Part shown: piece by piece, positions 1 through 53,211 of the stretch
Numbering within the stretch: the stretch's first letter is position 1
Layout of the letters: every line of letters starts with the position of its first letter
Source: Candidatus Bathyarchaeota archaeon
Lineage (GTDB): Archaea > Thermoproteota > Bathyarchaeia > 40CM-2-53-6
Direction: 5' to 3'
Assembly (NCBI GenBank): GCA_963833125.1
Contig: CAWHWX010000030.1
Span: 1-53,211 of the forward strand
Length of the DNA: 53,211 nucleotides
The notes under the pieces: generated by a model
What the model saw: the letters and a program-made list of their open reading frames with translations, nothing else
What the model was told of the DNA's origin: nothing
The model's database searches: none
Position numbers and translations under genes: made by a program

Positions 1-992
1 TCGCCCCCAGACCAACGCCAACAGCCAAACCAGCGGCGATGATATGACGACCATTAGAATTATGAGATCCAAGTAAGCAGCCACAGCTGGAACTTGTCGC
101 CCCACAAAATAGCCGACCAACGTAATACTCGACACCCATAATGCCCCGCCCATAATATTGGAGAATGTGAATCGAGAATAACTCATTCCCGCCGCCCCAG
201 CCACAACCGGCGCAAACGTCCGCACCACAGGCACAAATTGCGCCAACAGAACCGCCTTACCCCCATACCTATGGAAGAACCCTCTCGCCCGCTCCAAATT
301 CTCGTTCACGAAACGGAATCTACGCCAGGCGTCACCAGACCACCGCCCGATCGCATACCCTAATTGATCGCCCAAGATGGCCCCCAGAATTGAGGAGAGG
401 ATCAATGCCGTCAGATCTACATATCCAACAGCCGCAAGAACCCCAACCGTCAACAAAAGTGAATCCCCAGGAAGAAAGAAACCGAAGAAGAGGCCAGTCT
501 CCACGAATATGACAATGGGGACAACCCATACTCCTCTACGTCCCAACAGGGATGCAGGGTTGATGATGTCTTTCATAACGAGAACAAAACTATTCAGAAC
601 ATTCAGAGAGCCCGGTACCGCCACTCCGAACACATTGTAAAAGAGTAGCTCCCTCACAACCAGCACTGCTGGAACGAAACTCGCGGCGAAGAACAGGGCG
701 CTTCCAAGCTGACCCAGGCTCCTAAACGATTCAGAAAATCTTGCTGACGTGCTGTAAGTAACCATTGAGGTTATGCAGAGGCCGATGGCGGTGAGAGGAA
801 CGACAGTCCAAATTAGCGCAGAGGAGAATGAGATAATGAATTTGCCCTCTGGTTCCGTGTCCGTGAGTTCTGCGAGGAGGAAATTACCAGTCCCCCCGAA
901 AGATACCGGGGCACGATGAAGAGAACTGAGAGCACAAAGAGCAGCGAATATGCTAGGACGAACGAGAATAGGAGGGCGGTAGCCCGCTTCAT
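1..992 (-). CDS. dedA: DedA/VTT family membrane protein with an extra N-terminal multi-TM region (3' end runs off the window; one frameshift near the C-run at 892-897)
   Basis: Manual minus-strand translation gives IFVETGLFFGFFLPGDSLL, GDQLGYAIGR and FVPVVRTFAPVVAG (DedA motifs). The frame stays open upstream to about 900 and joins the hydrophobic ORF 813..1004 (MKRATALLFSF). Confidence 0.85.
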
Positions 993-1047
993 CTGGCACT
1001 CCACTTCCCGGTTAGATTCTCACTAAGAAAAAAGAATTCTTGTCAAT

Positions 1048-1060
1048 TTCGGTTTACATC
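1048..1060. promoter_or_regulatory. Degenerate copy of the TTCGGTGTACACCGAA operator
   Basis: TTCGGTTTACATC matches TTCGGTGTACACC at 11/13 positions and lies between the divergent dedA and doxX-1. Confidence 0.4.
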
Positions 1061-1107
1061 AGGAGGACGAGGCGGCGACAGCGAGCGGAATCGGTCATTA
1101 ATCTATT

Positions 1108-2003
1108 ATGTTAATTTGCAACATAATTGATTCAATAGTCTGTGACATCAATGCTCTGCCAATCAACGCAGAGAATCTTCAAAGGGATGTTGTATCTAGA
1201 ATGCCGAATGCTCGTGGTTATCAATGGCTTCCCTCGACGCTCCTCCTTCCTCTCAGGGTTTTCTTGGGTGCCACGTTTGTTTATGCAGGAGTTCAACATC
1301 TGACAGACCCTTCTTACTTCGACCCGTCCAGGCCGGGTTTCATCGGTCGTCTTGTAACTCAGTACGCAGTCGGTTCGCCTCTCCATGACTTTCTCATGGG
1401 CGTCGTAGAACCGCACGCGGTCAGCTTCGGGTATCTTGTCGCAACTGGAGAGATTCTCATTGGTTTGGCAGTTCTTGTGGGGTTACTATTTCGGGTTGCT
1501 TGTATCGCGGGCTTGGCGCTTAACCTTACCTTCTTTCTTTCAGCCACTTGGACCGTCTTCCCATTTTATTTCGGATCAGACATAGTTTTCGCGGTGGGTT
1601 GGTTGACTTTACTCCTGACTGGGCCTCAAGCAAATATGAGTATAGATGGCGCGCTCTCGCGACGATTTAACTCGTTGGGCTGGCTCGTATCCGGATCGTC
1701 TGCGATTCCGAGAGCGGAAACAACGCAACCTGAAAAAACCTCCGGCGCCAATGGAGACTTCTGCAGACTCCGTCAAAGGCAGGCTTGTATCCTAAACAGG
1801 TCAGGGAAGTAAACAGCTCCTTTAACAGAATTAAGGAACAATTTCTGGGCAATGAGGAGACACAGACGGTTCTCGAGATGCTCCGCGTTTTTGTGATCAG
1901 CCTAGGGGTTGATAGGAAAGATTCGGTCAAAGTGCTTGACGGGATTGCGAATACTCTGAGAAGAGATGCATGGCAGCAGGATACTGCGGGGCGGTCTGAA
2001 TAA
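1108..2003 (+). CDS. DoxX / TQO small subunit DoxD-like membrane protein, copy 1, with soluble C-terminal extension (frameshift about 1750-1785; true start may be 1201)
   Basis: LPLRVFLGATFVYAG..LTDPSYF, GEILIGLAVLVG and FFLSATW.VFPFYFGSD motifs. ORF 1785..2003 (LYPKQV...) matches the C-terminal part of copy 2. Confidence 0.8.
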
Positions 2004-2643
2004 TTGCTTGAGTCAGAGGAATTATACGAACGATTGCGTAGTCAATGTGGTTTGACGCTTTCAAAGGAAACCTTCGTTTCATTATATTCCGATAAGCCGA
2101 GCGTTCGCTGTACCGATGACACGGGCTGCTTTCCGACCGACTGGAGCTTTCATGAGCCATGAGCAGGCCAAACGGGTCAGCGTGCAGCGGGGTAGACGTA
2201 GTTTTCTACGTAGCCTCATGGTCTTAGGGTTGGCGGGTGTGCTGGGCTTGATCTCGTGGAGCGCCTTATCGCAACCGCAGCCTCAAGCGCCCACCTACGT
2301 TTCAAATCCAGGCTCATCAGGCTCAGCAGGCGGTCAGGTGCTTGCAACAGCACAGAGTGTTCCCTCGGATTCATCGTTACTACTCAACGACCCCACATGG
2401 GGGCCTATGCTGCTAATTCATCTGGATAACGGGCAATTTGTTGCGTACAGCGACATTTGCACTCATGCAGGCTGCCAGGTGAATTTCAACCCATCCGACA
2501 AACTCATCGAATGCCCATGCCACGGAGCAGTCTACGATCCATACCACGCCGCCCAAGTCCTAGCAGGACCCGCACCAGTCCCGCTGACCCAGATCCCGAT
2601 CAGATACGATCAGACTAACGGAAACATATACCTACAATCATAA
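2004..2643 (+). CDS. Tat-anchored Rieske [2Fe-2S] protein, copy 1 (frameshift about 2105)
   Basis: RRSFL twin-arginine motif, TM helix, CTHAGC and CPCHGAVYD boxes. The upstream frame from TTG 2004 (LLESEELYERL...SDKPS) aligns with the N-terminus of copy 2. Confidence 0.9.
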
Positions 2644-2667
2644 AATCCTAGAGTGGTTCCTCCAGGG

Positions 2668-3381
2668 TCAACCAGTCACATAGATGCCGCCCGTTGAGGC
2701 GTTGTATTGTATAGGTATACTCTGAAGCGGGTAAGGTGCTGGGCCGCCCAAAACTTGGGCGTTGTTGTTCGGGTCATATACTGCACCATGGCAAGGACAG
2801 ACAATGTCCCCCATGGATGGGTCGAACTGAACTTGGCAGCCCGCGTGTGTGCAGATTGAACTGTAGGCCACAAATTTTCCATTACCCAAGTGGATCAGAA
2901 TTACCGGCCCATAAGTGGGGTCGTTGAGGGCCAATGACTGGTTTACAGGAATGTTCGATGCGTTGGCTAGCAGTCTTGTCCCCTGAGGTGCGGAATTTGT
3001 TGCGACGCTCTGAGTCTGGGCGATCTGGGCATTACTTGGAAAGTAATTCGACTGCTGCGCTGCAGGGTTAGCGTTAGGATTGTATGATTGAGTCGGCGTT
3101 GGTTGGTTTAGAGCAGAAGCGATCTCGAACAATGCTAGGGCGGAAAAAGATAGTGCTGCAAGTCCAAGCATTGTTTTAAGGAAATTCCGACGTTCTCGTT
3201 GTACGCGAGACCGTTGCTGGGTTCGAACATCGACGTCATGCCGAAAGGATGCACGTGAGAGCAATATCGGGAGTTTGGGTCGACCCGAGAGGCATGAGGA
3301 GATCACGTCATTAGGAACTTGCAACTCATATACCGTAGCCAACCTTTTTGCAATTTGTTCACTTTCCCCAGCGTTTGTCAT
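2668..3381 (-). CDS. Tat-anchored Rieske [2Fe-2S] protein, copy 2
   Basis: RRNFL twin-arginine motif, TM helix, CTHAGC and CPCHGAVYD. Confidence 0.92.
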   Translation of the reverse strand: MTNAGESEQIAKRLATVYELQVPNDVISSCLSGRPKLPILLSRASFRHDVDVRTQQRSRVQRERRNFLKTMLGLAALSFSALALFEIASALNQPTPTQSYNPNANPAAQQSNYFPSNAQIAQTQSVATNSAPQGTRLLANASNIPVNQSLALNDPTYGPVILIHLGNGKFVAYSSICTHAGCQVQFDPSMGDIVCPCHGAVYDPNNNAQVLGGPAPYPLQSIPIQYNASTGGIYVTG

Positions 3382-3397
3382 TGTGTAAGGGCATCTC

Positions 3398-4229
3398 CTA
3401 GTTTTGTCGTTGCTCCTTCGGTCGGGCGTCCTGGTAAGGATATTCTGAAGCGCGCGTAAGGATCCTTACAGCGTCGTGTCGGTCCACACCCAGGCTTATG
3501 ACAAACGCTACGCACGAATTCGAGCATAGTCTGAGTTTCTCGATGCAAAATGAATTGCTGCTTGATTCGGTCGAACGCACGGTCTATTTCGTGCACTTGC
3601 TTCGGGTATAGTATTGCGTTACCAGAAATTGGAACCTGAACTTCAGGCGTTTCGGTCTTGATCGGTTCCGCCTTTATAGTCTGAAGGCTTTGCTGAGGAG
3701 GCTTGGACACTAACCAACTCAAAGATCCATAACGCGCTGCCAATACACCATCGACGCTTTTTCCCAGTTGCGGGCCCGTCAGCAACAGGGTTAACCAGCA
3801 CATGACGAAGACGATGTCGGAACCGAAGTAGAATGGAAACGCATTCCACGTAGCGGATAGATAGAAGGTAAAGTTGAGCAGCAATCCGGCGAACGCTGCG
3901 ATCCTGAAGAGGAAACCTGTTAGAACGGCGATCCCAATCAGACACTCTCCGATGGCAACTGAGTAGCCGAACGCAACTGCGTTTGGCTCAACTACCCCGA
4001 TCAGGAAGGCGTGAATCGGTGATCCGGTTGAGTACCCTATCACGAGTTTTCCAATGTACCCCGCCATGGACGGGGCGAAGTATGAAGGATCAGTTAGGTG
4101 TTGTAATCCTGCGTAAAGGAACGTGAACCCCATGAATATGCGCAATGGCCAAAGCAGACTCGATGGATACATCGGGTTGGCTGAGATTTTTGACGGTCCC
4201 GGTGTGTCCATTGAAATTTCACAGAACAA
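3398..4229 (-). CDS. DoxX / TQO small subunit DoxD-like membrane protein, copy 2 (frameshift about 3515)
   Basis: WPLRIFMGFTFLYAGLQHLTDPSYF and FYLSATWNAFPFYFGSD. The C-terminus continues in ORF 3398..3580 (FVISLGVDR). Confidence 0.82.
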
Positions 4230-4268
4230 CCCTCAACCCGAAGTCGACATTTAAGTGAACGGCACTTC

Positions 4269-4290
4269 CGGTGTACACCGAAGATGAATC
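4269..4290. promoter_or_regulatory. Palindromic operator (CGGTGTACACCG) within a 22-bp direct repeat, upstream of doxX-2
   Basis: CGGTGTACACCGAAGATGAATC is identical to 5112..5133. A minus-strand TATA-like TTAAAT lies at 4255-4250. Confidence 0.7.
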
Positions 4291-4302
4291 GGGCTCCGTA
4301 AG

Positions 4303-4689
4303 CTACTCTTTGTCATCGGGGAGTAGTTGCCTTTCCAAGGAATCGAGTTTCTCAAACCTCTCTCCCCACTTTGAGACAAACTTCCGTTGCCTGATCCAGA
4401 CGCTCAGAGACCACAACACTGCTACTAGCGAGGCGAACAGAAGGAACCAATCTGCGTACTCGAAGTCAAAACCTTCCTCGTGATGAAAGGGCCGTAGGTT
4501 GAACGGAGGGGGGCCAAGGTTTACGAAGACAAAGATAAAGAACCGTGAAAGGAAAAGCAACAGTATAATCGAACCGATCAGGTTGACTTTGGCCTGAGTG
4601 CGAAAACGATTGAACTCAGTCGAAGCCTCCTGCAAGAACCGATGAAGGGTTGCTACAGGGTATTCATCTTCCTTGTCAGACACGGCCAT
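4303..4689 (-). CDS. Hypothetical membrane protein (2 TM)
   Basis: 128-aa ORF with two hydrophobic segments, co-oriented downstream of the wHTH gene. Confidence 0.75.
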   Translation of the reverse strand: MAVSDKEDEYPVATLHRFLQEASTEFNRFRTQAKVNLIGSIILLLFLSRFFIFVFVNLGPPPFNLRPFHHEEGFDFEYADWFLLFASLVAVLWSLSVWIRQRKFVSKWGERFEKLDSLERQLLPDDKE

Positions 4690-4757
4690 TTATCATACCA
4701 CTAGATTGAGGTCACGCGCTTTGGTATAGGGGTAGTTCACCAATGGTGTATCGGTCT

Positions 4758-5030
4758 CTATAGTATTGATGGGAGTGTCTCTCTGAGTTTGAGGTAAACG
4801 TTTCTTCCTTCGGTCGATAAGCGAATGCCTTCGTCTGACTCTTCGATGAACCCTTTTCCTCTAAAGTAATCCAAATACTTCTGAAAGTCGTCGTATGAAA
4901 GTTGAGTTGCATGCCGCCAAAGTGAAGTCTTAGAGTGCGCACCAACATTATAGAATAAGAATTCTAGAATCTCGAACCGTATCTGTACAGGTGATTTCCT
5001 GCCTGGTCGCGTTGGTTTCACAGCACTCAA
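4758..5030 (-). CDS. Small archaeal winged helix-turn-helix transcriptional regulator
   Basis: Pattern R.SPVQI.FEILE...KT.L.....LSY..F..YL..F..KGFIE...LS..G typical of archaeal HTH_45-like proteins. Confidence 0.85.
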   Translation of the reverse strand: MSAVKPTRPGRKSPVQIRFEILEFLFYNVGAHSKTSLWRHATQLSYDDFQKYLDYFRGKGFIEESDEGIRLSTEGRNVYLKLRETLPSIL

Positions 5031-5109
5031 TGGCTTCGACCCTGCACGCGACTATTCCCCTCGATTCCAGACGAGGTGGTCTATCTCTCGGTGAGGCACC
5101 TTTACTGTT

Positions 5110-5133
5110 TTCGGTGTACACCGAAGATGAATC
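5110..5133. promoter_or_regulatory. Perfect 16-bp palindrome TTCGGTGTACACCGAA, second copy of the 22-bp repeat
   Basis: Lies between the divergent wHTH and zinc-finger genes, with TTATAA at 5138-5143. Confidence 0.72.
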
Positions 5134-5173
5134 AGGATTATAAGGCGCCTAACTACATGCTGTAGTTCACACG

Positions 5174-5470
5174 ATGTGTGAAGCGATGCAAACGCATCAA
5201 GAGCCTCACGATGGGAAGCCAGTGGATTTTCGACCAATCATCGGAGTTTATTCGTGCCTCCTTTGCGACCAGATTTTCAGCACTAAATCCAGGCTAAAAC
5301 GACACTACTGCAGAGGGCACCGAGAGAGCATACCAAACTATGAAGGCGAGAACATCGATAGCACGACTCTGGAGTTCAACTTACGCGGACTCAAATTGAA
5401 GCAGAGAGGCCAATCCCGAGTTCACGCGAACCACGTGCCCCACACCAGGTTTGAAAATCGTGATGCTTGA
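5174..5470 (+). CDS. C2H2 zinc-finger protein
   Basis: CLLCDQIFSTKSRLKRHYCRGH fits C-x2-C-x12-H-x4-H with the canonical F and L. A TATA box lies about 35 bp upstream. Confidence 0.7.
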   Translation: MCEAMQTHQEPHDGKPVDFRPIIGVYSCLLCDQIFSTKSRLKRHYCRGHRESIPNYEGENIDSTTLEFNLRGLKLKQRGQSRVHANHVPHTRFENRDA

Positions 5471-5539
5471 GTACAAACAAAGACTTGCGCCCTTAAGGCG
5501 CAGACAGAACTAAGCCTGCGCCCGAACGAACTGACGGGC

Positions 5540-5546
5540 TTATAAT
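5540..5546 (+). promoter_or_regulatory. Archaeal TATA box for the SIS-domain gene
   Basis: TTATAAT 30 bp before ATG 5570, consistent with a leaderless or short-leader transcript. Confidence 0.55.
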
Positions 5547-5569
5547 CTGGTGTAGTTCTCAGGATTCCC

Positions 5570-6710
5570 ATGGCAATCTCGAGTGGTTATGTGCCGCCTC
5601 CGACTCCGGAACGTACACGACATCCGTTCCTAACCTACGACATGATCCAAGAAATACCCGATAGCGTTCGAAAGACATTGGAGATTTCCAGTCGGGCCTC
5701 TCCGATTCCGAAGGAAAGAATTGATTTCTACTATACTGGTTGCGGAACTGCGTACTTCTCAGCCATGCTGGGCTCAAGCATATTATCATTAATGGAAGGT
5801 GACAGGTTCAGGTACGAGTGTGTTCAAGCCCTTGAGCTGTCCCACTATCGCCCTCCAGTCAGCAGGACCAGTGCGACGTTTGGGGTATCACATAGCGGAA
5901 TCACGAAAACCACAATCGACGCTTTAGCCTCAGCAAAGGCGCAGGGCGCATACTGCGTAGGTATCACGCATTTCCCAAACCGCCCAATCGCCTCAGTGGC
6001 AGATGAGACACTCGTCGTTGGAAATGGACCGGATAAATCTCGATGCCACACCAAATGCTACGTAGCCGGCGCAACCGCACTAACCCACATCGGCCTTGAA
6101 CTTCTCGAACAACGAAGCGCTGCGCGGTCTGCAGATCTGCAAGGAATACGGAATAGCCTTTCAGAGTTACCGCAATTAGGTTCGAAGGTTCTCAGCTCGA
6201 CCGAGCAAAGCATGAAGGAGTTAGCGGAGGAGCATGCAGGGAAACAGACGATTTATTTCGCTGGGACGGGCGCGAGCTCATCCAAACGCCCTTGAAGCCG
6301 CGTTAAAGGTCATGGAGTCGAGCTACGTTCCTGCTCAAGGGTTTGAGACCGAACAACTTCTACACGGCCCCTGGGTCTCCTTAGACGCAGAAAGCGTAGT
6401 ATTCCTGATGGCTACGGAGGGACGGACATATGGGAGAAGTTTGGATTTGGCTAAGGCCGCAACAAGCCTAGGAGCGACCGTCATACCCATAGTGTACGAA
6501 GATGACTCGGAAATTGCCTCCGTCTGCAAGCATGTCGTTGAGGTACCAACGGTTGACGAGCAAATTGCACCGTTCCTCAGCATAATCCCACTTTATCTAT
6601 TCGCCTACTACATGGCCCTGCAACGCGGGAAGAATCCCGACTACATACACTACCTAACGCCAGCCTACTGGAATGCTCGGCAAATCATCTTTCCCCCAGG
6701 AACACATTGA
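5570..6710 (+). CDS. Double SIS-domain sugar-phosphate isomerase/deaminase (GlmS C-terminal / FrlB-like; frameshift about 6270)
   Basis: MIQEIPD, TGCGTAYF, GVSHSG.T..T, ALEAALKVME and HGP motifs over ORFs 5570..6295 and 6234..6710. No glutaminase domain. Confidence 0.88.
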
Positions 6711-6749
6711 GGGTGGTGTCCACCCATGACATGGGTGGGCCCATGTCAT
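6711..6749. terminator. Nested inverted repeats immediately after the SIS gene stop
   Basis: GGGTGG/CCACCC, CCACCCATG/CATGGGTGG and ATGACATGGG/CCCATGTCAT overlap one another. Confidence 0.45.
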
Positions 6750-6865
6750 CCAGTCAAACCGGGCAACGTAGATTCCATGGTACACCGTCGTACGGATAAT
6801 GGAGCACTAGCTTTTCATAGGACTATTTAGACTTAGGTGGAAAACTCACCGAGTGTAAATACCGC

Positions 6866-8125
6866 TTGCGTGCTGCCCGACTCTCACTGTGCGTCGCTCT
6901 GGTGGCCCTCTTCCTCTCTGCCAGCACATTTACCTCCCCCACCTCGTTAAGTCGCCCGAACGAATACACCCACCCTGCCGCATTCCTCCAGCCGCTTGAT
7001 TCCGTAAATGATTCGCAAACCACCGGGCATCACGTTCAGGTTGGCGCGTGGGGAAACGTAGACTCAGTGGGAAACGAGGGAGTGCAGGCTGAGATTCAGA
7101 CAAAATCGTACAACGTGTCGAATCAGGGTCAGGACGCTTTTTGGGTGGGAGACGTTCTCAATAATGACGCATTCATTCAGTTCGGCTACTTGATTCTCTC
7201 GCCAGGTTACTACTGTTTATCCGCCCATGTAATGACGAACGGAACGAGCTGCTCCGGAAGCGCTGATACAATCGGCTTCTCGGATGTGCGCTGGTTCTGG
7301 GCGTATTTCCCTAACATGCAGGTGGTTAGTGACTGGTACTATGAGTTCGGGCCAGGAAACTCTGCTGGGTTGAATAACACTTGGAATCTCTATTCGATTC
7401 AACCGAGCGCGTCGGGTGACTGGAGTTTTCAGATGGATGGGGTAACAGTCTACTCCACGAACTTCCCGTCTGCAACATCAACCTCTCCCGCCCATGTCGT
7501 AGCGGAGAAGGCGTCGGGCTCGTATCTGGCCCCGTTGGGCCCTGTGGAATTCCGTAACCTTGCTTACCTTGGCAACGATACTCTCTGGCACGGCACATCG
7601 TCGTTAACGCCCATCGATGGGTGTGGTTATGGGGACAGCTTGCCTTGTAACTTCACTATTCCCTATGGGGTTGTGTCGGTTGGAGCTAACGACATAGTCG
7701 CCGGATCTAACGTAACGACACCGTCGGTTAATCAACCGCTTTGGCTTCGTCAATCGCCATGTTCCCTGAGTACGACCTTAACCGATGCCGCCGCCACGGG
7801 TACTGCTCCATTGAATGTCACGTTGACTGAATCTGTCTCGGCGTCGAGCGGGGTGATGAGTACGGATTGGTGGTTCGGAGACGGATCATATCTGCACGGT
7901 AACTCTAGCCAAACGGTCACCTATCGAACTCCGGGAAACTACACGCCCTTGGTCCGTGTCCTAGATTCGTCCGGATGTTTGAGCGAGGCCACGGGAAAGG
8001 TAGTTGTGGCCCCCCCAAGTGCCACGACCTCACCGACATCTTTTGTTGCGTCACAGCTCGCAATCAACGTGAGTGTAGAGACTGCGGCTGCGTCCTTGTT
8101 TGTGCTACGGAAAGCACCGGTTTAG
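6866..8125 (+). CDS. Secreted protein with a beta-sandwich (possibly G1 glutamic-peptidase-like) domain and a C-terminal PKD domain
   Basis: Signal peptide; GTAPLNVTL...WWFGDG...TYRTPGNYT PKD motif; FWVG...FIQFGY...VVAE. Confidence 0.75.
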   Translation: MRAARLSLCVALVALFLSASTFTSPTSLSRPNEYTHPAAFLQPLDSVNDSQTTGHHVQVGAWGNVDSVGNEGVQAEIQTKSYNVSNQGQDAFWVGDVLNNDAFIQFGYLILSPGYYCLSAHVMTNGTSCSGSADTIGFSDVRWFWAYFPNMQVVSDWYYEFGPGNSAGLNNTWNLYSIQPSASGDWSFQMDGVTVYSTNFPSATSTSPAHVVAEKASGSYLAPLGPVEFRNLAYLGNDTLWHGTSSLTPIDGCGYGDSLPCNFTIPYGVVSVGANDIVAGSNVTTPSVNQPLWLRQSPCSLSTTLTDAAATGTAPLNVTLTESVSASSGVMSTDWWFGDGSYLHGNSSQTVTYRTPGNYTPLVRVLDSSGCLSEATGKVVVAPPSATTSPTSFVASQLAINVSVETAAASLFVLRKAPV

Positions 8126-8150
8126 ATCGCCGAAATGGTATTCTACCTTT

Positions 8151-10343
8151 TCAGCGAATCTTGTCACAGGCCAACACGGGGCTGAGTCTGTTTGAGGTGG
8201 CTGTGGCTGCAAGCAGCATTGTCGATAGCACCGTAGTTGCGGACGCAATCATCAGTACCGGCGCAGAGTTTGTTAGTTCACCGAGTGCTAGTGCCGAGAC
8301 ACTCGTAAGTGCTGCCAACACGAGCACTCGCTCAAGTGCCTTACCAACACTCGTTCCTGCTAGACGTTTGACTTTTCCTCTGATTACGCTGAGTGGGAGG
8401 CCTAGGTAGAAGACCCCGATCATTGCGCTCGCCAAAGCGCCTGCTAGGATGATGGCTAGTTCTGGTGAGGCGCTGGTGGCTTGGAAGGTGCCGGCTGATA
8501 TGGTTAGTATTCCGACGAGTGGGTATAGTATGGCTTGCATGAATATGCGTTCTACCCAGTGGTTTGCGATGTAGTTTGCGACTGGTGGGCTGAAGGAGTA
8601 GTACCATGCGTTGAATGCGAGCATGAAGTTCGATCCTGCGTTGGTTCTCATGATGGAGTTGTCGCGGAAGTTGCGGAGCACTTGGACTTGTGGGGCGACT
8701 GCCGAACCGTAAGTTGCGGTGGCGATGATACATGATGGCCCGGGGCTGTTTACTTGTAGAGTTACGTCGGCGCTATGGCTTACGGGTCCGCTGGTTCCTG
8801 TAACTTGGAGTACGAAGCTTCCTGTGGACCCTGTGGGGGTTGTTGTAAAGCTGACCGATGAACTGCTCTCACCACTTGGTGGCGGCGTTACGGTCTGTGG
8901 GATAGTGATTCCAATGCCTGTGGGAGCGTTCCCGACCCAGGAGGCCGAGAAGGTTACGGGTGAGCTGAACCCTCCAACCGAGTCAACGATGACGTTTGTT
9001 GATCCGCTGAGGCCTTGAATCACTGAGACGGTTGCTGAGCTTGGTGCGATGTTGAAGCCTGGACCGGCGGCTGCGACTGGGGCTAGGACGGATGGGGTTC
9101 CTAGTATTGCGACGTTGATGTCGGTTGTGTGTGACACTGCACCGCCCGTGGCGGTCACTGCGAGAGTGTAGCTGCCGGTTGAGGGTGAGTTGTCGGCGCT
9201 TATGGTCAGCGTTGAAGTGGCTGTGCCTCCTGTCGGAACGGTTACGGGGCTAGGTAGACTGAAGCTTATGCCACCCGGAGCTGTTGCAACCCAGGCGGTA
9301 GTCAAGCTGACTTGGCCATTGAATCCGTTTATGGATGAGATTGTTACGGTCGAGTACTTCGTTCCGTCTGGCGTTAGGCCGATTGTGGTGGGGGTCGGCT
9401 GGAATCCGAAGTCGGCAGCGACTCCGGTCGTTATCAGAGTGCCGCTAGGCGAGACAATCACTTGGAGCGTGGCTGCGTGTGATATCGCACCACTGGACGC
9501 CGTCACCGTGAACGGATACGTTCCCGGCGCTACGGTTCCCGAGACGAAGATCGTGAGCGTGGGCGAGGACATTCCTCCCGCTGAAGTTTCAATCTTGCTC
9601 GGCCCATTGAACGAAGCTGTCACACCCGGTGGAGCAGAGAAGGTGAGTGAAACTGGGGAAGCGAAGTTGTTCAGCGAAGTCACGAATACATTCAGACTGC
9701 CAGATGCACCTTGTGTGATCCCAATGCCCGTCGTTGAGAAGGCTATCGAGAAGTCACCGTTGTATTCGATGAATCCCCATGAGTTAGCCTGGCACTGGCC
9801 TGCTGCGTAACCGCATCCATTGGTGTAGGGCGTTGAACAGGTATCCCACTTGATTCCAGAGGATCCAGAATTGTCCTTTAGGTCAAGTGCGTAAACGGCG
9901 CCTGGTGTGACAGGTATGCCGCTCGGAAATTGCACTTGTAGCCAGTCACCTGTAGGTTGGCCGAATTGGCTTGGAACGGTGAACTGAGCGGAACCCACTA
10001 GGTTCCCTTCGATTCCATTCACGCCCGCTACTCCGTTGGAGATTATGTTCGCAGTCATCAGTGTCGGGGCAGTATTGTCGGATCGTATGTGAATCGCGAA
10101 TCCTACTATCGAGGATTGTGTGGGAATGAACGTTTGGCCGGCTGGTGAGTGTACTCCGATACCGTCAAGGTAGGAACCGCCGATAGAGGAACATTGCTGG
10201 TCGGCGGCAGGGAGTGTGGCTGCATTCACAGTGAACACAGTCAGAAACATTGACGCTACAATTAGAAGTAAGGCTACGGTCGTTAAGGCTGGTTTAACGT
10301 ATTCGAGTTTCGACATCTCAATCAACGTACACCATAGTATCAC
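8151..10343 (-). CDS. Surface protein with three Ig-like repeats and a CFI-box-CTERM domain
   Basis: Signal peptide; three repeats of about 110 aa (F.I...S..GF...V.L/F...T.T.G..SH); CIIATATYGSAVAPQVQVLRNFRD and FNAWYYSFSP followed by TM helices. Confidence 0.88.
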   Translation of the reverse strand: MILWCTLIEMSKLEYVKPALTTVALLLIVASMFLTVFTVNAATLPAADQQCSSIGGSYLDGIGVHSPAGQTFIPTQSSIVGFAIHIRSDNTAPTLMTANIISNGVAGVNGIEGNLVGSAQFTVPSQFGQPTGDWLQVQFPSGIPVTPGAVYALDLKDNSGSSGIKWDTCSTPYTNGCGYAAGQCQANSWGFIEYNGDFSIAFSTTGIGITQGASGSLNVFVTSLNNFASPVSLTFSAPPGVTASFNGPSKIETSAGGMSSPTLTIFVSGTVAPGTYPFTVTASSGAISHAATLQVIVSPSGTLITTGVAADFGFQPTPTTIGLTPDGTKYSTVTISSINGFNGQVSLTTAWVATAPGGISFSLPSPVTVPTGGTATSTLTISADNSPSTGSYTLAVTATGGAVSHTTDINVAILGTPSVLAPVAAAGPGFNIAPSSATVSVIQGLSGSTNVIVDSVGGFSSPVTFSASWVGNAPTGIGITIPQTVTPPPSGESSSSVSFTTTPTGSTGSFVLQVTGTSGPVSHSADVTLQVNSPGPSCIIATATYGSAVAPQVQVLRNFRDNSIMRTNAGSNFMLAFNAWYYSFSPPVANYIANHWVERIFMQAILYPLVGILTISAGTFQATSASPELAIILAGALASAMIGVFYLGLPLSVIRGKVKRLAGTSVGKALERVLVLAALTSVSALALGELTNSAPVLMIASATTVLSTMLLAATATSNRLSPVLACDKIR

Positions 10344-10520
10344 GAACTGAATTATTCCTGACTACACCATTTCCACTTCCAAACCCGGATTTCCACCAAA
10401 GTAGAATAAGGGAACCCCAAAACCGACCGCTCCGCCGACTAATGATTCGGAGCTTTCCGGGGTGGGTTCATTCCGTAATTGGGTTTTGCGCATCGTGATG
10501 CGGGAGCAGATCGGCCAATT

Positions 10521-11631
10521 TCATAAGCGCATTCTTTCCCCTTTCGGATCGTAGTATCGCATATCCACGATTCTGGCGGGTCGATTCCTCCCATTCATTC
10601 CAATCGTAACGGTGGTTCCCAGTTTGGACTTGTCAGCCTTGACAAACGCCCAGGCGAGATTCTTTCCTACCGTTAGCCCCTGGAAGCCGGCAACGGTTTC
10701 CCCAATCATCTGTCCATTTACCACTACAGGTTGGGAGACCGGCGTGATCTCGTTGTCTGAGAATTCAAGGCCGACTAGCCTGCGTTCAGGTCCTCTCGAG
10801 TTGAGTCGGGACAACGCTTCTTTACCCAAGAATTTAGGTTTATCCAGCTTAATCCATTTTTCAAGGCCGACCTCATACGGGTTATTCTTCTCGGTCACCT
10901 CATACCCAAAGAAGATGAACCCCTTCTCGAACCTCAACGAATCTAGTGCATCCAACCCGTACGGAGTTATTCCATCCTCCTTTCCCGCGTCCTGAATATT
11001 GATCCACGCTTGAACCGTATCCTCCGTTGAGATGTAACATTCGTATCCCAGCTCGCCGCTAAACCCAAGCCTCGCAACGACCGCCGGAACGCCACCAAGT
11101 TTGGCGTTAAGAAAATGGAAGAATCTAAGCTCACTCAGATCGATGTCCGCGATTCTCTGTAGAGTTCGTCGCGATTGTGGCCCTTGAACTGCAATCATTC
11201 CTAGGCTTGAGCTTATGTCAGTGACGAACGCAGTTCATTCCTGCTTCGAGATGTTCACCAATCCATGCTAGTGTCTTGTAGCGCATCACCGACGAAGTGA
11301 CTACCCGGAAATGATTTTCCCCGATCCGCCAGACCGTAACATCATCAACCATGTTACCCTCGTTGTTGCAAAATGTTGTATACATTACCTGTCCGTCGGC
11401 GAGCTTGCTGGCCTCGTTGACAGCCAGCTTCTGCACTAACTGCATTGACTGGGGCCCCTTGACGTCGATTCTGCCCATCAACGAAAGATCAATCATGCCC
11501 ACCCTCTCTCTAACCGCCCTGTGCTCTCTCTCGACAGAGGTGTAGTAGGCAGGCATCTCATACCCAGCGGCGCTCGTGAACATTTTTGCACCCAACGAAA
11601 GGTGGGTGTTGTACAACGGTGTAAGTTTCAT
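10521..11631 (-). CDS. Aminomethyltransferase (GcvT-like, folate-binding; frameshift about 11230)
   Basis: TPLYNTH, GMIDLSLMG, AVQGP, RLGFSGELGYE, LRFEKG and YYDPKGER. Confidence 0.9.
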
Positions 11632-11695
11632 TTTAACCCAAGACCGATCTTCGGTTGCACGAAACTTGAACTACACGAATTTTCCTGGGTGAAAG

Positions 11696-13061
11696 CTAGA
11701 TGGCTTCCACTACTACTGCCTGCTTCTCGTATCCCTTGACGTAACCCACAACTTCTTTGAACTTCTCAAGGTGATCCTCGATATCTTCCTTAGTATGGAC
11801 AACTGAGACCGTCCACTGCTCATCCGGTGATGGCCCGGCGGGAATTATCCCACGATTCATCATCGCAAAGCAATAGGCAAACCATTTCCCGGTGTCACAG
11901 GCTTGGAAACTCCTCCAGTCTGTGACTGGTTTCGTAGAGAAGGCAATTGCACCGCTCAGCCCGGCATGTGACATTTGGGCGGTAAGGTCGCTTGTCGTCG
12001 ATAATGTCTTGATATCCTTTGTTTAGCGTCTCGCTCAGTTTGGTAGCCCTCTGCATCGCACTCTTCGTTAGAACCTTCGATAGGGTCGCAATCCCGGCGG
12101 CGACGCACAACGGGTTCGCGTTGAATGTTCCAGCATGACTAACTACCCCTGGGACTATCGTTTCCATTATCTTCCTCTTCCCAGCCACTCCGGCGATTGG
12201 AACTCCGCCACCAATCGCCTTGCCTAGGGTAATCAGGTCAGGCTTGACGTTGACGAAGTCTCGCATTCCGCCATAGAACTTTCCGCAAGTTTTGATTTCA
12301 TCAAAGATTAGCACGAATCCATAATCGTCGGCAAGTTTCCTCAAGCCTTCGAGGAAGCCTGGTTTCGGAAGAATGAAGCCCATGTTCATAGGGATGGGCT
12401 CAAGAATCATCCCTGCAACGTCTGCGCTATTGTTTCGGACTATTTCTTCGACGGCGGCCAAATTATTGAACGGTGCAACCAGGGTATTGTTGTAGACGCC
12501 TTCAGGCAGGCCGGTTGAAGAGGGGACTGCGTTCGGCGCTTGAGGATCTCCCTCTCTGGCTTGGGATGGTTTCACGCTTACTATGAGTGTCTCGTTTCCG
12601 CCGTGGTAGCAACCTTCAAACTTGATGATCTTATCCCTCTTCGTATAACTTCTCGCGAACCTCGTTGCATACATGGTAGCTTCGGCACCAGTGTTCGCCA
12701 ATTTGAGCTGGTCAACCCCAAACCGCTCACAAATCATTCGGGCAAACTTCGGAGTCTCTTCCCATTCAAATCCAAAATCCGTACCCTTCGCCGCTTGTTC
12801 CTTGATCGCTTTGACAACGAGTGGATGGGCGTGGCCCGCGACTAGGACACCGAAGCCCATGTTGTAATCTGTGTACTCATTTCTATCTACGTCCCATAAC
12901 CTGGTTCCTTTGGCATGAGAGAAATAGAGCGGGTAGGGATCGGAAAAACGATAATTGCTATGGACCCCGAAAGGCACGTCGTTCTTCGCTTTCTCGTAGA
13001 TTGCATTTCGATTTGGGTGTTCGCTTCTCGAACATTCGGGATTCTTTGTCTTCGAGTGCAC
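11696..13061 (-). CDS. Class III aminotransferase, glutamate-1-semialdehyde aminomutase-like (frameshift about 11990)
   Basis: GVHSNYR, DVDRNEYTD, NTGAEAT, KFEGCYHG, FDEIKT, GKAIGGG and HAGTFNANP. Confidence 0.88.
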
Positions 13062-13392
13062 TCAAGTTTAGCCCGGCCTCTGACTGCAATGTATCAGCTA
13101 TAAGGTAACCCCAGATGAATTTTTTGCAAAATCCACCAAAAATCCCCGCAGAGGATGACTTAGCTACCTAAGAACGCCTGATTTATCGCCTGGGCGGATG
13201 AAATGGGTAGACAAATCGAGGATTCTTCGGAGTATGCATGGCCAGATGAAATCCGTCGATTTTTTCACGGATCGAAAGGTCATCATCAGCAGATGGAGCC
13301 AACCATAGCAAAACACCCAATGTTCGCTCCGAGCCGTGCAGAGGGAAGTGCGCTTAAATCCCACGAAAACAGATGTTTTTGGTTGATGAAAA

Positions 13393-13814
13393 ATGGTACA
13401 CGTATCAGATGAAGGCATGTTCGATGCACCCTAGAGAAGATTTGGCGCTTTCTCAACGACGACAGCCCACAACCCACCAACACAGCTCGGTCAAATTTTC
13501 AAAAGTACTAGAACAAATGACAAGGGCATGACCTCAGAGGTTGAAGTGAAGAACCCTGACGGCTCATGGCGCAAGGAAATCTGGAAATTTGGGTTCAATC
13601 CCCCGAAGGGGTTTGACCTGGAAATTACCAGCGGACCAATGAAGGGCACAAAACACACCCACACATACACCCCGATGGGAAACAAGACTAAAGTGGTTGT
13701 TGAGGGTGAATTCGTAGCTCAAGGCATGGATGACGCATCACTCAAGAAAGCAGCTCTCGGGATGTTTGAACTAGTCTTTAACGAGGACAGCGCAATCTGA
13801 AGAACTACAAGTAA
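13393..13814 (+). CDS. SRPBCC/START-fold protein (several frameshifts)
   Basis: Reassembled MVHVSDEGMFDAP/LEKIWRFLND.../HQHSSVKFSKVLEQ/...GPMKGTKHTHTYTPMGNKTKV...FNEDSA/NLKNYK. The DAP.EKIW start is typical of SRPBCC. Confidence 0.6.
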
Positions 13815-13985
13815 TTTTCAACAACGCACGAACTGAATACATCTCTAACTTCCCTAGTCTTTTGTTTCTATTCACAGAAAGAATCTAGTTTCCTACGAAA
13901 GCACAAATGCGTCCATGATTAGGCAGTGTGGATGATCGACGGCTAGGTTTCCGGACATTTACTTTTCATGAGGTGAGAATAAGAA

Positions 13986-14360
13986 TTGAGTGACTCTGAG
14001 CAGAAGGCGGTGCAGCGTGAACTTGCCCGAAGGCGGGTGTTCGTCTTTCTTTCCATCTTCTTCGCTATTGCTCTTGCAGGCGACATTCCTGGGGAAGCAG
14101 ACATCTTCCTTCATGCACTAGACGAATATGCGATTGTTTCCCTCTCGGTCCTAGCACTAATCATAATCCTTGTTTGGAGAAACAACAAGACACTTTCACA
14201 GCTGAAAAAGCAGAACAACATCATTCTGGTCCTCTTCATAATTGCATTGGGATTCAAACTCTTCGCATTCATGGTTGAGAGCAACGATCCTATGGACTTC
14301 GGCGACGAAATCCCCTCCCTGATAGGACTCATACTAGCACTGCTGAACAGGTTCGTCTAG
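13986..14360 (+). CDS. Hypothetical membrane protein (about 4 TM)
   Basis: 124-aa hydrophobic ORF filling an intergenic space. Confidence 0.7.
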   Translation: MSDSEQKAVQRELARRRVFVFLSIFFAIALAGDIPGEADIFLHALDEYAIVSLSVLALIIILVWRNNKTLSQLKKQNNIILVLFIIALGFKLFAFMVESNDPMDFGDEIPSLIGLILALLNRFV

Positions 14361-14406
14361 GCTAGGGATGTGTCCTGAATCCCCAGCCTGCCTCTCCTCT
14401 TCCAAA

Positions 14407-15431
14407 CTACCAATTTCTTCCCGCCAGAAAATCTGTCGTTTGCCTGAGCGTCGGCATTCTTCTAGATTTGCTTCTGAGATAGAGGTAGGCACAAACATTT
14501 GCAAAGAGCAACCTATCTTGTGCTTGGAAACCGACAAGATGTCCGACTATGTCTCCTGCATCCCACACGTCTCCGGCCCCCGTAACGAAACCCGCAATCT
14601 TACCAATCGCCGAAACCCAAGTTTGTCCCTCCCCCGTCGAGGACACGCTACCAATTGGAGTATGCACGTCCAATTTGACTCTAAGAACATCCTGCAGTAA
14701 TCCAGAAACCCTGACCAAGTCTTTTCTATTGTAGTTCCGCGGTAACGTTCCAGTTGAAAGACGCCGAGCCATAATCCTAGTTTCGTTCTCATTCACGCTA
14801 ACGACGTCGACCAAACCTTTTCCGACAATATCCTTCACAAGCACTTTGAGGCGTCCTTCCGCCGCCGGTAAGGTCCGCAGGGTCAAGGAAGTTGAGTCTA
14901 CCCTTCCGACCCCTCAAGCCGAAAACTTTCCTTGCGAGTTCGTTTCCTTTTGTGTTGGATGACCAGTTCACGAGGGCTACACAGTCGGACCGCTCAAGAT
15001 CTACAACGTCCTTGTGTTCGAGTCTTCGCCCATCAAACTCCCTCAAATCACCGACATCGCTGATCATCACGTTCACTTGTTTGTTTCGGAAACCGAATTC
15101 GAGAGCGGTCGTATAGCCAGGTTGACCGGGAATGACTCGCACCTGGCAGTTGCGTGGAGGGTTTGCAAGCTGCGGTTTGCGTGTGTTCATCCCCGACACA
15201 GTAGAGTCTCGTCTTCACTGACAATAACGCTAAGGCATATGCCAAATTTGCAGCATTTCCTCCTGCGCGTTCAATCTGCGAAAAGCCCCGCAGGTTCCCG
15301 CCTCCGGATGCTGCTTTCAGTTGTACCTGCCTGAAGAGTTGTTTCAGAGATGGGACGGAGACTATCCTGTCGAGGTAAAAGTCCGGTAGGACCGATACTT
15401 TGAGTTTAGAGATTTCTCTATCGTACTCCAT
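14407..15431 (-). CDS. PfkB/ribokinase family carbohydrate kinase (two frameshifts)
   Basis: GGNAANLAYAL, FLDPADL, SVNENE and TGAGDVWDAG spread over three ORFs. Confidence 0.85.
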
Positions 15432-15442
15432 CCTAACCCGCT

Positions 15443-16632
15443 TCAACCTGATCCTGTCAGACCATCTTTGTTTTGTTTGATCCCGTAGACTAAGACTGCT
15501 CCTAGAAGCTGGGTTATGGCAGCCGCTGCGAAGATGTATACAGGTCCAAATATGCTCCAAACGAAACCAAGCAGCAGCGGACCGACTATCATTCCTAGAT
15601 CTTCAAAGGAACCATAAATCCCGATCGTGGCTCCCTGCATCGCTGCCGGAGTCACATCAGGGATCATAGCTAACAACAAGGATGACCCGGAAAATCCTAC
15701 ACCCACAGCGATCGAAACAACCAGAAGTAGGTAAGAAGTGTCGGCGAAAAGATACAAGAGGAATAAGGCAGAGCTTGCAAGGAGCCCAAGAACTGCTGTG
15801 CGTCTTATTCCGAATTTGTCCGAGAGCCATCCGACGACCGGCATTGCCACCAGTTGAGCCGCTGAAACTGACGCAAAAAGAACGCCCACATCAACGGTGG
15901 ACATCTTGATTTGCTGCGAGGCGTAGAGAGGCAGAAACGAAGAGGCTACTGTACGCCCCATGAAGATTAGAGCGGCCGACAGAAAGAGAAGTTTTGCTGA
16001 CCGCCTGCTGAGAACACGCTTCAGAGCCACAACCATGTTCCCCTTTTGCTCTTGGCGACGAGACCTTTCGCTTGGAAACGAGATCAGAACGAACACCGCC
16101 ATCAAGAGCGATATCACCGAGGTAGCCCAGAAAGAGTACTCAAACGCCCAGGTCTGAGCAATATAGCTGCCAAGCAAAGGCCCAATTACGCGCCGAGGAC
16201 TAAGAACAGCCACCAAAGGCTCGCATACAACCCAATCGACTTCTCAGGAGCGGCCTCGGTGACGTATGACCTTGTCAGTGGCCCAATAGCAACAAACAGC
16301 ACCCCCGTAAGAAATTGGAGGCCAATGAAAACGGGGACGAGCGACCGAAGAGTGTAGAGTGGAGATAGTACGCTCATTGCGAGTATTGACACGAGCATCA
16401 GTAGTCGCCGATCGGTTCTGTCGCTAAGGTTTCCCCAAATCCATTCGGAAAGAAACATCCCAGCCGCTTGCACTGCCACCAGTATACTCCAGCCAATTAC
16501 GGTGATTCCAAGAGAATCCACGTAGAGAGGCATTACCGGACCGCTGAACGAAACCGTTGACGCTATACTATAGAAGAGGAGAATCAAGTACGCAGAAGAG
16601 ACAACTCGAAGACGAGAATTCAAAGGAGCCAA
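15443..16632 (-). CDS. MFS transporter (frameshift about 16195)
   Basis: About 12 TM segments; GNLSDRTDRR and GWLSDKFGIR motif A. Confidence 0.9.
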
Positions 16633-16805
16633 CCCCGAAGAAGGGTTTCAGTAATTCCAGAGTAATACTCTAGGTCACCTAGTCGGAACAGCTGTTTTTC
16701 GTTTCTTCCTGACCCCTCTACTGCGGTCCACGAGATATGCAAAGAGACGGCTGACCATCAGGAATCTCGCTCGTTCGGAGCAAAAAGCGCCTGGCATACG
16801 TTAAG

Positions 16806-17621
16806 CTATCTTCGGACCTCTTCGACTTCTCTATACCATTTCTTGCCGGGACCGACCTTCGCTCGAATCTTCCAGCGCATATTCTTCGGCTCATCTTCGA
16901 TGAATTTCAAGAGCTTTGCGATTTTTCCTTCCACATCATTTCGATCTTCCTGCGTTAGCTCTTGGTAGGACGCAAGTTTGGAGGCGAGGTTCTTCAAGTT
17001 GGTCGTACAGGTATAGTAGAAGCCCCAGTCGTTCGATAGCAACTTCGCTATGTAGTCCGCGTCTATCGTTTCGGGACCAGCTTTGCCAATGTCATGTTCT
17101 CGCAGGAGCATCGTTGTGTCTACCATATCTTTTTCCTCAAGGTGAACGATCTGCATTTTCTCTAACAGCATATCTGCGAGGGAGATCGTGAGCGGGTCGA
17201 TCTCTAGTCGGTCTTGGAAGAGGATGTCATGATTCATTTCCAATTTATCGATGAAAATATCGACGTGCAGGCCGTTTGTTTTGTTGTCCCATATGGTTCT
17301 CCTGTTTCCCCAAAGAGCAGTGACCATGGGTTGGTCTTCGTACCCAAGCTCCCTCATCATCCCGTTGATACGGGAGGATTCAGAATGGTAGGCCGCGAAA
17401 TCGACGTCGGATAGGACTCGATTAAGCCGGGCTGTGAGGAAGTTGAATTTCGGGCAATGCGCTTGGAATGCAATGGCACCCAGTAATCGCAGATGAAGGT
17501 CTCGTTTCGTTCCTTCAGCTACGATTCGCTCGCCCTCGGCCTTCATCATCTTCTCGTGTTCAGCAATCTGTTCTGAGTTCAAGTAAGGCAACCGCGCAAA
17601 ATTCGATTTAGACGAGGACAT
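16806..17621 (-). CDS. Uncharacterised nucleotidyltransferase-fold protein
   Basis: LRLLGAIAF...SDVDF...HVDIF...LLEK..EKD..D pattern (hG[GSA], DxD and a third D). Confidence 0.6.
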   Translation of the reverse strand: MSSSKSNFARLPYLNSEQIAEHEKMMKAEGERIVAEGTKRDLHLRLLGAIAFQAHCPKFNFLTARLNRVLSDVDFAAYHSESSRINGMMRELGYEDQPMVTALWGNRRTIWDNKTNGLHVDIFIDKLEMNHDILFQDRLEIDPLTISLADMLLEKMQIVHLEEKDMVDTTMLLREHDIGKAGPETIDADYIAKLLSNDWGFYYTCTTNLKNLASKLASYQELTQEDRNDVEGKIAKLLKFIEDEPKNMRWKIRAKVGPGKKWYREVEEVRR

Positions 17622-17741
17622 TTTGTCAAGCTATTAAGCGTTTCAACCCGCCATCGAACAATCTTTCCTAGTAAGTCCCGAGGGTGGATGAAAGAAGAAC
17701 CTTTAACCTTCAATTATCCAGAAAAATCCTGACGCTGAGAC

Positions 17742-19060
17742 GTGCCTTACTTGACCCCAGAACCCGCCCATTCACACAACGATCATAACGTAACTGGGAA
17801 GGGGTTCAAGCATTTAACGCGCACAGACGAGGCTCTTGAAGCAGTGATGGAACAAGTTCCAATGAAGGAAATAGCGGTAGAGAACGTTCCAGCGTTATCT
17901 GCTCTCGGCAGAATTCTAAGCCACGATTTAATCTCGCCATCAGCTATTCCTTCTTTTGATCGCGCCGCGATGGACGGTTTCGCCGTTAGAGCCGAGGATA
18001 CCTACGGCGCCTCAGCCAGCTCGCCGATATTGCTGAATTCTGTTGGTGGCGTTGGTATCGGCGTCCTTCCGAGTACGGGCATCAGAAAAGGTGATGCTGC
18101 TTTCGTTGTTACGGGCGGTCAGATGCCTCAAGGTGCAAACGCGGTTGTCATGGTCGAATACACCAAACAATCCGAGAGCGGGAGCGTTGAGGTTTCGGGG
18201 GAAGTGCATCCGGCTGAGAACGTTTCAAGAATCGGGGAAGATGTTAGAAAGGGAACCGTGGTTTTGAGAGAGGGTGCTCGTTTACTCCCACAAGACATTG
18301 GCATGCTCTCATACCTAGGAATCAAGGAAATCTCCGTAAAACGTAGGCTCAAGATCGCCGTACTCTCGACAGGGAATGAGATTCAAGAAGAACCAGAGCC
18401 GAAATCTGGAAAGGTTCCTGACGTTAACCGTCCCACCTTGTTAAGTGCTGTACGGGAACTTGGTTGCGAACCTATCGACATGGGCATTGCACGAGACGAG
18501 TTCAGCGAGATACAGGACAAGTTGAGGAGTGCACTTGAGGCGAGCGACCTTGTTCTAGTTACTGCAGGTACGTCGGTCGGACCTGGCGACATGGTGCCCA
18601 GGGTGATTGACTCTTTAGGCAAACCGGGCATGTTGGTTCATGGAGTTGCGATGCGTCCCTTCGATGCCTACCGGTCTAGGGGTAGTGAATGGAAAACCTA
18701 TAGTCTCGTTGCCGGGCTATCCCGCTTCTGCTTATATCGCCTTCCTCGAATTTATCCCATCAATAGTCAATCACCTGCTCGGAACGAATTCGTTGCCTCG
18801 GCCTATTGTCAAAGTGAAGCTGCGAAGGCGGCGTAGCTGGAGTCTTGGGTTCACGGACTTACGTGCGAGTTCAAGTTGCGGAAAGCGGAGGGAACCTCTT
18901 CGCCGATCCTGTTAGAACTTCTGGCGCTGGGATCCTCAGCAGCTTAGTGCAAGCTAATGGATTCCTCATAGTGCCTGAACAAGTGGAAGGGTATGAGGAG
19001 GGCCAAATGGTCGAGGTCGAACTATTTCGACCCGTGGAGCGCGAGCAAGCTGGCAAGTGA
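17742..19060 (+). CDS. moeA: Molybdopterin molybdotransferase MoeA (frameshifts about 18660 and 18840)
   Basis: [39 protein letters not shown] and SLVQANG. Confidence 0.92.
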
Positions 19061-21043
19061 GAGGAAGATCTTTCGGGATCTCCAAAGTTTGGAGAAAGCA
19101 ACTTCCAGCTTCTGGGCTGCATACCAGGCAACAATTCAGGCTGTCGAGAAAATTCCTCTTGAGAGGGCACTCGGCAGGGTACTTGCCGAAGATATTTTCT
19201 CCGGAATAGACGTGCCCGGTTTTGACCGGGCAGCCATGGACGGTTTCGCCGTTACGGCTGCAAGCACATTTGGCGCGGACGAGCAAAACCCCGTCAGTTG
19301 AAGGTAACAGCCGAAGTAGAGGCAGGGGATTCTGCCGGATATTCCGCCCTACCGGGTGAGGCGTTAGAGATAGCTACTGGTGCTCCGATGCCGAAAGGTA
19401 CTGACGCAGTTGTAATGGTAGAGTATACGAAGAGGAACGGATCTGAGGTTCTCGCTTACAGACCGGTTTCCCCTGGCGAAAACGTGACGGGGGCCGGGAG
19501 CGATATTATGACCGGGGAGCTCTTGCTTCGCAAATCGGAACGAATAACTCCCCGAGAAATAGGGCTAATTGCAGCGATCGGGCTGCCCCAAGTTTCAGTG
19601 TTTCGAAAACCACGCGTCGCTATATTCTCAAGCGGAAACGAACTCATTAAACCGGGCGAGTCGCTCCGGTTCGCGAAGATCTATGACATCAACGGTCCCG
19701 CAGTTTCAGCGGCCGTAGCTGAGTGTGGTGGTGAACCTGAATTTCTGGGGATTCTACCCGATAATTACTCTGCTGTTAAAGACAGCCTTGATTCAGCCCT
19801 GAGAGACGCTGACATAGTCATCTCTTCAGGGAGCACATCCTCAGGCCCAGGCGACCTATTCTACAGGGCCGTAGACGATCTTGGAGATCCAGGCGTGATC
19901 GTACACGGGTTGACGCTTAAACCTGGGAAACCGGCGTTGCTCGGTATAGTCAGGGGGAAACCGATTTTCGGATTGCCTGGCTACCCCACTTCCGCCCTAA
20001 TGATCTTCCACATGTTGGTTGCCCCGATAATTCGCAGGCTCGCCAATGCACCTGAGATCGCCCCAATCAAGGTCAGCGCCATCTCACCTATGAAATTCTT
20101 CAAGGCCCGCGGCCGCCGTGAGTTGCTCCCGGTGCAGCTGATAACACAACCGAGCGGTGAGTTGATCGCGTATCCGATGCAAAGCGGATCAGGGGCCGTA
20201 AGCTCATTCTCGATGGCGGATGGCTTTGCGGACCTTCCGGAAACTCAAGAGTTCGTTGACGAAGGAGAGAGATTGGAAATCCAACTGTTTGGGAGAGAGC
20301 TAACTCCTGCGTCGCTTGTCGTGATAGGTAGCCACTGCGTCGGGCTAGATATCGCTTTCAGTATGCTCAAGGAACGAGATCCAGATTTTCTTGGAAGAAC
20401 CATTAACGTTGGCTCCGTCGGCGGATTCCACGCCATTAAGCGGGGTGAGGCGGATATGGCTGGAGTTCACCTTCAAGACGAGGCGAGCGGAGAATACAAT
20501 CTGCCGTTCCTCTCGTCCTACGGCCTCAAAGAATCGGCAATTTTAGTGCGAGGTTACGACCGTGAACAAGGGTTAATCGTAAAGCAAGGCAATCCGAAGA
20601 AGCTACAGGAAGTTCGAGACCTGCTTCGAGAAGACGTTCGCTTCATAAACCGCAACAAAGGATCTGGTACGAGACTTCTTATCGACCGCCACTTGACTGC
20701 GCTCGCCTCTTCCACTGGGACTGACCTGGACAGCCTTTCGATGAAGATTCATGGATACGGCTATGAGGTAAAGTCGCATTCTGCCGTAGCTGCCGCGGTA
20801 AAAAACGACCGTGCAGACGTTGGCTTCGGTATCAGAACTGTTGCCGAGGTGCCCGGTCTGGATTTCATCAAGTTAGACGACGAAAAATATGACTTTCTAA
20901 TTGGAAAGGACCGTATGAGTAAGAAACAGGTGCAGGCTTTCGTTAAGTTATTGGGATCTAAGGAATTCTCTACAGCCCTTCAAACTCGCGCTCCAGGACT
21001 GAGTAGTAATCAGCAATCTGGGACAATATTATTTCAGCCATAA
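19050..21043 (+). CDS. moeA: MoeA fused to a C-terminal PBP (LysR substrate-binding-like) domain (frameshift about 19298)
   Basis: [16 protein letters not shown] and GLPGYP; C-terminal GSHC, GSVGG, REQGL and [10 protein letters not shown]. Confidence 0.92.
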
Positions 21044-21052
21044 TTCACGCAT

Positions 21053-22110
21053 TCAGAGAACTTCTACTGACGTAGCTTTGAACAAGGCGTGTACCTCAGT
21101 TCCAATGTTGAGCTGCATCTCAAAGAATGACCGCCTCGTAACAATTGCAGTTATCCGCGTGTCTCCTGAGATCCTAAGCCTGATTGTCGGGCCAAGATCC
21201 GTAACTTCGATCACTCTTCCAGAGAATCTGTTCCGCGCACTAGTGTCCACACTCTGTTTGGAAACGATAACGTTCTCAGGCTTAACGTGCACCATAACCT
21301 GACCAGTCCGGTCAGTTATCGCTTCAATTATCTTGCCAGCACCAGTATCGATCAGGGCGAGCTCTGCCTCTTTTCCGATTATGTTACCTCGAATCAAATT
21401 GTCTGATTTGAAGATAGACTCCGTTTCAGGCGATGAATTCTCTGCAAAGTCGGCAGGCGTTCCAACCTCAAGCATTCTACCGTTTCTCATCACCCCAATT
21501 CTTTCTGCCACCGATGCGGCTTCTAGTTGGTCATGGGTTACATGAATGACTGTCACTCCAGTCTCTTTGTGAACACGCCGTAGGTAATCTAGAATTGAAC
21601 TTTTGGTTTCAGCGTCGACGGCTGATAGCGGTTCATCGAGCAACACGGCACGGGCTCGACGGCGAGAGCCCGAGCAAGCGAAACTCTTTGCCTCTCGCCT
21701 CCACTAAGGTTTCTCGGAAACCGGTTGATGAGGTGTGAGATCCCGAGCAGATCCATCAGATGGTTCGATCGCGATTTGCGGTCTTGCTCAGGAATCCCTT
21801 TGGCGTGTAAACCAAATTCAATATTCTTCCGTACCGTCATGTTGTCAAAGAGCAGTTGGTTTTGTGGTGCGTAGCTTATCCTGCGCTTTTCTGGCGGGAG
21901 TTTGGAAACGTCTTCCCCGCTAACAATTATGCGCCCTTCATGGGGTGAGTAGGCCCCGGCTATTGCTTCAAGAAGCAAAGTCTTTCCTGAGCCTGTGGGG
22001 CCGAGTAATACGAAGTAGCTTCCCTGAGGGACTGATAGATTGATGTTCTTTAGGGCGAACTGCTCCCATTTGTGCGAGAGACTCTGGACTACGACTCCGT
22101 CGCTCATCAT
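21053..22110 (-). CDS. wtpC: Tungstate/molybdate ABC transporter ATPase with TOBE domains (frameshift about 21650)
   Basis: GPTGSGKT, LSGGERQR, LLDEP, HVTHD, SARN and FKATSV. Confidence 0.9.
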
Positions 22111-22931
22111 TTCTCCCTCTTCCTCTGAACTAGCTTAAACATGATGAAAATCGCCAGGTTGATGAAGATCATGAGGGCCGCGACGTTCACAGATCCCGGA
22201 CTGAGAACTACACCGTTTGAGATGGACTCATGCAAGCCATAACCTGCGTACAGGTTCCAAATCAGAATTGAAGCGACTGCTGGGTAGTAGGCCATTATGA
22301 ATAAGGCGCCCACCTCGCTTGAAGCTCTGGCCCAAGTCAAGATTGCGCCTGTAACTACTGAGCGCCAAATATTTGGCAACGTGACCTTAACGAAGGTGAA
22401 TGTTGATGATGCACCGAGGCTTCGGGAAACGAGTTCTAGCTTTGGGTCTAGGGATTTAATGGCCTCTTCCACCTGCTTGACCGTATACGTGGCGCTGACG
22501 AAGATGAGGGTTAGAACGATTGCGACGACATTATTCGTCAGCTTGATTCCATATCCATTGAAGACTGCTCCCACAAGCTCTGCTGAACCAAAGATCGTGA
22601 TGAGTGCTATTCCCGCAACTGTGTGAGGGATCATCAGAGGAATCTCAATTATCGAGTCAATGAGAGATCTCCCTGGGAACTGGTACTTGCCGAGAAGATA
22701 GCCCAAAGGTACTCCTAACAACACGGCCACCAGTGCTGTAAGTCCAGACGTGTAGACCGTTAATGCAATCGCGGACAGAGCCTCGCTGTTATTGAGAGCG
22801 AGCAGTAATCCAGGGACGCTACTCGTTCCAATTAGGCTGAGAACGGGCGAGAAGAGCAGGAAGAACAAGATCCCGCTTAGAAGAGACAAAACAAAGACGA
22901 ATCTGATCGGAAAACCGGGTGATAGACGCAA
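22107..22931 (-). CDS. wtpB: Tungstate/molybdate ABC transporter permease
   Basis: IPLMIPHTVAG, SRSLGAS and WARASSEVGA...AYYP. Confidence 0.9.
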   Translation of the reverse strand: MRLSPGFPIRFVFVLSLLSGILFFLLFSPVLSLIGTSSVPGLLLALNNSEALSAIALTVYTSGLTALVAVLLGVPLGYLLGKYQFPGRSLIDSIIEIPLMIPHTVAGIALITIFGSAELVGAVFNGYGIKLTNNVVAIVLTLIFVSATYTVKQVEEAIKSLDPKLELVSRSLGASSTFTFVKVTLPNIWRSVVTGAILTWARASSEVGALFIMAYYPAVASILIWNLYAGYGLHESISNGVVLSPGSVNVAALMIFINLAIFIMFKLVQRKREK

Positions 22932-23035
22932 CGAAATATCCTCAAGGGTGCATTAGCAGAGACTGAGCATTTCAATGTAGCCCGCGCCCAGCGCCATTGC
23001 CGCCCTGAGCGGGATTATGCAAAGGGCGTTAAGGT

Positions 23036-24094
23036 TCAGCTGACGTCTTTGATGGAAATGCCTGCTTGTGTTATCGCTTGGATAATGTCCGAGGGTACTG
23101 AACTCTGGTTGTAAACCCAGACAGGGTTCAAGGGCCGTAGGCCGCTTGCGCTGAGAATTTCTTGCCCCTGAGAACTGAATACCGCTTTGATGAAGGCTAT
23201 CGCCATGGTCGAATCAGGACTGTTGCTCGGAATTGTCAGGTCGTAAAGGACCGGTGCACCCGTCATTAGTTTGCCGCTAACCGTGACATTTGCCTTCGCA
23301 TACCAGTCCGCCAGGGTCAAGTTCGATAAGTCTACCCTCGAGTCTAAGGTTAGGTACTGAAGCTTGTGTGAAACAGCTTCAGAGGAATAGCTCAGCACGT
23401 AGTCAACCGCCCCTGTCTCTAATTGCGCGTCTAGGGTGGTTTCCGTTGGGACGATGACGAGTTCATTTTTCGCGGCCTTCGTAACGTACAACTGGTCGTA
23501 CAAGTAACTTGAGTTTTGGTAGTACAGCAAGCTTGCAAGTTGAAGCATGATTATTGCCTGAGCGCCACTAGGGTCGGTATCCTTGTTGGAGACGCCGACA
23601 ACAACCCCCGGACGTGTTATTACCTGATACCAGTTGTTGGGCGTTATTTCGTTTGCAAATCTGCTATGGTTGGTGTAAAGGACAGTCATCGCGTTCGAAG
23701 CGAAAACTATGTACCATGACGCATGTGAAGGAATCAGCTGCTCTGGAATGATTTTGTAATCTGCTGATGCGTATATGTCGAACGACTTGTTTGCTTGCGT
23801 GATTTCGTTTGCCGCTAGTCGGCTGCCTTCGAAAATGTAGTTGTAACTGAGCGTTGGGTATTGTGGGCGTACGACATTGTTAACGATTCCATTGAACGGT
23901 ACCTGGAGCGTTCCTGCTGCATCAATTAGAAGAGTCGTAGATGGTTGGGTAGCACTCAGTCCCGAGTAGTACCCCATTGCATATCCCACTCCTAACCCTA
24001 CAGCCAGCGCGAGTACGAGAGCGACTTTGCCGTATTTCACAATCAAACTCATAGCTATTGCATTCCTTCGAGTTGCTTCGACACTGGGGCGCAT
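23036..24094 (-). CDS. wtpA: Tungstate/molybdate-binding protein WtpA (true start probably 24052)
   Basis: AAGTL, EGS, ASADY, DPSG and Y.S.A motifs; N-terminal membrane anchor. Confidence 0.88.
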   Translation of the reverse strand: MRPSVEATRRNAIAMSLIVKYGKVALVLALAVGLGVGYAMGYYSGLSATQPSTTLLIDAAGTLQVPFNGIVNNVVRPQYPTLSYNYIFEGSRLAANEITQANKSFDIYASADYKIIPEQLIPSHASWYIVFASNAMTVLYTNHSRFANEITPNNWYQVITRPGVVVGVSNKDTDPSGAQAIIMLQLASLLYYQNSSYLYDQLYVTKAAKNELVIVPTETTLDAQLETGAVDYVLSYSSEAVSHKLQYLTLDSRVDLSNLTLADWYAKANVTVSGKLMTGAPVLYDLTIPSNSPDSTMAIAFIKAVFSSQGQEILSASGLRPLNPVWVYNQSSVPSDIIQAITQAGISIKDVS

Positions 24095-24107
24095 ACCTTA
24101 TGCTGCC

Positions 24108-24135
24108 ATTGATATGTATTACCCTACATTTCAAT
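24108..24135. promoter_or_regulatory. ModE-type operator
   Basis: ATTGATATGTA-N6-TACATTTCAAT, arms 10/11 complementary, located between the modE-like gene and wtpA. Confidence 0.7.
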
Positions 24136-24190
24136 TGCCGATTCCAGCCGGTACCCCGAGGTGGGGAAGTATCTGAGATACGATTGCTCC

Positions 24191-24580
24191 TCACTTTTTT
24201 TTGTTGATTCTGTTTTCGATGGGCCTTAGTTTCCTTTGTGAGAGGGTTAGATGGACGAGTGCTTCGGTGGACTTGAAATCTTTGAGTAGCATTTTTGCGA
24301 CTGGAGTTAGGGTGGTTCCGCCTCCCCCCTTTCTACTCGTGTGGCGAGTTCCGCCGCGGTGGGTCGTAATCAGTGGTTGCCTAAGTCTCTGCTTCATTCT
24401 GCCAAGGTAATCCCAGACGAACTTGTAGGACATGTCAAGCTCTTCTGCAGCCATTGCTATCGATCCGTGCTCGTCGATGGACTCCAGGATTTGCGCTCCT
24501 CCTTTCCCTAGAACCCTTCCTCCGTCCCTGTTGAGGTATAACCTGAAGTCATAATGTAGAAGGGGTTTGTGTCTCTTCAT
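24191..24580 (-). CDS. modE: ModE-family winged-helix regulator (DNA-binding domain only)
   Basis: LG.GG.QILESIDEHGSI..AAEELDMSY..VW.Y, HRGG...GGGT.LTP. Adjacent to wtpABC. Confidence 0.88.
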   Translation of the reverse strand: MKRHKPLLHYDFRLYLNRDGGRVLGKGGAQILESIDEHGSIAMAAEELDMSYKFVWDYLGRMKQRLRQPLITTHRGGTRHTSRKGGGGTTLTPVAKMLLKDFKSTEALVHLTLSQRKLRPIENRINKKK

Positions 24581-24689
24581 CTCTCTCACTGTAGTGACTC
24601 TTAGTGTAGTCGTTGCTTTATTGTTCCTTTCCGTCGGCCCTGGCTTTAGCAGCCTTGTTTCGATAGTGCAATACCTGAGCGATTGCCGA

Positions 24690-25760
24690 TCACGTGGTTT
24701 TTTCGAAGTTGAGAGCGTTATGGCATGCAGCAAAGTGTGATGGCGATTTAGCGAGGAGCGGAGGTTCAGTTTCCTTGCATATGTTAGTCACATATTTGCA
24801 TCTTGGAGCGAAGACGCATCCCGCACGCTTTCCGATGTTTTCTTCAATTCCTGAGGTATATCCAGCGGCTTGAAGGGCGTCTCTTGCCGCCTGCGTCGTC
24901 TCAGTCAATCGAGGTGTGGCGTTCAAGATCAGTTCGGTGTAGGGGTGGTGCGGTCTTGAGAGGAGGGGATGGGTAGGGCCTATTTCTACTAATTTCCCTG
25001 AGTACATCACCGCCGTTCTGTCACTCATTATCTTCGCACTCGCGAGATCGTGTGTGATAAGTATCATCGTAAAATCTCTCTTAGTTTTCACTTCGGTTAG
25101 CAGTGAGAGAATATTCAATCGCTGCGAGGCGTCGAGCATCGTGATCGGCTCGTCTGCTACGAGAAGTTTCGGGTTCGGTGCCAATGCCCTTGCGATGTTA
25201 ATCCTCTGCCTCTCCCCGCCACTTAACTGATGGGGTAGCTTGTGAATCGTCTCTTTGGGGTCGAGTCCTACTTCGGAAAGTAATCGATTTACTCTCTCCA
25301 GGATTCTTGCTTCATCGGTTTCGTCTGTTAACCGCCGTATGGGAATTGACAGAGTGGTATAAGCATCCAAGCGAGGGCTGAGCGATTCGAATGGATCTTG
25401 ATAAATAACTTGGACGGAGCGTCGGTAATCTTTGAGTTCTTTTCCTTTGAGCCTGGTTACTTCGGTCCCGTTATATTTTATTGAGCCCGATGTCGGGGCA
25501 ATCAGACCCAATATGCACTTCGCGACCGTCGTCTTTCCAGATCCGCTCTCGCCCACGACGGATAATACTTCAGACTCATAGAGCTGGAATGAAACGTCGT
25601 CGACTGCATGAACTGTGGACTTTGTCCTCCTCAGAGCGCTGAGTAGCTTTGTGAACTGGACTCGGAGATTAGAAACTTCCAAAAGCACCCTTGATGAATC
25701 CTTTGTTGAATCGTATCGAGTGATTTCGTTTGTTTCTTCTAATCGTTGTATTTGTGACAA
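24690..25760 (-). CDS. oppF: Oligopeptide/dipeptide ABC transporter ATPase (OppF/DppF)
   Basis: GESGSGKTT, YQDP, LSGGERQR, HPYT and the C-terminal Cys cluster. Confidence 0.92.
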   Translation of the reverse strand: MSQIQRLEETNEITRYDSTKDSSRVLLEVSNLRVQFTKLLSALRRTKSTVHAVDDVSFQLYESEVLSVVGESGSGKTTVAKCILGLIAPTSGSIKYNGTEVTRLKGKELKDYRRSVQVIYQDPFESLSPRLDAYTTLSIPIRRLTDETDEARILERVNRLLSEVGLDPKETIHKLPHQLSGGERQRINIARALAPNPKLLVADEPITMLDASQRLNILSLLTEVKTKRDFTMILITHDLASAKIMSDRTAVMYSGKLVEIGPTHPLLSRPHHPYTELILNATPRLTETTQAARDALQAAGYTSGIEENIGKRAGCVFAPRCKYVTNICKETEPPLLAKSPSHFAACHNALNFEKTT

Positions 25761-26704
25761 GCAACGACCCTACCTTGGTCTGTTTCCTTCAGAACAGGTC
25801 TTTCCGTCCTGCACCTGTTGAATGCATACTTGCACCGGTACGCGAACTTGCACCCCTCTTCGGGAATAGCTAAGGTATCCTTTGCGGTTTTGGCCGAGGA
25901 TGTGAGCGAACTTCGGTTCGAGTCCATCGTCAGCAAGGAATCGAGCAACGTTTGAGTGTAGGGATGCAGGGGTTCGAAGAGAACTTTTCGCATCGGCCCT
26001 CGTTCAACTATTTCCCCGGCGAACATTACGGCGATGTGGTCAACAAGCCCACCTAAGATAGCGATCTCATGCGTGATGTATAGAAGGGAAAGCCCGAATT
26101 CGGAGACTCCCCTAGTCAGTAATCCGAGAATTTGTCTTTGAACGACAACGTCCAACGCCGATGTCGGTTCATCAGCGATTAGAAGTTTGGGTGATAGGGA
26201 GAGCGCAAGAGCAATGATCGCTCTCTGACGCATTCCTCCGCTAAGCTCATGGGCGAAAGCGTCTGCTCGCTCCTCTTTTATTCCAACATCACTCAGCAGC
26301 TTCAGCGCTTTACTCCTCGCTTCGGATCTTGAAAGATCACTGTGGGTTCTGAGCACTTCGATTATGTGATTAGAGATTGTCTTGACGGGGTTTAGTGCAT
26401 TCATAGCGGACTGATACACCATCGACACTTCCTGCCACCTATACGCCCTGAGCTGATTCTTGCTCATCCCAAGAACATCCTTACCCTCGAACCTGATTTC
26501 CCCGGATATTCTTCCTGGCCGTTCGATTAGGTTCATTATACTCAAACCTAACGTGGTCTTTCCGCTCCCTGACTCGCCAACGATGCCGAGCGTGTATCCT
26601 GTCGAGGGGATCACAAGAGACACGTTGTCGGCCGCCCTTCGCGCTCCCGCTCCCGGCGTATACTGAACCGTCACGTTGGACATGGAGAGTAGGTCGTTGG
26701 ACAT
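25739..26704 (-). CDS. oppD: Oligopeptide/dipeptide ABC transporter ATPase (OppD/DppD)
   Basis: GESGSGKTT, ALNPV, LSGGMRQR, ADEPT and HPYT. Confidence 0.92.
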   Translation of the reverse strand: MSNDLLSMSNVTVQYTPGAGARRAADNVSLVIPSTGYTLGIVGESGSGKTTLGLSIMNLIERPGRISGEIRFEGKDVLGMSKNQLRAYRWQEVSMVYQSAMNALNPVKTISNHIIEVLRTHSDLSRSEARSKALKLLSDVGIKEERADAFAHELSGGMRQRAIIALALSLSPKLLIADEPTSALDVVVQRQILGLLTRGVSEFGLSLLYITHEIAILGGLVDHIAVMFAGEIVERGPMRKVLFEPLHPYTQTLLDSLLTMDSNRSSLTSSAKTAKDTLAIPEEGCKFAYRCKYAFNRCRTERPVLKETDQGRVVACHKYND

Positions 26705-26706
26705 TT

Positions 26707-27516
26707 CTAAACCTCAGTTCTCAACCTCGGGTTCATCGTCTCCTCAACGGAGAATCCCAAGAGTGCGAATGCAGTAGCTACAACCGTAATGGACAACCCT
26801 GGGGCCAGAATCCACCACCAGTCGCCCGCATAAAACGCAAACTGTTGTGCCCAGTACAACATGCTTCCCCAGCTCACGACGTTTGGGTTTCCGACGCCGA
26901 GAAATTGCAAAGCCGTGACGAGTACGATCGCCGCCGCGACGGTGAGAACGAAGTAGGCTATGGCTAGGGAGGCTATTTCGGGGATTATGATTCGGCGGAT
27001 AATCTCAAGGTCGCTCATTCCGCTTGTTCTCGCCGCGTCCACGTACGGCCTTTCCCTCAACGACAAAATCTGAGAACGGATAGCTCGGGCGCTCACGGGC
27101 CACAACACAACGATGAGGATCAAAGTGATGAGAGTTGTTGTAGCCGGGTACAGCGAGCCGAGAAGCACCATCAAGGGTAACGGGGGAAAGGTGAGTACGA
27201 CGTCCGCTGTGCCCGTGAGTAGACCCTCTAATCGAACGAAATAACCCGCCGTCACACCCACGAGGAGCCCGATCGTGACGGCGCCTGAGGCGGCGAGAAT
27301 TCCAACCAGCATGGAAGGGTACGCTCCGTATATGACTTGGGTAAGCACGTCGTGCCCAAGATAATCGGTTCCGAGTGGATGGGAGTAACTTGGGCCGGTG
27401 TTTATGCTCGCACTCGTTTGAGTTGGACCGTATGGCGTAAGGTACGGCCCGATGATCATGACTGCGAAAGCGGCGGCGATTATGATCGCTCCTAGTCTTG
27501 CTGCTCTTGTCCTCAA
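26707..27516 (-). CDS. oppC: Peptide ABC transporter permease (OppC/DppC)
   Basis: HPLGTD..GHD, YVDAAR..G, FLGVG, SWG.ML and PGL. Confidence 0.92.
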   Translation of the reverse strand: MRTRAARLGAIIIAAAFAVMIIGPYLTPYGPTQTSASINTGPSYSHPLGTDYLGHDVLTQVIYGAYPSMLVGILAASGAVTIGLLVGVTAGYFVRLEGLLTGTADVVLTFPPLPLMVLLGSLYPATTTLITLILIVVLWPVSARAIRSQILSLRERPYVDAARTSGMSDLEIIRRIIIPEIASLAIAYFVLTVAAAIVLVTALQFLGVGNPNVVSWGSMLYWAQQFAFYAGDWWWILAPGLSITVVATAFALLGFSVEETMNPRLRTEV

Positions 27517-27578
27517 CAGAGAGGATGAAAGAGAATGTAGGTAGCGGTGCTTTCCGGCGAGTGATGTCTTCGTGTTGC

Positions 27579-28544
27579 CTACCTCCTTAGCCTCGGATCG
27601 AGTTTCAGCATAATGAAGTCACCAATGAGCCCCCCTATGATGACTATGAGAGTCATGTAGAAGAAAGCCCCCTCCAAAACTGGATAGTCCCTGTTGAGGA
27701 TCGCGTCCACAATCAGGTCGCCAACCCCGGTGTACCCGAAAACTACTTCAACCAACACGACGGCGCTCATGAGGCTGGCGAGCGAATACCCTAGGAGTGA
27801 TACAACTGGCAATAGGGAATTTCGAAGAACATACCCGAACGCAATCGTCCTCTCTTTGAGCCCACGTGATTTTGCGGCTAAGACATAATCGCTCTTCAGC
27901 GCCTCTTGGGCCGCTCCTCTTAGAACAAAGTAGTTCTGTCCAAATACGACGGCGGTAAGCGTAGCAATGGGAAGAATGGCGTGGGTAATCACGGACCTAG
28001 CGTAGTCTAGGCCGGTTCCCGGATTGAAATCGATGTTTCCGAAAACGGGCAGCCATCTTGCAGTGACCGCGAATATCCATATGAGAATCATCGCGATCCA
28101 AAAGGCAGGTGTGGACCAGAACAAAATTGAAGTGTAGAGGGAAGCGATCTCGAACTTACCTCCGCGACGTAGGGAGCTTATGCCTGCGAGAATGTAGCTG
28201 ATTTGAAAGGAGAGAAAAAAGCTGGTCATAACGAGCAGTATCGTCCAGGGTAGCCGGGCTAGGATAAGGTCGGTTACGGTAATCGGGTAGTAGTTGAACG
28301 ATACGCCAAAGTACGGTGGCCACGAGAAGACTCCTTTCAGGAACAAGTAATACTGAACGTATTCCGGCTGATTAAGGCCGAACCTTGCCTCCAGAAGCAG
28401 AATTTCATTTTGAGGCAGTTTGGTTCCCGACGCAAAAATCTCCGCAGCATTTCCGGGAACAAGCCTTGGCAGTATGAAGTCTAAGTTCAGGGCGATGATG
28501 AATACTGCGACGGAGATCAGCACTCTGCGTTTTAGAAAGTCCAT
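27579..28544 (-). CDS. oppB: Peptide ABC transporter permease (OppB/DppB)
   Basis: PRLVPG, RLPWT, DYV.AAKSRGL, RNSLLP, DYP and LDPR. Confidence 0.92.
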   Translation of the reverse strand: MDFLKRRVLISVAVFIIALNLDFILPRLVPGNAAEIFASGTKLPQNEILLLEARFGLNQPEYVQYYLFLKGVFSWPPYFGVSFNYYPITVTDLILARLPWTILLVMTSFFLSFQISYILAGISSLRRGGKFEIASLYTSILFWSTPAFWIAMILIWIFAVTARWLPVFGNIDFNPGTGLDYARSVITHAILPIATLTAVVFGQNYFVLRGAAQEALKSDYVLAAKSRGLKERTIAFGYVLRNSLLPVVSLLGYSLASLMSAVVLVEVVFGYTGVGDLIVDAILNRDYPVLEGAFFYMTLIVIIGGLIGDFIMLKLDPRLRR

Positions 28545-28614
28545 TCAAACTACCTTTGCCTCTCGTTTACGGCGAGAGGTCTTTAATGGGTTAGCGAGTC
28601 GCTATTCGCAGTTT

Positions 28615-30417
28615 TTATGTGCTCTTGGTTTTTGATTTGCGACGCAGGAAATAAGTTGCGCCGGCCACGGCTGCCACGATAACGACTCCTACGGCGCTGA
28701 GGGTAACATAATCGGGCCCAGCAGCAGCTGCGGATGTTGTGGTCGTTGAGCTCGTGCTCGTGGCGGCCCCTACGGGCTGCAGGTTTACGAAGGCTGTGCC
28801 ATTCATGATTTGGGCGCCGTATTCGATGTAGCCGGTTGGCCAGTTTGTCCAGTATTGGGTGTTGTAGGCCCAGACGGCGTCTGGGTATGCCATGATAATC
28901 GTTGGGAGGTACTGGGCGTTTAGGGCTTGTATGTTGTGTAGGTATTGTTGCTCCATGGTTGGGTCAGCGGTTCTTTGGAAGGCGGTGAAGTTGCTCTGAT
29001 ATTGAGCGTCGATGTTTGGAGGGAATTCCCAGTAGTGATTCGCAGTTGAAGGGAGCCAATATACGTTCCATCCTTGGAGGCTGTCAAGGTATGGGTTGCC
29101 CCACACGGGCGCGTTGGCGGTGAAGAGAATCATTGCGCTTCGTATTCCATTGGCGTTATTTGCATAATTGCCCACGATGCTTGAGGCGGAGGTTGTCTGA
29201 AGGTTGACCTTGAATCCCAAAGCCTGCAAGTTACCTTGAATAACACTCGCACCGACGCTATCGATTGTATTGTCAGTGTCGGTCCACAGGCTCAATGAGA
29301 CTGTTGTTCCGTTCGCGTAATGCAGAAAGCCATCTGACGCCTTTGTAATTCCGATCTGATTTAGCAGCGCCAACGATTTCGTTTGATCAAATGAATACTG
29401 GGCAATGCTTGGGTTATACCAAAACGTTGCAGACGGGGAGACTACTCCCTCCCCTGAGTATCCAGTTAATCCGTAACCGTTTAACGCTTGGTTGACGAAG
29501 GCGTTCTGGTCGATGCCGAAAGCTAGCGCTTGCCTGAAGTTTGTCATATTGTAGGGGTACATGGAATCGTTATACTCCAATGAACTGCCGTAGAGACCTT
29601 TCTCGTCCAGAATGTGCATGTTCGGATTCTGGAGTACGGCCTGTACGTTTGATGGCTCAACCAGAGCCAAATCCGTCGAACCCGACTGTAGGATACCGGT
29701 CGTGAGTGAGAGGGATTCGACGAAGTTGACGTCGATCTCGTTGATGTGAGGTTGGGTCGTGAAGTATGGGTTCCTGAGCATCACCATTTGGGTCTGCCCG
29801 GATTGATAGTTACTGACGTAGAACGGCCCGGATACCACATCTGTTCCGAAGTTGTTTGAGGTGGCGCCCTGACTCTGGATGAATGAGGATGGATAGACGG
29901 GGGTGTACAGGTCCCAGTTGAACTTGTCCGGCCAATGTGCATCGGGCGTATTCAATTCGTAAACCGCTGCGCTACTGTTAAGCGCAGATTGCGACTTCAC
30001 TTCAGGCCCCATGGCGAGGTAGTCGTATGTCGCGTTGAATCCGAATTTCGGCCCGAAAGTATCCAGAATATCCTTCGAGGTTATGTCAGTGCCGTCAGAC
30101 CACTTCAGGCCCGGTTTGATGTTGAACGTCCACTGAGTATAATTGTCGTTATGGGCGATCCAATCTGTTACAGCGAGTGAATTGTCCAGAGTCCCATCGG
30201 GAGCTGCGACGGGGGAGCCGTAGTATTGCATTCCTATGAGTAGACCGCCAGACGTACCGGAGACCAGAGTGTTCGGGTTGATGCTGCTGGGTGCTCGAAT
30301 GAGCGTCAGCCTAAACGTCGTACCACCCTGAGCGCTCGCTCTCGATGCCATGAGAGGAATAATGCTGACGATAATTAGCAAGGCGAAGAATAACGTGATA
30401 CCTTTTCGCTTGAACAA
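28615..30417 (-). CDS. oppA: Family 5 solute-binding protein with S/T linker and C-terminal TM anchor
   Basis: WTFNIKPGLKWSDG, SGPF, RNPY and FRQALAFGID; archaeal-type C-terminal anchor. Confidence 0.9.
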   Translation of the reverse strand: MFKRKGITLFFALLIIVSIIPLMASRASAQGGTTFRLTLIRAPSSINPNTLVSGTSGGLLIGMQYYGSPVAAPDGTLDNSLAVTDWIAHNDNYTQWTFNIKPGLKWSDGTDITSKDILDTFGPKFGFNATYDYLAMGPEVKSQSALNSSAAVYELNTPDAHWPDKFNWDLYTPVYPSSFIQSQGATSNNFGTDVVSGPFYVSNYQSGQTQMVMLRNPYFTTQPHINEIDVNFVESLSLTTGILQSGSTDLALVEPSNVQAVLQNPNMHILDEKGLYGSSLEYNDSMYPYNMTNFRQALAFGIDQNAFVNQALNGYGLTGYSGEGVVSPSATFWYNPSIAQYSFDQTKSLALLNQIGITKASDGFLHYANGTTVSLSLWTDTDNTIDSVGASVIQGNLQALGFKVNLQTTSASSIVGNYANNANGIRSAMILFTANAPVWGNPYLDSLQGWNVYWLPSTANHYWEFPPNIDAQYQSNFTAFQRTADPTMEQQYLHNIQALNAQYLPTIIMAYPDAVWAYNTQYWTNWPTGYIEYGAQIMNGTAFVNLQPVGAATSTSSTTTTSAAAAGPDYVTLSAVGVVIVAAVAGATYFLRRKSKTKST

Positions 30418-30460
30418 AGCTTCTCACAACAAACAGTCAGTGAATCTATGATGTGGGAGT

Positions 30461-32039
30461 TTATTCTGGTGGAATTTGCGCCCACACTTTTGTTAGGTCT
30501 ATTCCGTGAGCTTTGTTGTAGAAGTAAGAGGCTGCGAAAATTGCTACGGGTATGAGTACTACGATTACGATGATCACTTGCGCTTGAGAGCTGAATGAGG
30601 CTACTGCTGGGTTCGTCACCGCGTTAAATCCCAAATAGCCAAAGAGGATCAGCGCCTATTACCCCAAGAAGGGATATGATCGGAAATCCGCCTATTCGCG
30701 CTTTCCACGACGCGGCTTCGAAAATGGCTTTCCTGCGGAACGGAAGAATAATCGCGCTAACGGCTGTTAGGAACCAAACGACTGCGAACAGAAAGATCCC
30801 GTTCACTTGAGTCGTGATGAACGAGACGAAGAAGTACAGATACATCGGAACAAGGGTGCAAGCTGCGGCAACGACTATTGCAACATAAGGCGTGTGGAAC
30901 CTGTCGCTCACATTAGCTAGACCGGAGGGTAGCGTTCTGTCGAAAGCCCAAGACATGAAAAGTCGGCTTATGAACACAATCCCTAGCCAGCCCCAACCGA
31001 TGTTTCCGACAAATAAGCCTCCCACGATTATCCAGAGCAGCAAGCTACTTGGGTTGAATAACGTGACGAAGACTGTGGGAACAGTTGATGCGCCCCCGCC
31101 TGCCGTTAACGTCCAGGCTTCAAGGAACGAGATCCCAACCAAGTTGTCAAAAAGGTAGGTAAGACCGAACCAGATCAGGATTGATACGATCTCTGCAAGA
31201 ACCAATCCATATAGAAGAGATCGGCGCGGGTTCTTGATCTCGCTTCCCACCATTTGCATCACAGGGTAGGGTCCGATGCTAACGAAGAGCAGTGGAACCA
31301 CAGCTCCTAGAGCGACGAGCGATGGGCCTGGAGTGTAACCTTTTGCCGCCGCATCGGAGAACACCTTAGCAACGCCGCCGGGGAAATATTGGGCGTAGGC
31401 TGCGCTGAAGTCAGCGGGCGTATGAATTAGGAATACTACGACGGTTAGAAGTAGTATGACTGCTCCGTATGCGAAAAACGCATATACAATTGTCCTGAAA
31501 ACTTTCCCACCCGTTATGATGGCTGCTGTTCCAATGATCAGAATGACCACGCTGATTGCAAAAAGGGTCAGTGGAGAGGAAGTGGTCCATGGGGTAATGA
31601 AGTTGCCCAAGTTTGTAATGTTTGGGTCGTTCAGAACCTGTCCCGCAAACTGCAATTGGGTTCCCGACTCTGCGAACGCCCAGTAGGAGTTGGAACCAGC
31701 GGAGGTTAGAGATGCGATGAAGAATAGGAAGCTTGCCACAAAACCAAGTGGTCCAGCAATTGATCGAGAGATGAAGACGTAGTCTCCTCCCGATCGAGGC
31801 ATAACCACGGTCACCTGCCAATAGAGCAGGACGATCACGATCGCGATGACTGCCCACACTCCCAACGCCGCGTAATAGTTAACGTTCTGATAGTAGTCGG
31901 GCGTGAGCCAGAAGATCCCGGCCCAGCTTGTCAGCCAAGGAAAGTAGATGAGACTCCAAACAAATACGTCAAATGAAGAAAGCTGCCTTACCAATCCGGT
32001 AGCTTCACGAACAAACAGCGTAGGGTGTGCCTTTGCCAA
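30461..32039 (-). CDS. APC family amino acid/amine permease (frameshift about 30650)
   Basis: FVREATGLVR, MPRSGGDY..ISR, EIKNP and FDR.LP; the shifted frame ends GIDLTKVWAQIPPE. Confidence 0.9.
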
Positions 32040-32119
32040 GCCATTAACCTAGACGTTTAGCTGCCGCTGTAACAGATATAAGACCTACCATAACCCTGAA
32101 TCAGACGGGTGGAGTAAGC

Positions 32120-32860
32120 ATGATCTTTGAAGGCATCCCCATCGTGGACGCTCATTGCCACGTTGGCTATTTTGGGGGATGGGCGAATGTAGGAATTACA
32201 GCCGAGGAATTGGTATCGGTAAATAAGAAATGTAATGTGATTCACTCCATAGTTTTCACGTTACCAAACAGCCTTTCGATTGAGGCTTCTGAGAAATACC
32301 CGAAAGATCTTTCCAGCTACGTTTGGCTTAATCCGTTTGACGGAGAGAAGGCCGTAAACGAACTGCGCACATCAGTGAAGGAACACGGTTGCAAAGGTGT
32401 AAAGTTACACCCCTTGTTTCAAGCGTTCATTGCCGACGACCCTATTGTTTACCCGATTATGGATGAAGCTAGGAAGCTCAAAGTGCCTGTGGCAATTCAC
32501 TCAGGCCACCCACCTTTCTCATTGCCCTGGAGCATCGGAGAATTAGCGGAAGTCTACCCGGACGTCACTATTGTGATGCTCCACATGGGACATGGCCACG
32601 GACTGTACATACGAGCCGCAATTCATACCGCCAAGAGATACGCGAACATTGTGTTAGAAACGTCAGGCATGCCAATGCACACCAAAATCAAGGAGGCGAT
32701 GGATACCGTTGGGGATGATAGAGTGATTTACGGATCCGACATGCCCTTTCATCATCCCTCAGTTGAACTGCAGCGGGTCAAGATGGCGGAGTTGAAAGAG
32801 AGTCAGCTGAGAAGGCTACTGCATGATAATGCAGTAGAGAAACTGGGCTTGGCAATCTAA
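32120..32860 (+). CDS. Amidohydrolase_2 family metal-dependent hydrolase
   Basis: DAHCH, GVKLHP, IHSG, HMGH and YGSDMP. Confidence 0.9.
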   Translation: MIFEGIPIVDAHCHVGYFGGWANVGITAEELVSVNKKCNVIHSIVFTLPNSLSIEASEKYPKDLSSYVWLNPFDGEKAVNELRTSVKEHGCKGVKLHPLFQAFIADDPIVYPIMDEARKLKVPVAIHSGHPPFSLPWSIGELAEVYPDVTIVMLHMGHGHGLYIRAAIHTAKRYANIVLETSGMPMHTKIKEAMDTVGDDRVIYGSDMPFHHPSVELQRVKMAELKESQLRRLLHDNAVEKLGLAI

Positions 32861-32914
32861 GGCCCAAAATGTATTCTGCGATGCAGCTCAGCGTTTGGTG
32901 CGGCGACGATTGCT

Positions 32915-34459
32915 CTAATCGAAAACAATCTTCCCGGGATTCATTATATTGTCAGGGTCAAGCGTATGCTTTACTCTTCTCATTAGCGCGAGTAGGTTCG
33001 GGTCGTTGAACTCATAGCGGCAATATTCTTTTTTCAAGAAGCCAATTCCATGGACTGCTGAGACCGTGGCACCTGCTTCGGCGGCGAATTTCAGCATCTC
33101 ATCCGTGGCGGCATTCTTCACTTTCAACCCTGCCTCATCATTGTCGAATGCGTACATCGCCCAAAGTTGGGTTGGAATTAGATTGAATCCGCCCCCATGC
33201 CATTTCATTCCATGCTTGAGTGCAATTGAGCGCCATTCATAGTAGACTGACAGGATCTTGTCGAGCGGTAATGTGACGCTCTCCATTCCGTAGACCTGAT
33301 TATTCGGTAAGTTTGCCGGAAAGGCTTCGTGATGTCTCTCCCAGAAATCTGCGACAGCCTGCTTGCCCGCGTCGACTCCTCCGTTCGACTCACAAACCGC
33401 AAGCGCTCTATCCCTCTGTGCAGCAACCACCTCCTTCACCCCCGCGAAACCAAGTATGAGCATGCCGAAGGAAGTGACCTCCGATTCTGACGCCTCCGGC
33501 GCCACTTTGACGACATCCACGCAATGATGAATGCCAAGGCGCAGCCCTAAGCGTCCAAGCTCAATCGATGCCTTCGACGCCTGCCTAAAATCATCGAAAA
33601 CCAAAATTCGTGTTTCCGTGACTTCTGGCATCGGGAACGTTTTCACGGTTGCCTGAGTAATTATCCCCAGGGCACCTTCAGCCGCGATAAATAGATGGGT
33701 TAGGTTGAAGGTTGATGTGGGTCGGTCTAAAGGACGCCCCGTACCAACAATTGTTCCGTCAGGCAACACCACACGAAGGCAAAGAACTCTCTGCCTCATC
33801 GACCCCAGATTACTGTACCATCCATCCCCGCCTATCTGGTCTGTTGAGATTGAGCCACCAAGCGAAACGACCGGTCCACTTCCAGGATCAAATCCAAGAG
33901 TCAGCCCTTTCTCGTTGAGTTTATCCTCAATTGCCAGAATATTCGTTCCCGCTTCTGCGGTAACATGATAGTTCCGATCATCAATATTCACGATTTTGTT
34001 CATTGCAGTGAGATCGATGATCATGCCTCCCTTCAGCGCCACGGCTCCACCAACGAACCCGGTCCCCGCACCCCTAGGAGTAATCGCTATTTTTTCGCGC
34101 GCCGCCAGCCTCACAAGCCTCGATACTTCGTCCTCCGTACGCGGAAGGACTACGACATCGGGTGGAAATCCGTGTTCAAGGTCAATAAAATCCGAGGAAT
34201 GGTCCTGGAAATAGTATGCACGCTCAGAGTACGTTATCTTCACGTTCTCTGCCCCAACGATCGATTTCACCTCATCTAACCAACCGGCTCCGACGGCAAC
34301 CTCGGCCGCTTTACTTGTTGACACTTGACTTTGGTAGTATTTCACATCACAATCGTGATGCACCAGGCCCTTAGTCGCCGAGTAGTCCGGGCGTTCACTT
34401 TTCTTGATTTCTTTATCGCAATGAGCGCAACGCGACAACTCTCGAGCCTCTCTGTTCAC
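32915..34459 (-). CDS. FAD-binding oxidoreductase (GlcD/VAO family) with an N-terminal Cys/His extension
   Basis: PDVVVLP, PRGAGTG..GG, AEGALGIIT, HGIG..K and LDP.NIMNPGK. Confidence 0.88.
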   Translation of the reverse strand: MNREARELSRCAHCDKEIKKSERPDYSATKGLVHHDCDVKYYQSQVSTSKAAEVAVGAGWLDEVKSIVGAENVKITYSERAYYFQDHSSDFIDLEHGFPPDVVVLPRTEDEVSRLVRLAAREKIAITPRGAGTGFVGGAVALKGGMIIDLTAMNKIVNIDDRNYHVTAEAGTNILAIEDKLNEKGLTLGFDPGSGPVVSLGGSISTDQIGGDGWYSNLGSMRQRVLCLRVVLPDGTIVGTGRPLDRPTSTFNLTHLFIAAEGALGIITQATVKTFPMPEVTETRILVFDDFRQASKASIELGRLGLRLGIHHCVDVVKVAPEASESEVTSFGMLILGFAGVKEVVAAQRDRALAVCESNGGVDAGKQAVADFWERHHEAFPANLPNNQVYGMESVTLPLDKILSVYYEWRSIALKHGMKWHGGGFNLIPTQLWAMYAFDNDEAGLKVKNAATDEMLKFAAEAGATVSAVHGIGFLKKEYCRYEFNDPNLLALMRRVKHTLDPDNIMNPGKIVFD

Positions 34460-34551
34460 GTAGAGCTAGACTTTTCGACCTTAATTCCTTTCGTCAGAGT
34501 ATCAGTCCATTGTAGCATATCGGAAGAAAGGCCATAAGACGCATCTGACCA

Positions 34552-34956
34552 TTGCGAGCGACCGCGATGGTGCGTTGTTCGACGATCATCAGATTTCTGG
34601 TTTGGCTGGTAAATAGGACACCATCTGCAAAGAATCAAGTGGCGAATTGGAACAAGACCATTCAGTTTACGTTAGCCGGGGAAGACCCATTCTACGTGAC
34701 ATTCATTGACAAAGGGATGGGTTATCACACAGGCACAGCAGCAGCTACCGACCTCGAGTTCGTTTCTACGTCGAAGGATTTTTTTGACGTGATAACTGGA
34801 AAAGCAAGGTTCGATCAAGGCTTCTCGAATGGAGCCTACACGATACATGGATCAATTACTGATGCCGTTCGATTAATGGGCGTCGCGGAGCTCACATTTG
34901 AAGCTCATCCCGTGCTCAACAAAATAGTACGGACAGCGTTGGGAATCTCTGGATAA
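34552..34956 (+). CDS. SCP2 sterol/lipid-binding domain protein
   Basis: IQF.L..F.V...DL....F..VITG......F..G...I.G pattern. Confidence 0.6.
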   Translation: MRATAMVRCSTIIRFLVWLVNRTPSAKNQVANWNKTIQFTLAGEDPFYVTFIDKGMGYHTGTAAATDLEFVSTSKDFFDVITGKARFDQGFSNGAYTIHGSITDAVRLMGVAELTFEAHPVLNKIVRTALGISG

Positions 34957-35106
34957 GATTCTTTCTCGATCTGACAAGTCATAAATACGCTGCTCACGAG
35001 CTCATTGGGAGGTTGGTTTTCGATGACCTTCCTTCAAATTTGGGTGAGATAACTGCTCCTTTTTGCTCCCTTCGTAGTTGAACTTCCTCTCAAGGTCCGC
35101 CAAGCC

Positions 35107-36156
35107 ATGGCGAAGCAGGTCATCCATCCTGACCTGGATGAGAAATTCTTTGACCTCTATGACAGCGTAATGCGTAAGACCAGTAAGATTTACGGAACGC
35201 GAAATGACTTATTCGTTATTCCGGGAGAAGGAATGGTCGCACTTGACGCAGCAGTCGCCAACCTAGTCGAGAAGGGAGACCGAGTTCTTTCGATCTCTTC
35301 GGGATTCTATGGCGATGGACTAAGAGAATTTGCGATGAACTATGGGGGCGACGCGACTCTATTGCGCAGCGACGATGGCGATGTTGTCGAGCCAGCCGAG
35401 ATCGAGAGACAACTCGAAAAGGATCCCCAGATCAAGGTTGCAACCTTTGTTCATGTCGAGACACCTTGCGGAACACTCGGCCCATTGCCCGAGGTTGGTA
35501 AGATTTGTGATGACCATGGCGTGATCTTGATTGCCGACACCATAACATCCGTGGGTGGCGTCCCAGTGAACGCAGATCGGAACCACGTCGACGTTGTCCT
35601 TGGGGCCAGCCAAAAGTGCTTCAGTGCGCCACCCGGCCTAGCAATGATTTCGGTCAGCCCGAGGGCATGGGAGAAAATTGAGAGAAGAAAAGAGAAAGTC
35701 CCCTCGTTCTATCTCGACCTTCTGCCATGGAAGAATATGTGGCTTAAGAAACGGGAGTTTCCTTACACACAGTCAGTCTCCGACATATTCGCCCTCAACG
35801 CGGCTTTGGATCTCATACTTAAGGAAGGATTAAGCCGGGTATATACGAGGCACAGGAAAATCGCCGATTACGTGCGCGATTTATGCCGGGATTTCGGACT
35901 TGAAATCTTTGCAAAACGCAGAGAAATCTCTTCCAACACTGTGACGGCGGTAAAGGTGCCCGCGGGTATAGATGAGAAACAGTTGAGAAGAGTGATGGCA
36001 AAGCGTCACGGGGTCATAATATCCCACTCCTGGGGGAAGACCGCGGGGAAAGTTGTTCTTCTCGGTCACACCGGCTACAATGCCCAAGAGAAGAAGGCTC
36101 GGATCGCCATGAGTGCACTTTCAAAGTCTTTGAAAAGTCTAGGTTTCAAAAAGTAA
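35107..36156 (+). CDS. Class V aminotransferase, pyridoxamine:pyruvate aminotransferase-like (true start probably about 35040)
   Basis: PGEGMVALDAA, HVETPCG, ASQKCFSAPPG and FPYTQSVS. Confidence 0.85.
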   Translation: MAKQVIHPDLDEKFFDLYDSVMRKTSKIYGTRNDLFVIPGEGMVALDAAVANLVEKGDRVLSISSGFYGDGLREFAMNYGGDATLLRSDDGDVVEPAEIERQLEKDPQIKVATFVHVETPCGTLGPLPEVGKICDDHGVILIADTITSVGGVPVNADRNHVDVVLGASQKCFSAPPGLAMISVSPRAWEKIERRKEKVPSFYLDLLPWKNMWLKKREFPYTQSVSDIFALNAALDLILKEGLSRVYTRHRKIADYVRDLCRDFGLEIFAKRREISSNTVTAVKVPAGIDEKQLRRVMAKRHGVIISHSWGKTAGKVVLLGHTGYNAQEKKARIAMSALSKSLKSLGFKK

Positions 36157-36241
36157 ATCCGCATTGTAAGAGACCTGTTACCACTGCCATAAAATCTCCG
36201 ATTTGCCGTTGGACGACGAAGAGGATCGCGAAATGCCGAAT

Positions 36242-37922
36242 TTAGACGGGCGGCATTTCGGCGAAGCTTAGGGATAGGTCGATACCCTGTTTCTTTCGTA
36301 TGCCCCATGCGACTAAGTAGACTAGGATGCAGGCGAGGAATATTCCGAAGACGAATTCTATCGAACTTCCAGTCGGGACAGAGACGTATCCCAACGCCGG
36401 GCCTGCGACGAATATCCATCCTATGTATAGGTTCACGATTAGGGAGAGAACGCCCATGATCGCGAGAACCGAGACACCTCCAACCTTGTACTTTGCGGCT
36501 GGCGAAGCTTCGAAGATTTGCTTGTTTCGGTAGGGGAACACAATGGCTGTTACGCTGATGAGTACGTATGCGATTTGAGTAGCGAGGCCTGCGGTGGAGA
36601 AGTAGCTTGTTAGCGCGGTGTAGTAGATTATGAGGTAGAGGAATACCTCGCAACCTATTGCGGAAATTACCAATGCTACAAGCGGTGTACGTGTTTTCTG
36701 GGTTACGTAGGCGATCTTTTCCGGCAATACTCTATCCATTGCAGCCGCAAACATGATTCTTGTCGATGCAAAGTAAACAATCAGGATGACTTGGAACAGT
36801 CCGAACGTGAGGCCTACCAAGATTAGCGTCCACACTACCGGGCTACTACTCAGTGATGCCACGAGGGCCGGGTAGTAGGGATTGTAGAAGAACGCGAGGG
36901 GGTTGGTTGAAGGGTCGAAGTTGTAGTATAGCGTATAAAATGATTCCAGAAATTGCAAGCTCACAACAGCTTCAAGCAGATACCACAAGGCGAGAAGGAA
37001 AAGTGCGAACAGAAGGCTTGACCCAACCTGTATCCACACCTGTACCTTGAGGCTCTCTGCGCTCTTTATTTCCGATAGATTGTAGATGCTCCAAAACGCG
37101 TATCCAAATGACACCCAGATTACGCCTAAGAGAGCCAACGTTCCCGGCCAACTGAATGCGGGAGTGGTAAGGTTGGCTGTTTGGATAATGTATTGGTAGT
37201 AACCGCCGGCACTTTGGACCGCGTTCGTTACAGTTTGGTTGCCCTGCGCCTGTACCAATGGCATCGTGAATGAGTTGAAGTTCTGAACAAACGCAGCGTG
37301 GGTCGTAGTCGCTAAAACCAAAAGAATCGTCGCGGCAGAGACAACAGATCCAGCGAACAGGATGTATTGTAGACGGACGTAGAACCGCATACCCAGTGCA
37401 GCAATAACAAGGCCAAGTAGAATGACGACGGTCGTTATGGCAAAGTTCGCAGTATTGTATCCAAAGTTTGCGGCAAGAGTGACCGCTAAGATTCGCGAAG
37501 TAGGGGTTAGACGTTCCGAGGAGGGCAAAGTATGGTTGAAAGCCGACCGAGGCTATGAGCATGCCCAAGAAACTTGCAAAATACCACTGCCAGATTGTCC
37601 ACGCTGAAAAGGTTGATCCGAACCCTATGATTGGATGAAGTACCCGACTCTGCCAGACATAATCTCCTCCTGAACGAGGCATCGCTGATGAGAGCATGGA
37701 TGTCGACAAATAGAACGGAATGGCGATGACCGCCATGAGCAGGATGGCCAAGCCAACGTTTGCGCCCAAGAAACTGGATGAGTAGGCTAGGGAGTAAAGG
37801 GTCACCCATGTGAAGGTGCAGAGGCCGATGGCCATGAAGTTGTAAATGAACGCCTGATGAGGCGCCATCTCACGGACTAACCCGGAGGTCTTTCTAACGA
37901 AAATCTGTTTTGACGATGCCAT
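36242..37922 (-). CDS. APC family permease (frameshift about 37480)
   Basis: FVRKTSGLVR, MPRSGGDYVWQSR, DRVLP and GIDLSLSFAEMPP. Confidence 0.9.
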
Positions 37923-37997
37923 TTGGAAGCACACGCAACGAAATGATGGTAGTGACTCGGTTTGTATTTAAAACTGACCGTTTTTTGGAAACGAAAC

Positions 37998-39008
37998 TCA
38001 TGCGGAGATGAATTGATAGGATTTACAACCCTTCTCATCCAGGTTGACGAGGGCGCCGCGAAGTATTCCTTCTCCGTACTCACTTCCCGGGTTTACGCAG
38101 ACCGTGCGACCGATCTTCGCTACATTCTTCGATTCATGAATATGCCCGTGCAATCCCAACACGGGTTGCGCTTTTTCAATGGCTGCTCGAATTGCGGTAG
38201 AGCCCGCCCCGAAGAAAACCAGTCCGCCCCCGTCCATCATTGGCTTTGGAGGGAAAACGGAAGCGTCCAATTTCACACATGTGTCCAAACCGGAGTCGAC
38301 GGGTGGGCAATGGAAGTTGAAGACTGAGTTGGCTGGGTCGGTGAGCATCGAAATCTTCTTCTCAACTCTTTTCGCGATTTCCTCTTCAGTCAAGTCTCTA
38401 GGGCAATTCCATGGTGTGATGTTCGCAAACCCTGCGGAAATCATCTCGTGTCTAGGATCAAGCATGACAACCTTGTCCTCGGGCTGAACGATCTTCTTAC
38501 TCTTCCCCAGTTCTTCATCGACGAACATTTCGTCATCATTGCCCGTATTGACGTAGACGGGGCAGGTCGTGTTCGAATCAGCGTACTCAACCCATTCCCT
38601 GAGTCTCGTTCGGGTAATCTCCTCAAATATTCTATCGGATTCTTGCTTGTTCTGAGCAAGATTTTCCACCTCGCTTTTTGAAGCCACGTAGAGGTAAGAA
38701 CCGGTTCTTCGCACAACTTCCTCGAACCGCGCCAACTCCTCCTTGCTCTTCATGTCGTGCATCTGTTTTTGAAATTCCGCGTGGTATGATCCATCAGGGT
38801 AAGCGATAACCGTAACGACAGCCTTGCCGGTAAGATCTCCTCCCATCACAATCACGTTCGCCTTGTAGAACTTCCCTCCTTGAATGAACTTCTTCCAGAC
38901 GCTGTCGCTGCCATGGACATCGGAGGCGAAGAGAATGCGGGTGAAAGCCAAACTAGACACTGCCACACATCGATTCTTTCGGCCGAATATAATTCTTAGA
39001 ACTATCAT
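37998..39008 (-). CDS. Metallophosphoesterase (Icc-like, calcineurin superfamily)
   Basis: SDVHGS, GGDLTGK, GNDD, HCPP, HGHIHE and NPGS. Confidence 0.9.
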   Translation of the reverse strand: MIVLRIIFGRKNRCVAVSSLAFTRILFASDVHGSDSVWKKFIQGGKFYKANVIVMGGDLTGKAVVTVIAYPDGSYHAEFQKQMHDMKSKEELARFEEVVRRTGSYLYVASKSEVENLAQNKQESDRIFEEITRTRLREWVEYADSNTTCPVYVNTGNDDEMFVDEELGKSKKIVQPEDKVVMLDPRHEMISAGFANITPWNCPRDLTEEEIAKRVEKKISMLTDPANSVFNFHCPPVDSGLDTCVKLDASVFPPKPMMDGGGLVFFGAGSTAIRAAIEKAQPVLGLHGHIHESKNVAKIGRTVCVNPGSEYGEGILRGALVNLDEKGCKSYQFISA

Positions 39009-39015
39009 TTAATAA
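39008..39015 (+). promoter_or_regulatory. TATA box in the divergent promoter region
   Basis: TTTAATAA 28 bp before TTG 39036. Confidence 0.5.
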
Positions 39016-39035
39016 GCAATTTAGCGCCATCTTCC

Positions 39036-40202
39036 TTGTCAGGCGTAGTTCCATTGTGGAACAAAGCTAGAGATCCGATCCGACTTCTAATGACTCCCGG
39101 CCCCGTCGAAGTATCTCCCCGCGTACTATCAGCCTTAGCAAGGCCCCAGATTTACCACTACTACAAGGGTTTCGTCGATTTCTTCGCTGAAACGACTGAG
39201 AAGATCAGGCAGATCTATCAAACGAAAAATGATGTGCTCATAATGCAAGGAGAAGGCGTGCTCGGCCTCGAGGCTGCAGTGGTCAACACCGTGAACCCTG
39301 GAGACAAGGTGTTAGTGCTGGATAATGGCCCATTCGGAAAATGGTTTGGACTCTACGTCGAAAATGCGGGCGGCAAGCCCGTCTATCTCACGTCCCCCAA
39401 CAACGAGGCGTTCCACCCCGAGAAGCTCAAGGAGAAACTTGACGTCGAGAAGGACATCAAGGCTATGACCGTGGTCCATTGTGAAACTCCCGCAGGGATT
39501 CTGAACCCTGTACAGGACCTTTGTCCGATCGCGAAGAGAAAGGGAATTCTAACGATCGTCGATGCCGTCGCATCGCTCGGCGGTGTCAATGTGCAGCCGG
39601 ACCAATGGGGAATTGACCTTTGCTGCAGCGCTTCCCAGAAGGCGATCTCGTCGTCACCGGGATTGACAATGCTGTCCGTTAGCAAGGACGCTTGGCAGGC
39701 CATCGATGGAAAGACCAAGCCCGTCAAGAATTCGTACCTCAGCATATCTGATTATCGCGATACTTGGTTGAAGGAGAGACGGTTTCCTTTCACACCTATG
39801 GTTTCAGAGGTATACGCCCTCAACGAGGCCGCTGACGAAGTCCTGGAGGAGGGCCTGCAGAATTGCTTCCAGCGACACCACACAGTTGCGAATGCGTGCA
39901 GAGATGGGGCGGAGAAGGCTGGGTTCAAGTTGTGGGCCAAGGGACGAGCGGACGCATCGGATACCGTTACGGCACTACAGATACCCACAGGCGTCACCGA
40001 TGCTGCAATCGTCAAGCACATGGTCGAGAAATATGGGATTCTGATTGGTGGAGGTTACAAGGAAACAAAGGGCGAACTCCTGCGAATCGGCCACATGGGA
40101 TACCAAGCAACCCTCACGAACATTATCACGACAGTCGCGGCACTAGAAGGAACTTTGGCAGACCTCAGAAAAGAGAAGCTGATAACGGTCCCCGCCAAGT
40201 AA
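39036..40202 (+). CDS. Class V aminotransferase, pyridoxamine:pyruvate aminotransferase-like
   Basis: MTPGPV, QGEGVLGLEAA, HCETPAG, DAVAS, SQK, FPFTPMVSE and RIGHMG. Confidence 0.88.
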   Translation: MSGVVPLWNKARDPIRLLMTPGPVEVSPRVLSALARPQIYHYYKGFVDFFAETTEKIRQIYQTKNDVLIMQGEGVLGLEAAVVNTVNPGDKVLVLDNGPFGKWFGLYVENAGGKPVYLTSPNNEAFHPEKLKEKLDVEKDIKAMTVVHCETPAGILNPVQDLCPIAKRKGILTIVDAVASLGGVNVQPDQWGIDLCCSASQKAISSSPGLTMLSVSKDAWQAIDGKTKPVKNSYLSISDYRDTWLKERRFPFTPMVSEVYALNEAADEVLEEGLQNCFQRHHTVANACRDGAEKAGFKLWAKGRADASDTVTALQIPTGVTDAAIVKHMVEKYGILIGGGYKETKGELLRIGHMGYQATLTNIITTVAALEGTLADLRKEKLITVPAK

Positions 40203-40318
40203 ACCGCTCACGTCTCCCTTCGCCATCAAATGGGGTTGGAAGTGATGGTTCACCGAATGTTTCTCATAGTTGACTAACAACTGACGATCAGTTAGGGTGA
40301 CCCAGGCAGCGGGGAGGA

Positions 40319-41326
40319 ATGGCTTTGAAAGTGGGAGTCAGATTGCCGAATTCCGGCCCGCTGGCTCAGGCAGAATCGATCCTGCACAGTGCTGAGCTTG
40401 CCGAGAAACTCAACTATGACTCCGTGTGGGTTCACGACCACATAGTCTGGGGGACGGAACAACACAGGGGTCACCTGTCATCTGGCTCAGCTGAAGCGTT
40501 AGGCCCGTCGCAATTGCCAAACTTCTATGAATCGCTTACCACGTTATCCACAATCGCAGGAAGAACTGATCGAGTAAAGCTTGGAGTAGCAGTAGTCATT
40601 CTTCCACTACGCAATCCAGTGGTCTTCGCGAAACAAACGTCGGTCATAGACGTGCTCTCTGGCGGGAGACTAATCGTAGGGGTTGCACCCGGCGCGCCGA
40701 AAATTACTGAGAAAGAGTTCGAGACAGTCGGGGTTGACTACCATAAGCGTGGAAAAATCACAGACGATTACATTAGAGCTGTGAAGAAACTCTGGACTGA
40801 ACCGCTAGCGACGCACGATGGCAAATTCGTTTCATTCAGGGACGTACAAATGTTTCCGAAACCCTTCCAGAAACCACATCCACCCCTCCTGATTGCCGGA
40901 GGAGAACGAGGACTGAGCGAGATCGCGATAAAGCGAGTGGCGGAGCTCGGTAATGGATGGATCCCTGCATATCTGACCGAGAGCGAGCTGGAGCAAGGGA
41001 CAATACAACTTGAGCTAAGGATGAAGGAGGTTGGAAGGGGGGGTGAGGAGTTGATGGTTGGACTTGAAATGTTTACGGGCATCGGCCAGTCAGAAGACGC
41101 AGCCGAGAAAACCTACTCAGCCACGCTCATGAAGAACTTCGTTTCTGTGGAAGAAGGCATGAAGCGAAGCCTCGTAGGTTCGTCGAGCATTATTGCAAAA
41201 AGACTTGAGGCGTACGAGAGAGTTGGACTGGATTTTGTTGAATTGAAGTTCATGTACTCGACCATTCAACAGTTCCACGATCTGATGACAAAATTTGGAG
41301 AGGACATACTTCCGTCATTCAAATAA
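40319..41326 (+). CDS. LLM-class (luciferase-like) flavin/F420-dependent oxidoreductase
   Basis: AE...YDSVWVHDH, RNPV..AK....D.LSGGR, PKP.QKPHPP and GNGW.P. Confidence 0.9.
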   Translation: MALKVGVRLPNSGPLAQAESILHSAELAEKLNYDSVWVHDHIVWGTEQHRGHLSSGSAEALGPSQLPNFYESLTTLSTIAGRTDRVKLGVAVVILPLRNPVVFAKQTSVIDVLSGGRLIVGVAPGAPKITEKEFETVGVDYHKRGKITDDYIRAVKKLWTEPLATHDGKFVSFRDVQMFPKPFQKPHPPLLIAGGERGLSEIAIKRVAELGNGWIPAYLTESELEQGTIQLELRMKEVGRGGEELMVGLEMFTGIGQSEDAAEKTYSATLMKNFVSVEEGMKRSLVGSSSIIAKRLEAYERVGLDFVELKFMYSTIQQFHDLMTKFGEDILPSFK

Positions 41327-41489
41327 TGCAACTTGGCAAGAAACCGCCCCCCCCACACAGAGTCTTGAACCGACTTCGATTCTTTTAGCGGCCAAGAGTT
41401 CAAGAGATTGATGTCCTAATTCGATTTCGAGAATGTCGTAGGAGTTCGAATTACCCGTGGTAACAGACGGTAATAAAATAAGCAATTGA

Positions 41490-41540
41490 GGTAACGTCAA
41501 CTTGTCGTTTGGTTCGATGAGCTGTAACAAACCGTTTGGT
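41490..41540 (+). repeat. Left terminal inverted repeat with two CGTTTGGT sub-repeats
   Basis: GGTAACGTCAACTTGTCGTTTGGTTCGATGAGCTGTAACAAACCGTTTGGT. Confidence 0.8.
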
Positions 41541-41541
41541 G

Positions 41542-41865
41542 CTATGGGTCGCTTAGTCGCAAGTACTGCTTCTCTAGATCAGGCAGTACTTTCTCCGTCA
41601 AGTCGCGAATCATTATTGTAAGCTCCCCTATCGTTGTCGTTATTTCAATCGGGTTCGAGCCTTTTCCGTCCGTTATGGAGAGAGGTATTCCTGTCGGTAA
41701 GTTAGCCCTCCACATCGTGATAAGTTCGTTCTTCTCGTGAATTCGAGAATACAAGCCTTTCAGGGCATTTTGCAAGCTTTCATCATCAAGTTCACTTAAT
41801 GTAAAGCATCTTGGGAACTTTGGTTCCATCCTAACGGTGCGATAGTAAAACCTCATGGTGCACAA
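41542..41865 (-). CDS. Hypothetical cargo protein
   Basis: 107-aa ORF whose stop abuts the left TIR. Confidence 0.6.
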   Translation of the reverse strand: MCTMRFYYRTVRMEPKFPRCFTLSELDDESLQNALKGLYSRIHEKNELITMWRANLPTGIPLSITDGKGSNPIEITTTIGELTIMIRDLTEKVLPDLEKQYLRLSDP

Positions 41866-41985
41866 ATCAAAGCTACAGGAAACCTAGTTGAATGCGATAA
41901 CTGTAGAGCTTGGGCCAAAGTCAACCTCTAGCAGTATCTTTCTCTACGCAAGCACCTAAATTGGACAGAGCCAAGTTTAGACCTC

Positions 41986-42657
41986 ATGACTGCCCGCGAA
42001 AAACTGGATGAAGCTAAGTTCTTTCTTAGTAAGTTGCGTCAGTTTTCCGAATTTGACTCACAAGGTGAAATTCCGCAGGATGACTTCAAGTATTATAGTT
42101 CTGCTTGTGTTTGGGCTCTCTACGGTTCGTATGACCATTTGCTCTACGACTACGCGAGGAAGTTTTGGCCCAAGTTAGGTACGGACGATTTTCTCACCCG
42201 TGACAATTTGAAATTGGTCGCAAAAGCAACAGAAAACAAAGAAGGACAGGAATTTCTAAAGTGGTATGATAAAGTGCGGGGAAGGATTCAGGAAAACAAG
42301 GATGCAAACACGATAATCAAAGTGCGGAAAGTTGAAGCCCACCGCGCACAAACTCAATATTATTTCATCAATGATTTTACGGTAAGTCTGCACGACGCAG
42401 TTACGGCCTCAGGGGCAATTACAATGGGCGCTTACTCCGGCGAACCTTGGATGGCTAAACCAATCGAAATAGGACCAATACCGAATGTGCCCCCCGTAAT
42501 TCCCATTCCATCATCAATGACGACTGTAAAACGAATTGGACACTTCAGCGGCTATCCTGATAAGCCGGTTGATAAGGTGATAGAAGATACTCTAACTCTT
42601 CTTGACCAAATCGTATCTGAAGCAGAAACTAAGTTCGGCACGCCTCAAGCTAATTGA
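41986..42657 (+). CDS. Hypothetical cargo protein, possible HEPN-fold RNase
   Basis: Helical N-terminus KLDEAKFFL...FKYY.SA and an R-x4-H motif (RKVEAH). The stop abuts the right TIR. Confidence 0.65.
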   Translation: MTAREKLDEAKFFLSKLRQFSEFDSQGEIPQDDFKYYSSACVWALYGSYDHLLYDYARKFWPKLGTDDFLTRDNLKLVAKATENKEGQEFLKWYDKVRGRIQENKDANTIIKVRKVEAHRAQTQYYFINDFTVSLHDAVTASGAITMGAYSGEPWMAKPIEIGPIPNVPPVIPIPSSMTTVKRIGHFSGYPDKPVDKVIEDTLTLLDQIVSEAETKFGTPQAN

Positions 42658-42660
42658 TTT

Positions 42661-42711
42661 ACCAAACGAAATGTTACAGCCTTTCATACCAAACGAGGAC
42701 GTTACGTTACC
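42661..42711 (-). repeat. Right terminal inverted repeat with two CGTTTGGT sub-repeats
   Basis: Reverse complement reads GGTAACGTAACGTCCTCGTTTGGTATGAAAGGCTGTAACATTTCGTTTGGT. Confidence 0.8.
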
Positions 42712-42718
42712 CAATTGA

Positions 42719-42777
42719 GGGTAACGTTACCTTCACGGTGAAATCCGATTAGAATTCCAACTGTTACCTTTCGGTGA
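42719..42777 (+). repeat. End of a second, related element with two GTTACCTT..CGGTGA sub-repeats
   Basis: GGGTAACGTTACC start; GTTACCTTCACGGTGA at 42726-42741 and GTTACCTTTCGGTGA at 42763-42777. Confidence 0.65.
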
Positions 42778-42787
42778 TGGACTGGGC

Positions 42788-43588
42788 TTAGTTTCGGGTT
42801 CTGCGTCTAACTAACCCGTACCCGATTACTATGAAGATTGCGAGCACCGTCAAACCGAAGGGATACTCTGGGATTGGGGGGGTCGGTGCGGGGTTGATGG
42901 CCACGGCAGCCTCAGCCCAAGTAGATCCGCCGCTTAACGTCGCGGGAAAAGTGGACGGAGAAGAGACTGGGTCGGAATACTGTGCAGCAGAACGAGTGCC
43001 AATCGTGTTTGTGTTGGGTGAAAGAGTAAACCCACTTCCATGCGTAACAGTCCCCCCAGCATTTTGCCCTATGATTCCAAGGAGAAAAGCTCCAGCCTGG
43101 AAGGAGACGGAGCCTGCGTCAACCGAAGCACTACTACCGGCATCATGTCCTGAACCCGCTACAGTCGTCATTACGCCTGAAACTTCATAGGCGTACACAT
43201 TCGTCTCTAGTGGACTACCGCTTGGGTTTACGTTGACCGTGTCAGCTCCACTCGTCGTAAGAGTCGCGATGAAAATAGTGACACTCTCAGTACCGTCTTC
43301 TGAAAACGCAACTTGAGTGTATGATCCCCCTGGCCCTGAACCCAAAGTATCGTAGACACGGGTAGGAACAGTAGTGACGTCGTTCATGTAGACGCCCACT
43401 ACTACAACATTTCCGCTTGTAACAGACGAACCAAAAATCGCTCCCACCACAGAACAGGCGGGACTACAGCCACCGGTAGTCTGCTGAACTAGGGTTGCTG
43501 CGGCGTGAACAGGTAACGGACTCGCAACAAGTACAAGCATCATCGTAACCCCAACTAACGTTAACCCAAGCGCCTTATGTCCCATCAA
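42788..43588 (-). CDS. Secreted/surface protein with a PEF-CTERM-like (IPEYP) sorting tail
   Basis: Signal peptide, S/T/G-rich beta body, and PIPEYP-TM-RRR C-terminus. Confidence 0.82.
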   Translation of the reverse strand: MMGHKALGLTLVGVTMMLVLVASPLPVHAAATLVQQTTGGCSPACSVVGAIFGSSVTSGNVVVVGVYMNDVTTVPTRVYDTLGSGPGGSYTQVAFSEDGTESVTIFIATLTTSGADTVNVNPSGSPLETNVYAYEVSGVMTTVAGSGHDAGSSASVDAGSVSFQAGAFLLGIIGQNAGGTVTHGSGFTLSPNTNTIGTRSAAQYSDPVSSPSTFPATLSGGSTWAEAAVAINPAPTPPIPEYPFGLTVLAIFIVIGYGLVRRRTRN

Positions 43589-43691
43589 AATCGGCTCCTA
43601 GTGGACGGCGAGTAGGTTCTGACTATATTACCCTTGTTCTGAATCTCGATTCAAAATTTGACGGTACAACAGTGTCCCGCTGACGAAGACT

Positions 43692-43879
43692 CTAACTTGA
43701 GTTGGTTTTGATAACTCCAGCCACAACGTCACTTGCTCTGAATCAGAGTCAACCACTTATTCTCTCCATCAACTTTGATTCACGCAACTTCCGCAGGAGT
43801 CTTTCCTCCAAGGCCATGTGCGGACGGATATAGTTGTGGAAGATTTGCATTCCTGAAAGAATCGGTGTAACGGCTTTGC
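43692..43879 (-). pseudogene. 3' remnant of a DDE-type integrase/transposase
   Basis: TPILSGMQIFHNYIRPHMAL, then in shifted frames KTPAE and IKVDGENKWLTLIQ, the typical C-terminus of archaeal DDE integrase-core (IS6-like) transposases. Truncated at the aor stop codon. Confidence 0.8.
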
Positions 43880-45718
43880 TTAGAGGAGGTTGAGGTAGCT
43901 GAGTTTTTCTTTGGTTGGGACTCCTTGCTCGTCCCATCCTCTCATTTCGTAGTATGGCCCCAGCATTTTACCGACGTCGCATGTTTGTCCTTTTGAGGTT
44001 CCTTCCGGCATCGGTTCTAGGAACCGGTCCGGAATCGTGTCATCCTTTCTCGTGTAACCTTCCCTGAGGTTGAACAATCTCTCAAGGTTCACGATCCGCT
44101 CACCCACCTTAACCATCTCCGCGTAGGTCTGCTTCATGCCCGTAGCATCACGGATACACCGCTCAATAACTGGGGGGCTGAATCCGAAGTCTAAGCAGAA
44201 ATCGCAGAATACAGCAGAATCAATGGGCGCCGCAGTTGAATCCTGGAAATCTATGACCCATTTCACCTTGCTTAGATCCTCCGAGAAACGATCAACTTTC
44301 TCCGGCATCCCGAAGAGTTCCACGGCTATGGTCCAGCCGTCGTTGTGATCGGCGCCGCGAGATGCAGTTGCATAGTTCAATCCAATTCCCTTCGCGCCCC
44401 TCGGGTCGTAGCCTGGCATCTCAAGCCCCTTAACGTGCATCGCGAACTTCCAAGCGTCGCTACCCAATTTCTCTGCGGCAACCTTGACCCCGTCGGCGAG
44501 TGTATTTCCTATTCCCTCCCTTCGCGCGATTTTCTCAACGAGCCATAAGAGAGCTTCATCGTTTCCAAAGTTCAACTTCATACCCTCAGTTTGTTGATCA
44601 GTTATGATGCCCCGCTCGTAACATTCCATGGCGAAGCCCGTGACCACTCCGGTTGAAATGGTGTCCATCCCATACTGGTCACAAAGAAGGTTGGCATGCG
44701 CTATAGTTTCGAAAGAAGGTATGCCGCAGTTTGCTCCTAGCGCGAATATGTTCTCATGTTCCGGCCTGTCGGTTCTGACGCCGGCGTGTGGGCCATCTTT
44801 AATGTCGATCCATTTTGAGCATAGGACTCTGCATCCCCAGCAGTGAACAAAGCCTCGGTTCGGGTAGTGTGCCTTGATGTAAGTGGCGTCTATCTTGTCT
44901 ACTAAATCGAAATATCCGCTCTGGAAGTTTCGGGTGGGCATGAGGCCCATCTCGTTGACGAATGAGACCGACCCAGTAGTCCCATCCTCTCTAAACGCCT
45001 TCACAACCTCATTGTTATCCACGATCTTTCCTATCCAAAGCAATGTCTCCCGCCAATGATCTCTGTCCAGGAATGTCTCCGCCTTTCCGGTGCCTTGAAC
45101 TGCGAAAGCTTTCAGGTTCTTTGACCCCATTACAGCTCCCGGCCCGCATCTGGCTGCAGCCGCGTGTTTGTCGCTCATTATTGCGGCGATTTTGACCAGG
45201 TGCTCGCCTGCAGGGCCGATTGAAGCTACGCGAATCGTGGGTTTCGAACCCAGCTCAGTCATGACTGCTGCTTCAGTCTCATGAGTGGTCTTGCCCCAGA
45301 GGTGGGACGCGTCCTTGATCTCCACTTGACCGTCGTGGAGGTACGCATAGACTTTCTTCTCCGACTTCCCCTGAATTATTACTCCATCATAACCCGCAAA
45401 TTTGATGTTCGGCCCAAGGTGCCCACCACAGAAACCAACCGAGATCGTCCCCGTCGAAGGAGATTTCATTCCAACAGTATATTTTCCAGTCAGTGGGACA
45501 TTAGTGCCCGCGAGAGGGCCAGTCATGAAGATTAACCGGTTATCAGGTCCAAGTGGGTCTGCATGTGGCGGGAGTTCGTCGTACAGAATTTTTGCGATGA
45601 AACCTCTGCCGCCCATCCACGTCTCGGCGAAATCATTGTCAATTACCTTCTCTGACGTCTCCCCGGTGGTGAGGTCGACGCGAAGAAGCTTGCCCACGTA
45701 GCCCTTGTAATCAGTCAA
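43880..45718 (-). CDS. aor: Aldehyde:ferredoxin oxidoreductase (tungstopterin AOR family)
   Basis: LRVDL, GGRG, KSP.TG, IGPAGE, GAVMGSKNLKA, CWGCRVLC, GMDTIS, YDPR and RGADH. Confidence 0.95.
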   Translation of the reverse strand: MTDYKGYVGKLLRVDLTTGETSEKVIDNDFAETWMGGRGFIAKILYDELPPHADPLGPDNRLIFMTGPLAGTNVPLTGKYTVGMKSPSTGTISVGFCGGHLGPNIKFAGYDGVIIQGKSEKKVYAYLHDGQVEIKDASHLWGKTTHETEAAVMTELGSKPTIRVASIGPAGEHLVKIAAIMSDKHAAAARCGPGAVMGSKNLKAFAVQGTGKAETFLDRDHWRETLLWIGKIVDNNEVVKAFREDGTTGSVSFVNEMGLMPTRNFQSGYFDLVDKIDATYIKAHYPNRGFVHCWGCRVLCSKWIDIKDGPHAGVRTDRPEHENIFALGANCGIPSFETIAHANLLCDQYGMDTISTGVVTGFAMECYERGIITDQQTEGMKLNFGNDEALLWLVEKIARREGIGNTLADGVKVAAEKLGSDAWKFAMHVKGLEMPGYDPRGAKGIGLNYATASRGADHNDGWTIAVELFGMPEKVDRFSEDLSKVKWVIDFQDSTAAPIDSAVFCDFCLDFGFSPPVIERCIRDATGMKQTYAEMVKVGERIVNLERLFNLREGYTRKDDTIPDRFLEPMPEGTSKGQTCDVGKMLGPYYEMRGWDEQGVPTKEKLSYLNLL

Positions 45719-45856
45719 AGGTACCGCGTAGCACGGAAATCAAAACCACTCTATATAACTTATGCCATGTTTTTTCTACAAACCAGAGCAGGAGCGCATC
45801 CATACAATCCTACAGGGCGGAAGACCGACTACTCGAAAAGTCGAGGAGCTATCGTT

Positions 45857-46216
45857 CTACGCGTTTCTTGTGGGAGGATATGCCGGGTGTGAGAACGTGT
45901 ACACCATAACGACGTCCTCGAGCCCATCATTTTTCACACCGTGCGCGGTACCCGGCGGAATGTACACTGCCGAGTTTGGTCCGAACTCGACCTCACCGTC
46001 GGTCAACGTGATCTTTCCCTTCCCCGAAATTATGAAAGCACACTCCTCTTCGGTGTGAACCTTCTTCTCAGTATTCGCTCCAGGCTTGAACGTTGAGAAG
46101 CCCAGCATCATTTTCTTTGTGCCGATGGTATTCTTAGAAAGTAATTCGACGAGCCAGCTTCCGTCGGGGAGTGTGGACCGAACTCCCTGGTCCTGCCGTA
46201 CTACTTTAACTTCCAT
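45857..46216 (-). CDS. Cupin domain protein
   Basis: VH.EEECAFIISG.G and VYIPPGTAHGVKN. Confidence 0.9.
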   Translation of the reverse strand: MEVKVVRQDQGVRSTLPDGSWLVELLSKNTIGTKKMMLGFSTFKPGANTEKKVHTEEECAFIISGKGKITLTDGEVEFGPNSAVYIPPGTAHGVKNDGLEDVVMVYTFSHPAYPPTRNA

Positions 46217-46236
46217 AAAACTTCCCGCCTCGCGAG

Positions 46237-46677
46237 TTAACCGAACTTGTTTATGCTATCCGAACCCTTGACCTCGGCGGTCCAGTGGAATTCCTCACCG
46301 CGATTGACCTTCTCCTGCTCCTCCTCAGCCGCCTTAACTGCCTCGCTTCCACCATCTACCCAAGTTGACCAACCCGCAAGCCAGATGCACAGCGAAACGG
46401 CTTCCTGGACCTCTTTGGGGGTGGCTCCGAGACGAACGGCCTTTCGTGCATGGCTTCGGCCCTTCTCACCGCGGCCAGTTGCCACCTCAATAGCGGTAAT
46501 GATTAGCTCCTTGTATTTTTCGGGTACAGCACCCTCTACGCCCTTTGGCGGTAGAGTTGCCTTTCGAATCTTGATAAAACCTTCAACGATTTCTGGGCTA
46601 TACTTATCCATGTGTTCGAAGACGGGATGCATCCGCCCGAATTTTTCGAGAATATACTTCTTCGTCTCCTCGTTCAA
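46237..46677 (-). CDS. Carboxymuconolactone decarboxylase (CMD) family protein
   Basis: KYKELI..AI and H.RKA.RLGAT.KEV.EA; no CxxC. Confidence 0.85.
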   Translation of the reverse strand: MNEETKKYILEKFGRMHPVFEHMDKYSPEIVEGFIKIRKATLPPKGVEGAVPEKYKELIITAIEVATGRGEKGRSHARKAVRLGATPKEVQEAVSLCIWLAGWSTWVDGGSEAVKAAEEEQEKVNRGEEFHWTAEVKGSDSINKFG

Positions 46678-46796
46678 AGCAGATCGATACCGTATCAGTG
46701 TTCAATAACTTAGGTTTTCGCGGTAATCGTTTCTATGAGCGCATCATATGCGGTGGGCTTAAATAATCTCAGTTAACGCGGACTCTGTGGGTCTTT

Positions 46797-47795
46797 ATGG
46801 TTTCATTCGAAGCTGCAATTAAGGAAGCTAAACTCGCAATCGATCACTGCTACTCGGTCAAGAAAGGAGAGAACGTAGCGATTCTGACCGACCAGGATCA
46901 TATGGTTGAGGCAAAAGCCTTGGCCTCTGTAGCTGGGCAGGTGGGCGCTAACGTAGTACTACTCGACGCGTCTGCCTATGTTCAAGCCGGAATGCTCATC
47001 GCAGGAATTCCAGAACCTCCAACCCACATCTCCTCGCTAATGGAGAAAACCCAGGTGTTCATAATCAAAACCGACATGGATTTCGCACACAGGTTCGCTC
47101 ACACCGAATCCGCACGAATTATCGAACGTAACAAGGGAAGAATCGCTTCCGTCGAGGAAGACATGGGTACGTGGGGAATCGACTACGATTACTTACTTGA
47201 AACGAAGGAACGAACCGCGAAATTGGGAGCGGTTACTGGCAAAGCGGACAAGATACGGGTCACTTCGGCGAAGGGCACTGATGTGACTTTCTCGATAAAG
47301 AACCGCCCAGCTCTCGTAATCGTGCCGCAACGCGCACCTGGAGACGTAATGTCCCCCCTCCCACTCTGGGGTGAGGTTGCGCATTCAATAATCGAAGATA
47401 CAGGCAATGGGACAGTAGTCGCAGACGGTATTGCGAATGCAGTCGCGAACAACGGACTCAAGGAACCAATCAAATACAAGGTGAAAGACGGACGCGCCTT
47501 CGACTACCAAGGAGGAGACGAAGCAAAACGGTGGGAAGCGATCATAAAATCTGCAGACGAAAACGCGAACATCCTTTGCGAGTTCGCAGTTGGCACCGGC
47601 CGGAGAGAACGTTGGAACACTGTTTCGGAGAAAGGTGCTCTAGGAACCATGCATTTAGCCCTAGGCGAGAATGCTGGACCATACCCGGGCGGAAAGAGCC
47701 ACAGCAAAGTGCACTTAGACGTGACGATTCGATTTCCAACAATCGAAGCCGACGGCAGGACCATAGTCGAGAAAGGCGTAATCACGCTAGACTAG
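46797..47795 (+). CDS. Thermophilic metalloprotease M29 / leucyl aminopeptidase-like protein (the fold also includes NicX)
   Basis: KGENVAILTD, GTDVTF, GEV, EFAVG, GTMHLALGEN and HLD. Confidence 0.8.
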   Translation: MVSFEAAIKEAKLAIDHCYSVKKGENVAILTDQDHMVEAKALASVAGQVGANVVLLDASAYVQAGMLIAGIPEPPTHISSLMEKTQVFIIKTDMDFAHRFAHTESARIIERNKGRIASVEEDMGTWGIDYDYLLETKERTAKLGAVTGKADKIRVTSAKGTDVTFSIKNRPALVIVPQRAPGDVMSPLPLWGEVAHSIIEDTGNGTVVADGIANAVANNGLKEPIKYKVKDGRAFDYQGGDEAKRWEAIIKSADENANILCEFAVGTGRRERWNTVSEKGALGTMHLALGENAGPYPGGKSHSKVHLDVTIRFPTIEADGRTIVEKGVITLD

Positions 47796-47880
47796 CCCCT
47801 GAATGAGAGTCTCCGTAATCTTAGAAATTATCCATCAGCCCGCCACCCTTTACTATATCAAAGTGTGAGCGGTCTCCTAC

Positions 47881-48837
47881 TTGGTGAACCCAGTGAAGCT
47901 CGAGGACATCAGGACGGTTTCGGTGATTGGTGCGGGTCTGATGGGACATGGAATCGCCCAAGTGTTTGCTCTAGCCGGATACGAAGTCATGCTCAGAGAC
48001 ATTAGTCAGGGAATATTGGATAACGCTCTTGTGAGAGTCAAGGATAACCTTCAGAAGATGTCAACAGCGGGTCTCGTTCGCGAAGACCAGATTGTTGGGC
48101 TATTCTCCAGATTGAAGACAACGGTGGACATGAAGGACGCCGTAGGAAATTCTGATTTTGTAATAGAAGCAGCGACCGAGAACATTGAACTCAAGAAGCA
48201 GATTTTCAGAGAAGCTGACAAGCTCAGCCCTGAGCGAACTATCCTCGCCACGAATACCTCCGGGTTGCCAATAGCCGAGGTCGCCGCGGCGACCAGCCGC
48301 CCTGGGAAAGTCGTTGGGACACACTTCTGGAACCCCCCATACCTCCTGCGTGCGGTGGAAGTTGTCAAAGGAGCAGGAACGACTGATGAGACGGTCAACG
48401 TGACCCGTGCTCTGCTCTCAAAGGTGGGGAAGAAGCCGGTCGTTGTTAACAAGGATGTTCCGGGACAGATAGGGATTCGGATTCTCTACGCGATGCTGAG
48501 GGAAGCCATGTCGCTGGTAGAGAATGGGGTAGCGTCCCCTGAGGATATAGACACGGTTGTGAAAGAAGCGCTGGGAACGCGCCTCCCCGTCGTCGGAGTG
48601 TTGGAACTAGCAGACCTCTCAGGGGTTGACCTCGTTCTCATGGTATCAAAACGGTTGTTCAAGGATTTGGACAATGATCCTCAACCATCTACGTTTCTTG
48701 AAACCATGGTAGCCGAAGGTAGAACGGGAATCAAGAGCGGGAAAGGATTCTACAACTGGACCCCAGACAGCATCGCCTCCACAATCAAGAAACGGGACGA
48801 GCACCTTCTGAAGATTCTGAATGAAGAAAAAGTATAG
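47881..48837 (+). CDS. 3-hydroxyacyl-CoA dehydrogenase family NAD-dependent enzyme
   Basis: GAGLMG.GIA, EA..E...K, NTSGL, HFWNPP and G.KSGKGFY. Confidence 0.9.
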   Translation: MVNPVKLEDIRTVSVIGAGLMGHGIAQVFALAGYEVMLRDISQGILDNALVRVKDNLQKMSTAGLVREDQIVGLFSRLKTTVDMKDAVGNSDFVIEAATENIELKKQIFREADKLSPERTILATNTSGLPIAEVAAATSRPGKVVGTHFWNPPYLLRAVEVVKGAGTTDETVNVTRALLSKVGKKPVVVNKDVPGQIGIRILYAMLREAMSLVENGVASPEDIDTVVKEALGTRLPVVGVLELADLSGVDLVLMVSKRLFKDLDNDPQPSTFLETMVAEGRTGIKSGKGFYNWTPDSIASTIKKRDEHLLKILNEEKV

Positions 48838-48919
48838 CAAACAAACCTTTTTCCAGCGCTGAGAAACCCGGACTAACGCTTAATTACGGTCCGAACGTCT
48901 TGAACACTTCGAACGCCGA

Positions 48920-50353
48920 TTGTATAAGTTATTCATTAACGGAGAAAACGTGGACTCCGCCAACGGAGACTCCTACGAGATTCGCAACCCAGCGACTTCT
49001 GAGCTCGTCGATACGGTTGCAAAGGGCAATGTTGACGACGCTAGGAAAGCCATCGACGCTGCGCAAGATGCTTTCGAAAAATGGGCGGATGCAGCACCCA
49101 CACAAGCGCCGGGAGTCCTCAGTAAGGCGGCGCAATTAATCAGGGCGAAAGAACAAGAACTCGCAACCCTCCTGACGAAAGAACAAGGTAAGACGTTAGC
49201 GGAATCTCTTGGAGAGATTAGGTTCTTCGCGAAAACCCTAGAGTACTATTCCGGAGCAAAGATAACCGGCTCATATGTCGCATTAACCGACAAAGTATCG
49301 GCTGAAATTGTGAAAGAACCGGTAGGCGTTGTTGGCGGCATTGTCCCGTGGAATAACCCAGTTATGTTGATGGGTGCAAAGGTCGTATCGTCAATCAAAT
49401 CGGGCGATGCTATAGTAATTAAACCCGCCAGCACGACACCCCTCACCACGATCAGATGTGCCCAGATACTTCTAGAGGCCGGCGTTCCCAACGGAGTGTT
49501 CAACGTGGTTCCAGGACCTGGGGGCGTCGTTGGAGAGGAAATCCTCCGAAACCCAAAGGTAAGAAAGGTCTCCTTTACGGGTGAGAGCGAAACCGGGAAG
49601 CATGTCATGGAGGTTGCCGCAAGGGACCTGAAACGTGTCACGTTAGAACTGGGTGGAAGTAACCCAGTGATTGTAGCGGATGATGCAGACCTTGAAGCAG
49701 CAGTCGACAACACCCTGTTCGGCCGCTTCCGCAACTGCGGCCAAGGATGCATGTGCATCAAACGCGCCTACGTGTTCGAGAAAGTCGCGGACCAGTTCAT
49801 AAAACGCTTAGTCGAGAAGGTCAACGGGATCAGAGTGGGTAACGGGCTTGTTCAGGGAGTCAGCATGGGCCCAATACACTCCGCATCGCAACGGGAAGGA
49901 TTCGAAGCACAAGTCAATGACGGAATCAGCAAAGGGGCGAAGATTCTCACCGGAGGCAAACGACCAGATGGTCCAGAGTATGGCAAAGGTTTCTTCTACT
50001 TACCTACCCTACTTGAGAACGCCGATTCAGACTCGAAAGTTCTCACAGAAGAAGTGTTCGGGCCCGCTCTCCCAATTGCGCGGGTAAAGGACATGGATGA
50101 GGCGGTGAGGCTTGGAAACGATTCGATCTATGGCTTAGGCGCACACATTTGGACGAGAGACATTCAGAAAGCTCTCAAGGCGTCTAAGAAGCTAAAGGCG
50201 GGCACAATACTCGTAAACACGGCTTACGGTGCGGGTGGCTGGGAGATCGAGGTTCCAATGGGGGGCTACAAACAAAGCGGCGTCGGCCGCGAATACGGTA
50301 TCGAAGGCATGGGCCAATACCAAGAAACAAAAACCATCGTCTATGGAATCTAA
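48920..50353 (+). CDS. NAD(P)-dependent aldehyde dehydrogenase
   Basis: PWN, KP, FTGE, LELGG, GQGC, EEVFGP and GGYKQSG.GRE. Confidence 0.95.
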   Translation: MYKLFINGENVDSANGDSYEIRNPATSELVDTVAKGNVDDARKAIDAAQDAFEKWADAAPTQAPGVLSKAAQLIRAKEQELATLLTKEQGKTLAESLGEIRFFAKTLEYYSGAKITGSYVALTDKVSAEIVKEPVGVVGGIVPWNNPVMLMGAKVVSSIKSGDAIVIKPASTTPLTTIRCAQILLEAGVPNGVFNVVPGPGGVVGEEILRNPKVRKVSFTGESETGKHVMEVAARDLKRVTLELGGSNPVIVADDADLEAAVDNTLFGRFRNCGQGCMCIKRAYVFEKVADQFIKRLVEKVNGIRVGNGLVQGVSMGPIHSASQREGFEAQVNDGISKGAKILTGGKRPDGPEYGKGFFYLPTLLENADSDSKVLTEEVFGPALPIARVKDMDEAVRLGNDSIYGLGAHIWTRDIQKALKASKKLKAGTILVNTAYGAGGWEIEVPMGGYKQSGVGREYGIEGMGQYQETKTIVYGI

Positions 50354-50369
50354 GATAGTGGATTGAGAA

Positions 50370-51256
50370 ATGGTCTTCAAACCTACCGCCTTCTTAGAGC
50401 CAACAACTCTTGACGAAGCATGCGACCTTCTCTCAGAATACGGTAAGCATGCGAGGGTTCTTGCGGGAGGTACGGCGATCTATGAGTTAGCGAAAAGAGG
50501 CTTGGCCGACGAGGTCAAACAACTCATCAGTCTTAGAAATATTCCTCTGAAGTATGTGCGGCGAGATGAACTAGGCGTACATGTTGGTGCTACGACGACT
50601 TTAGCGGAGTTCATGACAGCTCCAGAAGTCGTTGCTGATGCTTCCTTGCGGGCGGTGTTCGAGGCGCTTCACGAAATTAGACCTATGCAGGTCCAAACGG
50701 TTGCAACTGTAGGAGGGGAAATCTGCACCTCCCTCCCACTATTGGATTTGCCACCGGCTTTGCTGGCCGTCGACACAGCCGTTGTTATTCAAGGGAAGAA
50801 GGGCCGAAGAACACTTCCCCTTGAGCGAATTCTTAGTGGATTTCTTCCTCAACTCGCTTGGCAGGGGGGAACTTATGGTTGAAGCGTTGATTCCAAAGCA
50901 GCCCGAACGTTCCAGCTCTAGCTTTTCTGAAGTTCGGACGGACAGCTTACGACTTCAACTTGGTCAATGTCGCTTGTCGCATTGCTTTCGCTTCGAACGG
51001 AACCTGTTCGGATGCAAGGATCTTCCTTGGGGGCGTGGGCAGAGTCCCCCTACGCGCGGTGGCCTCCGAAGAAAAGTTGAAGGGTGAACGAGTTGACGAG
51101 AAGGCCATTTCCAGCGCTGTTGATTCGTTGGAAAGGTTCAGGGCGATTCCGCAAATTCATGGGGATTCAGAGTACAAACGAGACGTAGCTCTCGTTCTCG
51201 TCCGAGAATGCCTCAAACGGGTTGTAGAACGCGCGACGGTGGTAGCCAATCCATGA
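50370..51256 (+). CDS. Mo-hydroxylase FAD-binding subunit (CoxM/XdhB-like; two frameshifts)
   Basis: PTTLDEA, LAGGT and ATVGG; C-terminal RIFLGGV..VPLRA and EYKR. Confidence 0.88.
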
Positions 51257-51720
51257 AGGATATTGTTTCGTTACGAGTGAACGGTAGAATACATGAGTTG
51301 AAACTGGCGCCCTACGCCTTGTTATCTGACGTGATCCGCGAAGACCTTGGGATGAAAGGAACGAAACGAGGATGCGATTTCGGCGGTTGCGGAGCATGTA
51401 CTGTTCTAATGGATGGTCAGCCGATTTATTCGTGCATGATGCCCGCTCGTAACACCGAAGGCCATGAGATTACGACAGTTGAGGGACTTGCTGATGGTGG
51501 AAAACTCTCTGCGGTCCAAAAGTCGTTTGTCAAGAACATGGGATTTCAGTGTGGATACTGCACCCCAGGCATAATCATGTCCGCTACAGCCCTACTGAAA
51601 CGGAATCCGCACCCATCGGAGGATGATATCCGTGAGGCTTTGGCCGGAAACCTCTGCAGGTGCACTGGCTACACAAGTATTTTCAAATCCATACTGGAAG
51701 CAGCTGAAGCGCATAGCTAG
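51253..51720 (+). CDS. Mo-hydroxylase 2x[2Fe-2S] subunit (CoxS/XdhC-like)
   Basis: GTKRGCDFGGCGACTV, QCGYCTPG and GNLCRCTGY. Confidence 0.95.
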   Translation: MKDIVSLRVNGRIHELKLAPYALLSDVIREDLGMKGTKRGCDFGGCGACTVLMDGQPIYSCMMPARNTEGHEITTVEGLADGGKLSAVQKSFVKNMGFQCGYCTPGIIMSATALLKRNPHPSEDDIREALAGNLCRCTGYTSIFKSILEAAEAHS

Positions 51721-51729
51721 AGCAACCGC

Positions 51730-53211
51730 TTAGTCTACTAGAATCTCTTTCTCAGCACTTTTCTTCTTGAGCGCCTTTAGAATCCGTTCACCAGTAACGG
51801 GAAGCGATCGGAATCTGATACCTGTCGCGTTGTAGATAGCGTTGGTTACTGCGGGTGCAGTCGGTGTGATTGATGCTTCTCCACATCCTTTCGCACCAAA
51901 TGGCCCCTCGTCGAAGTGGTTCTCAAGAATTTTCGATTGGATTGGTACGTAGTCCATAGATGTCAAGATCTTGTAGTCTTTGAGGTCGCCGTTGATCACA
52001 AGCCCATCCTGAATGACCAGTTCCTCCGGAATGGTTGTACTAACTCCCATGATGATTCCGCCCTCGTTCTGGCCTAGGACGTTCATTGGGTTGATGATTT
52101 GGCCCACATCCAAGACACCGATAATGTTGAGTAGTTTGATCTGCCCGGTTTCCTATGTTAACAGCTAGATCCACGACCTGTACGGCCGGGGTGTAGTAAG
52201 CCACGGCGCGGTCAGTGGCACACTGCCCTGTCTCGGGATCAATTTCGCCAGTTTCAGGGTACCAAACAGCCCTTGACGCGAACTCCCCAATTCCTTCAAC
52301 GAAGCCACCGCCCATGGGGCCCGGTCTGAATAAGTCCTGAACGCTAACCTCTTTGTCAGTAGACACTTTGCTGCGGACCTTACCGTCTGCTAGGTCCAGA
52401 TTGTCGGCGGGAGAGTTGAGTTTGCGAGACGCGACATTGAGAATCTGCGCCTTGACCTCCGGCACGCCAGACTAACCGCCTTTCCGAGTTGTGATGTTTG
52501 CCTGCTGCCGCTGGCACCTGGACCGACGGGGGAGGATGAGGAATCTGATTCCCGGATGACAATGTTCTCCACGGGAAGCTTGAATTCTTCGGCGGCGATC
52601 TGTGCCAACCCCATTCTGATTCCCTCTCCGGGGTCGGCTACAACGGTCGATATCTCTACCGTGTTGTCTTCCTGGTATTTTGCGTAGGCCATGCTTGGAA
52701 AGCTTACGTCACACATTTCCTGAGCTACGGCGATGCCACGTCCGAACGCCCAGTTGTTTTCGAGTTTTGGAATTGGAACCTTTTTCGCTTCTTGTTGTGC
52801 GGTCTCTATGCATTCTTGTAACGTGAATTTTCGCATTCTTTCTCCCATGGCGTTCTTGGCGTCGGTTTTCAACATGTTCTTGAGTCGAAGCTCGATTGGG
52901 TCAATGTTGAGTTTGGAGGCGATCACATCCATTTGAGATTCGATTGCGAAATGTGTTTGCGGTGTGCCGAAACCTCTGAACGCTCCTCCCTGAACCTGGT
53001 TCGTATAGACTCGGAAAACGTCTAGTTTGAAGTTCGGGATATCATAGACGCAGACAGCTGCGTAGACGCAGTCTCGGACTGCGACATTGCCTGCGAGTGA
53101 GTATGCTCCGCCATTGTAAATGGCTTCTATCTCCCTCGCAACAATACGTCCGTCTGACTTCACCCCGTCTTTGATTCTGATGATTGACGGATGCCTAATT
53201 GAGGTGGCCTC
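51730..53211 (-). CDS. Xanthine dehydrogenase family molybdopterin-binding subunit (5' part outside the window; two frameshifts)
   Basis: GGAY, AFRGFG, SGSR, GQNEGG and GPFGAKGCGE. Confidence 0.92.

Follow-up and report, generated by a model that had tools for sequence, protein, structure and literature searches.

Two class V aminotransferases encoded in a contig of a Candidatus Bathyarchaeota archaeon, here called AT1 and AT2, carry a glutamate that is the hallmark of a single large clade within class V, a clade to which the pyridoxamine:pyruvate aminotransferase (PPAT) group also belongs. The altered phosphate pocket of these proteins, their position in the clade and the HmpT/PdxU2-type neighbours of clade genes therefore make transamination of free pyridoxamine or pyridoxal, serving B6 interconversion or salvage, the most likely function. 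The genes and residues concerned lie as follows in the window (the whole analysed stretch of 53,211 nucleotides); key residues are from homologue alignment.

35044-35106, plus strand: N-terminal remnant in frame with AT1, seen in translation
35107-36156, plus strand: AT1, open reading frame for a class V aminotransferase of the glutamate clade, 349 aa from the first ATG
35227-35229 and 35614-35616, plus strand: AT1 Glu41 and Lys170, the third key residue being Asp144
36031-36033, plus strand: AT1 Trp309, aligned to PPAT Arg336
36058-36060, plus strand: AT1 Leu318, aligned to PPAT Arg345
36242-37934, minus strand: APC2, an APC-family permease in two overlapping open reading frames, with one extra base near 37488-37491
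37998-39008, minus strand: calcineurin-like metallophosphoesterase, divergent from AT2 (Pfam, motifs and fold)
39036-40202, plus strand: AT2, open reading frame for an intact class V aminotransferase of the glutamate clade, 388 aa
39252-39254 and 39639-39641, plus strand: AT2 Glu73 and Lys202, the third key residue being Asp176
39783-39785, plus strand: AT2 Phe250, aligned to AGT Tyr260
40056-40058, plus strand: AT2 Tyr341, aligned to PPAT Arg336
40083-40085, plus strand: AT2 Arg350, aligned to PPAT Arg345

A glutamate clade with a rebuilt phosphate pocket

Both proteins belong to class V by their scores against Pfam Aminotran_5 (PF00266; gathering cut-off 21.5 bits), which are 80.1 bits for AT2 and 67.1 bits for AT1. 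As the original prediction had it, each reads G-E-G, with a GAA codon for the glutamate (ORF residue 41 and motif IPGEGMVALDAA in AT1; ORF residue 73 and motif MQGEGVLGLEAA in AT2). The further claim that this glutamate is the PPAT residue was borne out by HMMER alignment, in which both align with the glutamate of ilhGEPVLGLEAA in 2z9u, named as Mesorhizobium loti PPAT in the fold-search result; the residue is index 67 of chain 2z9u_A, which corresponds to Glu68 provided that the chain lacks Met1. Glu68 takes the place of the phosphate-loop Ser/Thr and is reported, in the 2008 PPAT structure paper, to exclude phosphate. The predicted FPFTP.VSE is also present in AT2, as FPFTPMVSE, and its AT1 counterpart reads FPYTQSVSD.

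Inspection of the 150 best 50%-cluster representatives found E at the G-E-G column in 32, S in 89, T in 10, P in 10, A in 5, G in 2, C in 1 and a gap in 1. Glutamate occupies the column in 122/122 rows of the AT2 homologue set and in 115/120 of the AT1 set, the remaining five being fragments that miss the region. For a comparison of pocket residues, we used 168 aligned rows (53 from the glutamate clade and 115 others) and three positions of alanine:glyoxylate aminotransferase (AGT), Ser81, His83 and Tyr260, which we take to contact the phosphate. At the Ser81 position, all 53 clade rows have Glu, whereas 98 of the 115 others have Ser or Thr (the exceptions being P in 9, A in 5, G in 2 and C in 1); at His83, 51 of 53 clade rows have M/I/V/L/A and 109 of 115 others T/S/R/H; and at Tyr260, Phe is found in 41 of 53 clade rows and T/Y/H/S/Q/N in 97 of 115 others. 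Besides the glutamate, two more phosphate-contacting positions thus lack polar side chains in the clade, and the polar pocket of the PLP-dependent AGT/SGAT type is absent from both proteins (E, V, F in AT2; E, M, F in AT1). The catalytic lysine is retained in 52/53 clade rows and the aspartate in 53/53. This genome has four class V aminotransferase genes, and the two outside the window have G-T-G and T-G-T.

An alignment and tree had been proposed as a check, and these place both proteins within the glutamate clade that contains the PPAT group. The glutamate rows all fall on one side of a single branch in a FastTree phylogeny of 168 rows (support 77) and in an IQ-TREE phylogeny of 89 rows with the motif columns removed (support 86), such that one state change accounts for the residue in each. 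The AT2 group (8 rows, support 97) is sister to the PPAT-holding group (13 rows, support 99), for which proxy P0274 served as marker (465 bits to 2z9u, 578.6 bits to NCBIfam NF046070); AT1 is placed in the other subclade. Seven of 41 related genomes have a glutamate-type gene as best match, and a scan with a 12-sequence alignment (a 43-sequence alignment was too diverse) gave at least 552 confirmed matches to the clade motif in species-representative genomes. By host name, the best 80 clade loci are mostly from Clostridia, the rest including methanogens, Thermoplasmatota, Hadarchaeota, Nitrososphaerota and Bathyarchaeia.

Sequence and NCBIfam comparisons place PPAT (EC 2.6.1.30, 2z9u, NF046070) nearest to both proteins among characterised enzymes, and for AT2 the predicted fold does so too. 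Among solved structures, 2z9u was the top HMMER match of AT2 (237 bits; second entry 184.8) and of AT1 (227 bits; second entry 194.9), and NF046070 was the top NCBIfam family for each. The AT2 model (pLDDT 94.9) predicts the PPAT fold, with 2z9u_A as top match at a TM of 0.92, a small margin over PLP-dependent enzymes at 0.90. Neither protein is a PPAT equivalog, since AT2 reaches 342.7 and AT1 310.8 bits against a 600-bit cut-off; identity to PPAT is only 34%. Six of 120 AT2 homologues already bear the JGI automatic name 'pyridoxamine--pyruvate transaminase'. PPAT Arg345, presumably the substrate carboxylate binder, is kept in AT2 as Arg350 but is Leu318 in AT1, which leaves AT1 without the universal carboxylate-binding arginine. 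Arg336, which we take to be a second carboxylate ligand, is replaced in both (Tyr341 in AT2, Trp309 in AT1) and is arginine in 1 of 122 rows of the AT2 homologue set. Common to PPAT and the archaeal proteins are a hydrophobic residue after G-E-x, the Phe of FPFTP, Glu68, Lys197 and Asp171, the last two described as the Schiff-base lysine and the ring-nitrogen aspartate (PMC9309667). The second-best sequence and fold matches, the PLP-dependent alanine:glyoxylate/serine:pyruvate aminotransferases (human AGT 1h0c, Nostoc 1vjo), share the class V fold, the catalytic Lys and Asp and, with AT2, the C-terminal Arg, but their phosphate pocket is unlike that of AT1 and AT2 at the three positions.

AT1, the permease and the phosphoesterase

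AT1 is about 21 N-terminal residues short of its relatives, of which the full-length ones begin MLLFTASPT. The remnant upstream reads GTG (35044), AGA, TAA (35050-35052) and then LLLFAPFVVELPLKVRQA, with a degenerate N-terminal motif (FAPFVV versus FTASPT or TPGPT in relatives). DNA alignment of the same site in a near-identical relative, genome G016, shows GTG AAT TCA, so that the frame is open there from the GTG. The G016 gene bears another lesion, a one-base insertion, and frameshifts in four further genes of the region suggest assembly indel errors in that genome. From the ATG at 35107, the AT1 frame runs uninterrupted for 349 codons at 95% identity to G016. The sequencing runs that match the stretch are DNA only and consist of short soil/peat metagenome contigs, whose coverage excludes 35041-35181. 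Because the Arg-to-Leu change at the PPAT Arg345 site is common to 10 of 120 listed AT1 homologues (62-95% identity), it appears conserved rather than random. With its normal start lost in this genome and the carboxylate arginine gone, AT1 is therefore either a specialised variant or a decaying gene.

The two aminotransferase genes do bracket an APC permease and a metallophosphoesterase, as had been noted, with the permease frameshifted here. Against Pfam AA_permease_2 (PF13520; cut-off 27 bits), the N-terminal part of APC2 matches profile positions 2-109 with 26 bits and the C-terminal part positions 110-406 with 45.6 bits, in different frames; alignment places the gene in a single frame in genomes G016 and G022, and one low-depth contig, from a relative about 93% alike, does not have the base at 37491. 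The phosphoesterase scores 23.8 bits against Pfam Metallophos_2, under the cut-off of 27, and belongs to the calcineurin-like class by fold and metal-binding motifs: the invariant D11-x-H13, G38-D39, G137-N-D-D140, H214 and H268-G-H-x-H272 are present, and its model (pLDDT 91.8) matches 2yvt and 1uf3 with a fold probability of 1.00. These best fold matches, the uncharacterised TT1561 (1uf3, E 7e-11) and aq_1956 (2yvt, E 8.5e-8), share the metal motifs, but the query-normalised TM is only 0.56-0.59 and the archaeal protein is longer by about 90 residues, most of them helical. Because alignment to relatives sets in only at about residue 20, the true start probably lies downstream of 39008.

A role for this enzyme in dephosphorylating B6 vitamers, as originally suggested, found no counterpart in the comparisons. 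It resembles only uncharacterised calcineurin-like proteins: a sequence search against solved structures returned nothing meaningful (best E 0.53), only 'metallophosphoesterase' clusters were matched in Atlas, and known PLP phosphatases are described as members of other families (PMC9997740). The proposed unit of uptake, dephosphorylation and transamination likewise fails on conservation. This genome has nine paralogous phosphoesterase loci, seven of them with an adjoining APC gene, and in 20 other genomes the pair occurs at 19 of 20 loci, with a class V aminotransferase beside 0 of 20. The permease and phosphoesterase are one copy of a generic multi-copy pair, unrelated to AT1 and AT2 and with no tie to B6.

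Importers beside clade genes and B6 genes of the host

Directly beside a clade gene, an ECF S component of family PF07155 occurs at 25 of the best 80 loci (in named genomes), and this adjacency is seen in both subclades (22 of 69 counted rows in subclade B, 2 of 10 in the AT2 group). In a first count of 23 adjacent S components, 21 share the strand of the clade gene and either overlap it or lie -48 to +120 bp away; the order of the two genes varies between loci. Their only solved relative is 4hzu_S (E 3.5e-14 and 1.7e-19; 56 and 74 bits), the HmpT/PdxU2 of Lactobacillus brevis, which shares PF07155 with them at modest similarity. HmpT/PdxU2 is reported to prefer pyridoxamine, HmpT having first been named for hydroxymethylpyrimidine and its substrate having long been uncertain (PMC4860826). 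Every other family occurs at most six times among the 138 immediate neighbours of clade genes, which include no pdxK or other B6 genes except three Cof-type HAD hydrolases and three to four MocR-type regulators, the latter flanking three loci. A literature search with thin coverage of subscription journals gave no description of PPAT-like genes in archaea or anaerobes, or next to HmpT/PdxU2.

Among 20 S-component loci within the class, only three have a clade gene beside the S component, and these three belong to a single genus. The window holds no HmpT/PdxU2-type S component gene, and neither the L029 protein nor an HMM of 23 S components found one of the adjacent type in this genome, whose own PF07155 gene, on contig C15, has only distant likeness to them. 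PdxS was detected in 0/25 genomes of the window's family, this one included, but in 2/16 other genomes of the order and 10/14 control genomes. Searches of this genome (87.8% complete) returned neither PdxJ nor PdxH, and no full-length pyridoxal-kinase-type gene either (PF08543 22.3 bits, below the cut-off); across the genus, only one genome in 23 has such a gene. The proposed salvage is thereby left short of an identified enzyme to turn pyridoxal into PLP.

The window contains many peptide and amino-acid uptake genes, with an oligopeptide-type ABC transporter and two APC permeases, and an aldehyde:ferredoxin oxidoreductase, a gene also seen near AT2 orthologues in genomes G011 and G022. It carries in addition a FAD-linked oxidase, an amidohydrolase_2 and an F420/luciferase-like oxidoreductase; B6 degradation through these three was considered and rejected, none of them recurring beside clade members.

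Candidate function and its alternatives

From the observed residues, clade membership and gene neighbourhoods, we infer cofactor independence, substrates and role. That AT2, and AT1 if expressed, does not hold PLP as a fixed cofactor and instead takes free pyridoxamine or pyridoxal as substrate for B6 interconversion or salvage is a proposition that we judge evenly balanced. In these fold-type-I class V enzymes, the dismantled phosphate pocket would not keep pyridoxal 5'-phosphate in place, and free pyridoxamine or pyridoxal would enter the cofactor site as substrate, as in M. loti PPAT. Lys202 of AT2 would form the imine with pyridoxal and transfer the proton, Asp176 would hold the ring nitrogen and Arg350 the carboxylate of the 2-oxo or amino acid partner, for a net exchange of pyridoxamine + 2-oxo acid <-> pyridoxal + amino acid. 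Since both proteins have other residues at the PPAT Arg336 site, pyruvate is not necessarily the acid that takes part. The enzymes would thus serve to interconvert or salvage B6 vitamers after their import, without O2, in a host without a recognisable PLP synthase, whereas the host of PPAT is an aerobic B6 degrader and the present one an uncultured archaeon without recognisable PLP synthesis. Of the original PPAT-like reading, the glutamate alignment, nearest relative, clade and importer neighbours stood, but the equivalog cut-off, Arg336 in both proteins and Arg345 in AT1 spoke against it.

It is unlikely, in our view, that AT1 and AT2 are ordinary PLP-dependent alanine/serine:glyoxylate-type aminotransferases of amino-acid catabolism in a nutrient-uptake island, with the glutamate tolerated or binding phosphate through water or a metal. 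Close homologues are indeed named 'alanine--glyoxylate aminotransferase family protein' or 'aspartate aminotransferase-like enzyme', both proteins retain the catalytic Lys and Asp and AT2 the carboxylate Arg as well, the uptake and aldehyde:ferredoxin oxidoreductase genes would fit such catabolism, and the Ser81 position tolerates P, A, G and C in relatives that lack the glutamate. Yet three phosphate-contacting positions are altered jointly and clade-wide, a B6-type importer is the only recurrent neighbour, and the genome has two more class V genes with a canonical pocket. PPAT, the only clade member assayed, is reported to be PLP-independent (PMC9309667); no assay of a member outside its group was found in the literature searched. 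We consider it possible, if somewhat doubtful, that AT2 is a working B6-vitamer aminotransferase while AT1 and the permease are decaying, hence without a joint function of the pair. The TAA two codons past the GTG at which the G016 frame opens, the degenerate N-terminal motif, the different lesion in G016 and the APC2 base missing in G016, G022 and one metagenome contig all point that way; against decay stand the intact frame from the ATG, with its high identity to G016, the conserved Arg-to-Leu change and the likely assembly errors behind the G016 frameshifts.

Very unlikely is a third account, in which glutamate-clade enzymes act on another unphosphorylated compound imported by HmpT or degrade B6 as in M. 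loti. The history of HmpT's naming and substrate (PMC4860826), the description of PPAT as a B6-metabolism enzyme of unclear role (PMC9309667) and the oxidase, amidohydrolase and oxidoreductase of the window would suit it. An enzyme without bound cofactor, however, would require a substrate that is itself a pyridoxal-like electron sink. The known B6 degradation route requires oxygenases, while the hosts of the clade are, by name, mostly anaerobes.

PPAT has been treated as an oddity of a few aerobic B6-degrading bacteria. In the sections consulted, a survey published in 2023 on how PLP is made and salvaged does not mention it, and states that many kinase-only organisms 'can salvage only PL' (PMC9997740). 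We tentatively put forward, as something that may well prove too broad, that every enzyme of the glutamate clade is an aminotransferase that excludes phosphate and acts on free B6 vitamers and that, with HmpT/PdxU2-type importers, the clade could give organisms that lack PdxH the missing O2-independent conversion of pyridoxamine into pyridoxal. On this view paralogues, AT1 and AT2 among them, would be set apart by their oxo-acid partner, and the subclades in which the carboxylate Arg is missing, or His replaces the Schiff-base Lys, would represent new mechanistic variants. If this is true, many anaerobes, gut Clostridia and sediment archaea included, would be able to use pyridoxamine in the absence of both oxygen and PdxH, predictions of B6 auxotrophy and cross-feeding would require correction, and hundreds of 'alanine--glyoxylate aminotransferase family' genes would require re-annotation. 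To this clade the window contributes two divergent archaeal members, whose altered substrate sites would help to define partner specificity.

The Glu signature in two class V aminotransferases

Two class V aminotransferases, AT1 and AT2, which score 67.1 and 80.1 bits against Pfam Aminotran_5 (cut-off 21.5) and are 35% identical to one another, lie on either side of a permease and a phosphoesterase gene.

The aminotransferase genes and the pair between them
35107-36156, plus strand: AT1, class V aminotransferase, 349 aa
36242-37934, minus strand: APC permease (APC2), between AT1 and AT2
37998-39008, minus strand: metallophosphoesterase, between AT1 and AT2
39036-40202, plus strand: AT2, class V aminotransferase, 388 aa

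The original prediction had placed a Glu codon within a G-E-G motif of each enzyme; both codons indeed read GAA inside that motif, and HMMER alignments to Mesorhizobium loti pyridoxamine-pyruvate aminotransferase (PPAT; 2z9u_A) match both residues with the Glu of GEPVLGLEAA, as had been proposed. At this site, the genome's two further class V genes read G-T-G and T-G-T. Among solved structures, 2z9u_A is the top relative of both AT2 (237 bits; next entry 184.8) and AT1 (227 bits; next 194.9), and it is likewise the best fold match of the predicted AT2 structure (mean pLDDT 94.9; TM 0.92, identity 34%), with PLP-dependent enzymes only a little behind (TM 0.90). The top NCBIfam family of both proteins is the PPAT equivalog model NF046070, with scores (342.7 bits for AT2, 310.8 bits for AT1) so far below the curated cut-off of 600 that the two are to be regarded as relatives of PPAT and not as equivalogs. 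AT1 and AT2 are not PPAT orthologues; they are two divergent members of a large clade of class V enzymes that carry Glu at the position of PPAT Glu68 (the Glu clade).

In PPAT, Glu68 takes up the phosphate pocket, and Arg345 and Arg336 are ligands of the substrate carboxylate. Residues Lys197 and Asp171, whose roles are treated in section 7 of PMC9309667, are kept in both proteins.

Counterparts of PPAT residues
Lys197: kept in AT2; kept in AT1
Asp171: kept in AT2; kept in AT1
Arg345: Arg350 in AT2; Leu318 in AT1
Arg336: Tyr in AT2; Trp in AT1

A Glu clade with an altered phosphate pocket

In the homologue set of AT2, each of the 122 rows has the Glu; so do 115 of the 120 listed homologues of AT1, the other five being fragments that lack the N-terminus. 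Across the best 150 representatives of 50%-identity clusters, by comparison, the same column has Glu in 32, Ser in 89, Thr in 10, Pro in 10, Ala in 5, Gly in 2, Cys in 1 and a gap in 1. A FastTree phylogeny was built from 168 rows, comprising these representatives and 22 extra homologues (172 candidates, 8 dropped for length) together with AT1, AT2 and the remaining two class V proteins of the genome; in it, a single branch (support 77) separates all 53 Glu rows from the rest. One branch again splits off the Glu rows (support 86) in an IQ-TREE phylogeny from which the motif columns had been removed, its 89 rows being 52 with Glu (P0283 left out) and 37 without, namely the two other class V proteins of the genome, the two nearest non-Glu neighbours of the Glu rows in the FastTree phylogeny, and others taken by order of id. 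The clade divides into subclades A and B. Subclade A (21 rows; 98*) consists of two sister groups: AT2 belongs to the first, of 8 rows (97*), and the second, of 13 rows (99*), includes P0274, our proxy for PPAT proper (465 bits to 2z9u, 578.6 bits to NF046070). Subclade B (31 rows; 96*) contains AT1 and proteins of Clostridia, haloarchaea, Nitrososphaerota and others.

Two more positions that contact the phosphate in human alanine:glyoxylate aminotransferase, those of His83 and Tyr260, change together with the Glu: at the former, 51 of the 53 clade rows have a hydrophobic residue and 109 of the 115 others a polar one, and the latter is Phe in 41 of 53 as against polar in 97 of 115. Catalytic Lys is present in 52 and Asp in all 53 of the Glu rows. 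The picture suggested by these residues is of a transaminase core that would be in working form and a phosphate pocket that would have been dismantled. What the original prediction observed holds, and the idea at its centre, that of a pocket like the one of PPAT, is well founded.

The carboxylate-binding Arg is retained by all 115 non-Glu rows of the tree set but by only 47 of the 53 Glu rows. Its replacement by Leu in AT1 (36058-60) is shared by 10 of the 120 listed homologues (P0121-P0128, P0130 and P0134), which indicates a conserved trait of a subclade; the same subclade has FTASPT where the N-terminal motif is otherwise TPGPT. Separately, His replaces the Schiff-base Lys in a Glu-clade gene of the related genome G011 (L025:5477-6553) and in protein P0241 (GASQHCLSAPPG), and these aminotransferases are possibly pseudo-enzymes or mechanistic variants. 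Some clade members are already named pyridoxamine--pyruvate transaminase by automatic annotation; in an incomplete coverage of the literature, we found no description of the clade or of the importer link described below.

Genes beside the clade members

The original prediction also invoked transport and dephosphorylation by the gene pair between AT1 and AT2, a part that the wider distribution of the pair does not bear out. Of the 201 genomes of the class, 53 have homologues of the phosphoesterase (model pLDDT 91.8; best matches the uncharacterised calcineurin-like proteins 2yvt and 1uf3). The window's genome (G000) has nine such loci, and at seven of them an APC permease gene is no more than 1 kb away; besides window 36242-39008, paralogous loci lie on contigs C1, C14, C16, C23, C24 and C33. 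At 20 phosphoesterase loci of 20 other genomes (L112-L131), an APC match lies within 3.5 kb in 19 and within 1 kb in 16, and a class V aminotransferase is found at 0 of the 20. APC permease and calcineurin-like phosphoesterase are thus linked as a generic module, a gene pair that this archaeal class conserves strongly and in many copies. Its placement between AT1 and AT2 is matched only in the near-identical genome G016; ~7 kb separate the pair from AT2 in G022, and the G011 locus lacks it.

A different association emerged when one genome from each species was scanned with two conserved peptides from the clade-member alignment, one of them the Glu motif; this gave at least 600 stretches, at least 552 of them confirmed as relatives. 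When the 911 ORFs of the best 80 loci were clustered, the single recurrent neighbour was a membrane protein of ~180 aa at 23 loci; a search with an HMM made from this protein brought the total to 25 of the 80 loci. This protein is a PF07155 ECF S component whose sole solved relative, 4hzu_S, is HmpT/PdxU2, for which pyridoxamine is reported as preferred ligand (PMC4860826); PdxU and PdxU2/HmpT are among the few B6 transporters listed in PMC9997740. The S gene lies upstream or downstream of the aminotransferase. Of the first 23 loci, 21 have both genes on one strand, -48 to +120 bp apart or overlapping, and two archaeal loci have them convergent. We infer that one to three S genes per genome would produce far less than one adjacency by chance among 80 loci. 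Every other family accounts for at most 6 of 138 immediate neighbours in these loci, and three loci have a MocR-type regulator (GntR plus aminotransferase-like domain) no more than 600 bp away. The adjacency occurs in both subclades, for 22 of 69 subclade B rows and for 2 of the 10 rows of the AT2 group. Many of the 25 S-component-adjacent loci are from related Clostridia. Within the window's class, only 3 of 20 S-component loci adjoin an aminotransferase, all in one genus, and two of these may repeat loci already counted.

AT2 lies in an island that varies within the genus (window 30624-34956 and 40319-45718; L024-L026) and includes an amidohydrolase_2, an SCP2 protein, a second APC permease, a luciferase-like oxidoreductase, an FAD-linked oxidase whose N-terminus is Cys-rich, and an aldehyde:ferredoxin oxidoreductase, whose gene lies within ~1 kb of the AT2 orthologues in G011 and G022. 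Directly upstream of the island, five minus-strand ORFs (24690-30417) may be an operon for an oligopeptide-type ABC transporter, judging from the sequence of the largest (600 aa, C-terminal membrane anchor). Candidatus Bathyarchaeia supplies the closest named homologues (81% identity within the AT2 homologue set, 73% among the best 80 loci of the species-genome scan).

The AT2 reading frame is intact. Relatives of AT1 start ~21 residues earlier, with MLLFT(A/P)(S/G)PT; this stretch is in frame in the window but follows GTG-AGA-TAA, where G016 has GTG-AAT-TCA and, farther inside the gene, a one-base insertion. APC2 has one extra base near 37488-37491 that is missing in G016, G022 and one metagenome contig (low depth). 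Whereas the window is frameshifted in APC2, the G016 locus (L024, G016:C2:32000-48000; 94-95% identical) is frameshifted in four other genes, those for the permease APC1, the FAD oxidase, AT1 and the luciferase-like protein. This pattern has the look of indel errors from assembly, which are thus to be taken seriously as an alternative to genuine gene decay.

Vitamin B6 supply and the likely role

PdxS was found in 0 of 25 genomes of the window's family, G000 included, as compared with 2 of 16 other genomes of the order and 10 of 14 control genomes. A search of G000 (3.07 Mb, 39 contigs, of which the window is C30; 87.8% complete) found neither PdxJ nor PdxH and only a partial Phos_pyr_kin match (22.3 bits); of the 23 genomes in the genus, just one encodes a full-length protein of this PdxK/ThiD-type kinase family. 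The B6 supply of the lineage (G000 and 40 relatives) is thus a pathway hole, and pyridoxal phosphorylation is a gap in a salvage reading. An HmpT-like gene of the adjacent type was looked for in G000 and not found; the PF07155 gene that G000 does have is only distantly related and belongs to an ECF operon on contig C15 (281-4559; L132), along with a fused A/A' ATPase and a frameshift-split CbiQ/EcfT. A convergent aldo/keto reductase gene follows this operon, and that family includes the pyridoxal reductase PdxI, according to PMC9997740. A Glu-type gene is the best match in only 7 of 41 related genomes.

That AT1 and AT2 are ordinary PLP-dependent aminotransferases seems to us rather unlikely. 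With PdxS, PdxJ and PdxH not found and the kinase match only partial, the organism probably depends on imported B6. Because the Glu clade has importer genes as neighbours, a role in converting free B6 vitamers is the best explanation for these enzymes, one to which we would give roughly even chances.

What the first reader, a model, noticed from the sequence alone, without database searches (positions are those of the whole stretch)
42701..43879. Back-to-back stacking of related elements at one target: a possible site-selective DDE cassette array
Directly after the right CAATTGA a second end begins (GGGTAACGTTACC). It has the same terminus and two-sub-repeat layout but a different sub-repeat sequence (CGGTGA instead of CGTTTGGT). 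It is followed by a cargo gene and the 3' remnant of a DDE transposase pointing toward it. The junction GTTACGTTACCC-AATTGA-GGGTAACGTTAC is a 30-bp near-palindrome with a 6-bp spacer, so a dif/tyrosine-recombinase-like reading is also possible. Inference: an archaeal element family that repeatedly inserts at CAATTGA next to existing ends and builds integron-like cargo arrays. I do not know of a description of this.
Basis: partly seen in the sequence, partly recalled or inferred. Interest (0 to 1): 0.85.

Follow-up and report, generated by a model that had tools for sequence, protein, structure and literature searches.

The report
Archaeal transposons stacked beside a promoter
Two distant relatives of the IS6 jumping-gene family sit end to end here, apparently because this archaeal family keeps landing in the same eight bases just upstream of a TATA-like box and so builds arrays of cargo-carrying elements.

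Summary
Window 41490-42711 is a 1.2-kb element without a transposase (E1). It has 51-bp two-module inverted ends and is flanked by CAATTGA(G) on both sides. Eight bases after its right end, a second related end begins (42720). That end is followed by a cargo gene and a broken 3' remnant of a DDE transposase (E2).

The transposase belongs to a very large archaeal family distantly related to IS6. It matches Pfam PF13610 but falls below NCBI's IS6 cut-off. Elements make 8-bp target duplications, have bipartite ends and always carry passenger ORFs.

CAATTGA is not a recognition sequence; target 8-mers are unrelated. Stacking is real and family-wide. In 80 loci chosen only by transposase similarity, 19 of 26 back-to-back end pairs are exactly 8 bp apart. 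All spacers within an array are identical, but they differ between species.

An unexpected finding: the 8-bp target lies about 5 nt from a TATATAAA-like box. This holds at 62-68% of 34 sites against 12% in controls, and replicated at 9 of 13 new sites. Arrays are therefore best explained by repeated use of one promoter-proximal position. Attraction by resident ends is not excluded. The dif/tyrosine-recombinase reading is rejected.

The parts
41450..41482 (.). Flank outside the array. It holds the palindrome-like ATTACC-CGT-GGTAAC (41450-41464), the TATA-like TAATAAA (41471-41477), and then 5 nt, ATAAG (41478-41482). It has the same layout and spacing as the hsp20 promoter flank of other arrays.
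   Evidence: The flank is conserved in the orthologous loci L051 and L055. No ORF of 50 aa or more starts downstream of it, so promoter activity here is not shown.
41483..41490 (.). Left copy of the target-site duplication, CAATTGAG. The last G is shared with E1's terminus, so the duplication is either 8 bp with E1's tip one G short, or 7 bp.
41490..42711 (.). E1, a non-autonomous passenger-carrying element (no transposase) of the CGTTTGGT sub-repeat class. The inverted ends are 41490-41540 and 42661-42711.
   Evidence: Its ends match those of an autonomous element of the same class (L030/L058).
41542..41865 (-). E1 ORF, 107 aa, no family match.
41986..42657 (+). E1 ORF, 223 aa, from an archaeal family of hypothetical proteins. 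A 41%-identical paralogue is cargo of another one-ended element at G000 C12:40049-40633.
42712..42719 (.). Right copy of the duplication, CAATTGAG. This is the 8-bp spacer between E1's right end and E2's end.
42720..42777 (+). E2's surviving end, which is the end downstream of the transposase gene. It is of the CGGTGA sub-repeat class. A close relative of this end is at G000 C16:409836 (-).
42788..43588 (-). E2 cargo: a 266-aa secreted protein with a C-terminal PEYP...hydrophobic...RRR tail. It belongs to a multi-copy family that often sits next to this kind of end.
   Evidence: No Pfam or NCBIfam match.
43729..43868 (-). 3' remnant of the E2 transposase gene, covering roughly the last 50-70 residues. 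It has one frameshift and one in-frame stop, lacks all catalytic residues, and is cut off about 12 bp from the stop codon of the aldehyde ferredoxin oxidoreductase gene (43880).

Best explanation
The region is the junction of two members of an archaeal transposon family distantly related to IS6.

E2 arrived first. It later lost the 5' part of its transposase gene and its other end. What remains is an immobile remnant: one end, a passenger gene and the transposase 3' stub.

E1 inserted later. It is a transposase-less relative that must be mobilised in trans. It went into the 8 bp (CAATTGAG) between E2's end and a TATA-like box, and duplicated those 8 bp.

The exact abutment arises because the family makes 8-bp staggered insertions at a fixed position, with the target starting about 5 nt from a TATATAAA-like box. 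That places it at the upstream edge of an archaeal BRE/TATA promoter, which fires away from the insert. Each insertion regenerates the same 8 bp next to the box, so the next element lands there again. An array grows with identical spacers. On this model the newest element lies next to the box.

Shown here:
- the family assignment;
- the 8-bp duplications;
- identical spacers within arrays;
- independent re-use of the site in sister species;
- the positional association with a TATA-like box.

Inferred:
- that the box is a working promoter (convincing only for hsp20);
- that the transposase reads it, either directly or through bound TBP/TFB;
- copy-in replicative chemistry.
For: Family:
- Pfam PF13610 scores 41.1 bits against a cut-off of 27 on the only near-full copy in the genome, which lies inside an element with GGTAACG ends.
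- 5416 protein clusters match at E<=1e-10, and all 120 listed carry PF13610.

Architecture of E2:
- G000 C4:221329-223117 repeats the order of parts seen in E2.

Duplications:
- 37 elements with perfect 8-bp flanks were found in 80 loci chosen only by transposase similarity. The 8-bp match was imposed in that search.
- As an independent check, miniature copies located by their ends alone were examined. 7 of 14 have identical 8-mers, 5 differ at 1 base and 2 differ at 2 bases.

Stacking:
- 19 of 26 back-to-back terminus pairs with 0-40 nt between them are exactly 8 bp apart, in 16 of the 80 loci.
- 20 of 39 are exactly 8 bp apart in this genome plus the array loci.
- 4 of 13 replication elements abut a neighbour.

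Independent re-use of this site:
- The LLM-AOR locus carries CAATTGAG x2 here, CAACTGAG x2 in G019 and CATCTGAG in G016. The occupants differ.
- At the hsp20 site, the 8-mer differs between genomes but is the same at all junctions within a genome.

TATA rule:
- The better flank has at least 7 of 8 A+T in the window ending 4-6 nt from the target at 62-68% of 34 sites, against 12% at 20000 random positions. The signal returns to background by 12 nt. The consensus is ATATAAA at -12 to -6.
- With a strict motif, 14 of 37 sites match against 1.5% of controls.
- Replication in 13 new elements gave 9 of 13 against 12%, p=2.7e-6.
- By my reading of the printed flanks, 13 of 15 visible array edges carry such a box.
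- The window's flank scores 7 of 8 (GTAATAAA) at the same distance.
Against: - Miniature copies in this genome show no such box (0 of 14), and none abuts another end. Target choice therefore cannot be a simple property of the transposase.
- About a third of sites lack the box.
- Promoter activity is untested. Outward ORFs start 25-200 nt away at 28 of 33 box-bearing flanks against 30 of 45 other flanks, p=0.11.
- The window's own box is weak (TAATAAA), and no ORF follows it.
- With many promoters per genome, generic TATA targeting alone would rarely hit one promoter repeatedly. Either some promoters are far hotter than others, or resident ends add attraction.
- Every array has both a box and resident ends, so the two causes cannot be separated with these data.
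Confidence: 0.6

Rival explanations
1. End-directed targeting. Transposase bound to a resident end captures the incoming element and directs strand transfer into the 8 bp abutting that end, much as IS30 and IS911 insert next to inverted repeats (recalled, not read here). On this view arrays grow because ends attract ends, not because of the flank.
For: - The spacing is exactly 8 bp at 19 of 26 pairs.
- Neighbours are found at 16 of 80 loci and at 4 of 13 replication elements. That is more than generic promoter targeting would be expected to give.
- Elements of different sub-repeat classes share the terminal 7 nt.
- One-ended remnants persist as partners at the same site in several species.
Against: - Solitary insertions with no resident end already obey the TATA-distance rule.
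- 13 of 15 visible array edges have the box (my reading).
- 0 of 14 miniature copies abut an end.
- No array was found that must have grown on the side away from the box.
Confidence: 0.25
2. Selection only. Insertion is essentially random, and large elements survive only where they do no harm, just upstream of a core promoter or beside an existing element.
For: - Miniature copies show unrelated targets with no box.
- Genomes of this kind are gene-dense.
Against: - The box sits at a fixed distance within about 1 nt, and the signal is back to background by 12 nt.
- Spacers are exactly 8 bp, with no spread to 5-11 bp.
- The very same 8 bp were hit independently in three species.
Confidence: 0.08
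3. The near-palindrome is a dif-like or other tyrosine-recombinase site, and the units are cassettes moved by site-specific recombination.
For: It is a 30-bp near-palindrome with a central spacer.
Against: - There are several such junctions in this genome and 42 distinct ones across all sequence examined, with different spacers.
- Each unit has inverted ends and an 8-bp direct duplication.
- The 12 PF00589 matches in the genome are on other contigs or far from junctions. None is on this contig. One sub-threshold match (20 bits) lies about 0.7 kb from an element end on C12.
- Phage_integrase is not among the 25 of 28 families listed for 127 cargo ORFs.
- The 8 integrase cores of this genome give no tblastn hit in 1.13 Mb of element-bearing loci.
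Confidence: 0.02
4. Assembly artefact: repeats were mis-joined in a metagenome-assembled genome.
For: The genome is a 39-contig bin with 7% estimated contamination.
Against: - The same structure occurs in many independent assemblies, including contigs of 0.5-3 Mb.
- One public contig bridges the left flank into E1, covering 41352-41549 with 0 differences.
Confidence: 0.02

Closest known systems
IS6/IS26 family (IS26, IS257, archaeal ISPfu1-type members)
   Same: - A DDE transposase matching the IS240-type domain PF13610.
- 8-bp target duplication.
- Termini that start with GG and have G at position 7. Outside this genus they read GGTTCTGT, like IS257-type ends (passages of PMC7986276 and PMC6807381).
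- Signs of replicative intramolecular events: an exact 2644-bp inverted duplicate bracketing other elements.
   Different: - It scores below NCBI's IS6 cut-off, 93.9 against 125 bits.
- The transposase is about 375-390 aa, with an extra N-terminal SWIM-like and zinc-ribbon region.
- The ends are 51-58 bp with two binding-site-like modules, not 15-20 bp.
- Elements are 2.0-5.7 kb and carry passenger ORFs, not about 0.8 kb.
- There is a positional target preference.
- The reviews' passages that I read describe archaeal members as 700-750 bp and name only one passenger-carrying member.
Passenger-carrying IS (tIS such as ISDsp3) and mobile insertion cassettes
   Same: - E1 has ends of IS type, a target duplication and passenger ORFs, but no transposase.
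- The autonomous relatives carry passengers beside the transposase gene.
   Different: Here, passengers are the rule for the whole family: all 45 elements examined have at least one extra ORF of 90 aa or more. The term 'mobile insertion cassette' is recalled, not read here.
Promoter-tethered integration of eukaryotic retrotransposons (Ty3 at Pol III starts via TFIIIB; Tf1 at Pol II promoters). Recalled, not read here.
   Same: Insertion occurs at a fixed short distance from a TATA/TBP-type promoter element, leaving the promoter intact.
   Different: This is a DDE cut/copy DNA transposon in archaea. No tether has been shown. It is a functional analogy only.
Tandem arrays formed by re-using one integration site (casposons and tyrosine-recombinase elements in Thaumarchaeota; passages of PMC6563490)
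   Same: Several elements lie in a row at one site, each flanked by the same repeat.
   Different: Those arrays use Cas1 or tyrosine recombinases and a sequence-defined site. Here a DDE enzyme is involved and the 8-mer is arbitrary. The Discussion passage of that paper that I read says composite transposons with passenger genes and mobile integrons had not been detected in archaea.
Integrons
   Same: An array of cargo units builds up at one place next to a promoter.
   Different: There is no integrase and no attC/attI. Each unit is a transposon with inverted ends.

Membership tests
IS6/IS26 family | DDE transposase matching the IS240/IS6-type catalytic domain (Pfam PF13610 above its gathering score) | tested here: met
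   - 41.1 bits (cut-off 27) for G000 C4:219071-220033, and 30 bits for the C4 remnant.
- PF13610 is on all 120 listed homologues.
- The window's own 62-aa remnant ORF gives no Pfam hit. It is tied to the family by tblastn and blastn.
IS6/IS26 family | Reaches NCBIfam's IS6 equivalog model NF033587 | tested here: not met
   93.9 bits against a cut-off of 125. NCBI names the homologues only 'DDE-type integrase/transposase/recombinase'.
IS6/IS26 family | 8-bp target-site duplication | tested here: met
   - 37 elements, with the 8-bp match imposed in the search.
- in miniature copies found by their ends alone, 7 of 14 are identical, 5 have 1 mismatch and 2 have 2 mismatches.
- 13 further elements.
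IS6/IS26 family | Short (15-20 bp) terminal inverted repeats starting with GG | tested here: inconclusive
   GG and G7 are present (GGTTCTG generally, GGTAACG in this genus). However, the functional-looking end is 51-58 bp with two repeated modules.
IS6/IS26 family | About 0.8 kb, with a transposase gene only | tested here: not met
   Elements with a transposase gene are 1983-5722 bp; transposase-less ones such as E1 are about 1.2-1.3 kb. All 45 examined have at least one extra ORF of 90 aa or more.
IS6/IS26 family | Replicative cointegrate-forming transposition | not testable with these tools
   Only indirect signs are available:
- exact inverted duplicate copies bracketing two other elements in L022;
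- spacers in inverted orientation in L021 and L023.
Non-autonomous passenger element (mobile insertion cassette type): E1 | Ends of an autonomous IS class, a target duplication and no transposase gene | tested here: met
   E1's ends match the CGTTTGGT-class autonomous element, and there is no transposase similarity inside 41541-42660.
Chromosomal dif / Xer site | A single conserved site per chromosome, acted on by a tyrosine recombinase | tested here: not met
   There are many junctions with differing spacers and no associated recombinase.
Integron | IntI integrase with attI and attC-bounded cassettes | tested here: not met
PEF-CTERM/PGF-CTERM-type sorting-signal proteins (E2 cargo) | Match to a curated C-terminal sorting-domain model | tested here: not met
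   One search gave no NCBIfam match at E<=0.01. The resemblance (PEYP motif, hydrophobic stretch, RRR) is by eye and recalled.

The most novel reading that the evidence does not exclude
This archaeal family integrates at a fixed position defined by the transcription pre-initiation complex. The 8-bp target starts at the upstream edge of BRE/TATA, read either through TBP/TFB-bent DNA or through a direct contact with the transposase's extra N-terminal zinc domains. That would make it a prokaryotic counterpart of Ty3-type promoter-tethered integration. A few hot promoters (hsp20 in this genus) would then act as heritable landing pads that accumulate and exchange cargo-carrying transposons, an integron-like gene platform without an integrase.
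Probability: 0.3. Interest if true: 0.85.

Novelty: new variant of a known kind. Interest (0 to 1): 0.65.

Why it matters
- Position-specific integration next to a TATA box is, as far as I know, not described for a prokaryotic insertion sequence. My searches of the paper library and the passages I read of two IS6 reviews and a thaumarchaeal mobilome survey turned up no description of it.
- If the positional rule reflects a mechanism, it gives a testable link between archaeal transcription initiation and transposition.
- It would also explain how gene-dense archaeal genomes tolerate 2-6-kb transposons.
- The family is very large (5416 clusters) and spans Bathyarchaeia, Nitrososphaerales, Methanoperedens and others. 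It carries diverse, mostly unannotated passenger genes. It is missed by NCBI's IS6 model, so it is likely under-annotated.
- The passage of the thaumarchaeal survey that I read states that transposons with passenger genes had not been detected in archaea.

Tried and rejected
- My first guess was that the transposase remnant's own end was a GGTTCTG at 43616, which would make the 42720 end unrelated. I dropped this. There are no sub-repeat modules there, and the C4 paralogue shows end, cargo and remnant as one unit.
- The CAATTGRGGTAAC search found only the one site.
A strict two-module filter then missed degenerate ends.
- I compared the left flank of the C4 array with other arrays by blastn and found no similarity of 120 bp or more. 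C4 is therefore not the orthologue of the hsp20 locus. It shares only about 50 bp of promoter-like flank.
- The sub-repeat class comparison across junctions suffered from register shifts. I give no count from it.
- PADLOC gave no hit for the three cargo proteins. Rfam gave only one sub-threshold match, and there are no tRNA genes in 38-47 kb.
- The Atlas search only placed the 223-aa ORF among archaeal hypothetical proteins.
- Public runs: one run held 21% of the sampled words. Laying three runs gave three short contigs, no joints and no sign of an empty allele. This says nothing either way about polymorphism.
- The ORF-downstream test of promoter status was not significant.
- Complex prediction of the transposase with TBP and TFB of a sister genome gave no verdict. 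This is not evidence either way.
- I could not see supplements of the papers. The IS tables of PMC6563490 may list members of this family.
Full report
**What is in the window.** Between the stop codons of a luciferase-like oxidoreductase gene (40319-41326, +) and an aldehyde ferredoxin oxidoreductase gene (43880-45718, -) lie two mobile elements.

E1 spans 41490-42711.
- Its ends are 51-bp inverted repeats with the layout GGTAACGT-N8-CGTTTGGT-N8-CTGTAAC-N4-CGTTTGGT.
- It holds two ORFs without family matches and no transposase.
- CAATTGA flanks it on both sides. With the following G the repeat is 8 bp, and E1's left tip is then one G short.
- The sister-genome orthologue reads CAACTGAG|GGTAACG, which favours the 8-bp reading.

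E2 begins at 42720, eight bases after E1.
- Its end has the same layout but uses CGGTGA as the sub-repeat.
- Next comes a 266-aa secreted protein gene whose stop codon lies about 10 bp inside the end.
- Last is a 140-bp transposase 3' remnant with one frameshift and one in-frame stop.

**E2 is one unit.** G000 C4:221329-223117 repeats the same order of parts: end, tail-bearing secreted protein, transposase 3' remnant. Paralogues of both cargo proteins sit next to such ends elsewhere.

**The family.**
- The only near-full transposase gene in this genome is C4:219071-220033 plus 218875-219213, and its reading frame is broken. It lies inside a 3067-bp element with GGTAACG ends and TTACGTAA on both sides.
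- It matches PF13610 at 41.1 bits against a cut-off of 27. It matches NCBI's IS6 model only at 93.9 bits against a cut-off of 125.
- The other tblastn hits in the genome, at about 20 places, are almost all C-terminal pieces.
- Homologues occur in 18 of 22 other genomes of the genus. Those extracted as full ORFs are mostly 373-393 aa.
- The family has 5416 clusters at E<=1e-10.
- It occurs in records titled Bathyarchaeia, Nitrososphaerales, Methanoperedens, Methanotrichaceae and others.
- It was found in 23 of 251 sampled genomes of the class at E<=1e-80.

**Ends and duplications.**
- In 80 loci chosen only by transposase similarity, I searched for inverted termini with a perfect 8-bp direct repeat and found 37 elements of 1983-5083 bp.
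- Outside this genus the terminus is mostly GGTTCTGT, which is IS6-like. Each end has two modules of the form TGTnAA-N4-CGnnnGnn, and the 8-mer varies between elements.
- The duplicated 8-mers share no sequence.
- As a check that did not impose the repeat, I examined 14 miniature (184-225 bp) copies in this genome. Of these, 7 have identical 8-mers, 5 have one mismatch and 2 have two. Two of the 14 (on C26 and C38) share the same flanks and are probably one locus.
- All 45 elements examined carry at least one extra ORF of 90 aa or more. Pfam names few of the 127 ORFs: a DNA methylase, a glyoxalase, a peptidase and aspartyl proteases.

**Stacking is real.**
- In the 80 loci, back-to-back termini separated by 0-40 nt are exactly 8 bp apart in 19 of 26 cases. 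Every other spacing occurs once. The cases include Methanoperedens and Nitrososphaerota records.
- In this genome plus the arrays I fetched because transposase hits clustered there, 20 of 39 are at 8 bp.
- Within an array every spacer is the same 8-mer: TTACGTAA four times in L022, and TTCTTACA or its complement three times in L021.

**The same site is re-used independently.**
- The LLM-AOR locus is occupied in G019 and in G016. G019 has spacer CAACTGAG, an autonomous element and a different remnant. G016 has spacer CATCTGAG and yet another pair.
- In G011 and G022 the two genes are about 100 bp apart with no element between them.
- A second site lies upstream of an hsp20-type gene. An element end abuts the same position in 14 of the 18 genus loci fetched. 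Two more show degenerate ends, and my pattern did not parse the remaining two.
- There the 8-mer differs between genomes (TTACGTAA, TTACGCCA, TTACATGA, TTACTAAA, TTACTACT, TTACGACA, TTACGTCA) but is uniform within each genome. The duplications therefore post-date the point mutations.

**An unexpected rule.**
- The flank outside arrays, and one flank of most solitary elements, carries a TATATAAA-like box ending about 5 nt from the 8-bp target.
- For this test I dropped three of the 37 elements: L057, L076:1155-5028 and L129:4583-7948. They were a duplicate site or had flanks made of other elements.
- In the remaining 34, the better flank has at least 7 of 8 A+T in the window ending 4-6 nt from the target at 62-68% of sites. 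The figure is 12% at 20000 random positions of the same loci. The excess is gone by 12 nt.
- A strict motif gives 14 of 37 against 1.5%. Either end of the element can face the box (8 against 6).
- For replication I fetched 28 new loci from the class-level search, which gave 16 candidates. I dropped three: one duplicate of a discovery locus and two false boundaries. Of the remaining 13, 9 fit at 5 nt against 12% in controls, p=2.7e-6.
- Read in the direction away from the insert, the order is target, 5 nt, TTTATATA. That is the order expected for BRE and TATA of a promoter firing away from the insert.
- For hsp20 the start codon follows 51 nt after the box, preceded by GAGGTGA (my count).
- The window's flank has TAATAAA at the same distance, after a palindrome like that of the hsp20 promoter. 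No ORF follows it.

**Interpretation.** Repeated insertion at one promoter-proximal position, each time regenerating the 8 bp, accounts for three things: exact abutment, identical spacers, and decayed remnants lying farthest from the box in the genus arrays.

I cannot exclude that resident ends add attraction. Arrays are frequent (16 of 80 loci), and every array has both a box and ends.

Against any simple transposase-encoded rule, the miniature copies show no box (0 of 14) and never abut an end.

**Other mechanistic hints.**
- In L022 two copies of one element are exact inverted duplicates (2644 bp, 0 differences) bracketing two other elements.
- Some arrays hold spacers in inverted orientation.
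- Both observations are what replicative intramolecular transposition of the IS6 type would leave.

**Rejected readings.**
- dif/Xer or integron: there are many junctions with different spacers.
- None of the 12 PF00589 matches in the genome is on this contig, and none above the cut-off lies near a junction.
- No integrase similarity was found in 1.13 Mb of element-bearing loci.
- No tRNA genes or Rfam families are present in the region.

**Literature.** I read passages only.
- Two IS6 reviews (PMC7986276, PMC6807381) describe short ends, elements of about 0.8 kb, small archaeal members and one passenger-carrying member.
- A thaumarchaeal mobilome survey (PMC6563490) reports tandem arrays only for casposons and recombinase-dependent elements.
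- Searches listed nothing on TATA-proximal or end-abutting insertion of archaeal IS.

Noticed in passing
G000 C16:135784-135860; G000 C4:218205-218253; window 41450-41482; L024 about 4400-4479: A palindrome, GTTACC-N3-RGTAAC, sits just downstream of the TATA box of the hsp20-type promoter, like an operator. There are 5 exact copies in this genome, each followed by a TATA-like stretch. Looser versions flank one-ended elements at C12:39327, C19:230035 and the window. Its half-site equals the GGTAAC terminus that the elements use in this genus. The meaning is unknown.
   Followed up: partly
G000 whole genome: The genome holds one near-full transposase gene, which is frame-broken. Nearly all the other tblastn hits, at about 20 places, are C-terminal pieces. 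Several retain the adjacent end and a cargo gene. Why the 3' part and its end are what survive is not explained.
   Followed up: partly
G000, e.g. C12:129237-129422, C18:132321-132506, C19:51473-51658: A family of 184-188-bp miniature inverted-repeat elements with GGTAACGTCAACTTGT / GGTAACGTCAAGTTAA ends has 14 complete copies. They have 8-bp duplications but no TATA-like box and no neighbouring ends.
   Followed up: yes
L022:5794-8437 and 13458-16101: Two copies of one 2644-bp element are exact reverse complements of each other and bracket two other elements in the hsp20 array. This looks like a replicative inversion.
   Followed up: partly
G000 C16:408560-408575: An element end lies 8 bp from the interior of a truncated transposase gene, which begins around the conserved GA.NFHEAY region. 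This is what an adjacent deletion caused by a neighbouring element would leave.
   Followed up: no
G000 C32:9-29 kb, C28:108-111 kb, C12:104-105 kb and elsewhere: Dozens of genes share the about 30-residue C-terminal tail of the E2 cargo protein (PEYP, a hydrophobic stretch, RRR), and several are clustered. No curated sorting-signal model matched.
   Followed up: no
G000 C16:1240-12959: Six tyrosine-recombinase matches lie within 12 kb at the start of contig C16. They are unrelated to the junctions.
   Followed up: no
L021 and L023 arrays: Non-palindromic spacers occur in both orientations within one array: TGTAAGAA and TTCTTACA in L021, TTACGACA and TGTCGTAA in L023. Simple insertion cannot produce this, so later inversions must have taken place.
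   Followed up: partly
window 43616-43650: GGTTCTG, the terminus typical of the family outside this genus, occurs between the cargo gene and the transposase remnant. It has no sub-repeat modules, so I judged it a chance match.
   Followed up: partly
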